A stretch of DNA of 64,000 nt from Bilabrum cf. latius (taxonomy: Eukaryota). The notes beneath the pieces were generated by a model that had not been told where the DNA came from, made no database searches, and was given only the letters and a program-made list of their open reading frames with translations. Of this stretch, positions 1 through 64,000 are shown piece after piece. Made by a program: the position numbers and the translations under genes. Position 1 is the first letter of the stretch; each line of letters begins with the position of its first letter. The stretch lies in assembly GCA_965178125.1 (NCBI GenBank), contig OZ237766.1, positions 372,001 to 436,000 of the forward strand, written 5' to 3'.

Positions 1-2171
1 AGCATACCTGGCGAGCCAGATGAGCTCTTTGTCACGGCTATTGCACAGCCAAGCTCAGGGTAATCTACAGCTGGTTCGAAATGGGAAGGTATGCCGTTTT
101 GCTCAGCCCAGGTATTCAGAGCCGCATTGCGATCTGTGCTAATGCCACTAAGCTGAACCACTTGTGGAGGTGATGCCGCTGCACCGCTCGACCTTACCAC
201 CCAGACCCGTGGCTTAGCCTCCACCGACGACTTCATCCATTGAATCCACGGTACGTCCGGGATAAGGAGGCGATGGGTATCCAACACCATGCGCTCTCCA
301 CTTGGTAGCTGGTGTATCTCCACGTCAAACGGAAGGTGAAACTCAGTAGGCTTTGGCATCAGGTGTGGCTGGATCAACGACCCGGATCCAGCCTACAAGC
401 CATCCATTTTTGTTGGCTATGCATTATGCCGTATACCCCGTGAGCTAGGCTATGTCCGCAGGTCTACTTTGCCATTCTACACAACCTAAAAGGCTTGCCT
501 TGCCAGCTCCTACTGATTGCCTGTCAGTTTAGATGTTGCCTAGTTTTCAAAGTACTCCACGCTTGGGTTGCAAGCTGCTTTCACAGCCTCCAAAACTGAA
601 ACCTCCATGCTACCTCCCGGGAAATCAAGCACGGACGCTTGTGGATCCTCGCCGAATGTCCCTGAACCGTCATGGCAACCTTCATCGTGAGCATCTGTTG
701 CGGGGGGGTACGAATGACATACAAGTGCTTTACACATCAACAACCCCGGTGAAAGATAAAAATGCTTAGCCAGCGGCTTCACGACGTCTTCCAACTGTTC
801 ATCGTCCCAATGAATAGATTTCATACTATCCGCTGAGCCAACGCGCATTGTAGTGGAATTGACAGAAGCTTTGAACTCTTCTGTAAAACCGCCCTTTTGC
901 TCTGCCTCGTCATACTTTTTGCAGCCGCGAACATCAATGCGAGCAAATGCCTGCACGCGGATGGTGCAATAGCCACCACTTTTCAAGGCAACACGAATGT
1001 CAACGCACTCAAGCAGTGGTGTTGACACGTGTACGCTGTCCATAGCATGAACCCAACGACTTGCTGAAGCCTCCCGTTTTGCTGCTTTGGCTGCCATGCG
1101 GGAGCTACCATATATGCTCTCTTGGTCGAATGCAAATTTCAGGAAGAGCCCCAGGCGCTCATGCACAGCCTTGATGCCCCCAGCACTGCCACCAGCATTC
1201 ACGAAAATGATCCCTAACGCTTCTTGTATTCTCTTTCTGTCTAAATCAGTGAATCCAACAGGGCCAAGCGACGAGTTTTCATTGCTCCATTTCATTTGTA
1301 AAGGTGGAAGCCGCTTTGGATCAAGCGCAATGTGCACATCGTTACTGAAGCGGCTCCCAATTCCCCGGAGCAGCGATGTCCGCTCTGCAACCTAATACGG
1401 ATACAAAGCTACAATACGCTTGGCAGCTTCAAAGGCGGGCTGACGACCCCCACTTTCGACACTCTCTAAGCCAACGGTAGCCGCTCCACTTAAATAGTCG
1501 GAATCGCCACCATAGGGGGTCCTAGCCTGGTAGGCCGCTTCGGATGCATGGATATCCCCGCCACTGGAAGGATCGTCATTTCCAGCGCCAGATGCAGGGT
1601 GATCTTGACGCGATCTCCCTGCAGGTACAGTACCTGCTTCGGCTTGTGAGGTCTCCATATCGGGCGTCCCTGAACGTCCGCTGCAATGATGAGGTGACGT
1701 CGTGCAACTAATACCAGCATCAGTGGCCCCTGCCAGTGATGCTGGCTAGCTGCATTCAGATGACACGGCGGTGCTAGTCCTCGAAGCCCCGGTAGTGATT
1801 GAGGGCTCCACAACCCTAGCAGCTTGCTCCGACGTCGCATCGTCATCATTAACCGGTGCTGCCGTTGGTAGCCCCCCGGAGACTGCGCCAGACAACATGA
1901 CCTCAGTAGCTGGCAGCATCTCGCCGTGCGGTGGCAACACGTAAGCATTGCTGTTCTGCTAGCTAGGCGTGCAGGTCGATTCAACCGTGCTAGACTCAGC
2001 CTTGTGGGCCTCATGCAATTGTTCTTGGCCTATGACTGACATCGGCGTCCCGGTAGTACTTGGTGTTGCCATCGAAGCTGAATCGAAATCGACTGCAGCA
2101 GTACCCGGTGTTGGATCTGCAGAGTGGGCCGAATCGGCTCGTTGCATTGGGGATCGCACCATCGATGACAT
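1..2171 (-). CDS. Unknown protein (over 720 aa), runs off the left edge; possibly element-encoded
   Basis: ORF-track pieces 1959-2171, 1746-1940, 1392-1658 and 540-1337 share one frame and are separated only by TAG. The frame stays free of TAA/TGA to position 1 (10 TAGs in total). No recognisable domain; the start is uncertain. Confidence 0.65.
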
Positions 2172-2329
2172 TGCGGCTGCTCGGCTCGCTACTGATGAAC
2201 TTTTCCGGGATGCTGCATATAATTGAGACGATGCTGGTGAAATGGTGAAGCTTGTATTCTCGACATCACGTCGTGGTGTTGGCCAACGCCATTTGAAGTT
2301 CTAAAAGATGCAACCAGACCTTTCTCACC

Positions 2330-5200
2330 TTGCTATTCGATGCTCGCTTGGCATTTAGCCTCGTTTGGGTCTGCCTGGCTCCCCGGCCCAGCTTGAGCTG
2401 TCAGTAGTGCAGCATGTCCACCACTGCTTGCCGATTGCAAGGTGTCGGCTGCTTGAATTCTGCCTCCTTCACCCGGTGGCTGCTACTCTGCGAGCATGAC
2501 AAGCAACATGTATACTAAAACTGCTTTGCTAATTTCAATTGGATCGCTCGCCGGTGGGTATCGGGACAAGCACGAAAAAGTACAGAAAAAGAAATGCAGT
2601 CTAGTAGTACTATGCCTACGACCTTCAACTGAAGCCATTGCTCACATTCCCTGTCCACCTTTTTTGAGTCCATGAGTGTTGAAGTGTGCTTTATATACTC
2701 AAAAGCAACAAGATAGTCGGGGTAAAGTCGTCTCTAGAGAAATCCTTGGATGCTTGCAAGCGAGGCAGTATTTCACCTATCAAACCACGCCAATGTATCC
2801 GCAGTCGCGGACTTGTATGCTTTTGATTGCGTATTATCAATTGCGTCCTTATATATAGCCGCTACTCTGCTTAATTAGGCTGATTTTGTGGCAGGAAAAT
2901 ATGTGTGGCTTGATCTTTCGATCGGAGTAGCACACTTGTGGTTGAGGCACTCATTTTGCCATCTAGATTTCTGCTGGATATCACCGCACAGCAATAAAGT
3001 CTGCATGCTGTACAAAGAGTAGCTATGTATATCACTGCGAAGCAGGCCCACTAGCAGGCATAGGGGTTACCTATCGCCATTTACGATTCAACTTAAAAGG
3101 TGCCCCAGTGGGACGATGCTAGCTTCGAAAGTGCAAAGAGGTCGTACAATCCCGAGAGAAATCGAGGTGGAAAGGTTGAACAGATCAGCAAGCCTACACG
3201 ACAGGTTTCGCAAGCTGCACTACCACTCTGCTGTGCTATTGCGCTGCTTGCAGTCCATCAACGTCCGCGATATCTTCGTGTTTGACTTCATTCGGATCAG
3301 CCTCACCCTAAATTAGTACGTAGAGCTACTACTACAGCTGAACTAGGCACCATTATCAATTTGGTGCTTCACTAGCAGCGTAGCTCCCGCCGCCAACACC
3401 TACTACTAGCACTCCACCTAACCGCAAGCTCCTGCCGTGACCATTCCCTGTGCACCGCGTGCGCCCATCTCTTTCAGCAGCTCATACACCATAGTCTAAA
3501 GGCTGATTGTGATAGCTGCAGTCTGCATGGCGAGCAACATGGCGATATCCCGAGCCCAGGACCTGACTTGGGCATCCATTGACTTGCTCCCTTTCCCGAG
3601 CCGCTTTCGCTTAATGTGTGCAAGTAGCGTGCGGGCACTCATGGCTTCATCTCCAATGGTGTCTGACGGCTGTATCACGGAATTCCCAAAGATCAACGGG
3701 TTCCCTGCTTGCGCCTGTGAGGATTCGACCAGCCAGCCACCGGTGCGCAGGCAGCTCTAGGTGAACCTCTTTGTGCTATTGGAATGCCACCCTGAGCCTG
3801 TGAGGATTCGACCAGCCAGCCACCGGTGCGCAGGCAGCTCTAGGTGAACCTCTTTGTGCTATTGGAATGCCACCCTGAGCCTGTGAGGATTCGACCAGCC
3901 AGCCACCGGTGCGCAGGCAGCTCTAGGTGAACCTCTTTGTGCTATTGGAATGCCACCCTGAGCCAGGACACGTCATCATGGTAGTCCCAGTCAGCGGGTT
4001 TCACAGGTCCAGTGCCCCCCTCCCACCCCCCCGCCCCCCCCCCCCCCCTCACGAGCTCTCGTCTTGTACCTGTGGGGTACGGGTCGGTGCAGAGGTTTCG
4101 GAGGTGAAATGCAGCATGCCAGTCTGCTTATATAGATGCTAGTACATCGGTTAGTGCGGCAAGAGATGGCAGGCCACTAAAACTAGGTAAGCGGCTGTGG
4201 CTGGGCGAGCTGGTAGGTGGGCGGCGACATGTCCAGATGATCATCCAATGATGACGAGGTGAAGGATGATCCCTCGGGGGCGGCAAGGCTGGGCGTGCAT
4301 GGCGAGCGCACGAAGCCACGGGAGGATATGCCAGAAGGGAAGAAATGGCCTCTTGAATGGAAGCCGCGAGCCGAACCTTCATCCATTCGTCGGTTTAGCG
4401 CAAGACACTTCCGGTTTTCATGTTGCAGCTTGGGTTGAACCAATGGGTTCTAGACAGAATAACGGAATCAGGATGATACCAGCCATGATAACTCAAGAAG
4501 CATAAGGTTATCATATGGACGAACTGTGTGGCGCCTTTCGTCGCTTGTCGATGCGGCCCACCGATGATTCGCTTCAAAGCAAGGCATGGTAGCTTGCTGA
4601 GGAGTTTGGCCGTGATGGTTCAGGAGCATCGAATGCATCATCAAATACCATACATCACAAAGCAAAGAGACTTCATGACATAGTTGTCGTGTTGCTAGAT
4701 GACACCCCAAGACTTTCTGACAGAAAGGTCGAGGTGATACTGAACTGCTTGAAAATTGCGATGCGAAGCCCAGCGAACCGTATCGTAGTAGACCCAGAGG
4801 CAATTGAATCTCTGGTTCGGTAGTCACAGGCTAGTGGGGGCTCCATGGTGGTGGAGAATGGCGGAACAGGTGCAGCAGGCAGTGCGTTGGTCGGTGCAAC
4901 AGCAGCCATGCTCAAAGCGGTCGGTATGGTGCTACTGGACCGGAGGCGTGATGTGCTGGTCAAGGCGACTGCCTGCAACGTTATGTAAGTACTAGTACTA
5001 AATTTGGCTGACGTCTTGTAATTTGGTGTTTACGCGGGTTTGGGGGGCGATTATTTGAGCGGTGTGCCCGAGCCGAGGTCGCAAGGCGTGCCAGTGGTCG
5101 CAACATGTGACCAGAAGACAATGCAGTCTTTTGGCCAGGCTCTAATTTTGCCAATCCTAGCAAGTTGACTTCCGCCCATCCCAGTTGATTATTTCTGTGC
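2330..5200. other. Non-genic or decayed, possibly element-derived interval
   Basis: No long frame survives even with TAG read through. Minus-strand ORF remnants are broken by TGA. Contains an 83-bp tandem triplication and a C-rich tract at about 4015-4050. Confidence 0.3.
3713..3961. repeat. Tandem repeat, 3 x 83 bp
   Basis: The unit GCCTGTGAGGATTCGACC...GGAATGCCACCCTGA starts at 3713, 3796 and 3879, with no spacers. Confidence 0.95.
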
Positions 5201-5210
5201 TTTTCACCCA

Positions 5211-5279
5211 CCCACCCGAACCCATCCCATGCCCCCACCCGAACCCATCCCATGCCCCCACCCGAACCCATCCCATGCC
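5211..5279. repeat. Minisatellite, 3 x 23 bp (CCCACCCGAACCCATCCCATGCC)
   Basis: Read directly from the sequence. Lies just upstream of a possible CAG splice acceptor at 5288-5290. Confidence 0.9.
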
Positions 5280-5290
5280 CCCACACGCAG

Positions 5291-6881
5291 ATTGAACCTG
5301 TGCTTCCATCCCCCATCTGTTGAGCCAGTTGCCCGAGCCGGGATTCCAGTGATCATCGTGGAATTGTTGACCAAGGAACTCTCGAGGAACGTTCTATCGT
5401 ACCCCAAATAGACCTAGAGAGGCGGCCCTGGTGCATCACCCGGCGAGGGATGCCCCACATATGTTCCGCAGAAGATCGGATCAGGTGGCGCCGCGCTGGT
5501 CGCAAGTGCATGCGCTGCCCTGCAGAGCATCTGCTTTGCCAACGCCGGGCGGGTGTGTCTTCGCGGAACTGGCGCCGCGCAATCCCTGGCTCTGACCATT
5601 CTGTGGTGCCTGCGGGGCGACTGGAAACTGGCCGCCGGGGATGGTGAAACCGGAACTAGCGCACCATCACCACCAGTGGCGTCGGGCAAGGGCGCCGGGA
5701 GGAAGCTGGTGGCTGGGCACCCCCATGGGAGGAGGAGTGGTCCTTCGTTGGAAAGATCGACATCGGCCGGTTTTCTCGGAGCAGCAGGGACCCCGGCTCT
5801 GGCGGGGGGCAGCACTTAGACCACCAGCACCAAAATGCGCGGCGCCTCTGGTTCCGCAAAGGATTACGCAGACCCGACTGCGAGTGCAATGGGGAGCGAA
5901 TAGGCGCCGATTGAGCCTCAAAGCGATGTCAATCCGCCGGTGGACTGGGAGGCTGTGAAGCAAGATCCAAGCAGATATCGCACGTTAGCCCGGGCAGCAG
6001 GTGCTTTGCACAACCTCACAGGCGATCTTTAGGTGGCAAAATAGGCTTGCTCCGACAGCATTCTACCTGGTAAATCTCTAAGAACCGACATCAAGTCGAC
6101 CGTGGTGGCAGCGGCAGCGGCAGCGGCGGCATAGGGCGAAAGGGTGGTTCCACCTGCACCTTTATCATCGGCCTCGCCGGGTGCAGGCAGATCTAGGGCG
6201 GGCGATGGTGACCCGGCGGGCGATGGTGACCCGGCGGGCCACCAGCACTACGCTACAGCTCTGCTTCCGGTTTTGATTGAGCTGCTGCACGCTCCGTCGG
6301 CCGAGCTGGCCGGTGCTGGTGCCGGGATTGCTTAGAACCTTGCTAGGTGTGACGAGGGCAGGGCGCTGGTAGCTGGGAGTGACCAGGTGCTGATGGGGCT
6401 GAGTCAGCTGCTGATGGCTGGAGGTGGGGATGGGGCAGGAGCTGATGGTGCAGCGCACGGTGGTGCAGGTGATGGGTCGGAATCCATTGGATGCGCAAAG
6501 GCGGCCGCAGCGGCGCTGTACAACGTGATGGCACCGAGCATGCCAGCGGAGGGTGCATCGCATGATGGATCAGATGCAGTTGATATCAAGCGTGCTGCGG
6601 GGGCTGTGGGCGAACCTGCGGCAGCTGGTGGCAGACCCAGCGCGAGGTGCTCCACCACTTCCCCTTTCGCAGATTCGACGGAAGACAAGGAGTAGGCCAG
6701 AAGTGATGATTAGGGAACAACGAGCTCTAGGAGACAGCTCCGATCGTTTCTGGGCTCATGTCTTGCGTTGGGAGTCGTAGCCGGTGCCCATGTCTCCACT
6801 GGTGTGAGGAGTGGGGAGGCTGGGGCGGCGCTTCGGGCACCTGTGTGCGGCGCCGACACTAGCGACGGGGAGAGGGGGTGA
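5291..6881 (+). CDS. Armadillo-repeat protein (5' end unresolved)
   Basis: One frame with 10 TAGs, ending at TGA 6879-6881. ARM helix-3 motifs: ACAALQSIC, AAGALHNLT, GAGIA*NLA, AAAALYNVM. Confidence 0.75.
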
Positions 6882-6976
6882 TGAGCAAGGTGAAAGTGCG
6901 ATTTTGCTTCGGGCAACTGCAGGTACGTTCCTTTTGGTAAGTGTTTGTTCATTCTGTGCATTGCTTCTACATGCGA

Positions 6977-7930
6977 TCAATCGAACAAGCTGTACGCTGC
7001 TGCTGCCAGCCCCCACAGCCCAATATCCATGGCCTCCGCGCTCGGCTGGTCCTAGTCAACCGCATTCCGAGTCCAGAGCCCAGCCCACCTGCTGCCTTTC
7101 CCTTTATTCGTCCCGACTCTGGCCTTGGCACTGGCCCGGGCCTGGGTCTGTGCATTGCGCCTACCGAGTGAGCTGAAGTGGTCGCACCGAAATCCAGCGG
7201 CTTCCAGGTGCCTCTTGACCGCAGCCACATCAGCTGGGAATGGAGGCTAGGTGCAGCTCTTCAGGAGCTGGGTGGATTGTTCGGCAACGGACAGGCCTGT
7301 TCTATCGGTGGGTGGTCGCAGGACTACGGCGGGGTCGATGGTGGCAAGCAATTTCCCAATGCTCGGCTTCACCAATCGCGCCATCGCGTTGGCCCAATCT
7401 TCTCGGCGTGCTGGATCAACGGAGTTGAACAACGCATTATCTATTACTAGGTCGTACTGCTGCTGCATATCTGGATGCAAATCCCCCATAACATCCCCGT
7501 GCAAAAAGGATACCTTTGCGGCTGTGCACGCCTGAGCAAAACTCAAATCGCTATTCAAGCGATTCTTCGCGTCCGCTATGGCAACCTTGGATATATCAAT
7601 GCAATGGACATGACCAGTAAATGCATCAGAGCCGTTCCCCTGGGCTAATCTCTCAAGAACCGGCTAAAGTGCTGCACCATTGCCGCAACCATTGACGAGA
7701 ATACCTGAAGCTGAGGACGCCAAGTCCATCCAATCCGTATAGATATCATATTGATACCAATTGGGCGATTTTAACAAAGGTTCCGCCACGCGATCTTTCC
7801 AAATACTGTCCCAGTATAAGCCATCGAGCTCAACTGCAATTGCAGTCGTCGCTTTGCCAAGCCGCCTCCGGCTCGAGATTGACCCCTACAGACGCTTCGA
7901 GCACACATATGCATCATCGCTACCTTCTGT
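6977..7930 (-). CDS. Class I SAM-dependent methyltransferase (TPMT/methyltransferase-like); start uncertain
   Basis: Motifs YWDSIW, ILVNGCGNG (motif I), HVHCIDISKVAIADA, FLHGDV, YDLVIDNALF and PPF in one frame through 4 TAGs. TGA stop at 6977-6979. Confidence 0.8.
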
Positions 7931-8055
7931 GCATAATTATCTGATCAACCCTTACAGGTAGCACACACACATACCTTCGAATGTTGGCGGATTCGGAGCT
8001 GTGCCGAAAAAAATACATCAAGATTAGATCATGGGTGCACAGTTCAGCTTAAGGC

Positions 8056-9382
8056 ATGGCAGCAGTCGCCGGTAGCTCCGAAGCAAGCAGCGATCCAACT
8101 TCACAATCATACGTCCCGCGAACGAAGGGTGGTCCGGGCTGGCGGCCGACTGCAAAGGACCTTGAAGCATTCAACGAAGCTGGATTTCTCATCGTCGAGG
8201 GCCTGCTCACCGACGATGAAACAGCTCGACTTACCCGCGATTGCGAACGTAAAGATGGTATTCGCCAGTATGCGTTCGAAAAGAACGACGGAGCCGAGCT
8301 TAAATCCAAGATGGCCCTCTGGAACATTCCAGGTACGGACCTCACGGGCCACTGCGGCAGCTGCGTGCGCGTTGCTGAGCCCATGGATGCGTTCCTCGGC
8401 GGAAAAGTATACATGTACCACACGAAGCTTATCATGAAAGAGGCGAAAACGGGTGGCCAGTTCGCTCCCCACCAAGATCGAGGCTACTGTGAGGTGCTGT
8501 GACGCGCAGTGCAACTGCAGCTGCCAAGCCACTGCTCCCTGGCATTTGCCCAAGAATCGCGTTACCAACATGTATATTTGCATTCAGTTAGGGTTACGCC
8601 TGCTGTGTTATGCGCATAGGATCGCTGGGTCGCGCGCTCGTTCGCCCGATTCCGTGTGCAGATCTTCTGGCCCACCCGATTCCGGTAGCAACTGTGCTCG
8701 CTCTCCCCCCCCCCCCTCCCCATTGGTATCACGCTCGCTCTTGATTGACTTTTCCAGCGCAGGGATGAATAACGGCATGCTTCGGCCACACGCAGCAACC
8801 GTCATGATCGCATTGGACAAGGCAGACGCAGGCAACGGCTGCCTGCAGGTCTGGCCCAAGTCCCACAAGTGCGGGGTGCTGCCCCACGGCCTGGTCGGGG
8901 AACAAACTGGAGCGAGCAAGGAGCACGTGGAAGCACTCGCTCGAGACTATGCGAGAGTTGACGTGCTTCTGAACCCAGGCGACGCTTGTTTCTTTCACTG
9001 TGACCTCATGCACGTCAGCTAGCAGAACACGAGCGACAGGAGAAGGTGGTGCTTTCTGGTGTCTTTCAACCGGATGGACAACTCACCCGTGTGGACGCAC
9101 CACCACCCCATGGCATACGAAATGCCGAGGACGGAGGATGACGCCTTCTCAAAAGTGCCCGAGGGGCTGCCCGTTGACCCCGCCGTGAAAGACTTCATGG
9201 TCCCTGTGACGAGCATCAAGGATGGTAAGAGCGTGGCGGTGGCAGAGCAGTGGAAGGCAAGGGGCTCCACCAGCAGCGGGTAGATGATGGGGACCACGGC
9301 GGCGGCGGCTCGGGGGGCACTGGAGGGGAAGGCTGCGGGTGGTGTGATGAGTGCAAGCGAAGAGGAGAGCAAAGTGGGGTGA
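8056..9382 (+). CDS. Phytanoyl-CoA dioxygenase (PhyH) family Fe(II)/2OG dioxygenase, one intron at 8489-8762
   Basis: Splicing GT(8489)..AG(8762) restores HQDRGYW-MNNG..IALD..NGCLQV. The second His is in LMHVS*QNTS..R. TAGs at 9020 and 9281; TGA at 9380. Confidence 0.9.
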
Positions 9383-9552
9383 GGCGATGAAGTCCGACTG
9401 GACGTGGATGGACTTCTTTTGGATGCCGCGATGCTATGCATGTCTACAAAGAAGCAGAGCGAACAACACAATCACCTTACTTCAACTCGAATTGATCGTT
9501 ATCGAGCGACTTGAGCGGCATGAGCCTATAGCGAGTTGAAGGATCGGATCAG

Positions 9553-12500
9553 ATGAAGTTCGGCCCGGGAGCCAATAAGTCTCCAGCCGTTGTTGGAGCA
9601 TTTGTTGGTATGCAGGCAAGCACTAGTATGGAGGAGGACAATTCTGGCCAAATTTACAAGTTTAATGAGCATGATCCGCTCGGCAGGATCGAAGAGGCCA
9701 TGGAAGAAGTGTACAGCGAAAAGCAGCCAATGTACGGCGTCGGGCCGTCTTGTTTTGCCCGCATCCGCAACAATGACGAGGTGGAGGAGGGAGACGGCGA
9801 CATTATTTTGGACATATTTGGACATGCCGATAATGTTGCCTCAAGGACGATCGGACTTCTGTTCATTTATTTCAGGGATGTCTGCCACGGCGTATCCTTC
9901 CAGTGTACGTTCGTACGAGGCGCAGTCCTCCATCTGAAGGATCCACTGGTGCACATGACAAACTTGAAGTCTATATGGGTACCTGCGGTATCTCTCCAGG
10001 AACTTTCGCTCCTGCTGGCGTCCTCCTTCGCGCAAAGCAAGTGCCTACGAGAGCTCTTCGTGCCTTTGCGCATGAAGTCCTCATCAGATCCCGGCTCCAA
10101 GCCCGAGAGCGACAGACGCCTCTCGCGAAGCATTTAGCTGGCGCTAACAAGGTGCCTTACGTTGCAGAGCGTCGGCTTCGTGGACGTGTCCTACGACATG
10201 GCACCCGTGATGCTTCGCGGCCTCGGCGCCGCGCTAGCCTCCGCCCGCAAAGCTCGCGAGTCCACCGTCACGGCGGGCACTGTGCCCCGCATCAACAAGA
10301 TTCAAATATCATAGAGCTTTCCCAGGCTTTCGGCCCCGCTGCTTCTAAGGCTGCTATGCCGCGAGGCGGAGCCGGAGAGGGTACACGAGCTGATTGTTGA
10401 CGGCGACTGCAGCCACTCGGGAGCCAGGTTATTTGCCGCCGGAATCATGGCAACCCTGAGGCCGACTGTGCTAGTCATGCGCCTCCGTGGCAAGCTGTCC
10501 GCCGCTGCTTGGCCGATCATCGAGACCGGCAGCCCTGCCGCCCGAGGCCTAGATGCTGCGAGGCTGGACCGGTTGCGGGACCCCGCGTCGGGAAGGGTGG
10601 ATCCGCTTGCCCTCGCAATCGCAACGAGGACGGACGGCCTGGAGGAGATAGAGCTGGACTCCGATGATCCTCACCTGGCACTGATGCTCGGGGCGCTGGA
10701 GGGCAAACGGCACCCGCTCATTGTCAGGATCAGGGGCACCACAAGCATGCTGGGGCCGGGCATTGCGCGACCAATGGCCCGTTTGCTGGAGCCTTCCAAC
10801 GGCGTGACCTCACTCATCATCCGCAGCCCGTGCTGCCCCGCCGTGGGACTGGCGATCGGAAGGGCATTGGCTGCCGGCGCCCCGCTGCAGACGCTTGAAG
10901 TGGCCGTGGTAGACGCCAGCCAGGTCGGCCCTGGCTCGGCCGAGAGGTGGTCAAGGGAGACAGTGCCGCATATCACCTCCAATCGTCTCGCAGCTGCTAA
11001 GCAGCAAGAGCTGCACGCGGCCAACAAAGCTATTGCGGAGGGGGCGGGTCTGCACGACCACCTCGAGGTGCTGCGGATGTACCCCCAGGACCTATCATGC
11101 GTCGAGGCTCTGGCCGGCAGCATCACAAGGACTGCCAGCTTGCAAGAGGTGGACATCCCTCCCCACGGGCTCTAGGCTAAAGACCTCCCCAGGATGTTAG
11201 AGCTTCTGGCAGGTGCCCTGAGCCGCAACTGGAGCGTAAAGAAGATCTTTGGGCTGGACCTGCTAGCGGCTGAGGACGATTCGACCGTGTTCGAAGGCGT
11301 GGTTCACCTGGCCAAGGCGGTTGCAGATCATCCGCGGATGCTGTCTGCCAGTTTTGTTCTTCCTCGGTCCAAGTCGCGCAAGGACAGAGCGAGGATCGAC
11401 GAGGCCCTGGACTGCCTTCTGTCGGGGCCAACCATAGCCTACTACCTCAGCCCAATGGCCCGGTTCACCGTACCCGACTGCAAGCGTGGCACATCAATAC
11501 GATCCACGTATTTAAGAATGCTCGAATCCGGGGGAGCAGACCATTCAAGGGACCAGTACTGCATCTGCATGGCACAGATGCAGCCGGGCGGCGCGGTCAA
11601 GAAGATGGTGGAGCCCTACATGGACCGTATGCAGGACAAGGGGCTTCCCACCGACAAGAACACTAGGGCGGCTGGTGGAGAACCTTCACGTGAGAAGCCG
11701 AAAGGGGCTGGTAGATCGAAGCGTGGTAAGAGACGGCGGGCGAGAGGCTCCAGAAGGATCCCTGCAGCAGTGGCGTTGGACCTTTCTGCTCCTGCTTCTG
11801 CTGGCTCTTCTTCGGCTGCTACTGCTACTGCTGCTGCGGCTGTGCGGGGGACGGGGCCGAGCAGCTTCAGTCCGATCGCGAGTGGGGACTGTGGTGATGG
11901 TGTTAGTGCTGCAGCTGAACATTTAGAGGCCGTGGCGGGTTGCTCCGTAGAAGCGGGTACAACGGCTGCTGCTGGTGGTGCTGGTGCAGGTCTCACTTCC
12001 GTCGATCCTGAAGCAGCTGGTGGCGCATCAACGATGAAGGACGCAAGCAAACCTGTAGTAGAAGGGGAAGTACCGGTTGCTGTCGCAGACGCGTTTTGCA
12101 TCCCGGGCGCATCGACGGAAGAGGTTGCAAAAATGCAGGAGCATATGGACTAGAGGAAGCACACAACTGACACGTACGAGGGGTGCCTCTTTGCAATGAT
12201 GCAAAGAAGTCTATCAGCGTGGATGCAGGGCGGCACGAGGCCCGAGCTCAAAACCGGCATCCGAATGATAGCCATGCTGCAGCTGATCTACTTGCGGGAG
12301 TCGGTCAGCGATGAATTTGCAATGTGGAAGCCTCTGCTTAGGGCACAGTCTATGCATGTGCGCGCGCTTGTAGCTAGGTACTGCCTCTAGTGCATTTCAC
12401 CCGCAGCAGAGGGCGGTTGCCTACCAGAGGGGATGTTGGATGACGTCGGGGTGGAGAGCGGCCTGTGTGCGCTGGTGGAGCAGATCATGGAGCTGTAGCC

Positions 12501-12801
12501 ATGCCCTAGGAAGGTGATATGGGACCCGGTCCGTGGGTTGGGGGTTGACCGGTGGGACGATAAGCCGCCGGTAGAGTTCTTCTAGGATTGCGAGCACGAG
12601 ACGGACCGGCACATTATGCGCATGTTGGCAGAGCACGGCTTGATGGATCGGCTGAGATGGCTGGCCGTGGAGGCAATAGAGGCGGGTGCGTGGCCCAGAT
12701 TCGTCAGGCGGTGGAAAGGGCTGCAAATGGCCGAGGGCTTCCTCAGGAGGGTGCAACTCATCAAATTCAGGATTGGGGCCAGGGCTCCCGCCACTGGATG
12801 A
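9553..12801 (+). CDS. RNI-like leucine-rich-repeat-type protein, about 1080 aa
   Basis: Five ORF-track fragments share one frame, joined through 7 TAGs; TGA at 12799. LxxLxL-type segments (LEVLRM, SLQEVDI, LSRNWSVKKI). Confidence 0.7.
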
Positions 12802-12965
12802 CGAGCGCCGCGTGATCCGGATGGATTCAAAAGTTGGATGGATGCCGGAGCCAGCATGGAAGCCAACAATACGCACTGCTTCTGGATGGAGCGCTGTGCC
12901 TTTTTAGTGCTTCACCGCAGCTCAGGTTTGGTGATGTCGCTCAATTTACCCTCGGGTCGTATGCT

Positions 12966-13835
12966 TTACATGAATAGGGGCAGAAGATACACCCATGTCG
13001 CCCGTCCGCTCCAGCCGCTTGCTCGGTCAGCTTGGTCACGATCACTCTCAAGAGCTCCAGCCGCCTGCACGGTCAGCTTGGTCCAACATGAGTCACCATC
13101 ATTCTTAAGAGGTCGCACGACGGTGGAATCGCCCAGCGTAAAGGTGGCCCCTGCGATTCATGCCTGGCGACTCTGCATGATGTCCGGGGTCGAGAGGGCA
13201 TACTTGACTGAACTCGCTGCTGACATGCAGCCCCGTGGACAACCATGCCGCCACGACAGCGTTCACCGCAGTGCGCTCCGCAGCTGTGCCGCATGCCACG
13301 ATGAATACATCCTTGAAACCTCCTCATGCATGTGCTCTGCAGCGGAAACCGTTCGTCACGGTGCATCTAGCCGCCTGGCAGTACGTGTGAGAATGACTGC
13401 ACCATTCGAGTGTTGCAAACAAGCATTTCTGTCATTGGTGATCCGATGTATTGGGCTCGCCGCCGATCGGAAGTTCCGGAACGTTGTCGCCGATGCCCCC
13501 GAAAAACTCCGATCTTCAATTTCCCCGGTTAGCGCCGCGTCCCATTAGCAACGATTCAACGGAAAGGAAATTCAGCACATCATGGAAAGACGAGATCAAG
13601 ACTTTATCACCAGAGAAATGTATGGATACGTCCAGTAGAGGCAGAGCACCGCCGCGCATGCGGGAGCTTCAGCGGGCAGCACTCCGGCTGATCGCAGCCA
13701 CTCATCGCCCTCAGAGGTGACCGGGGACGAAATTGCTGCTCGAGAAATTCGAACGGTCAGAATTTTATCATCGTCTGTAGCGGAGTCCTCCTCAGTACGC
13801 TCGGTCAGCCCACTGAGCATTAGAAGTCGGTCCAC
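12966..13835 (-). pseudogene. Possible decayed coding sequence of unknown identity
   Basis: Protein-like minus-strand frames are interrupted by several TGA codons and frame changes. No family recognised. Confidence 0.25.
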
Positions 13836-14238
13836 TACAGGTTCAGAACGCTGCTCAGGGGACCGCGTGGAGCCTGGCGCGGCTGCCCCGCACTTCGATA
13901 CCGAACGAAGAACTACGTATACGAAAGCGATGCAGGAGTTAGAGTTGCGACGATATGCGTAGCAACAAATGGAGGGTGTGGAGCTGCCATGGGATGAGAT
14001 TCCCAGCAGCGACGTCAGCAGCGCAGAAAGCCAGAACCAAGGGATTCAAGTAGAATCGATGTGGTGATTTACTGTTTGGCTGTGAAAGATAATCGCATAA
14101 ATTGAAGCTTAACAATCATGATATCCAAAGTTATTTGTACGAGCGGCTTGGCGGCTCTAGTGTATTCGTGCGACCGCTGCACAAGGCATCGCAGTCGCAC
14201 ACAACGCCTACAGCAAGTCTCCGAACCTCAACTAAATC

Positions 14239-17200
14239 TTATCGCAAGCCAGGCTGCGCAGTCGCGGCTCTGCGATCCGCTGCATCGTTTGATCCTTGCT
14301 CTGCTGCTTCTTTTGCCTCTCGTGCAGCCTCGGCAGCACGCCTGTCGGCATCGCCCGGCTTTGCTTCGCCAATCATGCGGAGCAAATGGTCCAGCTTGCA
14401 CAAGAAATGCAGCAGCACCCGCCTCTATGGACTATCTTCAAGTAAATCCAGCTCTGATTCCTCTAGACCTCCTCCATAGGCAGAGGCGCGCCGACCACGG
14501 CGACTGCCGCTACCGGCAGCGGACCGAGAGGCCGCGGCCTCGGCGCTGCCAGATCCATCGGCACTGCCGGTGCCGTCCACGTCGCCCATCGATTGATCCC
14601 CCTTTGGTTTACCATCATCTTGCTCTTCATCGTCGTCTTCGCTGTCGCTGTCCCTCCCCTCTCCTGCGGTCGCAAGCAAATCTCCCTCGATCCATCCAGC
14701 CACAAATGCGAATGCCTCCTGTCTCCGTAACGCCCCCTTGCCTCCCTTGTTTCTTCGCCTAGCGTGCTTGGCAATGGCATCTTGCCTGTGGGCTGCCTTG
14801 CTTCTTGCCTTGCGCATGGCTCTTCTCACGTCAGCGATGGCCTGTTCCGACAGCAAGCCGTACGATCCAAGCCCCTCGCACATGCCGGCCAGCCTTGCAA
14901 CCGTCTCCAGGAATTCGCTCTCCGTGTGTGCGTCCACTGCATCTACGAGCATCATCTTCTCGTCGCGGTTGATCTCGTCGATCGTGGTCATTGCAGACCA
15001 GATGAAAGCAGCCTTGACCTCCCGCTCGCTTGCCAGCTCGGGCATCACTCCAGCGTCCCTGCACAGATCGATCCACTCGGGCAACGACATGAACACCTTC
15101 CTCTGACCAGGCTGCCTATCCCTCCCTGAGTACCTCTCGTACGCCCCTCGCAGCCCGTCCGCATGCCTCCTCATTACACGGTCTGTGTCCTCCCTGTAAA
15201 GCCACAGTACCCTGAACGAGTTGCTGACGATGTCTGCGTCGCCGCGGCTCAACGGCTCTAATGCGCCGGGTAGCAGCTGCAACTCCTAAGGCACGTCCTG
15301 CTTCGCGTCGATCCGGATGCCCGCCGCGCTGGATCTGCGGCGCCGCCGGTTCCGCTGTTTCGGGGTGCCAGGTAGGCGAATCGCGCCAGTGCTACTACCG
15401 TGGCTGGACGCAGTGCTGCCCGTGCTCAACCGACGATGCTCAATGGACGATCCCAGTCCCCTTGTCCCGTCGTGTGTCTGCGGCCGGCCAGGTGGCGGAG
15501 GCGCTCCGTCTCGAGAGCTATCGATCGTTCCGCTGCGTCCACTGGTGCCGCTGCCACCCCCCAATCGGGGTGGAGGTGGGGGCCTCATCCGCGGAGAGTG
15601 CGCGTCATCAAGACCCAATTCGCCACTTTGACCACCTCCAGGAACCCCGGGGGTGCCTTCGTCGCCCTGACTCGCTGCGGAACCAAGACCAACGGCGCCG
15701 CCGAACGACTCCTGCGCGACCATGGGCCCTTCCCCAGTTGCTCCCTAGCCAGTTGTGCCGTGGCCCTGCGATGGTCGAGCGACGGGTGGTCTGGGCGGGG
15801 GGCGTGGAGGCGGAGGGCCTCTGGATCCACCGGTGGATCCATCGTTGGACGGCGGGGTCTGCCCTCCGGTCATTGTAGCGCCCACGATACGCTGCAGCGC
15901 GCCGGGTCCGGTCAGGTTGAGGGGGGCTGGCGCGGGGGCCGAACCGCTCCTTTGACCACCCCCGCTTTGACCACCACCAAACTCCACGTCATCATCCCCC
16001 ACGGCGGGCACACCCTTCAGAATATCCCGCTTGCTGGCTGAGATCGCCCCAGCCATGAACCTATCTCTCGACTGCTCTGCCCACACTCCACCGATCGTGT
16101 GGAGACCTGGTGCGGCCGTTTGTTCCGGTCTGACGAGGGGCCCCGTGTCGGTCGCAAGCTCTCTGCACTGTTCCCTGGCCCTGACTGCCTCCTTGGTGCC
16201 CTTTTTCTTCGGATCCAACGCGATAGCCATCATGGGAGCAACCGTGGCCTCTTTCGCCCTGCCTCCAGGCATGCCCACGCATGCCACAAGCTCCCCTTCG
16301 GCTGCCTTGATAGCCCGCATACTGTGGTGCACGCCCAGCCGCCTGCGAAACTGGGGAAGGACGTCGTGTCGAAGCATCTTTTCCACCCCCTCTACCTTCT
16401 CACTGTCCGCCTTGGTGGACGAGGGCGGGTAGATCGACACACCGATCCTGAAGATCGCCTCCAGGAACTCGAACCGCACGCAACTATCGGCGGGATTGAA
16501 ATCGCTCGGAGCCGCGTCGTAGTTGGTCGCAACCCACGCCAGCTGGAGCAGCCGCTGGCCGGGAAGCACCCTCCGGCTGGCAGGCACGTCCTTGCCGTTG
16601 GTCTCTGCATGCCTCTAATCCGCCAAATCCTCCAGCCCGATCTCACGGAACATTAGGCTGTATTCCGTAAACGAAATGTCGAATGGATCGCCCGCGGGAT
16701 TGGTCAGCGCGTAGGCTCGGAAGGACTCCCGCAAGACGCAGTATGCTTGCAGCATCACCTGCTTGAGTCGGGCCACGTGGGACTCGGCACGGATCACCTT
16801 TCTTACTTTGGTCAGCACCCAGTCAGCCTCGAATGCGCCACGCAGCAGCGAAGGTTCGTCGATGAAGGAACGGCTGTCGTTTTCCCGGATCCGACCCCGG
16901 AATATGGATCTCTCGAGTGCCCACGTTCCGTCGTCCACCTGTTTCTTGTCAGCCTCCCCAGCATCAAGCACAGGGTCAAGCCGACCGTCCCATTTTCGTC
17001 TCCTGCTGGGATACTCGATGTGCGGCCTAACCGGAAGTGGCCTCTCGAGGTTGATGCGGCGAAATCGATTCCACAGCATCTGGATCTGCGCATCGCCGCC
17101 CTCGTCCTCGTCCCCTGCCGCTGCTGCTGCGGCCGCTGCGGCGGCGGCCCTGGCATCCTCATCCTACTCCCCCTTACCCTTGCCCTTGCCCTTGTCCTTG

Positions 17201-20200
17201 CCCTTGCCCTTGCCTTTGGCTTTCTTCTTCTGGTCTGTTCCTTGCTTTCCCTTGCCCTTTCCATCGCCCTTGTCCCCGCCTGCCGCAGGCAACAGCGGCT
17301 TGTTTCCAAGCTGGCCCGCGGCCACACCGCCGCTGCACGTGTTCTCCAATCCGATCTCGTCCAGCGTCTGGTTTGCGTGACACGCAAGCGCCACCTCCAT
17401 GGAACCGTAATACCCAAGAGGGTTGAACCCCATCAGCAGCACCTTGAGCGTCCGGTTGTTCCCCAGTGCATCCGCGACCGCCATGGCGCAGGCCGGACCC
17501 AGACGGTTGTGGGAGATGTCCAGCCGCGTCAGAGACCCGTTCTCCTTCATTGCGACTCCGAGTGAGTCAGCCACGCCGTCCTCCATACCGGTGAACGATA
17601 GGTCCAGCTGCGTGATACGCTAGGGAGGCAGCCTCAGCGCCCCAAAAATGTGCTCGCACCCCACTGTACCAAGGGGACACCAGGCGGCGTCGAGCCGTCT
17701 CAGGTGAGAGGCAGGCACAGGCGCCCGCTCGTCCTCGGCGACACCCACCAGCGCGGCAAGGATCGGACCTGACTCAGCGGTGATCCGATCATTACCGCTG
17801 ATGTCCAGCACCCGCAAGGTTTGGTTTCCGTTGGGCGCCAGGGGAGGGTGACCGCCGTACGGGCCCCTTAGCCCGATGGCCGTGGGGGGTGGGCACCGCA
17901 GCACCGCAGATGTGGCGAGCGGAATCGTGGCGGGTGTGCCTGGCGCAGGCATCGGCATGAGCTAAGGGTGCGTGGACTTGCGATCCCGCGCCGCTTTCGA
18001 CAGGTCCCTACTGGATCCGGATCCACTTCCGTTTCGGCCACCCGAATAAGCCACCCTGTCCGACACCAGACCGGAACTATCCCGGTGCGTGGTGATTTCC
18101 ATCATGTGAGTGGTTATAACGGGCAGCTTGGAGGGCGGTTCCGCTGTACCGGGGCGGCGCCGCGCGTTCGAGTCGGTCGCAAAGGTCGCCCCGCCTCTCG
18201 CAGGCCTCACTCCACCCAGCCTGCGGTTGCTGCTACTGCTCCCAGCACTCGTCACACCTCGGCTACCCCGTCTGCCCGGCGTTGCGGTGGTTGTCGGTCT
18301 GACTCCCGATCTCGGCGGCTTGCCCTGGGACGACGCACCGCCTCCATTGCGTCTGTCCCCCTCTCTCGGGGTCGCAAGCCCGCCGGCCGACCCCGGCGAC
18401 GGCGTCGATGCGCCGTACGGGTCGCGCAGCCTGCGCTGCGGCGACTGCATGGAACTGAGGTGTGACGATTGCCCCGCGGTCCGTGCCCGGATGGACGTCG
18501 CCCCCAGGCTCGGCGTCTTTGGCAGCTGGCTCGGGTGCGCGACCACCCCGCGGAGCAGGGCAGAGTCGTCCATCAGGTCCCGGGAGCTGAGCACGCTCGA
18601 AGCACCGGGGGTGTCCAAAGTGGCGGCCTGTCCAAATACCCCGGAAGGTGTTGCACCATTTGTTCCCTGGCGGGGCGTCGCAAACGAGGAGCCGCTTACG
18701 GCGCTGGAGCCGGACCGTCTGCCGCTGCTGCGGCGTTTGCCCTTCGCATTGTTCCGGTTTCCGGTGTTGTTCCCTCGCTGGTGCTCTGAAGTGTCCACCG
18801 GTGGACTCCCCAGGACGAGCAGAGAAGCCCCTGGTGACCCCATGCCGGGGTCCATCGCGCCCACAGCACCCACCGCCCCAGGCATAAACCCGCCCACGCT
18901 ATTCCCCGGGCCCCTGCCTGCAGCCACTCCCCGCGATTTCAACGCTCGCCGCACACCGTCTTCGTCGTCACCACCAGCACCCGTCCCACTCTTGCCAAAC
19001 CGCACGCTACCACCAACCCCCAAATCAGAGTCCCCGCCCCCAGCGGGCCCCGGCAGAATCCTCGACGCCAGAGTGAAACCCCCCGGGTCACTGACCCCCG
19101 TCGCCGCCTCCTCCTCCGCTGTGATCTCCAGTGGCATGGGCATAGCCAGCACCGCGAGAAGAGGGGCCGTCGCACCCACGGTAGCTGCCTGACCGGCAGC
19201 GCCCGAAGCCCGAAGGTAGGCCACAGACTCCGCTTCCTCCACAGCCATCCTCAGCTGGGACGAGGCCTGGGCAAGGGAGAGCGCGCCGTGTGACGAGTGA
19301 GGATTCGTGCCACCGCCCCAGGCCTCCCCCGGGGCGGCACTGCCGATACCCAGGGGATATCCGCCGCCCAATCCACCGGTGGATGATCGGAGCGAAGCCA
19401 AGGAAGCAGACATGCCGGGACCCGCCGCGCTGCCAGCACCCGCACCAGCTCCAGGCAGCAGCGTCTGCGACCAGCCGTGGTGACCGCCCGCCCCCAAACC
19501 GGAACCAACCACCACCCCACCAGAATCGATTCCGAGTCCACCCTCGACCCCGTACGCGGCCAGCGCCAGGGACCCAGCCGAAGAGATGCCGGCACCGGCC
19601 CCCCGCACCGCGGCCAGCCCGCCCGCCTCCACCGCCACCATACGACCCGTCGCCCCTGGCAGCATCTGCAGGCTCCGGGTCATGGTTCCGCTTCCCCCCA
19701 ATGCGCGGCGCCGCCCACCAGTGGATGAAGTGGCGAAACCGACGCTGCTCGACAGTCCACCCCCGAGGCCCCCAAACTCGTCGGCCTCGTCGTCTTCACT
19801 CGCGAGCTCATACCCGGCCCGACCCAGCAGTGTGTTGTTGCTGCGCTGTGCACGCCGGAGCGAGTCGTCAGGTGTGACGAGTGATTTCCTCTCCTCCGCC
19901 GCAAATGCGATCCGATCCCGCCCCTGCACCCTGCTTGACATCGACAGTGGCCTCAGCCTGGACGTGCCGGCGGCAGCGGCCAGTGCCCCGGGGCCAAGGG
20001 TGGCGCCGGAGCGTCCACCCGCCGAGCTCCACACCGCCTGCATGCGGCCGAACGGCGTGTTGTCTGCGGAACCATCCTCGACCAATGATTGCGCGGCGCC
20101 GGTTCCGCCCTCCGTACTGGCGCCGCGCGCGTCCCACGCCAGCGGCGGAACCTCCGGCTTGCCGTACTTGGCCCGCGGGGCGCACAGCACCACGTGCAAC

Positions 20201-22113
20201 GAAGCGATGAACCCATCGTCGATACCGGTGGACGCCAGGCCCAGGGAACAAAGTGTCGTGTTGGTCGCAAGCAGCCGCAGCACGGCGTGCTGCCCCCTGG
20301 GTCCCGATCGGTTGTGACCCAGGTCCAAGGCACGCACCACCCGGTTGCAGAGCAGCCCATCACTCAAGGCCGCCACCGCCCAGTCGCTTACGCTGCAGTG
20401 CGATGCATCCACACCGATCGTGCGGGCGGATCCATCCCTCAGTGCTATTGCGATGGGAATGACCTCCTTGTCAGAGACGTGCCTGTGCTTGAGCTCAAGA
20501 AGCCGCCTGTCGAGCCCGAACAGGACCTGAGGCAGCGGTTTCAGAGGCATGGCGGGCCTCCGGCATGCCTTGAGGTACACAACCCGGCTGGGCAGCCGCA
20601 GCGAAGGCTCCTCAATGTTCATTGCGGAACCATCTCCAGTCTCGTCAGATGCGTGTTCCCCACCGCTGGCCGGTCCTGCGGAACCAGGGCTCCTCGATCG
20701 CGCGGCGCCGGACCGCGCCACCTGGATCCTCGACCGGTGCAGGTACTCGACCGCTGGGATGCTGCTGGCCATGGCAAGCTCCAGACCGTCCGGGTCACCA
20801 TGATCCGGGTCACCATCCCCCCTCGTGCCATCTCCCCTGCGGGCGCTTCCCCTTGAGGAGTGCCGGTGCGCGAATGGCGACCCGGCGTCCTTCCTCCCCC
20901 TCTGGTTCCGCAAATACGCCGCGCTGGCCTCATGCCCGGCCAGCACGCGCTGCGTAGCGGTCACCTGGCCCCGTCGGTGTGACGAGTGCGATGAGGCGGC
21001 CCCTGCCCCCCTCGCCCGGGCCATGGATCCTGGCCTGTCGGCGCCCCAGGACCCCCGCCCCGCAGACTCAACGGATATATCCCTTGCCATACCGTCGGTG
21101 CCCACCCACGAGTCACCGAACAGCGCCCCGCTGCGGGCATCGGACGCTGCCTACACCGCAGGGGCAAATTGCATAGATCCACCGGTGGGGCCGAATCCAC
21201 CGGTGGGCCGGCCCGGTTGGCCTCTTTGGTCCCTCCTTCCCATTCGGTCCAGAGCTGGGCTGGGCCCACCCATCGCGTCAGAGGACAGCTGCAAGAGACC
21301 CGCCCTGCCGTCCTCGTGCGCGCTCGTCACACCTTCATCATCGTCGCTCGTCGCACCCAAACGCAGAGGCGCAGCGGGGCCCCGGTCTCCCCGCCGCATG
21401 CGATGAAGATCCACGGGCTGCGGAACCAGCGGCGCCGCGCGCCCGCTCCTCCTCATCGGACTCATGCCCAGCGTGTCACCCACCCGCGCGGCCGCGGCGT
21501 CAAACCCGGAACTGCCGCCGCCTTTGCCACGGGACCAGCCGCCGCTACCCGCACCCGCGCCGAACCCCCCATGGTGAAGCCGCCTTCCACTGCCTGCCGC
21601 TGCAATGGGCGATCCTCCGTGCAAAGAGCTCATCCTCTGCTCCGAATCGGACGCGGCGCGCCACGCAGGTCTGTACGACGCCGCCTGTGCCGCGGGTCCG
21701 AGACGAGCGAGCAGACTGCCGGCACCAGGCAGATCGGTGCCCGACGCGACGGCAGAACGCGTCGGGCTCATTCGCCCACCAAACGTGCCAAACGTGTGAT
21801 CGGAGCGCGTGCTTGTTCGCTGCGCCATGTACCCGAGCTTGCTTGCGGGCTCGCTGGCAGCCCCGAAGCGAGCACCGCCGCGGTTGCCCGCGTGGGTGCT
21901 TGGCCGAGATGCCGGAGTTCCAAGCGACGCGCGCAAGCTGCTGTACAGTTCTCCCTTTCGCCTCGATCGCAGCGGTCCCTGTTCAATGCCCCCAGTTCTG
22001 AGCCATTTGTGCGATTTGCTGCCAGCCTCAACGTCTTGCTGCGCCTTCGATTCAGCGAGTCTCTCTCTCTGCCCCTGCAAGAATGCTCGGCGACGACGAG
22101 GTGTAACCGACAT
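14239..22113 (-). CDS. Large LRR (RNI/NLRC3-like repeats) protein with EF-hand-like C-terminal region, about 2620 aa
   Basis: Eight consecutive ORF-track pieces are in the same frame, each ending in TAG (21151, 17962, 17620, 17164, 16615, 15745, 15286, 14425); the real stop is TAA at 14239. LRRs: NRVVRALDLGHN, NGSLTRLDISHNRLG, NRTLKVLLMGFNPLG. EF-like: ISFTEY, RFEFLEAI, MSLPEWIDL. Confidence 0.85.
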
Positions 22114-22419
22114 TACTTCACGCTTGACAAATACTAGTGAAGGCGGTCGTGGTTAGCCTATTCCAAAATTGACGTGTTTCTTTCGTTTCGCCCAACCGAT
22201 GGATTGGTCCGGAATCAATAAAATCGGTCGCAACGTTCAACACGCGCTGGCAGCCGCGGTCGCAGCGACACGCGCAGGCCATCGGTAGGATGATAATGAT
22301 TCGATGACATATACGGATGATCGGCCTACAGTGGCAGAGATATCAGATGCACACGATGGCAATCGGCCTGCCACAAACCCAAACGGCTACTGGCTGCGCA
22401 AACACACGAGCCGGCCAGC

Positions 22420-24108
22420 TCACCCTTTCTTCTTACCCCCCTTCTTCCCGCTCTTCTTTAACCTATCCAGCCACGGCTCCCACATCATTCCGATCCTCCT
22501 TACCATCCTCTGCAGGTCTTCAAGGCATCCGCATCCATCCGCCATGCGCCTGACATCCCCAGGCACGAGCCCCCCGGGCAGGAGGACGTAGTGCCTCTTC
22601 CTGCCGTGACCGCGCTTCCCCAGCATCCACTCGACATGCAGGGCGGCCTGCTTCCACGAACATCCATAATCCACCGGTGGATAGAGCTTGCACAGCTCAG
22701 CGTATTCCCGCATCAGATCGAGGGCGCGGGGGAGGGGCGCGGGCTGCGGAGCAACCGGTTGCAACCTGCGGCGGTGCGCGACTTCTTCCGGTTCCAGCTC
22801 GGGGAACAACTGCGGCAGCTGGGTTGGCGGTGAGTCGCACTCGTCACACTTGGAGACGCGAGCCCCTACAGCGGCAGCATCGGAGCGACCTCCCTTTTGG
22901 GCCCCGTCTGCAGTGCATGATCTGGCATCCCCTTCATCTATGAATGCAGCTCCATGCGCAGCAGTGCTTGGGTCAGCTGATGACATGATTGATGCCATTG
23001 ATGCACCGGCACCGATCCCACTCCCCTCCGTCTCAGCCACGATCTCCGCCGCCTCGCCGAACAGGCCAGGGTTCGTCAGGATTCCCTCTGCACTCATCAC
23101 ACCGTCAGCGCCAGTGGTCGCAAGGGTGCCCACTGCATCCGCGGCGCAGGACACGTTACCGTTCGTGATGACGAGTGCCCCGAACTTGCGACCAACCTGC
23201 ACCAGCCGCCGGATGGCACCCAGATCGGCGGGTCCTTTCCTTCTGTGCCTGCTCTGCACGCCGACCGGAGCAGTGCGGCCGTGTACCGTGAGGCATTGAC
23301 AGCCAGACCGGAACAATCCCTCGGCTAGTTCCTCCACGCCCTCGCACAGCCGAATCTTGCAGCAGACGAGGGGCAGGGGCAGGGCCCGTCGCCCCATGGC
23401 GTTGCCAGTCCCGGTTGCATCCGACGCTGAAGCAGGCCCGGATACTAATGGCGTCCCTTCTTCTAGGACAATATGCGGTGATTCATCAAGAAGGGCTCCA
23501 TCTCCTGCGCGAACTGGCCCCAATGCGTCTGGCTTTCGCGGGTGCGAGGCCTCACCAGCAGCTGGCTCAGCTTCTGGTGCTTCCTCGATGACTGACGATA
23601 CCGCTACGCCTGCTTCTTTCTGTCCATGGGCAGCCAGCTCGATCGCAGATATTGCGGATGCTGTAAGCTTGCTAGTGCTACATGCAGCTGCAGCAACGGC
23701 TGGTGCTCGCTTGTGCAAAGCTGCCACCATTGCACGCACGCACGCAAACACTACTTCCCAGTGTTCTCGTCCTAACAAAAACGAACCGAACAGTGCATCC
23801 TTTGCCCGCTGTTGTGGACATCCAAGATTCAAATCGACCGCGAACAGTTTTGCCCCGCATGTATCTATCAGCTTCCTGCACGCCTTGGCACACACCTCGG
23901 GATCATGCCCACACAGTTGAACGCAAACTCTATCTTCGGATTCTACGGGCGTAAGCCATGTCTTGGTATAGCCGGGTTCATACACAATCCGGTCTGCATA
24001 AAGCATTTCCGTGAACGCAGCCGTCGCTCCATGCCGAAGACACAGAGCACGAAAAGCAGGATCTGATCCCCCGACCATTGGAGCAGCTATCCAAGGTAAC
24101 CCGTCCAT
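22420..24108 (-). CDS. tRNA-dihydrouridine synthase (DUS1-like)
   Basis: Motifs APMVGGSD..FR, TEM, VQLCG, DLNLGCPQ, KIR, TVHGRT, NGNV and DGVMSAEGILTNPGLF. TGA stop; no internal TAG. Confidence 0.92.
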   Translation of the reverse strand: MDGLPWIAAPMVGGSDPAFRALCLRHGATAAFTEMLYADRIVYEPGYTKTWLTPVESEDRVCVQLCGHDPEVCAKACRKLIDTCGAKLFAVDLNLGCPQQRAKDALFGSFLLGREHWEVVFACVRAMVAALHKRAPAVAAAACSTSKLTASAISAIELAAHGQKEAGVAVSSVIEEAPEAEPAAGEASHPRKPDALGPVRAGDGALLDESPHIVLEEGTPLVSGPASASDATGTGNAMGRRALPLPLVCCKIRLCEGVEELAEGLFRSGCQCLTVHGRTAPVGVQSRHRRKGPADLGAIRRLVQVGRKFGALVITNGNVSCAADAVGTLATTGADGVMSAEGILTNPGLFGEAAEIVAETEGSGIGAGASMASIMSSADPSTAAHGAAFIDEGDARSCTADGAQKGGRSDAAAVGARVSKCDECDSPPTQLPQLFPELEPEEVAHRRRLQPVAPQPAPLPRALDLMREYAELCKLYPPVDYGCSWKQAALHVEWMLGKRGHGRKRHYVLLPGGLVPGDVRRMADGCGCLEDLQRMVRRIGMMWEPWLDRLKKSGKKGGKKKG

Positions 24109-24322
24109 TTTTATCAATCCTTCATTATGTATGTATCATTTGAGTACGTGTGGGAATCCTTGCATTGTGGATTAAACACCTGCAATGGCTTTGTTGCAGT
24201 TGCGTAGCAGGGAATCGGAGCAGGAATAGGCCCCAAACTTGAAGTACCTGCTGACTACGACCTCTGCCAGTGGTCTCACTAGGCTACTAGCGTCATTATG
24301 TAACCACTCTACCATCGCCAAC

Positions 24323-25831
24323 TTAGCTACTAGCATCGCTCTTGGCCACCACTTCCAGCCCACCCCCTGCCTGCAGCCGACACAGCATCACTCCGCCGTC
24401 GTAGCTTCCGAGGGCAAGATCAGCGCCGCCGCTTTGCGACCAACTCCCCGGAGCAGCTGCCTCGATTTCCTCGGAGGCAGGTAGAACAGCGCAGGAGGAG
24501 AATCCCAGGTTGCCGGTCTCCGTGTGCATCGCCTTGCAGTGCCCCGTGGACTCGTCCCACAGGCGCACCGTCTGGTCCTTTGACGCCGTGACGAACGAGT
24601 GGCAGCCGACAGTGGCGCTCTGCAAAACCGGAAGAAAGCACACGGCCGAGCAGGCGGTTTCGTGCCCGGGGTACTCCTTCAACTGCCGCGGCGCCGCTAG
24701 AGGCGGAACCTCTTTGGAATCCGAACCACCGTGTACTGCGCCCGAATCACCTGCCCTATCTCCGCCATCACCACTACTACCATCACCACCACCGGTTGCA
24801 ACCACGGGACCCCTCCCACTGGCCCTCAGGTCCCAGAGCCGCACCTCGGCTCCCACGCTGTTGAAGCCTGTGGACCCAGTCAGGACGTGCCTGCCGTCCG
24901 AAGACACGTCCATGGATACCGGAAAGTACACGTAACCCTCCGCGGTGTGCAGCTCCTAGAGGAGGCCCACGGGGCCAGAGGCCGGGTCACAGCGCGCGTC
25001 CCAGACCCGGAGCCGCAAATCCTCCCCCCCTTGCACCACGACGCACCCGCCCGATCCAGCGCCCGTCCCTGCCCCCGGGAGCACCTTCAGACAGGTAACC
25101 AAGTTGCGCGCAGTCGTGTATTTGCATACGCTTGCCTGCCGCTCAGCGTCCCAGATTCGAACCGTCGTATCCCTTGAACCTGTCGCAAGCCACCTGCCGT
25201 CTTCGGTCCAGTCCGCGGCAGCGACGGTGAGGCCGTGGCCCGCGAGTGTCCCAGCAAGTGCTGGTGACACAGAGGGTCCTGAATCGGATGTATCCGCTCT
25301 TGAAGATGATGCTCCTTGCTGTTCTACTTCGTTTTTGCCGGAGGCTCCGGCCGCATCGGCCGCTGCTCGTTCATCATCGCCGCCGTGCAAGCTCCAAATT
25401 TTGATCGTTTTGTCCCTCGAGCCCGTGGCGAGCAGCCCAGAGGCGGAACTCAGCGCCATACAATTAATTGGGCGCCCATGGGCTGCCCATTTCTGCACTT
25501 CACCGTTTGCGCCGGGTTTCCAGAATACCACGTTGCCGTCCTCTCCGGCTGACAAGAACGATCCCCCGAAGGACGCTGGGGCACTGCGATTCGTTCAGCA
25601 GTGGCGCGCCAACAAAACGTGCTTGCATTGGTAAGTGTGAAGTGGGTCCAGCGTTGAATACTGTTCTCACGCAATGACAGAACTGACCGCGCCCTCATGC
25701 TGCATTGGCAGCTTGCGGTACGGAGCTCCCGGCGCTGTTGTGCTGTAATCGCGATTGCGCTCATCATATTCGTAAGGATTGTCATCGCTGTGATCTGGTG
25801 TACTATCCTCCGATGACGCACATAGTCCCAT
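24323..25831 (-). CDS. WDR31: WD40-repeat protein, WDR31-like, intron at 25584-25670
   Basis: N-terminus MGLCAS. Segments RNLVTCL, QGGEDLRLRVWD, STGFNSVGAEVRLWDLR and EYPGH match the WDR31 pattern as I recall it. One TAG at 24956; TAA stop at 24323. Confidence 0.8.
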
Positions 25832-25975
25832 GGTGACAATATTTAATGAAGTACGGACATTGCCGTGATCCAGTGGATCCGCAGCCCAATGCAATGCAGT
25901 CGACATTCGGTCGGTGCATGATGACAAAATGGGGACTTGGCCCACAATATTCCATTCTATACACGGCCAACTGCG

Positions 25976-27643
25976 TCACCGAAGTACCCCGAACACCCGC
26001 TCCGCCAGCGCTCCCACCACTCGGGGCGAGCACGCCGCCTTCACCTCTGCCTCATGGCCCGCAGCCCAACCAGGCAGCTCCACGCCCCCTGTACCACCAG
26101 GCACTGCACCACCATGCACTGCACCACCACTATGAGCTGGCTCTGTTTGCTCATGCACCCATTTGTCGTCATCACTTGCAGCTGCCCCAGTCCCTCCAGT
26201 GCTTTCCCCTGCCCCTGCCCCTGCCCCTGCTCTTGCTGTAGACCCAGGCTCACCGCCACTGCTGGGCCCACGTGCCATAGACTTCGCTCGTTCCTGTGTG
26301 TCTACCACCTTTCGCTCCCTGGCCAGCCGAGCAATCGACGCTGGCCCCTGGATGGTAGGGGCAGTAGCTGGGGGCGGGAATGCCGGCATCTCACGCGGCG
26401 GCAAGCCCTATGTTCCGCAAGGGCGCGGCGCCTCCAGAAACCACGGATGCCGGAGTGCCTGCGCTGCAGTGACTCGCACGGCGGGATTCAGCTCCAGCAT
26501 GCGGCCGAGAAGGTCCATGCCCAAGTCTGACAGGAATCGATCCCCGGAGACGGCCCTAGCAGGCAAACCTACTGCCTGACGCAAGGGCACGGGGGGGTAC
26601 TACCTGTCTAGCCGGAGCGTTCTGACTCCGGGTAGCGACCGCCACTCCGGCCACTCGTCACCCTGGGGCAGGCCCCGCAGCGCAAGCACGAGGTTCGCCT
26701 GCTCCGTGTCAGTGCGCCCTGCCGCCATGGGCCTGCCCGTGAGAATCTCGGTGAATATGCAGCCCAGACTCCACACGTCCGATGCGGGCCCGTACTTAAC
26801 GGCTCCGAGTAGAAGCTCGGGTGACCTGTACCACCGGGTCACCACCTGCTTCCCCGCCGTGTAGGGAACGAGGCCGGGGGGCCCGATGGTGCGCCTCGTC
26901 ATCCCAAAGTCACACAGGACGGGGCGGCCGTCCGGAGCCAATAATACGTTCTGGGGTTTGAGGTCGCGGTGCATGAAGCCTCGAGAGTGTAGGTCATTCA
27001 GTCCCAGCAGCATCTGCCTGACGAGTTCCTTCGCCTGTGCGTGGGTGAAGGCGGGCGGGGACCCGGGGCGCTCAGCTGCCAACGCCGCGGAGAGGTCAGT
27101 GGGGCAGAAATCCATCGACATGTACACGTCCTAATGCGCCCCCATGGCCGAGCCAGGCTGCGCTAGGTGCACTGCGCTGCGGCGCATTTCCTCCGCGGAA
27201 GTTCCGCTGCTGGACTCTGCCGGGAGATCGACCGGCTCGCCCAGGAGCACCTCTCTGGCGCGGAGCAAGTTTTCGTGATGTACCGCGACCAGGGCCTGGA
27301 TCTCGCGCAAAGCGTACAGTGGGAAACCTTCTTCTGCCGATTGTCGCAGGAATTTCATTCGTTTTAGGGCAACGATCTCGCCCGTGTGCCTGTCTCGAGC
27401 CGCAAACACCTCGCCATAGGATCCCTCGCTAATTTTCGCAACTGGGTCGAAATCTTCGATTGACCGGCACCCATGCCACAGCGGAACATGCAAGAGAGAC
27501 GGTGGCATTGCTCCAACCAACTCTAGCACGGATTCAAACCCGCCAACATACTGGGACACAGCTGCTGATGGGCTTGCCGAGGTAGCTTTAGAAGACCCGC
27601 CCTGTTCTGACCAGTTCGGCCGCGCACGCTTGGTTGGTATCAT
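25976..27643 (-). CDS. Cyclin-dependent kinase, CDK11/CDK10 (PITSLRE)-like
   Basis: GCRSIEDF..ISEGSYGEV, VALKRMK, EGFPLYALREI, HRDLKPQN, DFG, VVTRWYRSPE, DVWSLG, ALRHPWF..EMPAFP. TAGs at 27131 and 26600 lie inside the kinase domain, with another at 26408; TGA stop at 25976. Confidence 0.9.
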
Positions 27644-27889
27644 AATGTCGGAGAATATGCGAACTTTTTCAGGGCAGATGCGGAGAATCCGTATATATCT
27701 AGGTGAGTTGCTGCTCAATCTGGAATATGCCTCACTTTGATTAGATTGATCGGAGTGCTCGCACGTTGGAGCGAAACTCGACCAACTGCAAGCCGATAGC
27801 CGAGCAGATTTGATCTGCTTCTTGTCGTAATAATACAATTTTTGTTAAAGCCTGTGGAGGTTCGCGTTTGCCAATAAAATTCTGTCGCT

Positions 27890-29884
27890 ATGGATCGGGC
27901 AGGACGGAAGCGAGGCAGAGACAAGCTCGGCACCGTAGGTACCGCAGAATCAAGCACTGGCGACCATTCTTCACGTCCTAGTATGATCTCAATGCCACAA
28001 ACGGACTCTCAGTTTCAGAAACGTGCACGCATCGATGGTCCAGGCGAAGGCTCAAGTCAAGGAGCTACTGCAGCTCAAAGAGCAGCACAAGCGGCGGCGC
28101 GCGCCGCCATCGCAGCGGCAGAAGCAGTACGAAGACATGGCACATATCAGCCCGCAGTAGACGCATTTGCCAGCAGCGAGGATGAAGACAATGAGACGGA
28201 CGAAGCTATACAAGCACTACTCGGGAGCAGGCGAGCGAAACCCAAGCCAAGAACAAAACGAAATTCGTAGACCGCAGCAAAGCGTAGAGGCCCAAGTGAA
28301 AGTAGCAGAAGACGCCGGTCCTAGGTAGATATGGATGACGAAGACGACTACATGCCGGACTATGACAGTGGCAGCGACACTGGCGGCAAGAGCGGGCGCT
28401 CAAAGGGAAAAAGCAAGGCGAAATCGAGTGCCAGGGCCTCCAAGTCGTCATTGAATAGCAGCAGCGTAGCAGCACAGTCCAGAGGCCGGAGGGGCAGCAA
28501 GCGAGCGCCGGCCTCTAAATCCAGAACTGGCAAGGCGGGCCGCAGGGGGCAGACCGGCGCCGCGCCATTCCCCACTGCGGAACTTCCTATGCCGACCCCC
28601 GAGGAGACCGGCGCCGCGGCACTGGCCGAAGCCGCCAAGGCCGCCTCACAGCGCATGGTGCTCCGATCCACCCGCCCGCTTGCTGTAACGCCCAAGGGCC
28701 TCCGTCAGTTTGTCGAGCACCCCGAGACTGGAGTGAGGTTATACCTGCAGAACACGATCAGCACGTTCAGCCTAGGGTGCACCCCCGACCTGGTGCACGT
28801 GGCCTCTAGGGTTAGGAACGCGGAGTACAATCCACGAAGGTTCGCTGCGGTGATCATCCGTCTGAAGGAACCCCGTTGCTCGGGCCTCGTGTTCGCCTCA
28901 GGCAAGTGCGTCATTGCAGGGGCCAAGAACGAGGAGGAGTCGAACTACGCCGCGAGAAAAATCGCCGGCCTGCTGAAGTTGGTGGGCTGCGACGTGCATT
29001 TCCGTGGTTTCCAGGTGCAGAACATGGTGGGCAGCGGGGACTTTGGATTTCCCGTGAGACTCGAGGCAGTAGCTGATTCCAACTAGCTGCAGTGCACCTA
29101 CGAGCCGGAATTGTTCCCCGGTCTGATCTACAGGATGGCTGGGGCACCCCATGCGGTTGCAACCATTTTCGTCTCTGGAAAAGTGAACATAACTTCCATC
29201 AAGAGCCGGACGGAGCTCCTACACGCCTTTGGCGTGGTGCACGCGATCGTGTTCCCCCACCGGAAGGTCCCTCTAGGCATGGCGGAGTTACCTAGCGGGC
29301 AGCTGGTTGTGGCTGCCGCACCCGCCGCAGAACCGCCCGCACTTGCTGGCGGTGGTCGTTGGAAGAAAAGCGCTGCTTCGTCATCTTCGAAGGCTGCACG
29401 AATGCTGCCCGCTCCAGCTCAGAGAGGGAAGGGGTGGGGTCTGCCGACTGGCACCGCGGCTGGCTCGCTGCAAGCTGCATCGCATGGTGGTACAGCGGGC
29501 AGTTCTTCCTCCCGGGAGTATGTCGGCTCCGCAGGGAGCGGCGGCGCTACGATGAGCAGCTCTGCTGGTGCACTGAACGGTGGTCTCGATGAGGAGTACG
29601 ACCCATTGGCCGCTATGCTTGGATTGAACGACGACGATGATGATGATGATGATCGTGCTGGGGGTGGTAGAAATAGAGGCAGTGATGGAAGAGCCAACGC
29701 GGAGACGTATCGGGAGGAGGATGGCGGTGGCAGTACAGTGGGTGGGGCTTCGCGGGCAGCGTCGGGGGCTGGCGGCACGGGAGCAGGTGGGCTGGGAGGC
29801 AGTGTGGCGGCTGGTCTGCTAGGGATGGATGACGGCGGGGAAGATGAGGATGAGGACGATGATTTGCTGGCTGGTTTGCGGTAA
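27890..29884 (+). CDS. TBP: TATA-box-binding protein (or TBP-related factor) with long N- and C-terminal extensions
   Basis: LQNTIST, NAEYNPRRFAAVIIR, LVFASGK, VQNMVGS, YEPELFPGLIYRM, IFVSGKV. TAG 29084 lies inside the second core repeat; further TAGs at 28268 and 28322; TAA stop. Confidence 0.92.
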
Positions 29885-30010
29885 ACAAAATCTAGATGTA
29901 ATGCCAGTTACCGATTTTGGCATTGGAGACCAGCTATAGCGGAGACAACTGAATCGCCTAGCACGGAAAACACGATATATGAGGATCCAGATGTGGTTAG
30001 TACTATCTTA

Positions 30011-30534
30011 TTATGTTATATGTACCCGGACATCAGGATTGAAGCAACGGGGAGCAGAGGTGAGACGGAAGACGAGGTGGGCGCAGGAGGACAGGAGGTG
30101 GAGAAGAAGAGGGGGGCACCGGCACAGGCGACGACAGTGCGGTGTCAACAGGGAGAACACAACGGGAGGAATGGGGGCTCCAGGTGCAAGGCACGAGGGA
30201 GACGCGGGTGGCAGCGGACTGCATGGCCAGCAGCACGCAGAAGGCCAACAGGTGGGTGGACAGATGGGGCGCACAGCAGGTCGGCCAGGACCAGTGCGTG
30301 CAAGCTGAAAGGATAGAGCCAAGGTGGCAATGCAGGGAGCAAAGCACACGGTCCCTAGGGCGGGGAACAGGAACAGGAAGCCATGTGGCGACGAGGCCAG
30401 TCGGGTGCATGGGGAAAGTGGTGTGTACATTCGTGTAGTGTCAGATGAATCCCGCATTCAGGTGGACCGGTGAAGAACCAGTCGTTCGAGGTGAAGCCCA
30501 GTGGGTCCGCGGGACCGGGGGCAGGAATTTTTCT
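30011..30534 (+). repeat. Dispersed repeat of about 520 bp, copy A
   Basis: Reverse-complement match to 61166-61686, roughly 90% identical by eye. Confidence 0.92.
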
Positions 30535-30713
30535 ACAAATCTGATCTGTAGTCTAGGTTCAAGGTTATAAGTAAGGTTACGTAACACCTTAATAGCAGTA
30601 GACAAATGTAAAGTACGGGTACGGAATGGGCCAGTGAGTCGAACAGAATAAGGTTATAAATCTAAAGTTTGTAGTGTCTAAAGTGTCTAGTTTTACCCAA
30701 CGCATGGTGTTTG

Positions 30714-33700
30714 TCAACCAACATGCCGCGCTCGAACCTGCGCGCCATACACAATCGGCGGTCGTTGGATGCGCTGCTGAAGTCGACCCCACTCATCATC
30801 ATGCACCTCGTGCGAATGCGATCTGATGTCATTGGCAGCCAGCCGCACCACTGGAATGGCCATTCGCCAGTAGTCATCCCCGGACACCACTCTCACCCCG
30901 GTCCTCTCAATCGCATGCTTGTCCAAGGGTTCAGCTGGCGAGAGCCACACAGGCACATGGGTCCATGTCTTGATGTGCTGCAAGTTGCTGGCTTGCCGAA
31001 GACTCGACAGCACAGATGGACGCCCGCCAGCCGAATCATCGTTCCACGAGGCCACCATGGCCTTGGCATCCACAAGGCCGCGTGTCTGCTTCTTGCCCGT
31101 CTTGGCTCGAGCCCGAATCACCACTGCCTCATCCGAGCCATCAGCAACGCAGACTGCAATCAAGTCGGCTTTTCGGCCGATGCAGGTCTCCTTCAGCACC
31201 GTGTTGAGTGGGATCTCGTCACCCTATACAGCGTCTACGCGCAGTCTTTCCAGGCGTACTTGGTCGCGCACCTGCTAGCCGTCTGGCCCAGTGTGAAGTA
31301 CCGACCGCATCCACGCATCGCAGTCCAGTCGCCGGAGCCCCATGGTGCCTTCCAGCCCGACTCTTTCTCCAAGCAGCCTCAGCCCGTTCAGAGCAAGCCC
31401 CTCGGCCGCGAGACCAAGGAACGGTTCTGCAGAAAAAAATGTTCGAGTGCCAAACACCCCAGCGCCCTCTAGAAGAGACAGGTTCGCGTGGACATCGTTC
31501 AGTTGTGCATTGACGATCCGAAAGACCATCTTCGAGCTGAACCGCACGTATCGAGTCGGTGGATCTGTCGTGGTGTCCATCTCGGTCACGATGTGCCCTC
31601 GCCCGGTGTAGTGGTCCAAAAACGAAAACACCAAGTCCTCATCCGATGGGTCCGTATCCACGCAAGAATCGAAGCTCTTCTGATCTAGCACCGGCTGTCG
31701 TAGGCTCTCCAGCACCTTTGCATCAGTCACCACAACGTGTGCCTTCACGAAATCATTTTCTGAGAGCTCAAACAGTTCATAGCCACGGGTGGTCCGAATC
31801 AGTTCGCGCACCAACCACCTGGCAAACACGATGAACTTTGGGCGCTTAAGATCATCATACAGCCTTTCAACAGTTAGCCCGTGGTGAGCGTTCCTACGAC
31901 CCCACAACAAATAGCGCGGATTGCCTCCCGTTGCATGCCTCAACTTCTCCACACGCTCCTCTCCATCCATCGCTTGCTTGTCCCAGTCCACTTCAGCTTC
32001 TCTCCACCTTTTCGCATCGTCTAGAGTGATGAGAAAACGCCAGCGACGTCGGATAGACTCACCCGTATCTGTGAGTGGGAATGGTGACAGAAAGCCGTGC
32101 TTTCGCAACAGAACAAGCCGGTCATCTTCGAGCATCCTCTTGGCAATTGCTCGAGAAATGGCAACTGCTGGCTCCTAATCAGACCCCTCATACCCCTACA
32201 AGCACATCAGCTGCGCTTCAGCCGTGACGGTCATGCGTTGAATCTCCTGCTTAGGGATGGCCCGGTAGAGCGCAGCGCCACCCACAACTTTGCTCTGCAG
32301 TAGTTCAGAAGTAGGATTCCAGTCACCGGTGAACCGCGCAAAAGTTGATCCCTCGTGCTCCACCATCGCATGCAGATGAAGCAGGAAGCGATCATTCACC
32401 TCCTGAGGCCCGCGGTTCAAGCTGCCCATCTCATCAATCAGTAGGGCTGGGATGAGTTGCTTGCCATGTTGCAGCCTGTAGCCATCGATCCAAATCTACA
32501 GCGCTGCTTGCCTTGCCTAGGCATCCATCTGGCATTTAATGTTGCACCAAGCAGGCAGCAAGCCGTCATCTCCAGTCAGGATGCCTCTTTCCTGCATGGC
32601 ATCTGCAATGTACGCATGCGGAACCATGCCCATCGGGGACCTGATCCGGATATACGCTGTGCAGATGATAGTGTCTGGGTTGGCAAACTCGATCATTGCC
32701 ATGATCTCGCGAATTGAAAACAGCAGCGGTGACTTTCCCGTGCCTGATGTTCCCATCAACAGCATGGTACTCAAGCGCTTTGATGGTTTCCCCGCCATGA
32801 TACGAATAATACCCTCAATCCCAGACAGTAAGATCTACTCACTTTGAGATCGACGGTCGCCGCACAGGACAAAGATGTGCTGCCACCATACGCCTGGTGC
32901 CAGCGCCCTAGCCTGCATGAACACGTAGTAGGCTTCCAGAACAGTCTTTGCGGCGGCGGAGAATCCTTGATCAGACGCTATTTTGGTAGGAGAGACCCGG
33001 CACGTATCGTAGATGAACTCGGAAAGGGTCTTGTTGCACCAAGTCCTGAAATTTGCCTCATCGGCTGCAGCGCACGTTTTCGCAATCTCCCCCGGTTTCC
33101 ATGTCTATATACTTGAGTTTAGCATGCTGGATGGATACTCGGCCGGCAGACCCACTTGTCTCATGGCGTCTAGTTTAGCCTACTAGACTGCTTGAAATGA
33201 GTCCTGGGCAGCCTGGTCTTCTCCAGCTTGCCACTGTCCCGCCCGGGTCTTCACCTTTGATTTCATGCGCTCTAGCAGCGTACTCCATTCACCATCCTGC
33301 GGTTCTGTCATTATCCATGTACTTCTGCCAACAATATGGTCGTTGAGGCCCACCTGCAGTCTTTTGCAGTCATAGTACGCCTTGGCCGATTGAAAGTATT
33401 TAACCGCGGCTTCATCCTGCAGCGCATCCAGAAGGCCAGCGGCACGCAGGCGCTGCATTCTTTCCAAATTGTCACTGGATCCATCGTGAACGAATGGATA
33501 CACGCTGGACTAACTATCAATTCCTCTTCGAATCCCCAGCGATGCTTCATGAGCATAGTAGTGGTGGGTGGTGCAGATTTGAATGGCATCGAAATGCGCC
33601 TGCTCAATGGCCGCTGCAACATCTTGCAGCTCTTTCGTTGATAAAGGTTCTTGCAGCATGAAGGCCTTTTCAAACTCATACGAGAATTTGCTGACATTTC

Positions 33701-34127
33701 CTTTGCGCCAACAGTCTCCCAGTTTCTGCAGCCAAAACGATATCGATTCGCTGTGGTCCGGGCTGCAGCTAGCTGCTCGTGTGGACAGCATGTATCGCCC
33801 CCGACTGGAATCGAGGCGTGAATGTGTAATAGAATACAGAATACTGACCAATGGAACCTAGCTTAAATCCTGCTTTATCACCGCTGGCGAAGTCCCGGTG
33901 CAGATGCCAGGTCTTGCAGAGCGTCGAAAACCACTGTGCAACACGCGAGCCCCGCCTCCCTCGATTGTGCGCCGAGCAAATCGACCAATCATACGACAAC
34001 CCTGACAATTTATAGTAATTCGAAAGTCTAAACGATACTTAGACAGTAGAATGATGTCAGAGAAGAACTGAGCATTCGTACAGTTCCTTGGCGCTGTGGC
34101 GAAGGTTCGCAGTGCTGATGAGTGCAT
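30714..34127 (-). CDS. P-loop NTPase plus probable PD-(D/E)xK nuclease (Crinkler/RHS-type architecture); 5' end uncertain
   Basis: Continuous frame through 12 TAGs to TGA 30714. Walker A LMGTSGTGKS, Walker B LLIDE, TGGNPRYL, and C-terminal KADLIAV...LVDAKA. Confidence 0.7.
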
Positions 34128-34140
34128 CCAAAAACAACAA

Positions 34141-35219
34141 TCAAATTGTTGGTTTCCTTAAAGTATTGACCTCGGCGTAACCGCTGCCAAAGTAGAACGG
34201 GATGTTAGAGGTATGGAATCGAATGTTCTCCATCAACTGTTCCCGCTCCATTGCATTCTTCTTCCAGTCCGGGTCATGCTCCCTCCACCGTTCCGCGTCC
34301 TTCATGGTGATTCGTATCGGACCGGTGGACACTGATGATTTACCTTTCTGCTACACCAGTAGGTACCAACTCAAGAAGCCGTGCTTTTGCAGCAAGACAA
34401 GCCGGTCGTCTTCTAGCATCCTCTTTGCGACGGCCTGGCAGATTGGCTTTTCATCTCGTTGATGGTACAAGTACGTCAGCAATGCCTGCAGAACCCTGTG
34501 ACTCCTCCTACTTATGTATCGTTCGATAGTGTAAGTCAGTTCCGATCGAGCTGCTGGAAAATAATTTGCTCGTGCCTGCCCACCTTCCCGTGAACCGTGC
34601 GATCGTAGACCCGTCGTGCTTTGCCATCGCACGGATGTGCAGAATGAAGCGTTTCTGTTTGTCCTCAGACTAGCGACTCATGATGTCGATAGCATCGATC
34701 AGCAAGAGCGGGATGACGCGTTTGCCCTTGGATCTGTACCAATCGTCAATCCATGCCTAGAAGGCTTCTTGCCTTGCGGTGGCATCCATCAGATTGCTGG
34801 CCCGGGGGTTGCACCAAGCAGGCAGGACTCCATCCTCGCCAGTCAGGATGCCTCTGCGAAACATGGCATGCGCAATGTGTGCCAGGGGAAGTACACCTCG
34901 AGCATTGCAGACATCCGCAGCACACATTATCACGTATGGGTTCGCATATTCGATCAGTGCCGCTGCGAGTCGAAGCGCTTGGAAGACGAACGACTTGCCG
35001 GTGCCGAACGTTGCCATCAGTAAGCACCGTGACAGTGTTCGGGCACTTCGATGGCCTGCCCGCCATGACCCGCAGCACTTCCTCGATGGCAGACAGGATT
35101 AACCGCTCCCTCTTGGATCGCGGGTCACCGGTTAGGACGAGTGCTTGGGACAGCGGGGTGGCCATGATGCGGTCTTTTTCTACGCGCAGCACTGAAGCCT
35201 GTTTGAGTACGTGGTGCAC
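34141..35219 (-). pseudogene. Decayed upstream paralogous copy of the NTPase module
   Basis: Shares RGILTG(E/D)DG(V/L)LPAWCN, IP.LLID, GST.ARFTG and KRMLEDDRLVLL.KHGFLS with the neighbouring gene. It has a frameshift before ATFGTGKS, further frameshifts and TGA stops. Confidence 0.75.
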
Positions 35220-35455
35220 TGCGACCCGATTCAGTTGCTAATGCGTCGAGGCTCATGCGGCATGTTGTTTTGATGAAATCAGAGGCTAACTTTCCACACA
35301 GGGTCCGGAAACCGGCTTCGTCAAAACTTTGAGGCGAGCTAAAGGGCCATGAACGTTCGATTGGAGCAATGTTTCAAAATGTTTTTTCCATGATGGCCAC
35401 ATCTGCAGTTTTCCTAACATAGGCCTTCTGCGTATAGACTTGTTTATTTTTATCT

Positions 35456-37765
35456 ATGGAGGACGGGCGAACAAGTAAAAGTAATGCAGAAAGTCCGACG
35501 CACCCTCTAATCAAGGATCAGACGAGTACTCGCAGCGCAGCGAAGGAGTCTTGCGATGGAAGTCGTGCCGGTTTGATTGGCTTTGGGGTTATAATATTGG
35601 TGGGATGTGGCGTGATTGCTTGGGCGCTTGCAACTGCGCAGTCTAGCGCTTCCAGTAGCTCATTCACGGCAGAACAACAGGCATGCACGGTATTCTGCAG
35701 TGGCCCGCTGCTGCGGCTCGTGCAAACTTCCGGTATTTTTAATGACTCTAAGGAATTTGTAGACATGCCGATGCGATCCAACCCAGTGGCGGTTTTATCA
35801 GACTTCAAGATCGACTTCCCTGAGCTGAACTCCGCGCGCGGTGTCCCACACGTGGAAGGCAATGGCATCAGCAAGGACAGGGTACAGTCTTTTTTGGAAA
35901 AGCACTTTCTGCTACCGGGTGGCGGGCTCGTCAGTGGTGGCACGCCTCCCGACTGGCAGAGCCAACCGAGCATAGCGGCAAGGCAACCGAACGCCACCGT
36001 GCGTGCCTTCGCCCTGGGAGCCAACGACGTGTGGAAGGTGCTCTACAGGGAAGTGAACAGCACGATGTTTCCCGACGGCAAGCCCTCCGCGAAATCCTCC
36101 CTAATCCCCCCAAGATTCCCTGTGATCGTGCCCGGCGAGCGATTCAGGGAGCAATACTACTGGGACACCTTGTGGATCGTCAGAGGTCTCGTTCGGTCAG
36201 GCATGAACGGCACAGCCAAGCACATGGTAGAAAACCTCATTGAATTCGTGGAAGAGTACGGGTTCGTGCCGAACGGCGGGCGCGTGTACTACTTGCAGCG
36301 GTCCCAGCCGCCCGTGCTGGCCCTGATGGTGGAGATGGTCGCAAGGATGCTCGCCGGTCGCACGATTAAACCGGAAGTAGGCAACCAGACCGAAGGCGTA
36401 GGATCGACGAGCGAGCATTAGCCCGAAGAAACTGGTTCGTGGGTTAGAACCGCCCTGGGTGCGCTTGAAAAAGAGTACGCTACTTTCATGGGACAGTCGG
36501 TATCGATCCCGGGAGTCTCATCCCTTCAGACGGACGGGGTTCCCATACCGACCGTGGCGCATGCCACCCACGCCGTCGATGTCCACATCAGCAGCCAGGA
36601 CCAGCTCACCTGCTCCGATCTATCCGGGAGGGAAGATGCCTCACGGGAATTCCAGCCCACAGCATTCCTGTTGAACAGGTACTCATCGCCCTCCCTCCGC
36701 CCCCGTCCGGAATCATATATCGAGGACGTGCGGGCGGCTGGAGATGCAGGGCTGGAGTGGAACGGCACTGCGGCGTCGGGATTGTACCGTGCCATTTCAA
36801 CGGGGGCCGAAACCGGATGGGACTTCTCCTCCCGGTGGCTGGGCCCGGCGGGCACGATGGACGGCTGCCACGCCGACTCGATCGTGCCCGTGGATCTCAA
36901 CACCATCATGCACAAGATGGAGACGGCCATGGCTAGGATGTACGAAGGTCTCGGTGACGAGGACAGTGTGACGAGGGCGGCGGTGCTGCGGAACAATGCG
37001 CGGCGCCGGGCAACCGCCATGGACTGCCTCATGTGGGACGAGGGCGCGGGGGCCTGGAGAGACCTCCGGATCAATGTGACGAGTGAGCCCAGCGGCAGCT
37101 CTACTTCCGGTTTTGGGCCTTTTGAAGCGCCTGCCTCGGGCGTGGTGCGGGCGAACCTGACCGGGCAGGTGACTGCCGGCAGAGCCGCCTCCGATTTCTT
37201 CCCGCTGTGGGGCGTCGGTGGCGACAGCGGAACCAGCGGCGGCGCCGCGCATTCAGTTTAGCTCGAGGCCGACGGCCTCGTCACGAACCGCACCCGCGTG
37301 GCCGCCGCAGTCTCTGGCTTGTTCCGGTCTGGCCTCCTAGGCCATGGGGGCGTGCTTACGACCACGCTCAGCACCGGTCAGCAGTGGGATGCCCCGAACA
37401 GCTGGCCCCCTGTGCTGCACGTGGTCGCGGCGGGGCTGTCGAGAGCCGCGAGTGTGATGAGTGCGCAGACTGATGGGGTGCGGTTGGGAGGTGTGACGAG
37501 TGCGCAGGCCGGCGCGTGCGCTAGGGAGCTCAGCAGGCGTTACCTGTCCTCTGCTGCCTGCGCCTGGAGGGCGACGGGGTATTTGTTCGAGAAATACGAC
37601 GCGCTTGTTCCCTGCCAAGGGGGTGGCGGGGGCGAGTATGTCCCCCAGAGGGGGTTCGGGTGGACCCTGGGGGTTGCCCTTGACTTGCTGGGGTCCTACA
37701 GGTGGGACTCGCTGGAGGAACAAGGTGCCAGCAATGGAGGTGGGCCCGCTTGTGTGGGGTCATAA
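35456..37765 (+). CDS. Alpha,alpha-trehalase (GH37) with N-terminal transmembrane anchor
   Basis: DSKEFVDM, VPGERFREQYYWD, PNGGRVYYLQRSQPP, PRPESY, AETGWDFSSRW, PVDLN, QQWDAPNSWPP, EKYDA, GGGGEY..QRGFGWT. TAGs at 36419 and 37259; TAA stop. Confidence 0.95.
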
Positions 37766-37807
37766 AAAATAGGATTTTTCAGTTGGATCGATCGGATCAA
37801 AAAAGCT

Positions 37808-39903
37808 TCATCCCTGCTTGACCATCAGGCCTCCATCTTGCTGGGACAGTGCCCGAGCTTTCTCCTCCTACTCATCCTCGGCATTTCTACTGCCCTCACC
37901 ATGCGTATCGCCTTCCTACTCACCGCCACCATCCCCAGCGTCGCTTGCCCCAGAGCCTGTGCTGACGATCGCCTCCGAGGTGGACGTGGTGGTGGTGGTC
38001 ACCTCAACTCCGCCCCCATCACTCGTCACACTAATATCACCGCTTTCACCACCCGCTGCAGCGCCCTCCTGTACTGCCTCTCCCTCTCCGCCGCCCGCTT
38101 CCACACCCGCACCCTCGTCCTGTTGTCCTGAATCAGACTCCACCGGTGGAGCGAAGTTCTTCTTCCGCTCCGCTAGCCCCACCCTCACGTTTCCCCTGTC
38201 AAACACCGCGATGTATCTTCTCATGAACATGTCGCCCAGCACGTACAGCGGCCCCTTGGGAGCAGGCACGTCCAAGGCCATGAAGCCGGGCCTGCAGGAA
38301 ACGACAGAGCCGGTCGCTTCATCCCTGTCCACGATGATGTAGTCCTCGGGGGCCAAATCGAAGCTCCTGCCGCCAATCTTGTAGGACAGCGTGGGCTGTT
38401 CCCCGATGTTAGAGCAATCGTCATCCAGGTGGATCCTTCGTAGCAGGTCCCGCACCACTGCCGATGGCATGGTGTTGAAGCTCGTGCCCGTGTCCACGGC
38501 CATCCTGCACCCCGCCTCGCCGATGTCGTGCTCTGGCCCATCCCGCTCCACCCCCGCCTCCAAGTGCCTCTGGTACTCGGCCTCGCTTAGGCCCACTCCC
38601 CCCAGCGCGTCCTGCTCCTCGGTGGGGGACGGTGCCTCGCCAGTGCGACGCTCCGATCGCACTCGAGCCGACAGCTGCGCCAAAGACACGGGAGGTTCCG
38701 CATCGCGCGGCGCCAGCGCATCACCGAGACGATTGCCTCGGAGCGACATCTTGGAGCCGTGTGACGAGTGCGCTGGGCCGCCTTGGGCGCTTCTGCTCCT
38801 GGCGCCGCGCCCCTGCACCTGGGCGAACTCGGGCCAGTCCAGCGAACCTTCGCTGCCTCCGCCCACCAGGTCCTATCCAAACCCCTACCCATACTACCCA
38901 TCCTCTCCTACCCCATTCCCCTACCCCAAATCTTGTTCCTCCAGATCCAGGTCACCCACGGCGGGCATTGGCGGCAACAGGTCGCTGGGCAGGCCCCCGC
39001 CCTCACCCCCACACAGCTGCATGGGCCTCCCGTCCACCTCCAGATCCTCCAGCACGATCTCCCAGTAAAACTCGCGGCGGACGGGGGCCCACAGGAGCTC
39101 GCCGGAATATGATTCCGGGTCCGGCCTGCCGAGCACGATCTCGCTGGCCTCGCCGTTCTGCTCGTCTCCCAGCACGTAGGTGAACATCGGTTCCGGGAGC
39201 AGCTGCTGGGCCATAATGTTATCAAACACAGGGGTGAAATCGTACGCCGACAGAGCGGGGAACGCCATGCCCAGAATACCCGAGAATTCAGGCGTGTTGA
39301 AGACCTGGCCGGACTGAAGCGTCATCTCGCCAAAGCTCTGGCCTTTGATCTCCACGCTGCCCAATCGAACCACATCCTCTGCTATAAATCCCTCAATCTA
39401 GCCCGTCCCAAACTTTACCTCAATGTCGTAGCCTACCCGCTTGTACGTGCTGCTCTTTGACGAATCGAACGACTTGTGCGTGCTGCACTCGAAGCTATCG
39501 CACGAGGCAGACGTTACCCATGTATTGCTCGAGCCGGTGTCCATCGCCATGCGCAATGTTTGAGGAGGCGTGCCTACACTAATTTCCCCAATGTATTGCG
39601 TCTGCGAAACTTTACAAGCGGCATTTGTGCGCTGAATGCAGTAACTATGCTGTGCATCCGACCCAGGCTATTTAATGCCACATGTTACCTTACATTTCGT
39701 ATATTAGATAACGGCAGAAACACACGCTGGTGTCCAGCCTATACCAGTGCATGGTTTGGCGCAAGATGCCTGTGCAGTGACCGCGCGTGTGCTTCATCGG
39801 CTCTATGCTTTACCATCTCCAGCTTTGGACTACCACCCATAGCCTCATGACCTACAAATATCAACAATAAAGCTAACAAGCAAGGAAGTAGTTTAATCTG
39901 CAT
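37808..39903 (-). CDS. Secreted A1 (pepsin-family) aspartic protease, intron at 39602-39693
   Basis: Signal peptide MQIKLLPCLLALLL. Splicing gives LPLSNIRN|TQYIGEISVGTPPQ. Catalytic MDTGSS and VDTGTS; GILGMAF; LGDMFMRRY..FDR. Eight TAGs; TGA stop at 37808. Confidence 0.92.
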
Positions 39904-40014
39904 TCTAATATTGCTCGGTTCTGTCCTTTAAAGAAACCGAGAGCCAGCTCGGCATGCACTCGTCACATATTGCCCACCGCCCAAAAATTGCACGAGTACT
40001 TTTAGCGAAGTACC

Positions 40015-40788
40015 ATGACTCTTGCGATATTGTTGCTTCTTGCTGCAACTATACATGCAAGAAGCTTGCATCGCCAGCGATCTACGGTTCATGAATCGAT
40101 TAAGTCGAGTTCCTTGAGAGCCAACCGGCATCGGGATGGCCCATCCCACATCACATGGTTCAACAGCGCCTGGGGCAAGAAGTGCGGGAAGAAGGTATCT
40201 CGTGATTTTACGGTATACCACAACACGGGTGTCGGACAGTTTGGGATCGGGAAGGGTTTCAGCGTGAGGCCATTTATCCCATCTGGTACTTCTCTCGTAC
40301 GCTGAGGGTCATGACAGCCAAAACCGTGCTTACATCTATTTTGGTCGCAGGTTGCTGTATACAGAGACTCTACTAGCGGGATGCCGAATCTCTGCCGGTA
40401 TGCGTACGGCACGTTTGGCCCCATCAGCGTGGCCGGCGTCACGTCGACGTTCACGGCCGTCGACGGCCGTAAGGTGTCGGAGCGATATTTCAAGGCAGAG
40501 AGGAGATCTGACGGCGAGGACGATTATAAGATATCTATCCCGGTCCTGTTCAAGCCAAAGAACGCCGAAAAGTACCTAAAGCCGGAGCGAGACGTCCTGT
40601 CCCAGAACCTCAGACTCCGAGGCAGCCAGCAGGACATGGAGGGGCTGCTGCAGGCCGTGCTGGACGCAAAGGATAGCAACCAGCTGGAATTGTCGCAGCA
40701 GGGCAATTTTTACGTGCAGTACCTGCCCACAGCGGCAGAGTAGACTTTGTGGGCCGTGTTTCCCTTCCTCAGGAGGCACGATGCGTGA
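40015..40788 (+). CDS. Unknown secreted protein, probable intron at 40297-40350
   Basis: Signal-like MTLAILLLLAATIHA. A phase-0 GT..CAG intron removes an in-frame TGA and joins ORF 40381-40743. TAG at 40741; TGA at 40786. Confidence 0.55.
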
Positions 40789-41208
40789 GGCATAACACAC
40801 TGAGTGGATATGAATCCAGCTTCAGCGCGCGTCCCCGTGTGGAGATCACTGGGGCCACCCAGTGGTTGGGCCTGGTTGGTATGGATTCGGATGCGTGTGG
40901 AAGGGGGTCAACCGCTGGGCGTGGCGGGCTGCCAGCGGCTCCACTGCCAGTGGCGGTGGACCAAACCTTGCCTCGAGCTCGTTCGTATTCGGGATCTCCG
41001 TTTGAATTTTGGTAAGCCCAGGTCTAGAATGTACCTCATCATTCATAGTGTACCTCTTTCTAATGATGAGGCTCATGCTGAAGGGGTCCTCGTGTAGATC
41101 TTGTCCTATCTTCATCTTCGTGTGCTATATGGGCCCAATCATCATGATCATTTCTAGCCAAACGATATCTTCTTGCACCCGTTGATCTTGTACACCAAAG
41201 TTTATAGG

Positions 41209-44200
41209 ATGGATTCCGTAGGTGACCTTGCAGAGCGGATTCGGGCATGCGGTGCATTTAAACTCGACGCCGAGAACGATCACGTTGTTGAGGCGCATGA
41301 AGCCTGTTACCGGTGCCTCTGCGATTTTCTTCGTCTTAAAGAGACTGACTGTCTCTCTGTAGAGGCAACTGTAATATGTTTGTTACAAGCTGCGCGTTTT
41401 GCCTAGGAATGTGTGCACGAGCCCGGCATGAAGTATGGAGAACTCCGAGAACTGGTTGCTCGAGTTCACAAGGGCCCAGAGCACACCACATCTAGCCAAT
41501 GCAATAACGCCACTGTAGCAGGCGTCATCTGGTGCGCCGGCTGGTTGCTGTCTCCCCTGAACAGAGAATACGAGATCGAGAACCCAGTTGCGGTTGAGAC
41601 AATCGCGAAGCATGGAAGGAGGTCCATTCGTCGAGGCGAGAGGCACTTCGTTAGCAAGTATGAAAAAGTTTCAATCTTGCATGTTTGCGCTGCGATGGGT
41701 TTCGCATCTGCTTGTGCTCTGCTGCTCGACCTGGGAGCATTCCTCGATCCAGACGCCGATCTGCCGGACCGGCCGCCAGACAAAAACGGTGAATTGACGA
41801 AACTATGCGGAGCCCGGTCAAACCCCACACCGCTGCAACTGGCTATATACTACCGGCAGCACGACGCAGCAGCCGTGTTGCTGCAGCGAGGGGCGCGAAC
41901 CGTGGGTTTGGAGGAATTCTCGACTGGCTTGGAGATTGCGGCCATCTCGACAAGCCTGGCGAGCCACAGTAGCAAGCCAGATGATACTCGCGGTGCAGCA
42001 TCATCAAGTGCAGACAGTGGCTAGAAGAAATAGTCATCTGGTAGTGGCTATCGCCGAGAGCTTGCGCATTTCGATACTACTCTGCCCGCAATGGACAGGA
42101 AACTAGCGCACACTGTGCAAGTCGGTGCGAGGAATATATCAATCGAAGCAGTTGCTCGGCGCTCGATGCTCGCACTGATCCTGGCCACAGCAGAGATCGG
42201 CAACTTGGCCATCGAGCAGGATGCCGAAAAGCTAGCCCGCCCCTGCCGCGCCAGCGTGGAGTCGCCAGGGCCACACGACTCCCGGCGCCGATTCGATGAT
42301 GACCGAGGCCATCACTACGGCGAGTTCGGCTGCTTCTCCCCCCAGCCAGCCAGCGCCTCACTTTGCCCACCATGGAAAGCATCGACACCGAGCACTGTTC
42401 CAGTGGCTGGCTCCGATAGGATCAGTACGAATAACTATCCCGAACGCCAGCAGCAGATCCGCTACCGCCAGCTGATGAGGCACGTGGAGTACCTGCAAGA
42501 AGGACTCGGAATTGAATATGCGCCTGGGAGGCTGACCAGAGGCACAAAAGCGGGGTACTTTGCAAATGAGATCGGGCGGGGGTGGGAAGTCGAGAACGGG
42601 TTCGATGTGCTTGCTCCCGGCTACGAATCGTGGCTGACTAAGCAGAACATGAGGGGTGCAGTGCCAATGCACTATTGTCCGTCTAGCATATGGACGAGTC
42701 TGGCTATCGCAGCGATCGCCAGGAGGCAGCGGTTGGATCCTGAGGCTGCGAATGCAAGGATCGCCGGGCTGAGCCACGGGCGGCACGACCAGCCTGAGGT
42801 CGTTTCATCGGAAGTCCACGAGACCGTAGCACACCTAAAGCTGGAACAAAAAAGGTTGGCGGGTGTGCTGGCCCGGGTCATCGACCAGATGAACGAGACG
42901 GTTAGTGCAAACACCAGCACGACAAACGCAGCCAGTGGCGATTTGCAGGTTGATGAGCCAGCAGGCTCGGACGAGGCGCTGCCGACGAGGACGTTCCATA
43001 GGCCAAACGGTATATTCTCGCTGCTGGTGCGATGTGCGGCGTCATCGGGCACCCAGTCGAGTCGTGCACGCGGCCCCAAGCCGCACCACACCCCTGCAGA
43101 GTCCGAGGCGTGCCCACTTATCGACCACTGTCAGGAAGTCGAATTCGATCTCAACACTGGTCGCAGCAAATCCATGCAAGCGAACACCGAGGATTAGATC
43201 GGCCCATAGCTGCTTGATGCGGCGGTGTCCATGCAGGCGCACGAGATCGCGAGCGGGCAGGTCGCATGCATCCGACTGACCAACTTCGTCCGAAGTGCAG
43301 ATGGACCACCACGGATGGATACAGGAAAGGTGATGGAAGTGCTCGGAGTGACGATTAATACCGACTCCATTCCGATGGTCACCCCCTTCGGTCCCAAACC
43401 AGTAGCGAAAATGTACTCGTTTCGGCACCAGCGGCGCATGAAAGGGCAGGACATTCAGAGGGTGGCATCATAGGTCCGGTCGATTTCGAAGGCTGGAATA
43501 CACATGAAGCTATCCGAATCAGGCACAGGCTTTGGGCCTGGCTCCAGTACGCGCCGCATTACCTCGATTGGGCATGCGACTGCAGCGAGTTCGGCCGTTC
43601 CTGGGAGGCCCTTGCCTAGGCCACCCCTGCGTCAGGACCAGGACCAAGTTGCGGAAGCCACCGAGCTCCTCATGGAGCGGGCCACCGCACTCGTCACACA
43701 GCTCGCAGACATCCTCGACGACGTTAACGGGGAAGCAGGAAGTGCAATGGAGGGAGGGTCGCCGCCACCCGTCCCTTCCGTCGCTGAAGTTGACGCGAGA
43801 CTGCGGAAGGCGATGGAGCCACTCGAGGCACTGGTTCACGGCATGACGCGAGGATCAGACCGTGGTATGACGAGTGATGAGGGGACCAGCAGCAGCTCAA
43901 CAAGCTCGGATCGGAAAGCATTCATCCCGGCTGCAGGCGCAGGCGCGGGCACGGAGCCAAGCGACGTCTCCCACAGCCTTCCTGTCCGGCCACCTGGATG
44001 GATCGTGCAAGCTGCCCAGGCGCTTTTGGCCGCCGCCAAGGAGTCGAGCGCACTCGTCACAGCCCATGCCGCGCTCCAGGGCGTGCTCCGCATCAGGGGC
44101 ACCAGCCGGATGCATCCCGACTCGGCGGACGATCAAGAGCGGCGGACAGGGCTACTTCAGGGAGACGGCGCCCCCGCGGATTTAAGAAGCGTGCCATCAA

Positions 44201-45897
44201 GCCTAGGAGAAGAAGCCTCTAGTGCCAAACGAGGCAGCGAATAGCCAGCCCCGTCATCTTGGTCCAAGAGGCAGCCTGCTTGCGCCGTGGGAAGGGTGCT
44301 GTGTGCACAGTGGTCATCGCTCGACTAGCACGGGCCAGTTCGTTCAATGGTGGAGCGAAGTTCAGGCTAGTTTAATCCAGTTGATGGCTGCTTGCTTCGG
44401 ATGATGGCCAGCGCACCCGAGGCTGGAGAAGTGAAGGATCACCCCCCTGTGAGGTTGGCACCGCTGAGGCACTTCCGTACGCTGATGGCAGACGCTGATG
44501 GTAGATAGGATGCTGGTGTGACGAGTGAGTTAGACGCGAGGAATCCGGAGGATGAACCAGGGGAACTCAAGGCTGCCGGCACGGGCTTGGATCTGGCTGC
44601 GCATGCAGAGCGATAGTAGGAGGCGTTCGTGGCTCCAAGGCATCGCGCTGCAGTGCATCGGATCCTGCAACCGGCAGCAGGCACACCCAGTCACGTCTTA
44701 GATTCATTAGCCGACATGAAGATGCTAGGGACTACGGACTCGTTCTACGTAGCTTTGCTGCAAGCCAGGGACAGTGATGCACTGAGGCACGCAGCCACCA
44801 TGGCGCTGCCGGTTGCATGCCAGGACAGGGGTCTGGATGCCGTTGTGGCTCTGCTCGCTGCCGGAGCACATGCAGATGCGGCGTTCGAGCCTGCTAATCA
44901 GAACGTCGGCAGGGCGATACTGCTCGCTGCTTCCAGCTACCAAAGAGACCCAGAGGCTGCACTCGACAAGGTGCTGTTTTTGCTCATGCGCGGCGCGAAG
45001 CTCCGAGGATCCTTCAAGTCATGTTCTCCACCCCGATGCTTCATCAACATGCATCGCACTGCAGTAGCGGTGGCGGTCGCGCGCGGCAGGGCAGGGATCA
45101 CACCCGAGACGGCGCACGCGGTTTCGTTGCAGCGACCTGACGCGCATCAAGATTTGCACACTTCTGCCCGGGCCGCTGGTGGCGCCGGTGGTGGGTCTGG
45201 ATCAACCGATCAAGACTACGATTTGATTCTTATGACTAGGCTGCAGGGCGTCGTCGACAATGCCCTTGCTCGCCTCCCGATCGACCCCGAGCAGGTGCTT
45301 CACGACGTGCAGAAAGCGAGCACGACGGTGCATGACGCGTTCTGCTACGGGGCTAACGCTAGCGTAAGGAAATGGAGGCATGTGAAGGCTCCATAGTACC
45401 GCGAATCGATCCTGAGATGGGCCATGGATGGCATGTACGGCTAGGACTACATCTGGCTGCCAAAGGAGTACACTGGTCTTGATCACGGCGGCATACAGGA
45501 TTGCTCGCACGTTAGAGGTCCAAACTAGGCCGAGCCAATGGAGCGCCGGCGCCGAGGTGCTCTGATGAAAGTTGCCAGAGATGCTAGCTCTGTCCGGGCA
45601 GCAGTCGAGTTGCTTCGATCGGAAGTCGCCCCCCCACCACCGGTGCCAACCTGGCTGTTTGCTGGACTCAGTCACAAAGGGGAGGACGACTAGATCAGGG
45701 TGATGATTGAGGAGGCCTATCGCACCGATCGAGATCGGTACCAGAGGTGCGTCCATGCGATGGGTCGTTGGAGCGGGAAGCGGTTCTGGCATCGGGGTCG
45801 GGACGATCGGGCGAGGAGGCTGGTGGAATTCAGGAACGCCGTTTCGGTGGCTATTGCAGCGAGGAGGTCGATCTAGCGTAAAGCTGTTGGAGTTTGA
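41209..45897 (+). CDS. Ankyrin-repeat-containing protein, about 1560 aa
   Basis: Single frame with 17 TAGs and no TAA/TGA until TGA 45895. Ankyrin segments: SILHVCAAMG..ACALLLDLGA, TPLQLAI..AAAVLLQRGA, VVALLAAGA, FLLMRGA. Confidence 0.85.
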
Positions 45898-46004
45898 GGC
45901 GACCCTTGTGACTCAATTGCGTGCGGATTCTGAGGTCTTCTCCAGGTGAGGTAGCTGTGATCGGATCATCTCCAGCGTGAGGCATCACACATGCTGCGCG
46001 TCAC

Positions 46005-49000
46005 ATGTTTTACAAATTCATGCAAGGCATCGCAGCTGCATGCGTCGTTGGAGCGGTGTTTACTTTAAACATAGGTGCAAATGATGTTACCGTCCACAAT
46101 TACCAATCAACTATCAGCTACAACACCTCGGCAGTCAGGCTAAGCAAGGTTTCGTCGACTACTGCAACTGCGACGTTTAATGGCAGTATGGTCCAGACAT
46201 AGGTCGAAGTAAGGGACATTTTCTGCTTTGAAACCTAATGAAATGCTGTTTGCGCGAGTACCTTTGCGCTGAACTTCGTATGTGGCTTGCTTATCCATGG
46301 ATCGCAGATTGTCGAGGCTGACGATGCCAGCCGATGCAAAGTGTGCTATCTATGGGCGGCAGTCACGATGCCACCTGCAACAAACTTAACATTTGATATA
46401 AATGACAGCAGCAATGAAGTCTCAAAACCTTCTTTGTCGGCGCACAAGCCCAAGGAAATCTTGCAAGCAACGGGGACTGCCGTGCCATCTCAAGGCCACG
46501 TGCAAGTTGCCGTCGCAAAGGACGGACAATCTATCATGTTATCGAACTCCCATGTACAGATTCGCGTTGCGGGAGGAGACGCCCAGCGAATCTATGCCGA
46601 ATAGATCTACCAGAGTAGTCGAGCAGCAGCAGCACTCGTACAGCCCCCTGCCCCGCTCCTCTCCATCCAACCACGAGGCGGCGCCGCGCAATCCGAAGCG
46701 GAACATGCAACCGCCACCCTGGGCGGCTCCTCATGGTCCATCTCAAACACGTCCACGTTTCATTCCCTCTCCGTGTCAGTGGACGCCAGCGGACCCATCG
46801 TGGGCCAGGTCACGCAGACCTTCACCTTCACCAGCGCCGTGCCGCCCAGCCAGGATGGGATCGACGGCGGGCCGGCGAAACGAGGTGGAACTACGCAAGC
46901 GGTGCTCGTGTGGCGACTGGAGGCCGGGGACAACTTCGCGAGGGTGCACTCGTCACACAACCTGGGCGACAACTCGTCCCTGCTGTTCGATCTCTCAGCG
47001 GGGTTCGATCCCAGGAGCGCCGTCATGGATGCATTCTCGTACGCCAAGACGAAAACCACCGTCCCGACAGGAGCCAACCAGAGAGTGTCGGTCCCTCTGA
47101 AGCCGGACGACCGACTCGGAGCCGTATTGGGGTACGCCTACCCCAAGTGGACCCAAGGAGCAGACGCGAGGTGGTCAATCGCGGCCACCGACGGGAAGAT
47201 CACGGTGGCAGCGATTGCCGCCCGGTTGGGAGCTTGGGACTGGCCCATACGGAAATCGCTGGTGCTGGATCGCGTGCAGGCAGATCTGGCCACGGGACTC
47301 ACAGACAATTCGGGCAGAAACAAGCTTTGGCTGCACCAGCCGATGCGCGTGGGCGCACGGTACTTCCTGCTGTACGCGGGGGATGCAGACGGCGCTACCA
47401 CGTCTGCTTTCCAGTCAATGCTCATGGCCAGGGAACAACAGAGGCTGGACAAGATGTAGAACGAGTACATTCTTGAGTTCCCGTCAGCTGCTGACTCAGA
47501 GGGTGGCCAAACTGTAAAGGTCGAGTCGGGTGGTGACACGTTCTCCTGCCCGTTTTTCTACGATAACACCGCCACCAACCCAACGGGCCAGCTGAGGCAG
47601 TACGGCAAGCACCTCATCGAAGGCATACAGAAAGGGCAGTTGCCACCCGCCAACCGGGCCACTCTCATGGCAATGCAGTGCTATTTGGACCCCGACTGGT
47701 TCTCGGGCTACCTGCACGGCACCTCACCCGAGAACGCGAATTTCTACACCGACTACGTGCGTGTCCCTGTGGCTTTGTCAATGGGTCTGACCACTCACCC
47801 AAAGTTCAAGTCGGATCTGTTGCCAATGGTCAAAGGCGCTTTCGAAATGGACCTGACCCACAGCATCACCTTGCCATCGGGTGCAAGTCAGGAGGCACCA
47901 GGGTACATGAACCACGCGTTCGAGGGTTGGTTTGACGAGGCACCGCTGCTGAAGAAGTACTGGGGCGGGTATGACGCAGCCAAAGCGGCGGGAGGCAGGC
48001 TCAGTGCAGCTGCTGGGTTCCCCTTTCAGATATCACAGCCGTTCGCATGGCACTTTCTGGGTAAAGCGGCCGGCGATCCAGGTTCGTGGGATGGCAGATG
48101 GATGCTGCCCACTGGTGACACACACCCGGACGAATCCAACCTGACAATGATCCAGGGGCTCGTGCAGAGCATCGGGTACAAGCCACCTCCCGTACAGGCC
48201 CTGAAAACAATGGACGTCGTTGGATTCGGTCACATGCTCAGGGACCGAGTGGGCACGATGGACGAGTCTTTCGTTGGCTTCAAGAGCTATCCCCATCGGG
48301 GTCACTTCCACGGTGACTAGCTGAGCATTCATTACTGCGCGTACGGCATGCGGCTGTCCATTGACATCCAGGCGGGTTACAAGCCGAGGCCACCTGAGGA
48401 GTCCTGGCACAGCAAGGCGCTTGTCGATTCCTCGCGGTGGACGAGCGTGAACATGGATGGGTATGAGAGGGCACTGGGGATGTCAACGTCATCACTGGGC
48501 GATGCAGCTGTGGGTGAGGTGTCATCCAATCGGCTCAGGTACCTGCCGGGCAATCCCAACGACAACGTGTGGCAGGCCGTGTGGCCGACCAGGGAGCTGT
48601 CGGATGATATCACCTACCGTCGCACGGTAGTACTGGTGCGTGGCACGGATCAAAGTTCCGCAGTACACTCGTCATCATCCTCGGGACTAAGAACCTACGT
48701 CGTCTTGAGAGACCAGATGACCTTTCCGAATGGTGCCATCTCCAATGCCAGCGTCACCAACGTCTTCCTGCAGATGTCCAAGCAGACCTCGAGAATCGTC
48801 AACGGATCCATTGCAGACATGGGAAACGGCACTGCATTCACGTTCAGCCCGGCTTGGAACGCATCGTGCGATGCATCCCGGAGCTATTCGCTCCCCTGGG
48901 GGTGCTTTACGAACGAGAGCTCCCCGGTGCAGTACCATTTCGACCGCTGGGACTGGCCATCAGAGGGCAACGAATTCGCAACGGCGGCGCGGCCTACCTT

Positions 49001-49493
49001 CCAGATCGGGCCAAACCAGACGGCCGTGGAAATGTACACGCTACTGTATCCTGGTGGTTCGCTGGTGGATGGGCACCCGGCTCCGGCCATGTGGCAAGTG
49101 TCGGACGAGTCCACCGGTGGACTGGGCATAGCGGTTGCGACCGCCCCAGATGCCTCCGCAGACATTTTGATGTTCTACTAGCCCGGGGCCATCGGGCCTG
49201 CCTTTGCCTCTTGGTCTAGCTCTTCCGGTGCGTCTGCAGCCAGCCGCAGCAGCAGCGATGGCGATAGCGAATAGTTCAGGAGCAGCGGGTCCAAACCACT
49301 CGTCACACTAACAAGGCAGGGCAAGACAACACCGCTACTGACGACTGCTGACGTCAGCTACGGGTCATCGCAGGGCGAGGTGGGTCCACTTGTGCTGGGG
49401 GCCGGGTACGATTTCGGGCCCATTCCAACTGACCAGCTGGCGGAACAGCTCAAGTATCAGGCGGCCTATGAATGGCCTCCCAAATCGCTTTGA
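46005..49493 (+). CDS. Secreted heparinase II/III-like (polysaccharide-lyase-type) protein, intron at 46209-46307
   Basis: Signal-like N-terminus. LPSGASQEAPGY, LPTGDTH and GHFHGD*LSIHY..G..LSID...WH resemble heparinase II/III-family motifs. Six TAGs; TGA at 49491. Confidence 0.7.
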
Positions 49494-49839
49494 GGGATTG
49501 ATGCGGTTCGGTGTTTTGATGTGTGAAGCGTGCCTTCGGCTGGCCTGCTGCTTTGCAGTGAGAGAAAGAGGCGGCATTACGTTGCTCTTGGTAAAGTACT
49601 CGGTGGACTACGGGGCGCATCAACGAGGCGCCATTTGTTATGATTGCAGGTTGAATGAATGCTGCTGCTAACATCGTCAACGTATGCTTTGTTCTTAGGC
49701 CTAGTAAATGCAGCCATGTGCAAGTGCAGTGCACGAATATCGGCAGAAACCGGAAGTAGAACCAGCCTGAGGGATCGGCACGAGCGAGTGGCGTTTTCCT
49801 CCTGGCCGTGACAACTCGGCACATCACCACAGAAGAAGC

Positions 49840-52800
49840 ATGGAAAAAAGGCAGATCCAAGAAAGTCAAGCGAAAATGCTATCAGAAAGCTATAAGCAAG
49901 TCCCAATGCATACTGGTCCTGACGGAGACCGTCGTGCGAGAGGCCTGGGTGGCGAAGCTGCTCAGCAGGAGGGATCCACTGCTCGGTGGGATGAAACAGC
50001 AAATCTGCTGCGTATACTCACTAACAATGGGGCGCAATCAAAGCAAGTGCAAGAAGAGATTGTACATGCTGTATCCCGGTGCTCGTCGCTGTATAAATCG
50101 CAAGCGTTCGCGATCGGTGAGGCAAGTGCTTTGAGTGACCGCAAGTTCTCGCTTGCACTGAACGAGCTGGGGGGGGCGCTCAGCACGCTAGAGAGCATGT
50201 CCAAGGACTTATCAACTACAAGAAGTACAAAATTACTGATGTCTTCTGCATCGGAGGGATATGCCCCGGATTCGCTGGCAGAAGAGGCCCAGCGGCAGAC
50301 GAAGGCAGCTTCTGTCCTCCACGCAGCGCAAACGCTGCAGGCAGGCATGGCTGCAATCACATCCCGGCGGGATGAATAGCTGCAGCACTATGCAAGCGTG
50401 ATGTCCTGCTGCAACGGCTCTGCAGATCCAGAGGCCATCGCTCTCATGCTTCAGGACGCACAGTCCCACGAGACCGATCTGGCCGCTGACGCCGTGCACC
50501 GACTGCTCCATGCCGCGAAGATGATCCTGGGTACGCCCCATGAAAGGGCCCCGAATCCCTTTCCTTCTTTTACGTATTGTACATCAGTGCCTGGCACGAC
50601 CTCCGCGGCGTGGGCAGGGGGTGCTGGCGCTGGACCGATGCCAGCACACCCGCTCGGAAAACTGACCGGCGGGAATCGGAGAGCCGGCGGGACCAACGCA
50701 GGAAGGCAGGGAGGAGGTGAAGCCCCACTACATGACCAAGCCGAAACAGGAACAGCGGAGATGGATCAAGGAGGTGCGCCCCAATTCGCATCAGGTGCAT
50801 CTGCAGCAAGACGGAGAGGAGGAGGTGGTGCAGTGGCGCCCATGGCGGGGTGGGCTGGCATGGGCTCTTCAGGCCGCGTCTCCCCACAAGCCGCCAGGTC
50901 ACGCGGCTCCGAATCCATGCACACGGCGCTCTCCCCGGGACGGGACGCTGAGATGTCGCGATGGGTCGATGATGGTGTGACGAGTGGAGGTGGCGTGAAG
51001 GGCGACGCCGTGGGAGGGAAAGCTCCGGGAAACCCCCGGGGTACGAAGCGCAGCCGCGCTGCGATTCGAAAGCAGACAACCAAGCGCTCTGCAGCAGGGA
51101 AGGGGGCTGAATGTCACCGCCGGTCCGCGGCAGCCGCCAGCTCACGGGTGAGCGCGACCACCGGGCAGGGTGGGGCTAGCACGAGAATGACAAGGAGGAG
51201 GAGAAGGAGCGCGAGACTGCGGGGCAAGGCGACCAAGTCATCGGGTGGTGTGACGAGCTATGAAGGTGACTCGGGGGGCGGTGTGACGAGTGAGGACTCG
51301 GAGGAGGAAGGTCGCGGCACGTCAGGACCAGGCCAAGATGAGCGCAAGAGCGGTGAGAGCAGTGACAGCGGGGAGGTAGGCGCGGCTGGGACCATCCCAG
51401 GGCATGGCAGACCCTATGACGGCTCGGATGCCTACATTACCCCGCCAACGGGTACTGGTATGGGGAACATCGTTGATGGCAACCAGCATCCACAGCAATA
51501 CCGGGCTCACGAGCAGCTCGGCCAAAGGGACGGACACATTCCCAGCGTCCCCTTCAACCAGCAGCAGCAGCAGCAGGGGGATAAGGAGTCTCTCCTAGGT
51601 GTTGGCCTCAGCGGCAGCAATGGCAGCATCCCACTCGCCGGTTTGTCCATGAGTCGGGATCTCCAGCCCCCCATGACCGGAGGGGGCGACAGTACAGCCA
51701 ACAGCTCGCCAAGAAGCAGGCACAGCAGATTCCAAGACCGCAGCGCCGGCGGGTCACCATCAGCATCTCCGAGGCACTTGTCACATCAGATGGACGTGTC
51801 CTGGGAGGCACCGCCTTTGGACATGTGGCCAAAGCCGCCCCCGGCACCACCAGCCATGGCGGCATCCAGGCGAGCTGCCGCATCGACGTACACTCCTCGC
51901 CACACCGACGCACAACCAGGTGCATTGCACGGTGGTGGAACAGGGGACCAAAGGGCGTGGTCGGAGGGCCCTACATCCGGCGCTGCCCAAAGTAGCGTGC
52001 AGTTTGCAGCCCCAGCCGCTGGAGACGACGAGCGCGACGGAGAGACCGCCGTGCTGGAGACCGGCGCTGCAGGCTGGCACCGACCCTTGTCGATGCCAGT
52101 CTCTGCGGGAAGGACAGGTGCTGGGTCTGTATACACGACGAGTGCTGCGTCCAATGGCCGTGCCGTTCCGATGCAGCGCACTGCGGTGCAGCCGCGCAAG
52201 CCGGTTTTCAGGCGCGTGGGCGCGTCGGAGCGCCTGGTCACTGCCCCGTCCACTGCGGATTTCAGACCAGCCGAGCCACATCGGCATCGCCATGCGGTCA
52301 CTCGTCACACCAGGGAGGACTCCGATGGTGTGGAGCTGTTGGCATCTGTGGCAGAGCCGGGTGCGGGATCCTACCACGGTGTGACGAGTGACGACTACCT
52401 CGCCGATCCAGCGCACCACGGCTCCCCTCGGCGGAGCACGATGGATGCGGACGATACCGAACGTTCGGTGGGGTTCGGTATAACCGCTGCGGGCATGGCG
52501 CGACACCAGCCCAAGATGAGCGGGGACTCGGATGTCTTGGGCGCGGGCGGGTCGGGCTCAGTGGACCAATCCTTCGGAAGCAAGTTTGACCACCTTCGAT
52601 TGAGCGCTGCACCTGAAGGCCCTCGGGTGCATCGCGCCGCAGTTCATCATGCAGGTGCAGCGCATGGTGGTGCCCGCAGTCAGCCGGTTGCCTCGCGCTG
52701 GGCCCAACATGCTGAGAAGCAGGAGCAGAAGCAGGATCGGGAAGACGACGAGGAGGGTGATGACGATGACGACGATGTCGATGCCGCCGATGAGGACGGT

Positions 52801-55236
52801 GGTTGGCACGATGGCATGGTTGGGATGGACCAACAGTCGCGTGGGACAAGACCAGATGTACGATCTATTCGGCACGCCGGAAAGCACGCTCGTCGCACGT
52901 CCAACGACGGCCCCAGGTCGATCGCAATGGTGGACATCTCGCCGAGCAGCTCCTTCTCTCGATCCAGCGTGCGCGGGCGGCAGCAACTCGGAGTCACCAT
53001 CGGGCGTGGCAGTGTAGCCAGTGGCAGTATGACGAGTGGATTGGCGGTGCAGCTGGCCATAGCAGGGGCTAGCTAGGGGAGCAAGGGCAGCAGCAGTGGT
53101 GTTGGAGGGGGCAATGCATTGGGCGATTCTGACGTCTCCAGGACGCACGGCACGATGGTGCAGCGGAACTTCTCTCGTCCGCGGCGCGCGACACCAGCTG
53201 GGAGCAACTCATCATCATCCTCGTATTCCTTGGCCTCGGATGTAGTGTCTCGAGCCACCGGATTTCAACCACCGACCGGCAGAGTCCCGGGGAATAACGT
53301 CCAGGGGAGCACAGGGAAGCAGCACTTCACCCCGGCCAAAAGTGCCCCGGGGATCGGTCAGCACCCTAACGGCAAACCGGAACAAGTGGTATGGGGTTCG
53401 GCGGGTCACCTTCCAGGATCGGCATCCACCAGGGGTGCCAACCACCAGAGACTCATGTCAGCTGACAGCGACCGACAAGACGAACCAGGCCTCTCTGAAG
53501 CAAGTCCACTGAGGAGTGCAGCAGTAGCAGCCGTCAGCCAGGCCAGGTGGACCCAGGGAACAAGCGGCCTGGCAGGCGACACGGCCCACCCGAGCCACCG
53601 AGCTGCGGCCGGTACGCTCAAGAGCACGTTCGACTCGCTGACGTCATCCAGCGGAAACGTCATCCCGGCAGACGTCAGCGGCCGAACGTATGCCTCTGGA
53701 TCCAGTCTCGGCAGCAGCGGGGCTGGGCCGAGTCTCCTCCTCGCTGGCCCCTCCGGCAACGGCACGGCCATCCACCCGAGGCGCGTCCCCATGGTGGGAC
53801 CGAGAACAGGACTGAACCTCAAGGTGCAGGGGCCCGGTCCAAGGAGGTAGCAGGTGCTGGGTCTCGTGACCGAGAATGACGTGAGAGGGATGGTGATTGC
53901 CGCGGAACAGGCAAGGAGGTCAGAGGCGCTTGTGGCGGAGGCGCGCATGCGCAGCAGTGCGATGCACCAAGGCGGTGGTAACGGGGTGTCCCGCTCCAGC
54001 GTACACGATGCGGGTTCAGAGTGGACGCATCGCACTGCAGCACGCGAACCAGAACCAGCTGGTCTCAGTCGATAGAGGAAGCCAGCAGCTGGTCGTACCG
54101 CCGTGGCCACAGCGGCGCCGGCGGGTTCCCAAAGCGGGAGCGACGATTTCGATTCCGAGTCGACCACTGGCCAGCAGCGGGGTAGACCTCGCGGCGGCTG
54201 GAGCTCCGACTCTAGCCAGAGCGTGGTCCAGGGAACAAGGGGCAGGGCATCTGGGCCGGGCCGGGGCACCGGAGCGACAGCCGGTAAGGCAGGGCGGGAC
54301 AGGAGCAGGAGCAGGAGTGCTTTCAGGCTGACAGCAGCAGCCACCAACGCGGCAAAGGTAAGACACTCTGGACCGACATGGACCTAGAGCGGAAGACCTG
54401 TCCGCGTGGCCGGCAGTACTGCAACTGCAGCGCACGACCGCGCATCTCGGGATTCCGAGCTTGAGGCTTGGAGCAGCAAGGCAGTTCCCATGTCCCAGCA
54501 ATCGGGGGATCAGGCAAGACAAGGACTAAAGGAAGGCCCCGGTAGAGTACACGCATGGAACGTGCGTGACTGGCATCACCATCCCAATTCTCATGATGCA
54601 GGCGATGCTCGGCGAGAAGGGGATGGAAGGCAAGCTGGTGGGGCCGATTGTGAGCAAGCGGATGGACACGGTGGTAGCTCAGCTGCAGGACCATGCTAGG
54701 AGCCTGATATGCAGAGCGACTGTTTCGCAGGGCTCCAGCCACACCCGGCGCTAGGCAGATCGGCGACATCAACCACGTCAGATTACGCGCCAAGCGCAAA
54801 GAGGCGAAGGGCCCAGGGACATGGCCGGTAGACGAAGAGCGGCAAACGCAAAGGGGTCCAACATGGACGACGGACCGCCCAGTAGTCCGTGCCTGCTGCT
54901 CCCGAGCCAGCCAGCGCCATTGCAACCATTTCCGTGCCGGTCGTTCCGGCCATTCCGCAGATACCAGCGGCTGTCAAGGTGCAGCGGAGGAGGAACCTCT
55001 CGCCTAGGACCAAGGCAAAGCTGCTTGGGTGGCTCTTTAGCCCAGAGCACATCGAGTACCCGTATCCAACGGACGACGAGAAGGTGCGGCTGGGGCAAGA
55101 AACCGGCCTGCCACTGGAGCGCATCTCGAATTTCTTCATCAACGCAAGGGTCAGGGTCTGGGCCAGCAAGGTCAAGAAGTTGGGCTACAAGATTGAAAGG
55201 GACCGGGCGGGGAAATCCCACGCCGTACGGAAGTGA
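49840..55236 (+). CDS. TALE-class homeodomain protein, about 1800 aa, with C-terminal homeodomain
   Basis: Seven fragments in one frame joined through 8 TAGs. Homeodomain RRRNLS..K.KLLGWLF..HIEYPYPTDDEK..L..ETGL...ISNFFINARVR; TGA stop. Confidence 0.85.
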
Positions 55237-55367
55237 TTTAGTACACACTCTATTAAAAGCTAATATTGGAGGTCTAAAATAAACAAGAGTACACAAGGTT
55301 CGAGTCGCAACGGATGCGCTATCTGCTGGGGACTGAGCCTAGTCCTCGTCATGCAGGCACGGTCCGA

Positions 55368-57413
55368 TTACGGCTCGCAGATGCCATGATCAGTCGCAGC
55401 GCCAGATCGCAGGCCTTCGCCTGCATCTGCATCTATATCTGCACCAGCACCAGCACCAGCACCAGCACCAGCACCAGCACCAGCACCAGCACCAGCACCA
55501 GCACCAGCACCAGCACCAGCACCAGCACCAGCACCAGCACCAGCACCAGCACCAGCACCAGCACCAGCACCAGCACCAGCACCAGCACCAGCACCAGCAC
55601 CAGCACTCTCACATTCGCGGATCTGCTTGTCGATAGACGCCTTGAGCACTGCCATGCGCAAGGCTGACTCAGCCGAATCGAGTTGAACGGCGGCTGCTGT
55701 AGCCTTTGCCTGCTGGAACAATGGCAGACTTGCTTTGTGGCCCCCGTTGGTTTGCAATGTCGCAATTGCCCTTTGGTACTGGAATACTGCCATGCCTCTT
55801 GACTGATGCTGTCCTAGTTCTGTGAGCATGGCAATACCCTCTTCCATTGCTGCCAAAGCCGACTCAATCAGGCCAGCATTGAGCCTGCACATAGCCATGT
55901 TGAGGATGAGCTGCGCGATGTGGACAGATTTCGGGCCGATGACTACCTCCAGCGAACGGCGAGCCTCAACGTGTTTTAGTGCCGCCTCTGTGTACCTGCC
56001 CTGATTTGCAAGTGCTGTTCCCATTGATTCAAGCACATGTGATTCTTCCGTGAAGCACTGTATACATACGTTGGGCCTGCTCAGCAGCAGCGTGGGGTCG
56101 CTTCTTATCTTTGCACCAAGTGCTTCGGCCTTCTTTGCCACCACCTCACGAAGTCGCGCAAGGTAGACGAGCTCCTCGTCATACCGACAGGCTTTCTTCA
56201 GCAGGCCACATAGAAACCTGATCCATTTTTCGTCATCAATGGATGACTCGGCGTCGATGTCCGCACACCTCTTGAGAGCCTCAATAGCCTCTCCCACTCG
56301 ACCAAGTCCAGCCAAGACGACGCCGTACTGGTACAGGACTGGGCATGCATACACTTGTGCGGGAGTGTAGTGCAGTACGGAGGTCAACAGCCTCACTGCC
56401 TCACCCATGATGTCGGCAGCGGCCTTGCCTTTGCCAGCTTGCATGAGGCGGCCCGCTTCGATGGCGAGGACATCACCCAGCGTGAACATCACGACTGCTC
56501 TGTTAAATTCATCAGCATGATCGTCTACGCCCTGCCTCTTCGTATCGGCGTCACCTGCATGATCACCGGGCCCAGCTGCGCCACTCTCGGGTCCGGTACA
56601 CTCGTTGGAGTCCTTGAAGTAGTCTTTCTCGTCAGGTTTTGCGCAGTAGTCTTCGTCGTCTTTGCCTTCCCCCTGGTATGAACCTGTGTTGGCCTGGTCG
56701 GGGTTGCCATGCCCACCAGCACCTTGCTTGACGTGACCCGCGCCGAACTTGCTGAGCATTTCGCGCGCAGCGGTCCGTATCTCATCCAGCATAGCCTGTG
56801 CTTGAGGCTCCATGCCCATGTGCCTTTGACCAGTGGCGGTTTGATGCATCAGCCGGAGGCCAACTGCGTCATGCGAAGAGCTGTACCCCTCGTGCGGCGG
56901 GTATTTGTCGAGCTGATCTCGAGCTGCTGTGCAGAAGTCTACCACTTTCTTCGACTAGTTCATGTGTAGTGGTATCTGGCACATGTGAGTTGTTGCCACC
57001 GCGAGGCAGCGGGCGTTGTCTGAATCGGACAGGTCCTCGCTGATTTTGCATTCAAGTTCCTCTCCACTGTGCATCCGCTCACAAACTGTCTTGAACGCTT
57101 CAATATAGTGTACAGCTTCTATCCGCTCGGGCTTCTGCAGCTTGTCAAGCTAGGCTGCAATCCCTTTTGCTTTGTCCAGGGTAGCAAGCGCCTCTGCAAG
57201 CCTCCCCGGGATATTGTGCAGAACTGTGGCTTGCAATGCAAGACAGTGCATTCGAACGTTTAGGTCATTAAATGAGGCACCCATATGCTGGCAAGCGAGC
57301 GCCGTTATGCTTTGCAGAGCATTGCTTGCGTCACCTGCCGCCACCATAGCATTAATAAGTTGTAAGGCGACACCAGTTTGATCAGGAACCGGGATTCCCA
57401 AGTTAATCTCCAT
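55368..57413 (-). CDS. TPR-like protein, paralogue 1, with (Gly-Ala)n tail
   Basis: TPR-like helices YQYGVVLAGLGRVGEAIEAL and MGTALANQGRYTEA. TAGs at 57150 and 56955; TAA stop. Colinear with the gene at 61954. Confidence 0.85.
55441..55606. repeat. (GCACCA)n microsatellite, about 27 units, encoding Gly-Ala on the minus strand
   Basis: Read directly from the sequence. Confidence 0.95.
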
Positions 57414-58345
57414 GACTCGGCTGACCTTTTGTGTAGAAGTAAATGTTTGTGAGTTGACCCGCTGTCTGTTTATCCCAGAGAGTCTGAAAGTGAATGGCAT
57501 GTTACGAATTGCACCACTCGTGGCCACTGGCCAATCGTGCAAACCGGAACTTGAAGCGAAGGTTCCCGTGGATCGCACGATTGCTCGGCGAGATGTGCCA
57601 CTCGTACAATACTCATGGTATCTGTAGCAACGTAAACCAATAATTGCACAGCCAAAGGGGTACATCGGATTCTGCCGATGGTCACGCACCGCGACCAAAC
57701 TATGTGGAGCCAGTCGTGACCGCAGTGCCGCCAACAAGTCAATAGCAGGGCTTAGAATTCTATAGAGAGGTTTTGGGATCTGAGATATAGGCAGAATGTT
57801 TATAAGCCGCCGTATAGGCATATTCCCGGACAAACTGTATGCTTATACTTTGACCCCGCCCACACCTCTGCCGTACTCCCCAATTACGGGGTTAGATCGA
57901 TGTTCTAGGTTGTGCTGGTGGGTGTGCTTTGTATTTGCTATTGTATCTACGTGCTGAGAGCCCTAGCAGTTCCACACGGAAGTTGCTGCGGGTGGTTGGC
58001 GGACGACAACCTCGATGTATCTACCGGTGAAGCTCGACGGCTCCCTGTTTCGCAAAGCCTGTTGGTATGTAGCAATCTAAACTACAATGCATGCAGCTGC
58101 AGTCAAGTATTTGCAGTACCCTTGTGTGAAAAGGTTGCTCGTACGTGTGTATGCAGTCACGACTCGTGACTCCAGTTGTGCCACAGCACGCTGGATGACA
58201 CTGTTGCCGCTATTGCACGTGTTGCCAACACCGCACAGAAATACAGAAATACAGAAATACATTGTTGGGTTAAGTTACCGAACCCGCCACAGATGCACCA
58301 TATCTCAGGTGATCACCTGCAGCGGTAGGAGCCCTCATAAGAGGA

Positions 58346-59316
58346 CTACAAGACCCCCGACCCTTTCAGACCAAAGGCCCCCCATGTACCGGCCCTGATG
58401 TTGGGACCTCCCTTTGTCGCCTTCAAGCCCTCCTTCGCAGCAGTCCCGGAGCCTTTATTTCGGATATCCGTAGACACACAGGCATACTGCGTGGACCCGG
58501 CATTATGCGCGGTCCAGACCCACCACGGAGTGCCCCTCCAGCCTCCGACGTCACTTCCAGGATCGTCCGGACTCGCGATCCCTCTGAGGGTCGAGCACGC
58601 ACACAATCATGCTCGTCTCTGGAACTGTCAGCGTAAATATGTGAATAGTTCCGAGGCTCCCCCTCCTGGGAGTCTTCCCGAGCTCGGTGTCCCCGGGCCC
58701 GGCTGATATAGGTGGCACCAACGGTGCAGAAACCAATCGCCCTGCTCTCCGGCAGGTAGACCGGCGCCAAAGCATTAGATGCTAAGACTAGGGCTTCAAA
58801 GAACCCATTTTCTCCACAAGGGGAGAAATCCCGTGCTGAAATGACAGTACGGGCGTCGGAATAGGTGGCACCAACGGTGCAGAAACCAATCGCCCTGCTC
58901 TCCGGCAGGTAGACCGGCGCCAAAGCATTAGATGCTAAGACTAGGGCTTCAAAGAACCCATTTTCTCCACAAGGGAAGAAATCCCGTGCTGAAATGACAG
59001 TACGGGCGTCGGAGGCGGTAAACACCTTCCCGACCGTTTGGTCGTAGACCTTCCCGCGCACATCGGCGAACGGGCCATAACCACTTCGCAGCCCCCACAG
59101 GGATCTCGAGTGGAATCGAGAGCTATTTAGCTCTTCTTCCGCTGCGCAGACGACACTCCAGGACGCCTGAACAGGGCTGTGCTGCTCAACCAGCACAGGC
59201 ACCGAACCCGGTGCAGCCGACAATGCCAATCCAGGCGTCGGCTTCTCCCATCCCATAGGAAGGAAGAATATAGCCAAAGCACTATGTGCTAAGGCTAGGG
59301 CCCATAAAGGGTCCAT
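58346..59316 (-). pseudogene. Decayed ORF for an unknown protein with a hydrophobic N-terminus
   Basis: MDPLWALALAHSALAIFFL start, an in-frame 153-bp duplication, then an apparent frameshift and TGA stops. Confidence 0.35.
58708..59013. repeat. Tandem duplication, 2 x 153 bp
   Basis: ATAGGTGGCACCAACGG...GGGCGTCGGA at 58708 and 58861; one substitution seen. Confidence 0.95.
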
Positions 59317-59608
59317 CTCCCCCACCAGGAGACTAGCACATAGCGACCGACTAGATATAGTGATTGATAGAGTCCAATTGTAAGGCACAGGAGGTACACT
59401 AGAGGCCATTCTACCAAAAACTCGATGCACGCGTGCGACGTGCCAAATTGGTCGCACGGTCTACGGGGAACAAATAAAAAGCAAGGCAACAAGGAGGTCT
59501 ATACCTGCGCTACAGCGACTTCACCACAACACGAAACGAACCAAGCTACGACAACTTTGTACACGGACATCTAATACAGTATACGATCACAGCAATTGTA
59601 TTGTGAGT

Positions 59609-59965
59609 ACGCCTCGCTGTGCAACATCTGCATTGGCCAAGGTCGAGGCTGCATGGCTTGGAAGTACTACGTTGCGCATGTAGCAGACAGCGCGCAGCGT
59701 CTGTGTACGTGTTGCAGACGTATTGCAATGATATAGCACCAGCCTTACGTGTGATGTGCCTTCATGGAGGGCTGGATGAACGCGTACACGCCTCGCTGTG
59801 CAACATCTGCATTGGCCAAGGTCGAGGCTGCATGGCTTGGAAGTACTACGTTGCGCATGTAGCAGACAGCGCGCAGCGTCTGTGTACGTGTTGCAGACGT
59901 ATTGCAATGATATAGCACCAGCCTTACGTGTGATGTGCCTTCATGTAGGGCTGGATGAACGCGTA
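59609..59965. repeat. Tandem duplication, 2 x 179 bp
   Basis: ACGCCTCGCTGTGCAAC...GAACGCGTA at 59609 and 59788; one substitution seen. Confidence 0.95.
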
Positions 59966-60114
59966 TGCATCCTACTGGCTTGTTGCCACCGCTTCAGTAC
60001 TCAGTTGATCCTTTTCTCAATTCAAAATACTCTGCTATTTGCTGCATACATCTTGAAATATGCTAAATAATGTTCAATGAGGCTACAACTTGAAGGGTGA
60101 ATGTGCAGCAATCC

Positions 60115-60758
60115 TTAGTCTAGACTCTTCAGCATCTCGCGCAGCCTACCGGCCCGCCCACCAATAGCTTGATAGTGTCCCGCCGCATAATGCAACCCTA
60201 CTAGGAGACCATGCCCGTCGCCAATATGTTCACTTTGCGTGCGCTTGAATTCCACGCAATCACACCGCACGCAGCATACTTGGCCAGTGCCTGCACTTGA
60301 GCGGTGTCGGCCCACGTGCCGTTCAACTCATGCAGCTGGAAGAAGTGATCTAGATCTTGTGGCAAGACCATTGTACCATCCTGCAGCTGGATCTCGTCCT
60401 GCAGAACATACAGTCCTTCAAACTCCGGGTCCTTCAACTCAAGGTAGTGGCGGAGTGTCTTGTTGATCTCGACACGAAAGTCAGCAACTGCCATCGATGA
60501 GTACTTGGTAGGGTCAAGCTTGGACAGCACAACACGCGCGCTGTCATAGAAGCAATTACCGTCGCTCGCAGTTGGAATGACGTTTACCCCCGAAGGCATC
60601 CTGAATGGAACGTCATGGCCAGAGTCGTCCTCGTCCTCCTGGTCTGCACGCACTGCACAGTCTGCAACGCAAGTGCAACTACACGAAATCGTGCTCCCCT
60701 GCAATATCAGTAGCCACATAAACCACCAAAACTGCATATTATTACATTTTTGTATCAT
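60115..60758 (-). pseudogene. OTU-family cysteine protease/deubiquitinase domain with a frameshift
   Basis: SDGNCFYDS (catalytic Cys) and GTWADTAQVQALA are in one frame. The His motif LHYAAGHYQAI is in another frame, shifted at about 60225. Confidence 0.75.
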
Positions 60759-61165
60759 CTCACAAGCACACAGCTGCTGAAAAGGCCTCCAAAGTTTTTG
60801 AGGTGACCAACAAAAGTGAAGGTTTATAAGGCAAATCTTGGTCTGGTGTACTGCTTATAGGCACCTTATAAATTTCTAAGCCCTGGTCAATAGGCCAACA
60901 GGGCAGCAGGTTGCTCTCTTCAAAATCAGCCTGGCTAGTAGTACTCCCTACCTTCTGGCACTACCTGTGGCGGGAAATCCCAGCTCCTACCAACAGTGAT
61001 TGCACCTGCTAACATCCACTGGCACCACTGTTGTCTACTTGGTCATGGTTGCCTTCAGGTTGTGGTGCTAAAAGACTGCAACAATCCGTTTTTGCGTCTT
61101 CCGAACCGCCTTTAGAATGGCAATGCTCGCCTCTAGAGCTGCCCACCCAGCATCGTGCAGCCAAA

Positions 61166-61686
61166 AGAAAAATTCCTGCCCCGGTCCCGCGGACCCACTG
61201 GGCTTCACACCGAATGACTGGTTCTTCACCGGTCCACCTGAATGCGGTATTCATACTAAACTACGAATGTATACGCCACTTTCCCAATGCACACGACTGG
61301 CCTAGTCGCTGCATGGCTTCCTGTTCCTGTTCACCGCCCTAGGGACCGTGTGCTTTGCTCCCAGCATTGCCACCTTGGCCCTATCCTTTCAGCTTGCACG
61401 CGCCGGTCCTGGCCGACCTGCCGTGCGCCCCCTCTATCCACCCGCCTGTTGGCCCTCTGCGTGCTGCTGGTCATGCAGCCCGCTGCCACTCGCATCTCCC
61501 TCGTGCCTTGCACCTGAAGCCCCCATTCCTCCCGTTGTGCTCTCCCTGTTGACACCGCACTATCGTCGCCTGTGCCGGTGTCCCCCTCCTCTTCTCCACC
61601 ACCTGTCCTCCTGCGCCCACCTCGTCTTCCGTCTCACCTCTGCTCCCCGTTGCTTCAATCCTGATGTTCGAGTACATATAACATAA
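61166..61686 (-). repeat. Dispersed repeat of about 520 bp, copy B (inverted relative to 30011-30534)
   Basis: Direct alignment by eye. Confidence 0.92.
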
Positions 61687-61953
61687 AGCCGAATAATACT
61701 TCCTGCAGTTCTGCATGCATCCGTATCATCTATAGCTGCCTACACTTGATGTACGATGCTACCTTGAGCCGTCGGATGGGCGCCTTACGTTGCCTGCATC
61801 GCGACCAAGTCGTGCAGCCATTGCTTCTCACTCTCTTTGTATGTCCAAATCAGTAGTCTACTATTTTGGTTGCGAGATCACATTTGCGTGCTACATAAGT
61901 GCGTGTCTGTCTGATTTGATACGCACATTACCTTAGAGCGGATAAAAACAAAC

Positions 61954-64000
61954 ATGGATCTAGGACTTCCTCTGAGCCAGTCTATGCGCCAAGTAGTTGC
62001 AGCGATTGTGCAGCTTGCCATGACCGGCAAGGTAGACCATGCGATTGAGAAGGTTGACAGTTGCCTCGATCAAATCGTGGGTGATGACATGCACGCAAAG
62101 ATGCAGAAGATACAGTTCCTTTTCATGAAGAGTGCATTCATGCAGGCCAAACCAGATCGGCAAAGCGAAGTGCACGAGACGATGGCTGCTGCCAAACACA
62201 TAGCACAAGAACTCGAAGACGACCCAGACAATGAGGTGAAAGGCATCACAAATATGATTGATGTCGTATCTGGGGCGTACAACCAACTAAGAGCCGGCGC
62301 AGCACCCGACCCGTCCTCGCTGATGGACTCAGTGTTCAGTTCAGTTGAAGTTGTTGACCGCAAAACGGCCCTCGAGTTAGCCGAGGCGGCTATACAGCTA
62401 TGCCAACTACTATTTAGGACAGGATAGGCGTCCGTCGCGGTGGAGTAGTGCATCAAAGCCCGAGAGCGGCTGGACGAGCATCCACCTTGCGATGGCTACA
62501 GCTCCAGCCGTGACCTCGTCGGTATCCGCCTCATGGCGTTGACCGCCGACGGGTACTTGCACATGGGGCAAGAAGAACAGTCTGGCGCGGTGCGAGAGCA
62601 AATGATCGCCGCCCTCCGGTCCATCTGCGAGGAGCATGACGAGGATGATCACGATGACGAAGACGATGGCGATGACGATGGCGATGACGGCGAAGCGCCC
62701 AAGTCCCGCCTATTCGGGGGAACGAGGGCTCAGTTCATCGAGACCTACGGTCTGTAGATGCGGACCGAGGGCGGCCGGCTCATCACATCCGGTAAGCATG
62801 CAGAGGCCGTTGCCCCGATGATGGAAGCCGCCGCTGCATTCAGGCGGATACCGGAGATGCCGCGGACTCTGGAGCTGGCGGCATGCGCGCTGTTTGACGC
62901 CGGTGTTTGCCTGGACAAAGCCGGAAAACCGGAAGAATCCATGCTCACCCTTCGGGATTGCGGTGAAGTCATCGATGAGGCCGGTAATGACGAGCCATGG
63001 TGCCTCGATTGCCAGAAGACGAGACTGGTATACCTCTCCACCATACTCCGCAGGCTTGCACGCCACGATGATGCTCTACTTGCGGCGCGGCAGTGCGTCA
63101 AATTGCACCAAGGAGCGGTGGAACGGTCGGACAACCCTGCAGCCAAGATCAAGCTTTAGAAAGACATCATCAAGTACACCAGACAGATTGGGGAGCTGCT
63201 CTCCAGCCAGGGCAAGCACGTCATGGCCGCACTTGAGCACAAGAAAGCCAGGGAACTGGCCGCGGATCTGCACGGCGATGGATCTGAGCTAGTGGTGCAG
63301 CACATCCTTGACATGGCACTGTGTCGGTTCGACGCAGGACTGCGAGGGCCGGCTATCCAGGCCCTCGAAGAGGCCATGTCGGTCTTTATCAAACGAGGTA
63401 TGATCCACTGCAATGGAATGGCTGTGTGCCTATACCAGAAAGCCCGCATGACGAAGGCAGGCCCTGGTGGCGCAAAAGAGGCCTTGCCTATCGCTGAGCA
63501 AGCCTTATCAACTGCACGCACCGCAATGGGTGTGCCAGGGTAGCCGGTTTCTCAGCTCAAACGGCTCATCGACGAGATTGAGAAGCAAATCAAAGAGTGT
63601 GGAGGGCTTGAAGCTGCTGCACCCGGCGCTGGTGCTGGTGCTGGTGCTGGTGCTGGTGCTGGTGCTGGTGCTGGTGCTGGTGCTGGTGCTGGTGCTGGTG
63701 CTGGTGCTGGTGCTGGTGCTGGTGCTGGTGCTGGTGCTGGTGCTGGTGCTGGTGCTGGTGCTGGTTGCGGCGTGCGATACCGGGGTGCATCGGCCGCAGC
63801 TGTTCCTGTTCACCTGCTTGGCAGGACGTTGGAAGCGGAGGCACGACCGGCGGACTTTGCAGAGGCGTGGTGGACCTATTCCTTTGCACTGTTTCAAAGT
63901 GGAGACAAGCCCGCTGCAAAAGCTTCCCTCCGCAAGACACTCGACATGTGCGACCAAATCGCGCAGATTCACGAGAAGAAGAACCATGAAGAACACGCTG
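61954..64000 (+). CDS. TPR-like protein, paralogue 2, with Gly-Ala linker; runs off the right edge
   Basis: One frame through TAGs at 62425, 62446, 62755, 63157 and 63541. Shares PP..GYSSS.D.VG.RLM, HI..L.L.MA.CR..AGL...A..A.EE and I.KQI.EC with paralogue 1. Confidence 0.85.
63628..63765 (+). repeat. (GCTGGT)n microsatellite, 23 units, encoding Ala-Gly
   Basis: Read directly from the sequence. Confidence 0.95.

Follow-up and report, generated by a model that had tools for sequence, protein, structure and literature searches.

The locus raises two questions: whether TAG is read as an amino acid in its genes and, if so, which one. The window, a 64,000-nt stretch of Bilabrum cf. latius DNA (GCA_965178125.1, OZ237766.1) analysed as a whole, has a GC content of ~58% and canonical GT..AG introns of 87-99 nt. 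A first-pass annotation had proposed glutamine, and the codons on which it drew were found at the positions it gave (see the table for both strands).

TAG is a sense codon in the window

Once only TAA and TGA were taken as stops, about 20 gene-like ORFs that do not overlap one another emerged, the longest having 2637 codons. Twenty ORFs (~17,000 codons) hold 117 in-frame TAGs, a count that includes at least one intronic case (39668) and two that are probably non-coding (41095 and 41155), and no TAA or TGA. ORFs of at least 500 amino acids numbered 4 under table 11, 4 with TAA read as Gln and 17 with TAG read as Gln; in the window scan, reading TAA as Gln lengthened almost no ORF. TGA terminates 13 of 18 ORFs and TAA the other 5. 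In frame, TAG makes up 0.68% of codons, similar to its frequency in the other frames. TAG is a sense codon in these genes, at a level far above chance expectation.

Pfam domains and PDB homology extend across TAGs in several window genes. In the trehalase gene the conserved blocks are separated by inserts that contain TAGs 36419 and 37259, with homology picking up after both; in the lyase-like gene homology persists past the last two TAGs, and the C-terminus at the TGA matches the ends of homologues. Sequence contigs from four runs in three studies agree with the window with no differences in any piece, those of X5-X7 spanning the TAGs of 35414-49691 and those of X8 the TAGs of 30846-36458; a contig identical to the window crosses every TAG of the aspartic protease gene. 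In the X5-X7 contigs, whose RNA nature ("RNA-like") is a guess, three GT..AG stretches are spliced out and the TAGs are unchanged, which argues against both RNA editing and assembly error. Related sequences appear to share the trait, their ORFs being likewise cut by in-frame stops.

That TAG is still a stop, its occurrences reflecting pseudogenes, assembly error, editing of UAG or occasional readthrough, would suit the one NTPase copy that is truly broken and could lean on the guessed nature of X5-X7. However, the ORFs are interrupted by TAG only, domains carry on past it, contigs from separate studies, some of them spliced, retain it, and independent relatives show the same broken-ORF pattern. 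This reading was rejected as a general explanation, and we give it almost no credence.

Features of the window discussed in the text (x, position of TAG in a motif)
Feature	Position	Strand	Remarks
CLU-domain gene, runs off window start	3..2324	-	Pfam CLU; 11 TAGs
TAG, CLU column 605	510..512	-	common to window and a relative; P0156 (70% identical) ends just before column
CAG (Gln), CLU column 510	795..797	-	P0160 end (stop or contig end); column Q 8/8
CAG (Gln), CLU column 458	951..953	-	P0162 end; column Q 7/9
GAG (Glu), CLU column 402	1119..1121	-	end of closest relative, P0169; column E 7/10
TAG, CLU column 311 (ALYPYxVAER)	1392..1394	-	relatives: E (identical flank), D, D, D
TAG in GAGIAxNL, Ala/Gly-rich ORF	6333..6335	+	TAG on plus strand
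CDK-like kinase gene	25979..27844	-	Pfam Pkinase 135-469; TAGs 27131, 26600, 26408
TBP gene	27878..29881	+	Pfam TBP
TAG inside second TBP repeat	29084-29086	+	PDB alignment continues across
NTPase-like gene, P-loop GTSGTGKS	30717..34157	-	12 TAGs
CAG in YRAIPKQE, NTPase-like gene	32247-32249	-	CTG on plus strand
TAG in ARQAALxIWID, NTPase-like gene	32496-32498	-
Second NTPase module copy, frame-broken	34160..35340	-	stops and frame changes; pieces 46-49% identical
TAG in YRTIHKxE, second NTPase copy	34508-34510	-	CTA on plus strand
Trehalase gene	35333..37762	+	Pfam Trehalase E 2e-106; identical contig covers 35414-37614
Aspartic protease gene	37811..39911	-	Pfam Asp; intron 39602-39693
TAG in flap motif FGTGxIEG	39398-39400	-	PDB alignments: S, S, S, A, S
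Lyase-like gene, exon 1 end; intron	46208; 46209-46307	+	GT..AG joint in spliced contig
Polysaccharide-lyase-like gene, exon 2 and TGA stop	46308..49493	+	5 TAGs; 147 homologues
TAG in LDKMxNEY, lyase-like gene	47457..47459	+	Q in closest relative
CAG (Gln), lyase column 444	47637..47639	+	ORF piece of closest relative ends here; P0152 and P0083 end ..LIEQIQEG
GAC (Asp), lyase column 652	48261..48263	+	next ORF piece of closest relative ends here; P0003 end ..RDKVGSM, P0002 start 4 residues on
TAG in GHFHGDxLS	48318..48320	+	TAG on plus strand; column Q 62, E 26, A 5, H 3, D 3, S 2, G 1, P 1 (n=103)
TPR paralogue 1	55371..57842	-	TAG 56955 pairs with TAG 62425
TPR paralogue 2	61915-63999	+	TAG 62425

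Residues opposite TAG

The lyase-like protein is predicted to have the fold of heparinase II/III, PL15 and PL17 lyases, its AF2 model giving Foldseek matches to PL17, PL12 and PL15 lyases; Pfam did not call a heparinase II/III domain in it. The proposal that GHFHGDxLS fits the HxHxDQ(L/N)S pattern of heparinase II/III proteins holds well: Q is the residue opposite TAG 48318 in most homologues, in all 14 of the best homologue matches and in the HGDQ of the remote PL15 structure 3A0O. In the closest relative, Q stands opposite two window TAGs, including TAG 47457, whose column varies across the family (V 11, T 9, N 9, L 7, ..., Q 3, E 2; n=59).

Further columns come from relatives whose genes are cut by stops. 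These appear to break before near-invariant Gln columns of the CLU-domain gene (458 and 510), although the breaks are read from protein ends alone and so could reflect an intron, the end of a contig or a stop codon other than TAG. Among the 23 CLU fragments from relatives (30-86% identity), the break at column 458 is internal, the downstream piece P0175 being on the same contig as P0162; at column 402, P0156 continues on the same 1435-nt contig as P0169. In the closest lyase relative, one piece ends where the window residue following ..LIEQIQEG is Q, and the next begins 12 residues later; this column, 444, has Q in 6 of 59 sequences, with E outside the eight commonest residues. Column 652, where that next piece ends, has R 28, D 21, Q 14, K 12, ..., E 4 (n=99).

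Paralogues within the window were also compared. TAG does occupy the same place in both members of two pairs, as had been claimed (ARQEAFxAWID / ARQAALxIWID and LHMNxSKK / FRTGxASV); with TAG at 0.68% of codons, about 0.03 such columns are expected by chance per pair, and one was observed in each. With identities of only 49% and 26% within the pairs, most of their TAG columns carry little information; the E, V and F said to face TAG in the TPR pair were correctly reported, the columns there being E, TAG, F, V, F and E. The contrast of YRTIHKxE with YRAIPKQE is present in the sequence but makes a weak argument, since stops and frame changes disrupt the TAG-bearing copy and the TAG-versus-CAG column could reflect pseudogene decay. 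TAG-TAG columns (n=3) exceed the expectation for a codon that would form only 16% of Gln codons.

Three other motifs advanced for glutamine exist as described, but lend it little weight. SNxLQCTYEPE in TBP is matched by G in the five alignments listed, all to yeast TBP; DRxYPP of the CDK-like kinase faces Q in Pho85, E in CDK11B and V in a Cryptosporidium CDK; and the ORF with GAGIAxNL, likened to armadillo repeats, has no Pfam match to them at E <= 1, while the look-alikes AALQSI, GALHNL and AALYNV within that ORF carry Q, H and Y at the corresponding position. Other well-aligned TAG columns hold S (aspartic protease flap, 4/5), G (yeast TBP; PhyH by Pfam), R (CLU625, 4/6) and T/S (NTPase 978).

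Glutamine and its competitors

Judged from these alignments, UAG probably encodes glutamine in the nuclear code, with UAA and UGA as terminators; glutamine is the best-supported meaning, and its support is not overwhelming. Residues at conserved columns were tabulated with thresholds picked post hoc on data already seen: of 1064 columns, the 9 conserved for Gln took 3 of the 12 testable sites (P = 1.3e-4) and the 15 conserved for Glu took 1 (P = 0.16), and no TAG or break site among the 12 fell on conserved columns of Leu (36 available), Tyr (12), Ser (16), Thr (14) or Lys (7). In likelihood runs over 21-36 sites, Gln was top in 9 of 10. With 21 sites and the empirical model Q was best, T standing at -3.05 and E at -4.04; in calibration, Q won by at least 3 under another true residue in 0 of 2850 draws. 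With 33 sites Q was top under both models. These independent column and likelihood tests gave the same answer as the annotation, which had called Gln the best fit and not a proof. The likelihood lead of Gln owes part to its broad exchange profile.

A serious competitor, though an unlikely one, is that UAG means glutamate, read by a tRNA(CUA) derived from tRNA-Glu. Acidic partners occur at CLU column 311, at CLU TAG595 (E and E, one from a 70%-identical relative), and, as D, at lyase TAG958 and break column 652, but the TAG at CLU625 lies in a column of Arg/Lys type, and Q outnumbers E at both lyase break columns. Averaged over 21 sites, aligned partners are Glu at 2.9x background versus 1.1x for Gln; yet the Glu-conserved columns, although more numerous, take one site against three. 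E is the second residue in the HGDx column (26/103), where, however, the closest homologues all have Q. Were the break before CLU 402 filled with Glu, the closest relative would read as the family consensus FAFDQE exactly. The likelihoods divide by model: under BLOSUM62, E lies 0.5-3.3 units below Q and ties with it when the three Gln-conserved sites are removed (E +0.3), whereas in the empirical runs it lies 4-10 units below.

The diversity of partners (Q, E, D, S, T, G and R) would fit another meaning such as Ser, Lys or Thr, a mixture of Gln, Lys and Tyr from near-cognate decoding or a residue that only UAG encodes, all of which we consider quite improbable taken together. Three TAG-TAG columns are kept at 26-70% identity, more than predicted for a freely exchangeable synonymous codon; Ser ranks second in some likelihood runs (-2.5 to -3.2) and Lys leads the Pfam score scan by 0.4 bit, but conserved Ser, Thr and Lys columns take none of the sites and Q leads nearly all runs. 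TAG is moreover spread over all genes and behaves as an ordinary codon, and each UAG reassignment described in the available portions of PMC5304391 and PMC11687900 has a single meaning. Leucine and tyrosine, both precedented for UAG in those portions, can hardly be right: a few hydrophobic partners in the most diverged pairs, F, V and F (TPR) and Y (NTPase), speak for them, but the likelihoods reject both residues (L 17-33 and Y 9-21 log units below Q), the Pfam scan sums to -2.8 bits for L and -1.5 for Y against +3.3 for Q (6 and ~5 bits lower), and their conserved columns were not hit.

A putative route and known code variants

The window is best explained as coming from a GC-rich eukaryote with densely packed genes and introns that are few and short, in whose nuclear code UAG is an ordinary sense codon. 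If glutamine is correct, UAG would be read in the cytoplasm by a putative tRNA(CUA) that descends from tRNA-Gln and is charged by GlnRS, and eRF1 would have lost the capacity to recognize this codon. TAG would supply ~16% of Gln codons (116 TAG versus 392 CAG and 200 CAA). C-to-T changes in CAG codons would be the main source of new TAGs, and these would be retained at weakly constrained, polar surface positions, which would explain the variability of most TAG columns. Such a reassignment, of TAG alone to Gln, would be a rare kind of genetic-code change.

In NCBI table 15 UAG is glutamine, and table 6 is the ciliate, dasycladacean and hexamitid code; peritrichs and Blastocrithidia read UAR as glutamate. 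The ciliate Oligohymenophorea sp. PL0344 reportedly reads UAA as lysine and UAG as glutamate. There, as in the window, UAG is assigned separately from UAA, a precedent for the glutamate reading, but UAA is also sense in that ciliate, and conserved-column matches in the window favour Gln. Composition and gene structure of the window are unlike those of ciliates. In the portions of the two sources that describe these codes, UAA and UAG both mean Gln in the ciliate/dasycladacean/hexamitid code (PMC11687900), which agrees with the window in UAG but not in UAA, the latter not being sense here and ending 5 ORFs. UAG is leucine in the rhizarian exLh, with Leu at 82 of 86 hyperconserved UAG positions (PMC5304391), and in uncultivated phyllopharyngeans (PMC11687900); these resemble the window in decoupling UAG from UAA and were found in mixed or host-associated data, but Leu is rejected here.

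Closer to the window, according to the same portions, are the phyllopharyngean ciliates Hartmannula sinica and Trochilia petrani, in which only UAG is Gln, widely used in genes, and UAA is the preferred stop, unlike the mostly TGA stops of the window (PMC11687900); suppressor tRNA(CUA) genes are known from some phyllopharyngeans (PMC11687900). The nuclear code of Iotanema spirale (Fornicata) likewise reassigns UAG alone, to Gln, and terminates at UAA and UGA, with UAA as the main terminator (PMC5304391); the window differs in favouring TGA, in its high GC content and in its canonical introns. Gln was assigned there from conserved columns and a 20-residue likelihood with E and K as runners-up (PMC5304391), and E is a runner-up in the window too.

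In-frame TAG codons, gene content and expression

Open reading frames (ORFs) were compared under different readings of each stop codon. With standard stops, the window (G+C ~58% over its 64 kb) contains 25 ORFs of at least 250 amino acids, the longest of 1047 amino acids. Reading through TAG produced 39 such ORFs, of up to 2624 amino acids; these line up along the window and overlap little. Reading TAA as Gln left ORF lengths nearly unchanged, and reading TGA as Trp gave 83 mutually overlapping ORFs spread over the two strands, the usual outcome in G+C-rich DNA. ORFs of at least 500 amino acids numbered 4 under translation table 11, 4 with TAA as Gln and 17 with TAG as Gln. These ORF-length tests, together with termination of the lyase-like gene at a TGA exactly where its homologues end, indicate that neither UAA nor UGA has a sense meaning. 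When ORFs were bounded by TAA and TGA only, 117 in-frame TAGs fell within 20 gene-like ORFs. In 19 of these, TAG accounts for 116 of 17,128 codons (0.68%), about the same frequency as in any frame, alongside 392 CAG and 200 CAA codons. TAG density was lower as third-position G+C (GC3) rose: 11 TAGs in the 774 codons of the CLU gene (GC3 0.49), 10 in the 570 codons of an Ala/Gly-rich ORF (GC3 0.59) and 8 in an ORF of 2637 codons (GC3 0.71).

The genes of the window are real and eukaryotic. Pfam searches with TAG translated as X identified trehalase (E 2e-106), aspartic protease (E 2e-78), CLU, SAM methyltransferase, PhyH, Dus, WD40, a CDK-like kinase, TBP, a TALE homeobox and TPR proteins. An Atlas query with the Dus protein, which has no TAG, returned eukaryote as its sole placement. 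Domains or PDB alignments cross TAGs in the aspartic protease, TBP and the kinase. Trehalase homology picks up again past both of its TAGs, which lie in unaligned inserts. Homologous-protein searches returned no match for the Ank-like protein and three weak fragments only for the NTPase. Translation beyond late TAGs is supported by homology in the lyase-like gene only.

The window stretch is present in eight sequencing runs from four studies, none recorded as RNA. Contigs from three of these runs (X5, X6 and X7), aligned to 30001-50000, skip three short GT..AG stretches (see table) and otherwise match the window with no other letter changed; the identity extends over the genes for trehalase and the aspartic protease (TAG-dense insert included), the Ank-like gene and the lyase-like gene. 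Judged from their joints, these contigs, from runs without an RNA label, may be read as spliced transcripts. That they appear spliced yet keep every TAG argues that TAG would not be edited away, and their passage through the TAG-rich protease insert argues that the insert is not an intron. No TAG-versus-codon variation was found among the aligned run contigs, because every one is identical to the window. The splice joints add a first exon to both the lyase-like and protease genes, each with a signal-like start and one further TAG, and correct TAG 39668 to an intronic position. In-frame UAG thus occurs in bona fide expressed genes, as judged by the 117 TAGs in 20 ORFs, the Pfam domains spanning them and the spliced contigs.

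A small gene that overlaps the first part of the 'Ank' ORF was missed by the list of long ORFs and has good coverage in the RNA-like runs; given this gene, two 'Ank' TAGs are probably outside the coding sequence. A single spliced X5 contig spans the Ank-like gene with its TGA stop and then the entire lyase-like gene, and the contigs alone fit either overlapping transcripts or one shared transcript.

Coordinates of genes, splice joints and repeats in the window
Feature	Position	Strand	Description
Skipped GT..AG stretch	39602-39693	-	absent from X5-X7 contigs
Skipped GT..AG stretch	40264-40350		absent from X5-X7 contigs; 87-nt intron of small gene
Skipped GT..AG stretch	46209-46307		absent from X5-X7 contigs
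Small gene	~40015-40790	+	signal-like start, one intron, one TAG near end
Spliced X5 contig	41168-49691	+	8425 nt
Second NTPase module	34160-35340	-	adjoins intact NTPase gene
Dispersed repeat	29900-30570		inverted relative to the next; intergenic
Dispersed repeat	60760-61790		inverted relative to the previous; intergenic
Hexamer array	55441-55606		(GCACCA) x 27.7
Hexamer array	63628-63765		(GCTGGT) x 23
Tandem repeat	3713-3964		83 bp x 3; near-perfect
Tandem repeat	58708-59013		153 bp x 2; near-perfect
Tandem repeat	59609-59965		179 bp x 2; near-perfect

Residues facing TAG in homologues and paralogues

In the lyase-like gene, TAG 48318 lies in the motif GHFHGDxLS (x, TAG), which the first-pass annotation had likened to a Gln-containing pattern of heparinase II/III proteins. 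An exhaustive search with the lyase protein gave 147 homologues. In the phmmer alignment, the TAG 48318 column (103 sequences) reads Q 62, E 26, A 5, H 3, D 3, S 2, G 1 and P 1, with Q in all 14 of the best homologues; conservation of the surrounding H, D, L and H ranges from 87 to 94%. The remaining TAG columns of this gene are variable. The lyase protein alone matched nothing in the PDB and no Pfam family at E <= 1, and with the Pfam family Hepar_II_III_C (PF07940) one of 11 homologues scored 20.7 bits, below the 24-bit cut-off. A profile of the family, however, matches 3A0O, a PL15 lyase (E 0.0035), in an alignment that takes in its HGDQ motif. An AF2 model of the protein (pLDDT 79.9, pTM 0.85) retrieved Alg17c (best, E 2.5e-11), heparinase III, Atu3025 and heparinase II in Foldseek, each with probability 1.00. 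The protein is thus predicted, at the level of the model, to share the helical toroid and beta-sandwich fold of PL12, PL15, PL17 and PL21 lyases. The proposed kinship therefore holds for the fold and for the Q-dominant column but not for Pfam.

The closest relative of this gene is known in databases solely as pieces, from contigs of 12201 and 6193 nt; contig sizes and the consecutive positions of the pieces along the window protein indicate that they follow one another on shared contigs. Opposite the two alignable window TAGs (columns 384 and 671) this relative carries Q in each case, and column 958 has D; its pieces stop before a window CAG (Gln 444) and a window GAC (Asp 652). As a control, nine distant lyase fragments end before P, F, H, Q, L, K, P, I and V. 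Metagenome scans with the lyase and Ank-like proteins detected no relative.

Relatives of the CLU gene are broken up in a similar manner, and gene calling with the standard code splits such genes. A search for short relatives found 23 fragments, 30-86% identical and several per contig. One relative's piece (P0156, 70% identical) stops exactly at window TAG605. Others stop before column 458 (P0162; Q in 7 of 9, window codon CAG), column 510 (P0160; Q in 8 of 8, window codon CAG) and column 402 (P0169; E in 7 of 10, window codon GAG). TAG311 faces E, D, D and D in relatives, and TAG595 faces E in the 70%-identical relative. In the TAG cluster of the MAFFT alignment, column 625 is R in 4 of 6 sequences and column 616 holds mixed charged residues. 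Ends of three relatives at columns 443/444 were rejected as TAG sites, as they resemble a shared intron or split codon; they were given no weight as such, yet they count towards the 12 sites in the column test described below. Scans of genome contigs and viral contigs with a CLU piece found no relative.

Coordinates and motifs quoted in the first-pass annotation are all present in the sequence, and several of its comparisons could be examined further. The TAG opposite CAG in two NTPase modules is present, but the second copy is frame-broken, so that the comparison is weaker than it looks; residues opposite TAG in this pair are T, TAG, G, Q, Y, E and R. This second module, 46-49% identical to the first and carrying stops and frame changes, is likely a decaying duplicate. 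TAGs of the TPR pair also face E, V and F, as had been noted (columns E, TAG, F, V, F and E). Conservation of TAG at one position within both paralogue pairs was confirmed, with one TAG-TAG column in the NTPase pair and one in the TPR pair. Columns at 32496, 56955/62425 and 510 have TAG in both partners across protein identities of 26-70%, and three such columns are more than would be expected were TAG, at a 16% share, interchangeable without constraint with the other Gln codons. The TBP motif thought to align with a Gln of human TBP exists, but in the five listed alignments, each to yeast TBP, its TAG faces G. For the kinase, compared earlier with a Gln of CDK10, Q is found in Pho85 but E in CDK11B and V in a third alignment. 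The armadillo motif proposed for GAGIAxNL drew no Pfam support, and sister motifs of the same ORF have Q, H and Y at this position. The flap TAG of the aspartic protease faces S, S, S, A and S in PDB alignments.

Weighing the meaning of UAG

From these alignments, UAG probably encodes Gln. In the column test, which used 1064 well-populated columns and called a column conserved at 60% or more, 3 of 12 TAG or break sites fell on the 9 Q-conserved columns (P = 1.3e-4), a small sample with post hoc thresholds in which two of the three Q matches rest on the ends of relatives' proteins. One site fell on the 15 E-conserved columns (P = 0.16) and none on L, Y, K, S or T columns. An empirical likelihood, with exchange frequencies from the same alignments and 21 sites, also ranked Q first, followed by T (-3.05), E (-4.04), S (-4.11) and L (-12); calibration returned the true residue in 121-150 of 150 draws, and Q was never ahead by at least 3 when another residue was true. 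This lead is partly due to the broad exchange profile of Q, as Glu partners occur at 2.9 times background and Gln partners at 1.1 times only. The suggestion that Gln is the best fit for TAG, short of proof, agrees with Q ranking first in both tests. Combining 28-36 sites kept Q first by 2.5-8.9 units under the empirical model, and the mixed partners (conserved Gln, acidic, basic and small polar) fit the exchange range of a neutral polar residue such as Gln.

Glu is an unlikely alternative that draws on several E and D partners in close relatives. With BLOSUM62, Q leads E by 0.5-3.3 units, and E and Q tie once the three Q-conserved sites are removed; a Glu codon, however, would be out of place both in an Arg/Lys column and at those three Gln-conserved columns. 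Another residue or mixed meanings would be less likely still. Pfam bit scores, scanned with TAG as each of 20 residues in three domains and as 8 residues in two more, summed relative to X to +3.7 for K, +3.3 for Q, +3.1 for S and +2.9 for E; the scan tells polar residues from hydrophobic ones but does not set Q apart from E, K or S. Lys, its top score, would not face the E, D, D and D opposite CLU TAG311. Leu or Tyr is highly improbable: none of the 12 sites lies on the 36 L-conserved columns, the preference that Leu predicts, and in the combined likelihood the two fall 9-33 units behind Q (Leu alone 17-33). It is equally hard to credit that TAG is still a stop in genes whose domains and spliced contigs run across it. 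A classifier of TAG-flanking residues was dropped as uncalibrated, having recovered true Q in 18 of 100 draws, and tandem repeats in the window offered no TAG-versus-codon contrast.

Terminators, lineage and repeats

The 18 ORF ends examined comprise 13 TGA and 5 TAA, with TAG missing by construction since ORFs were delimited by TAA and TGA. UGA is thus the main stop here, whereas UAA is preferred in the published codes compared in which UAG alone encodes Gln, those of Iotanema spirale (PMC5304391) and two phyllopharyngean ciliates (PMC11687900). Codes that split UAG from UAA are listed in these sources for one rhizarian, one fornicate and a few ciliate lineages (PMC5304391, PMC11687900). Searches of article full text listed no G+C-rich organism outside the ciliates in which UAG is sense and UGA the main stop. 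The 64-kb window itself contains no tRNA gene, no eRF1 gene and no match in an Rfam search.

We tentatively entertain, at somewhat under even chances, that the organism and the relatives with cut CLU and lyase genes, which come from metagenome and run assemblies, form an undescribed GC-rich, intron-poor, non-ciliate clade with an independent change of UAG to Gln and UGA, not UAA, as main terminator, unlike the published UAG-only cases compared. The organism may already be described. Separate meanings of UAG and UAA are rare and bear on the co-evolution of release factor and suppressor tRNA and on whether a shared mechanism couples both codons. A further lineage, GC-rich, with UGA as main stop and with relatives scattered in environmental assemblies, would be a useful data point. 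Annotation, orthology and proteomics of this organism hinge on the right code table, as the standard code cuts its genes into pieces.

The two copies of the dispersed repeat are 82-89% alike as translated. In the sequencing runs they reach depths of ~100-1000, where other parts lie at 2-170, and they show numerous variants and internal joints; the repeat looks like a high-copy element. Two of the tandem repeats (58708-59013 and 59609-59965) lie in or beside an ORF without a family. The hexamer arrays specify poly(Gly-Ala) tracts close to the C terminus of each TPR paralogue and are 100% perfect, whereas the paralogues are only 26% identical.
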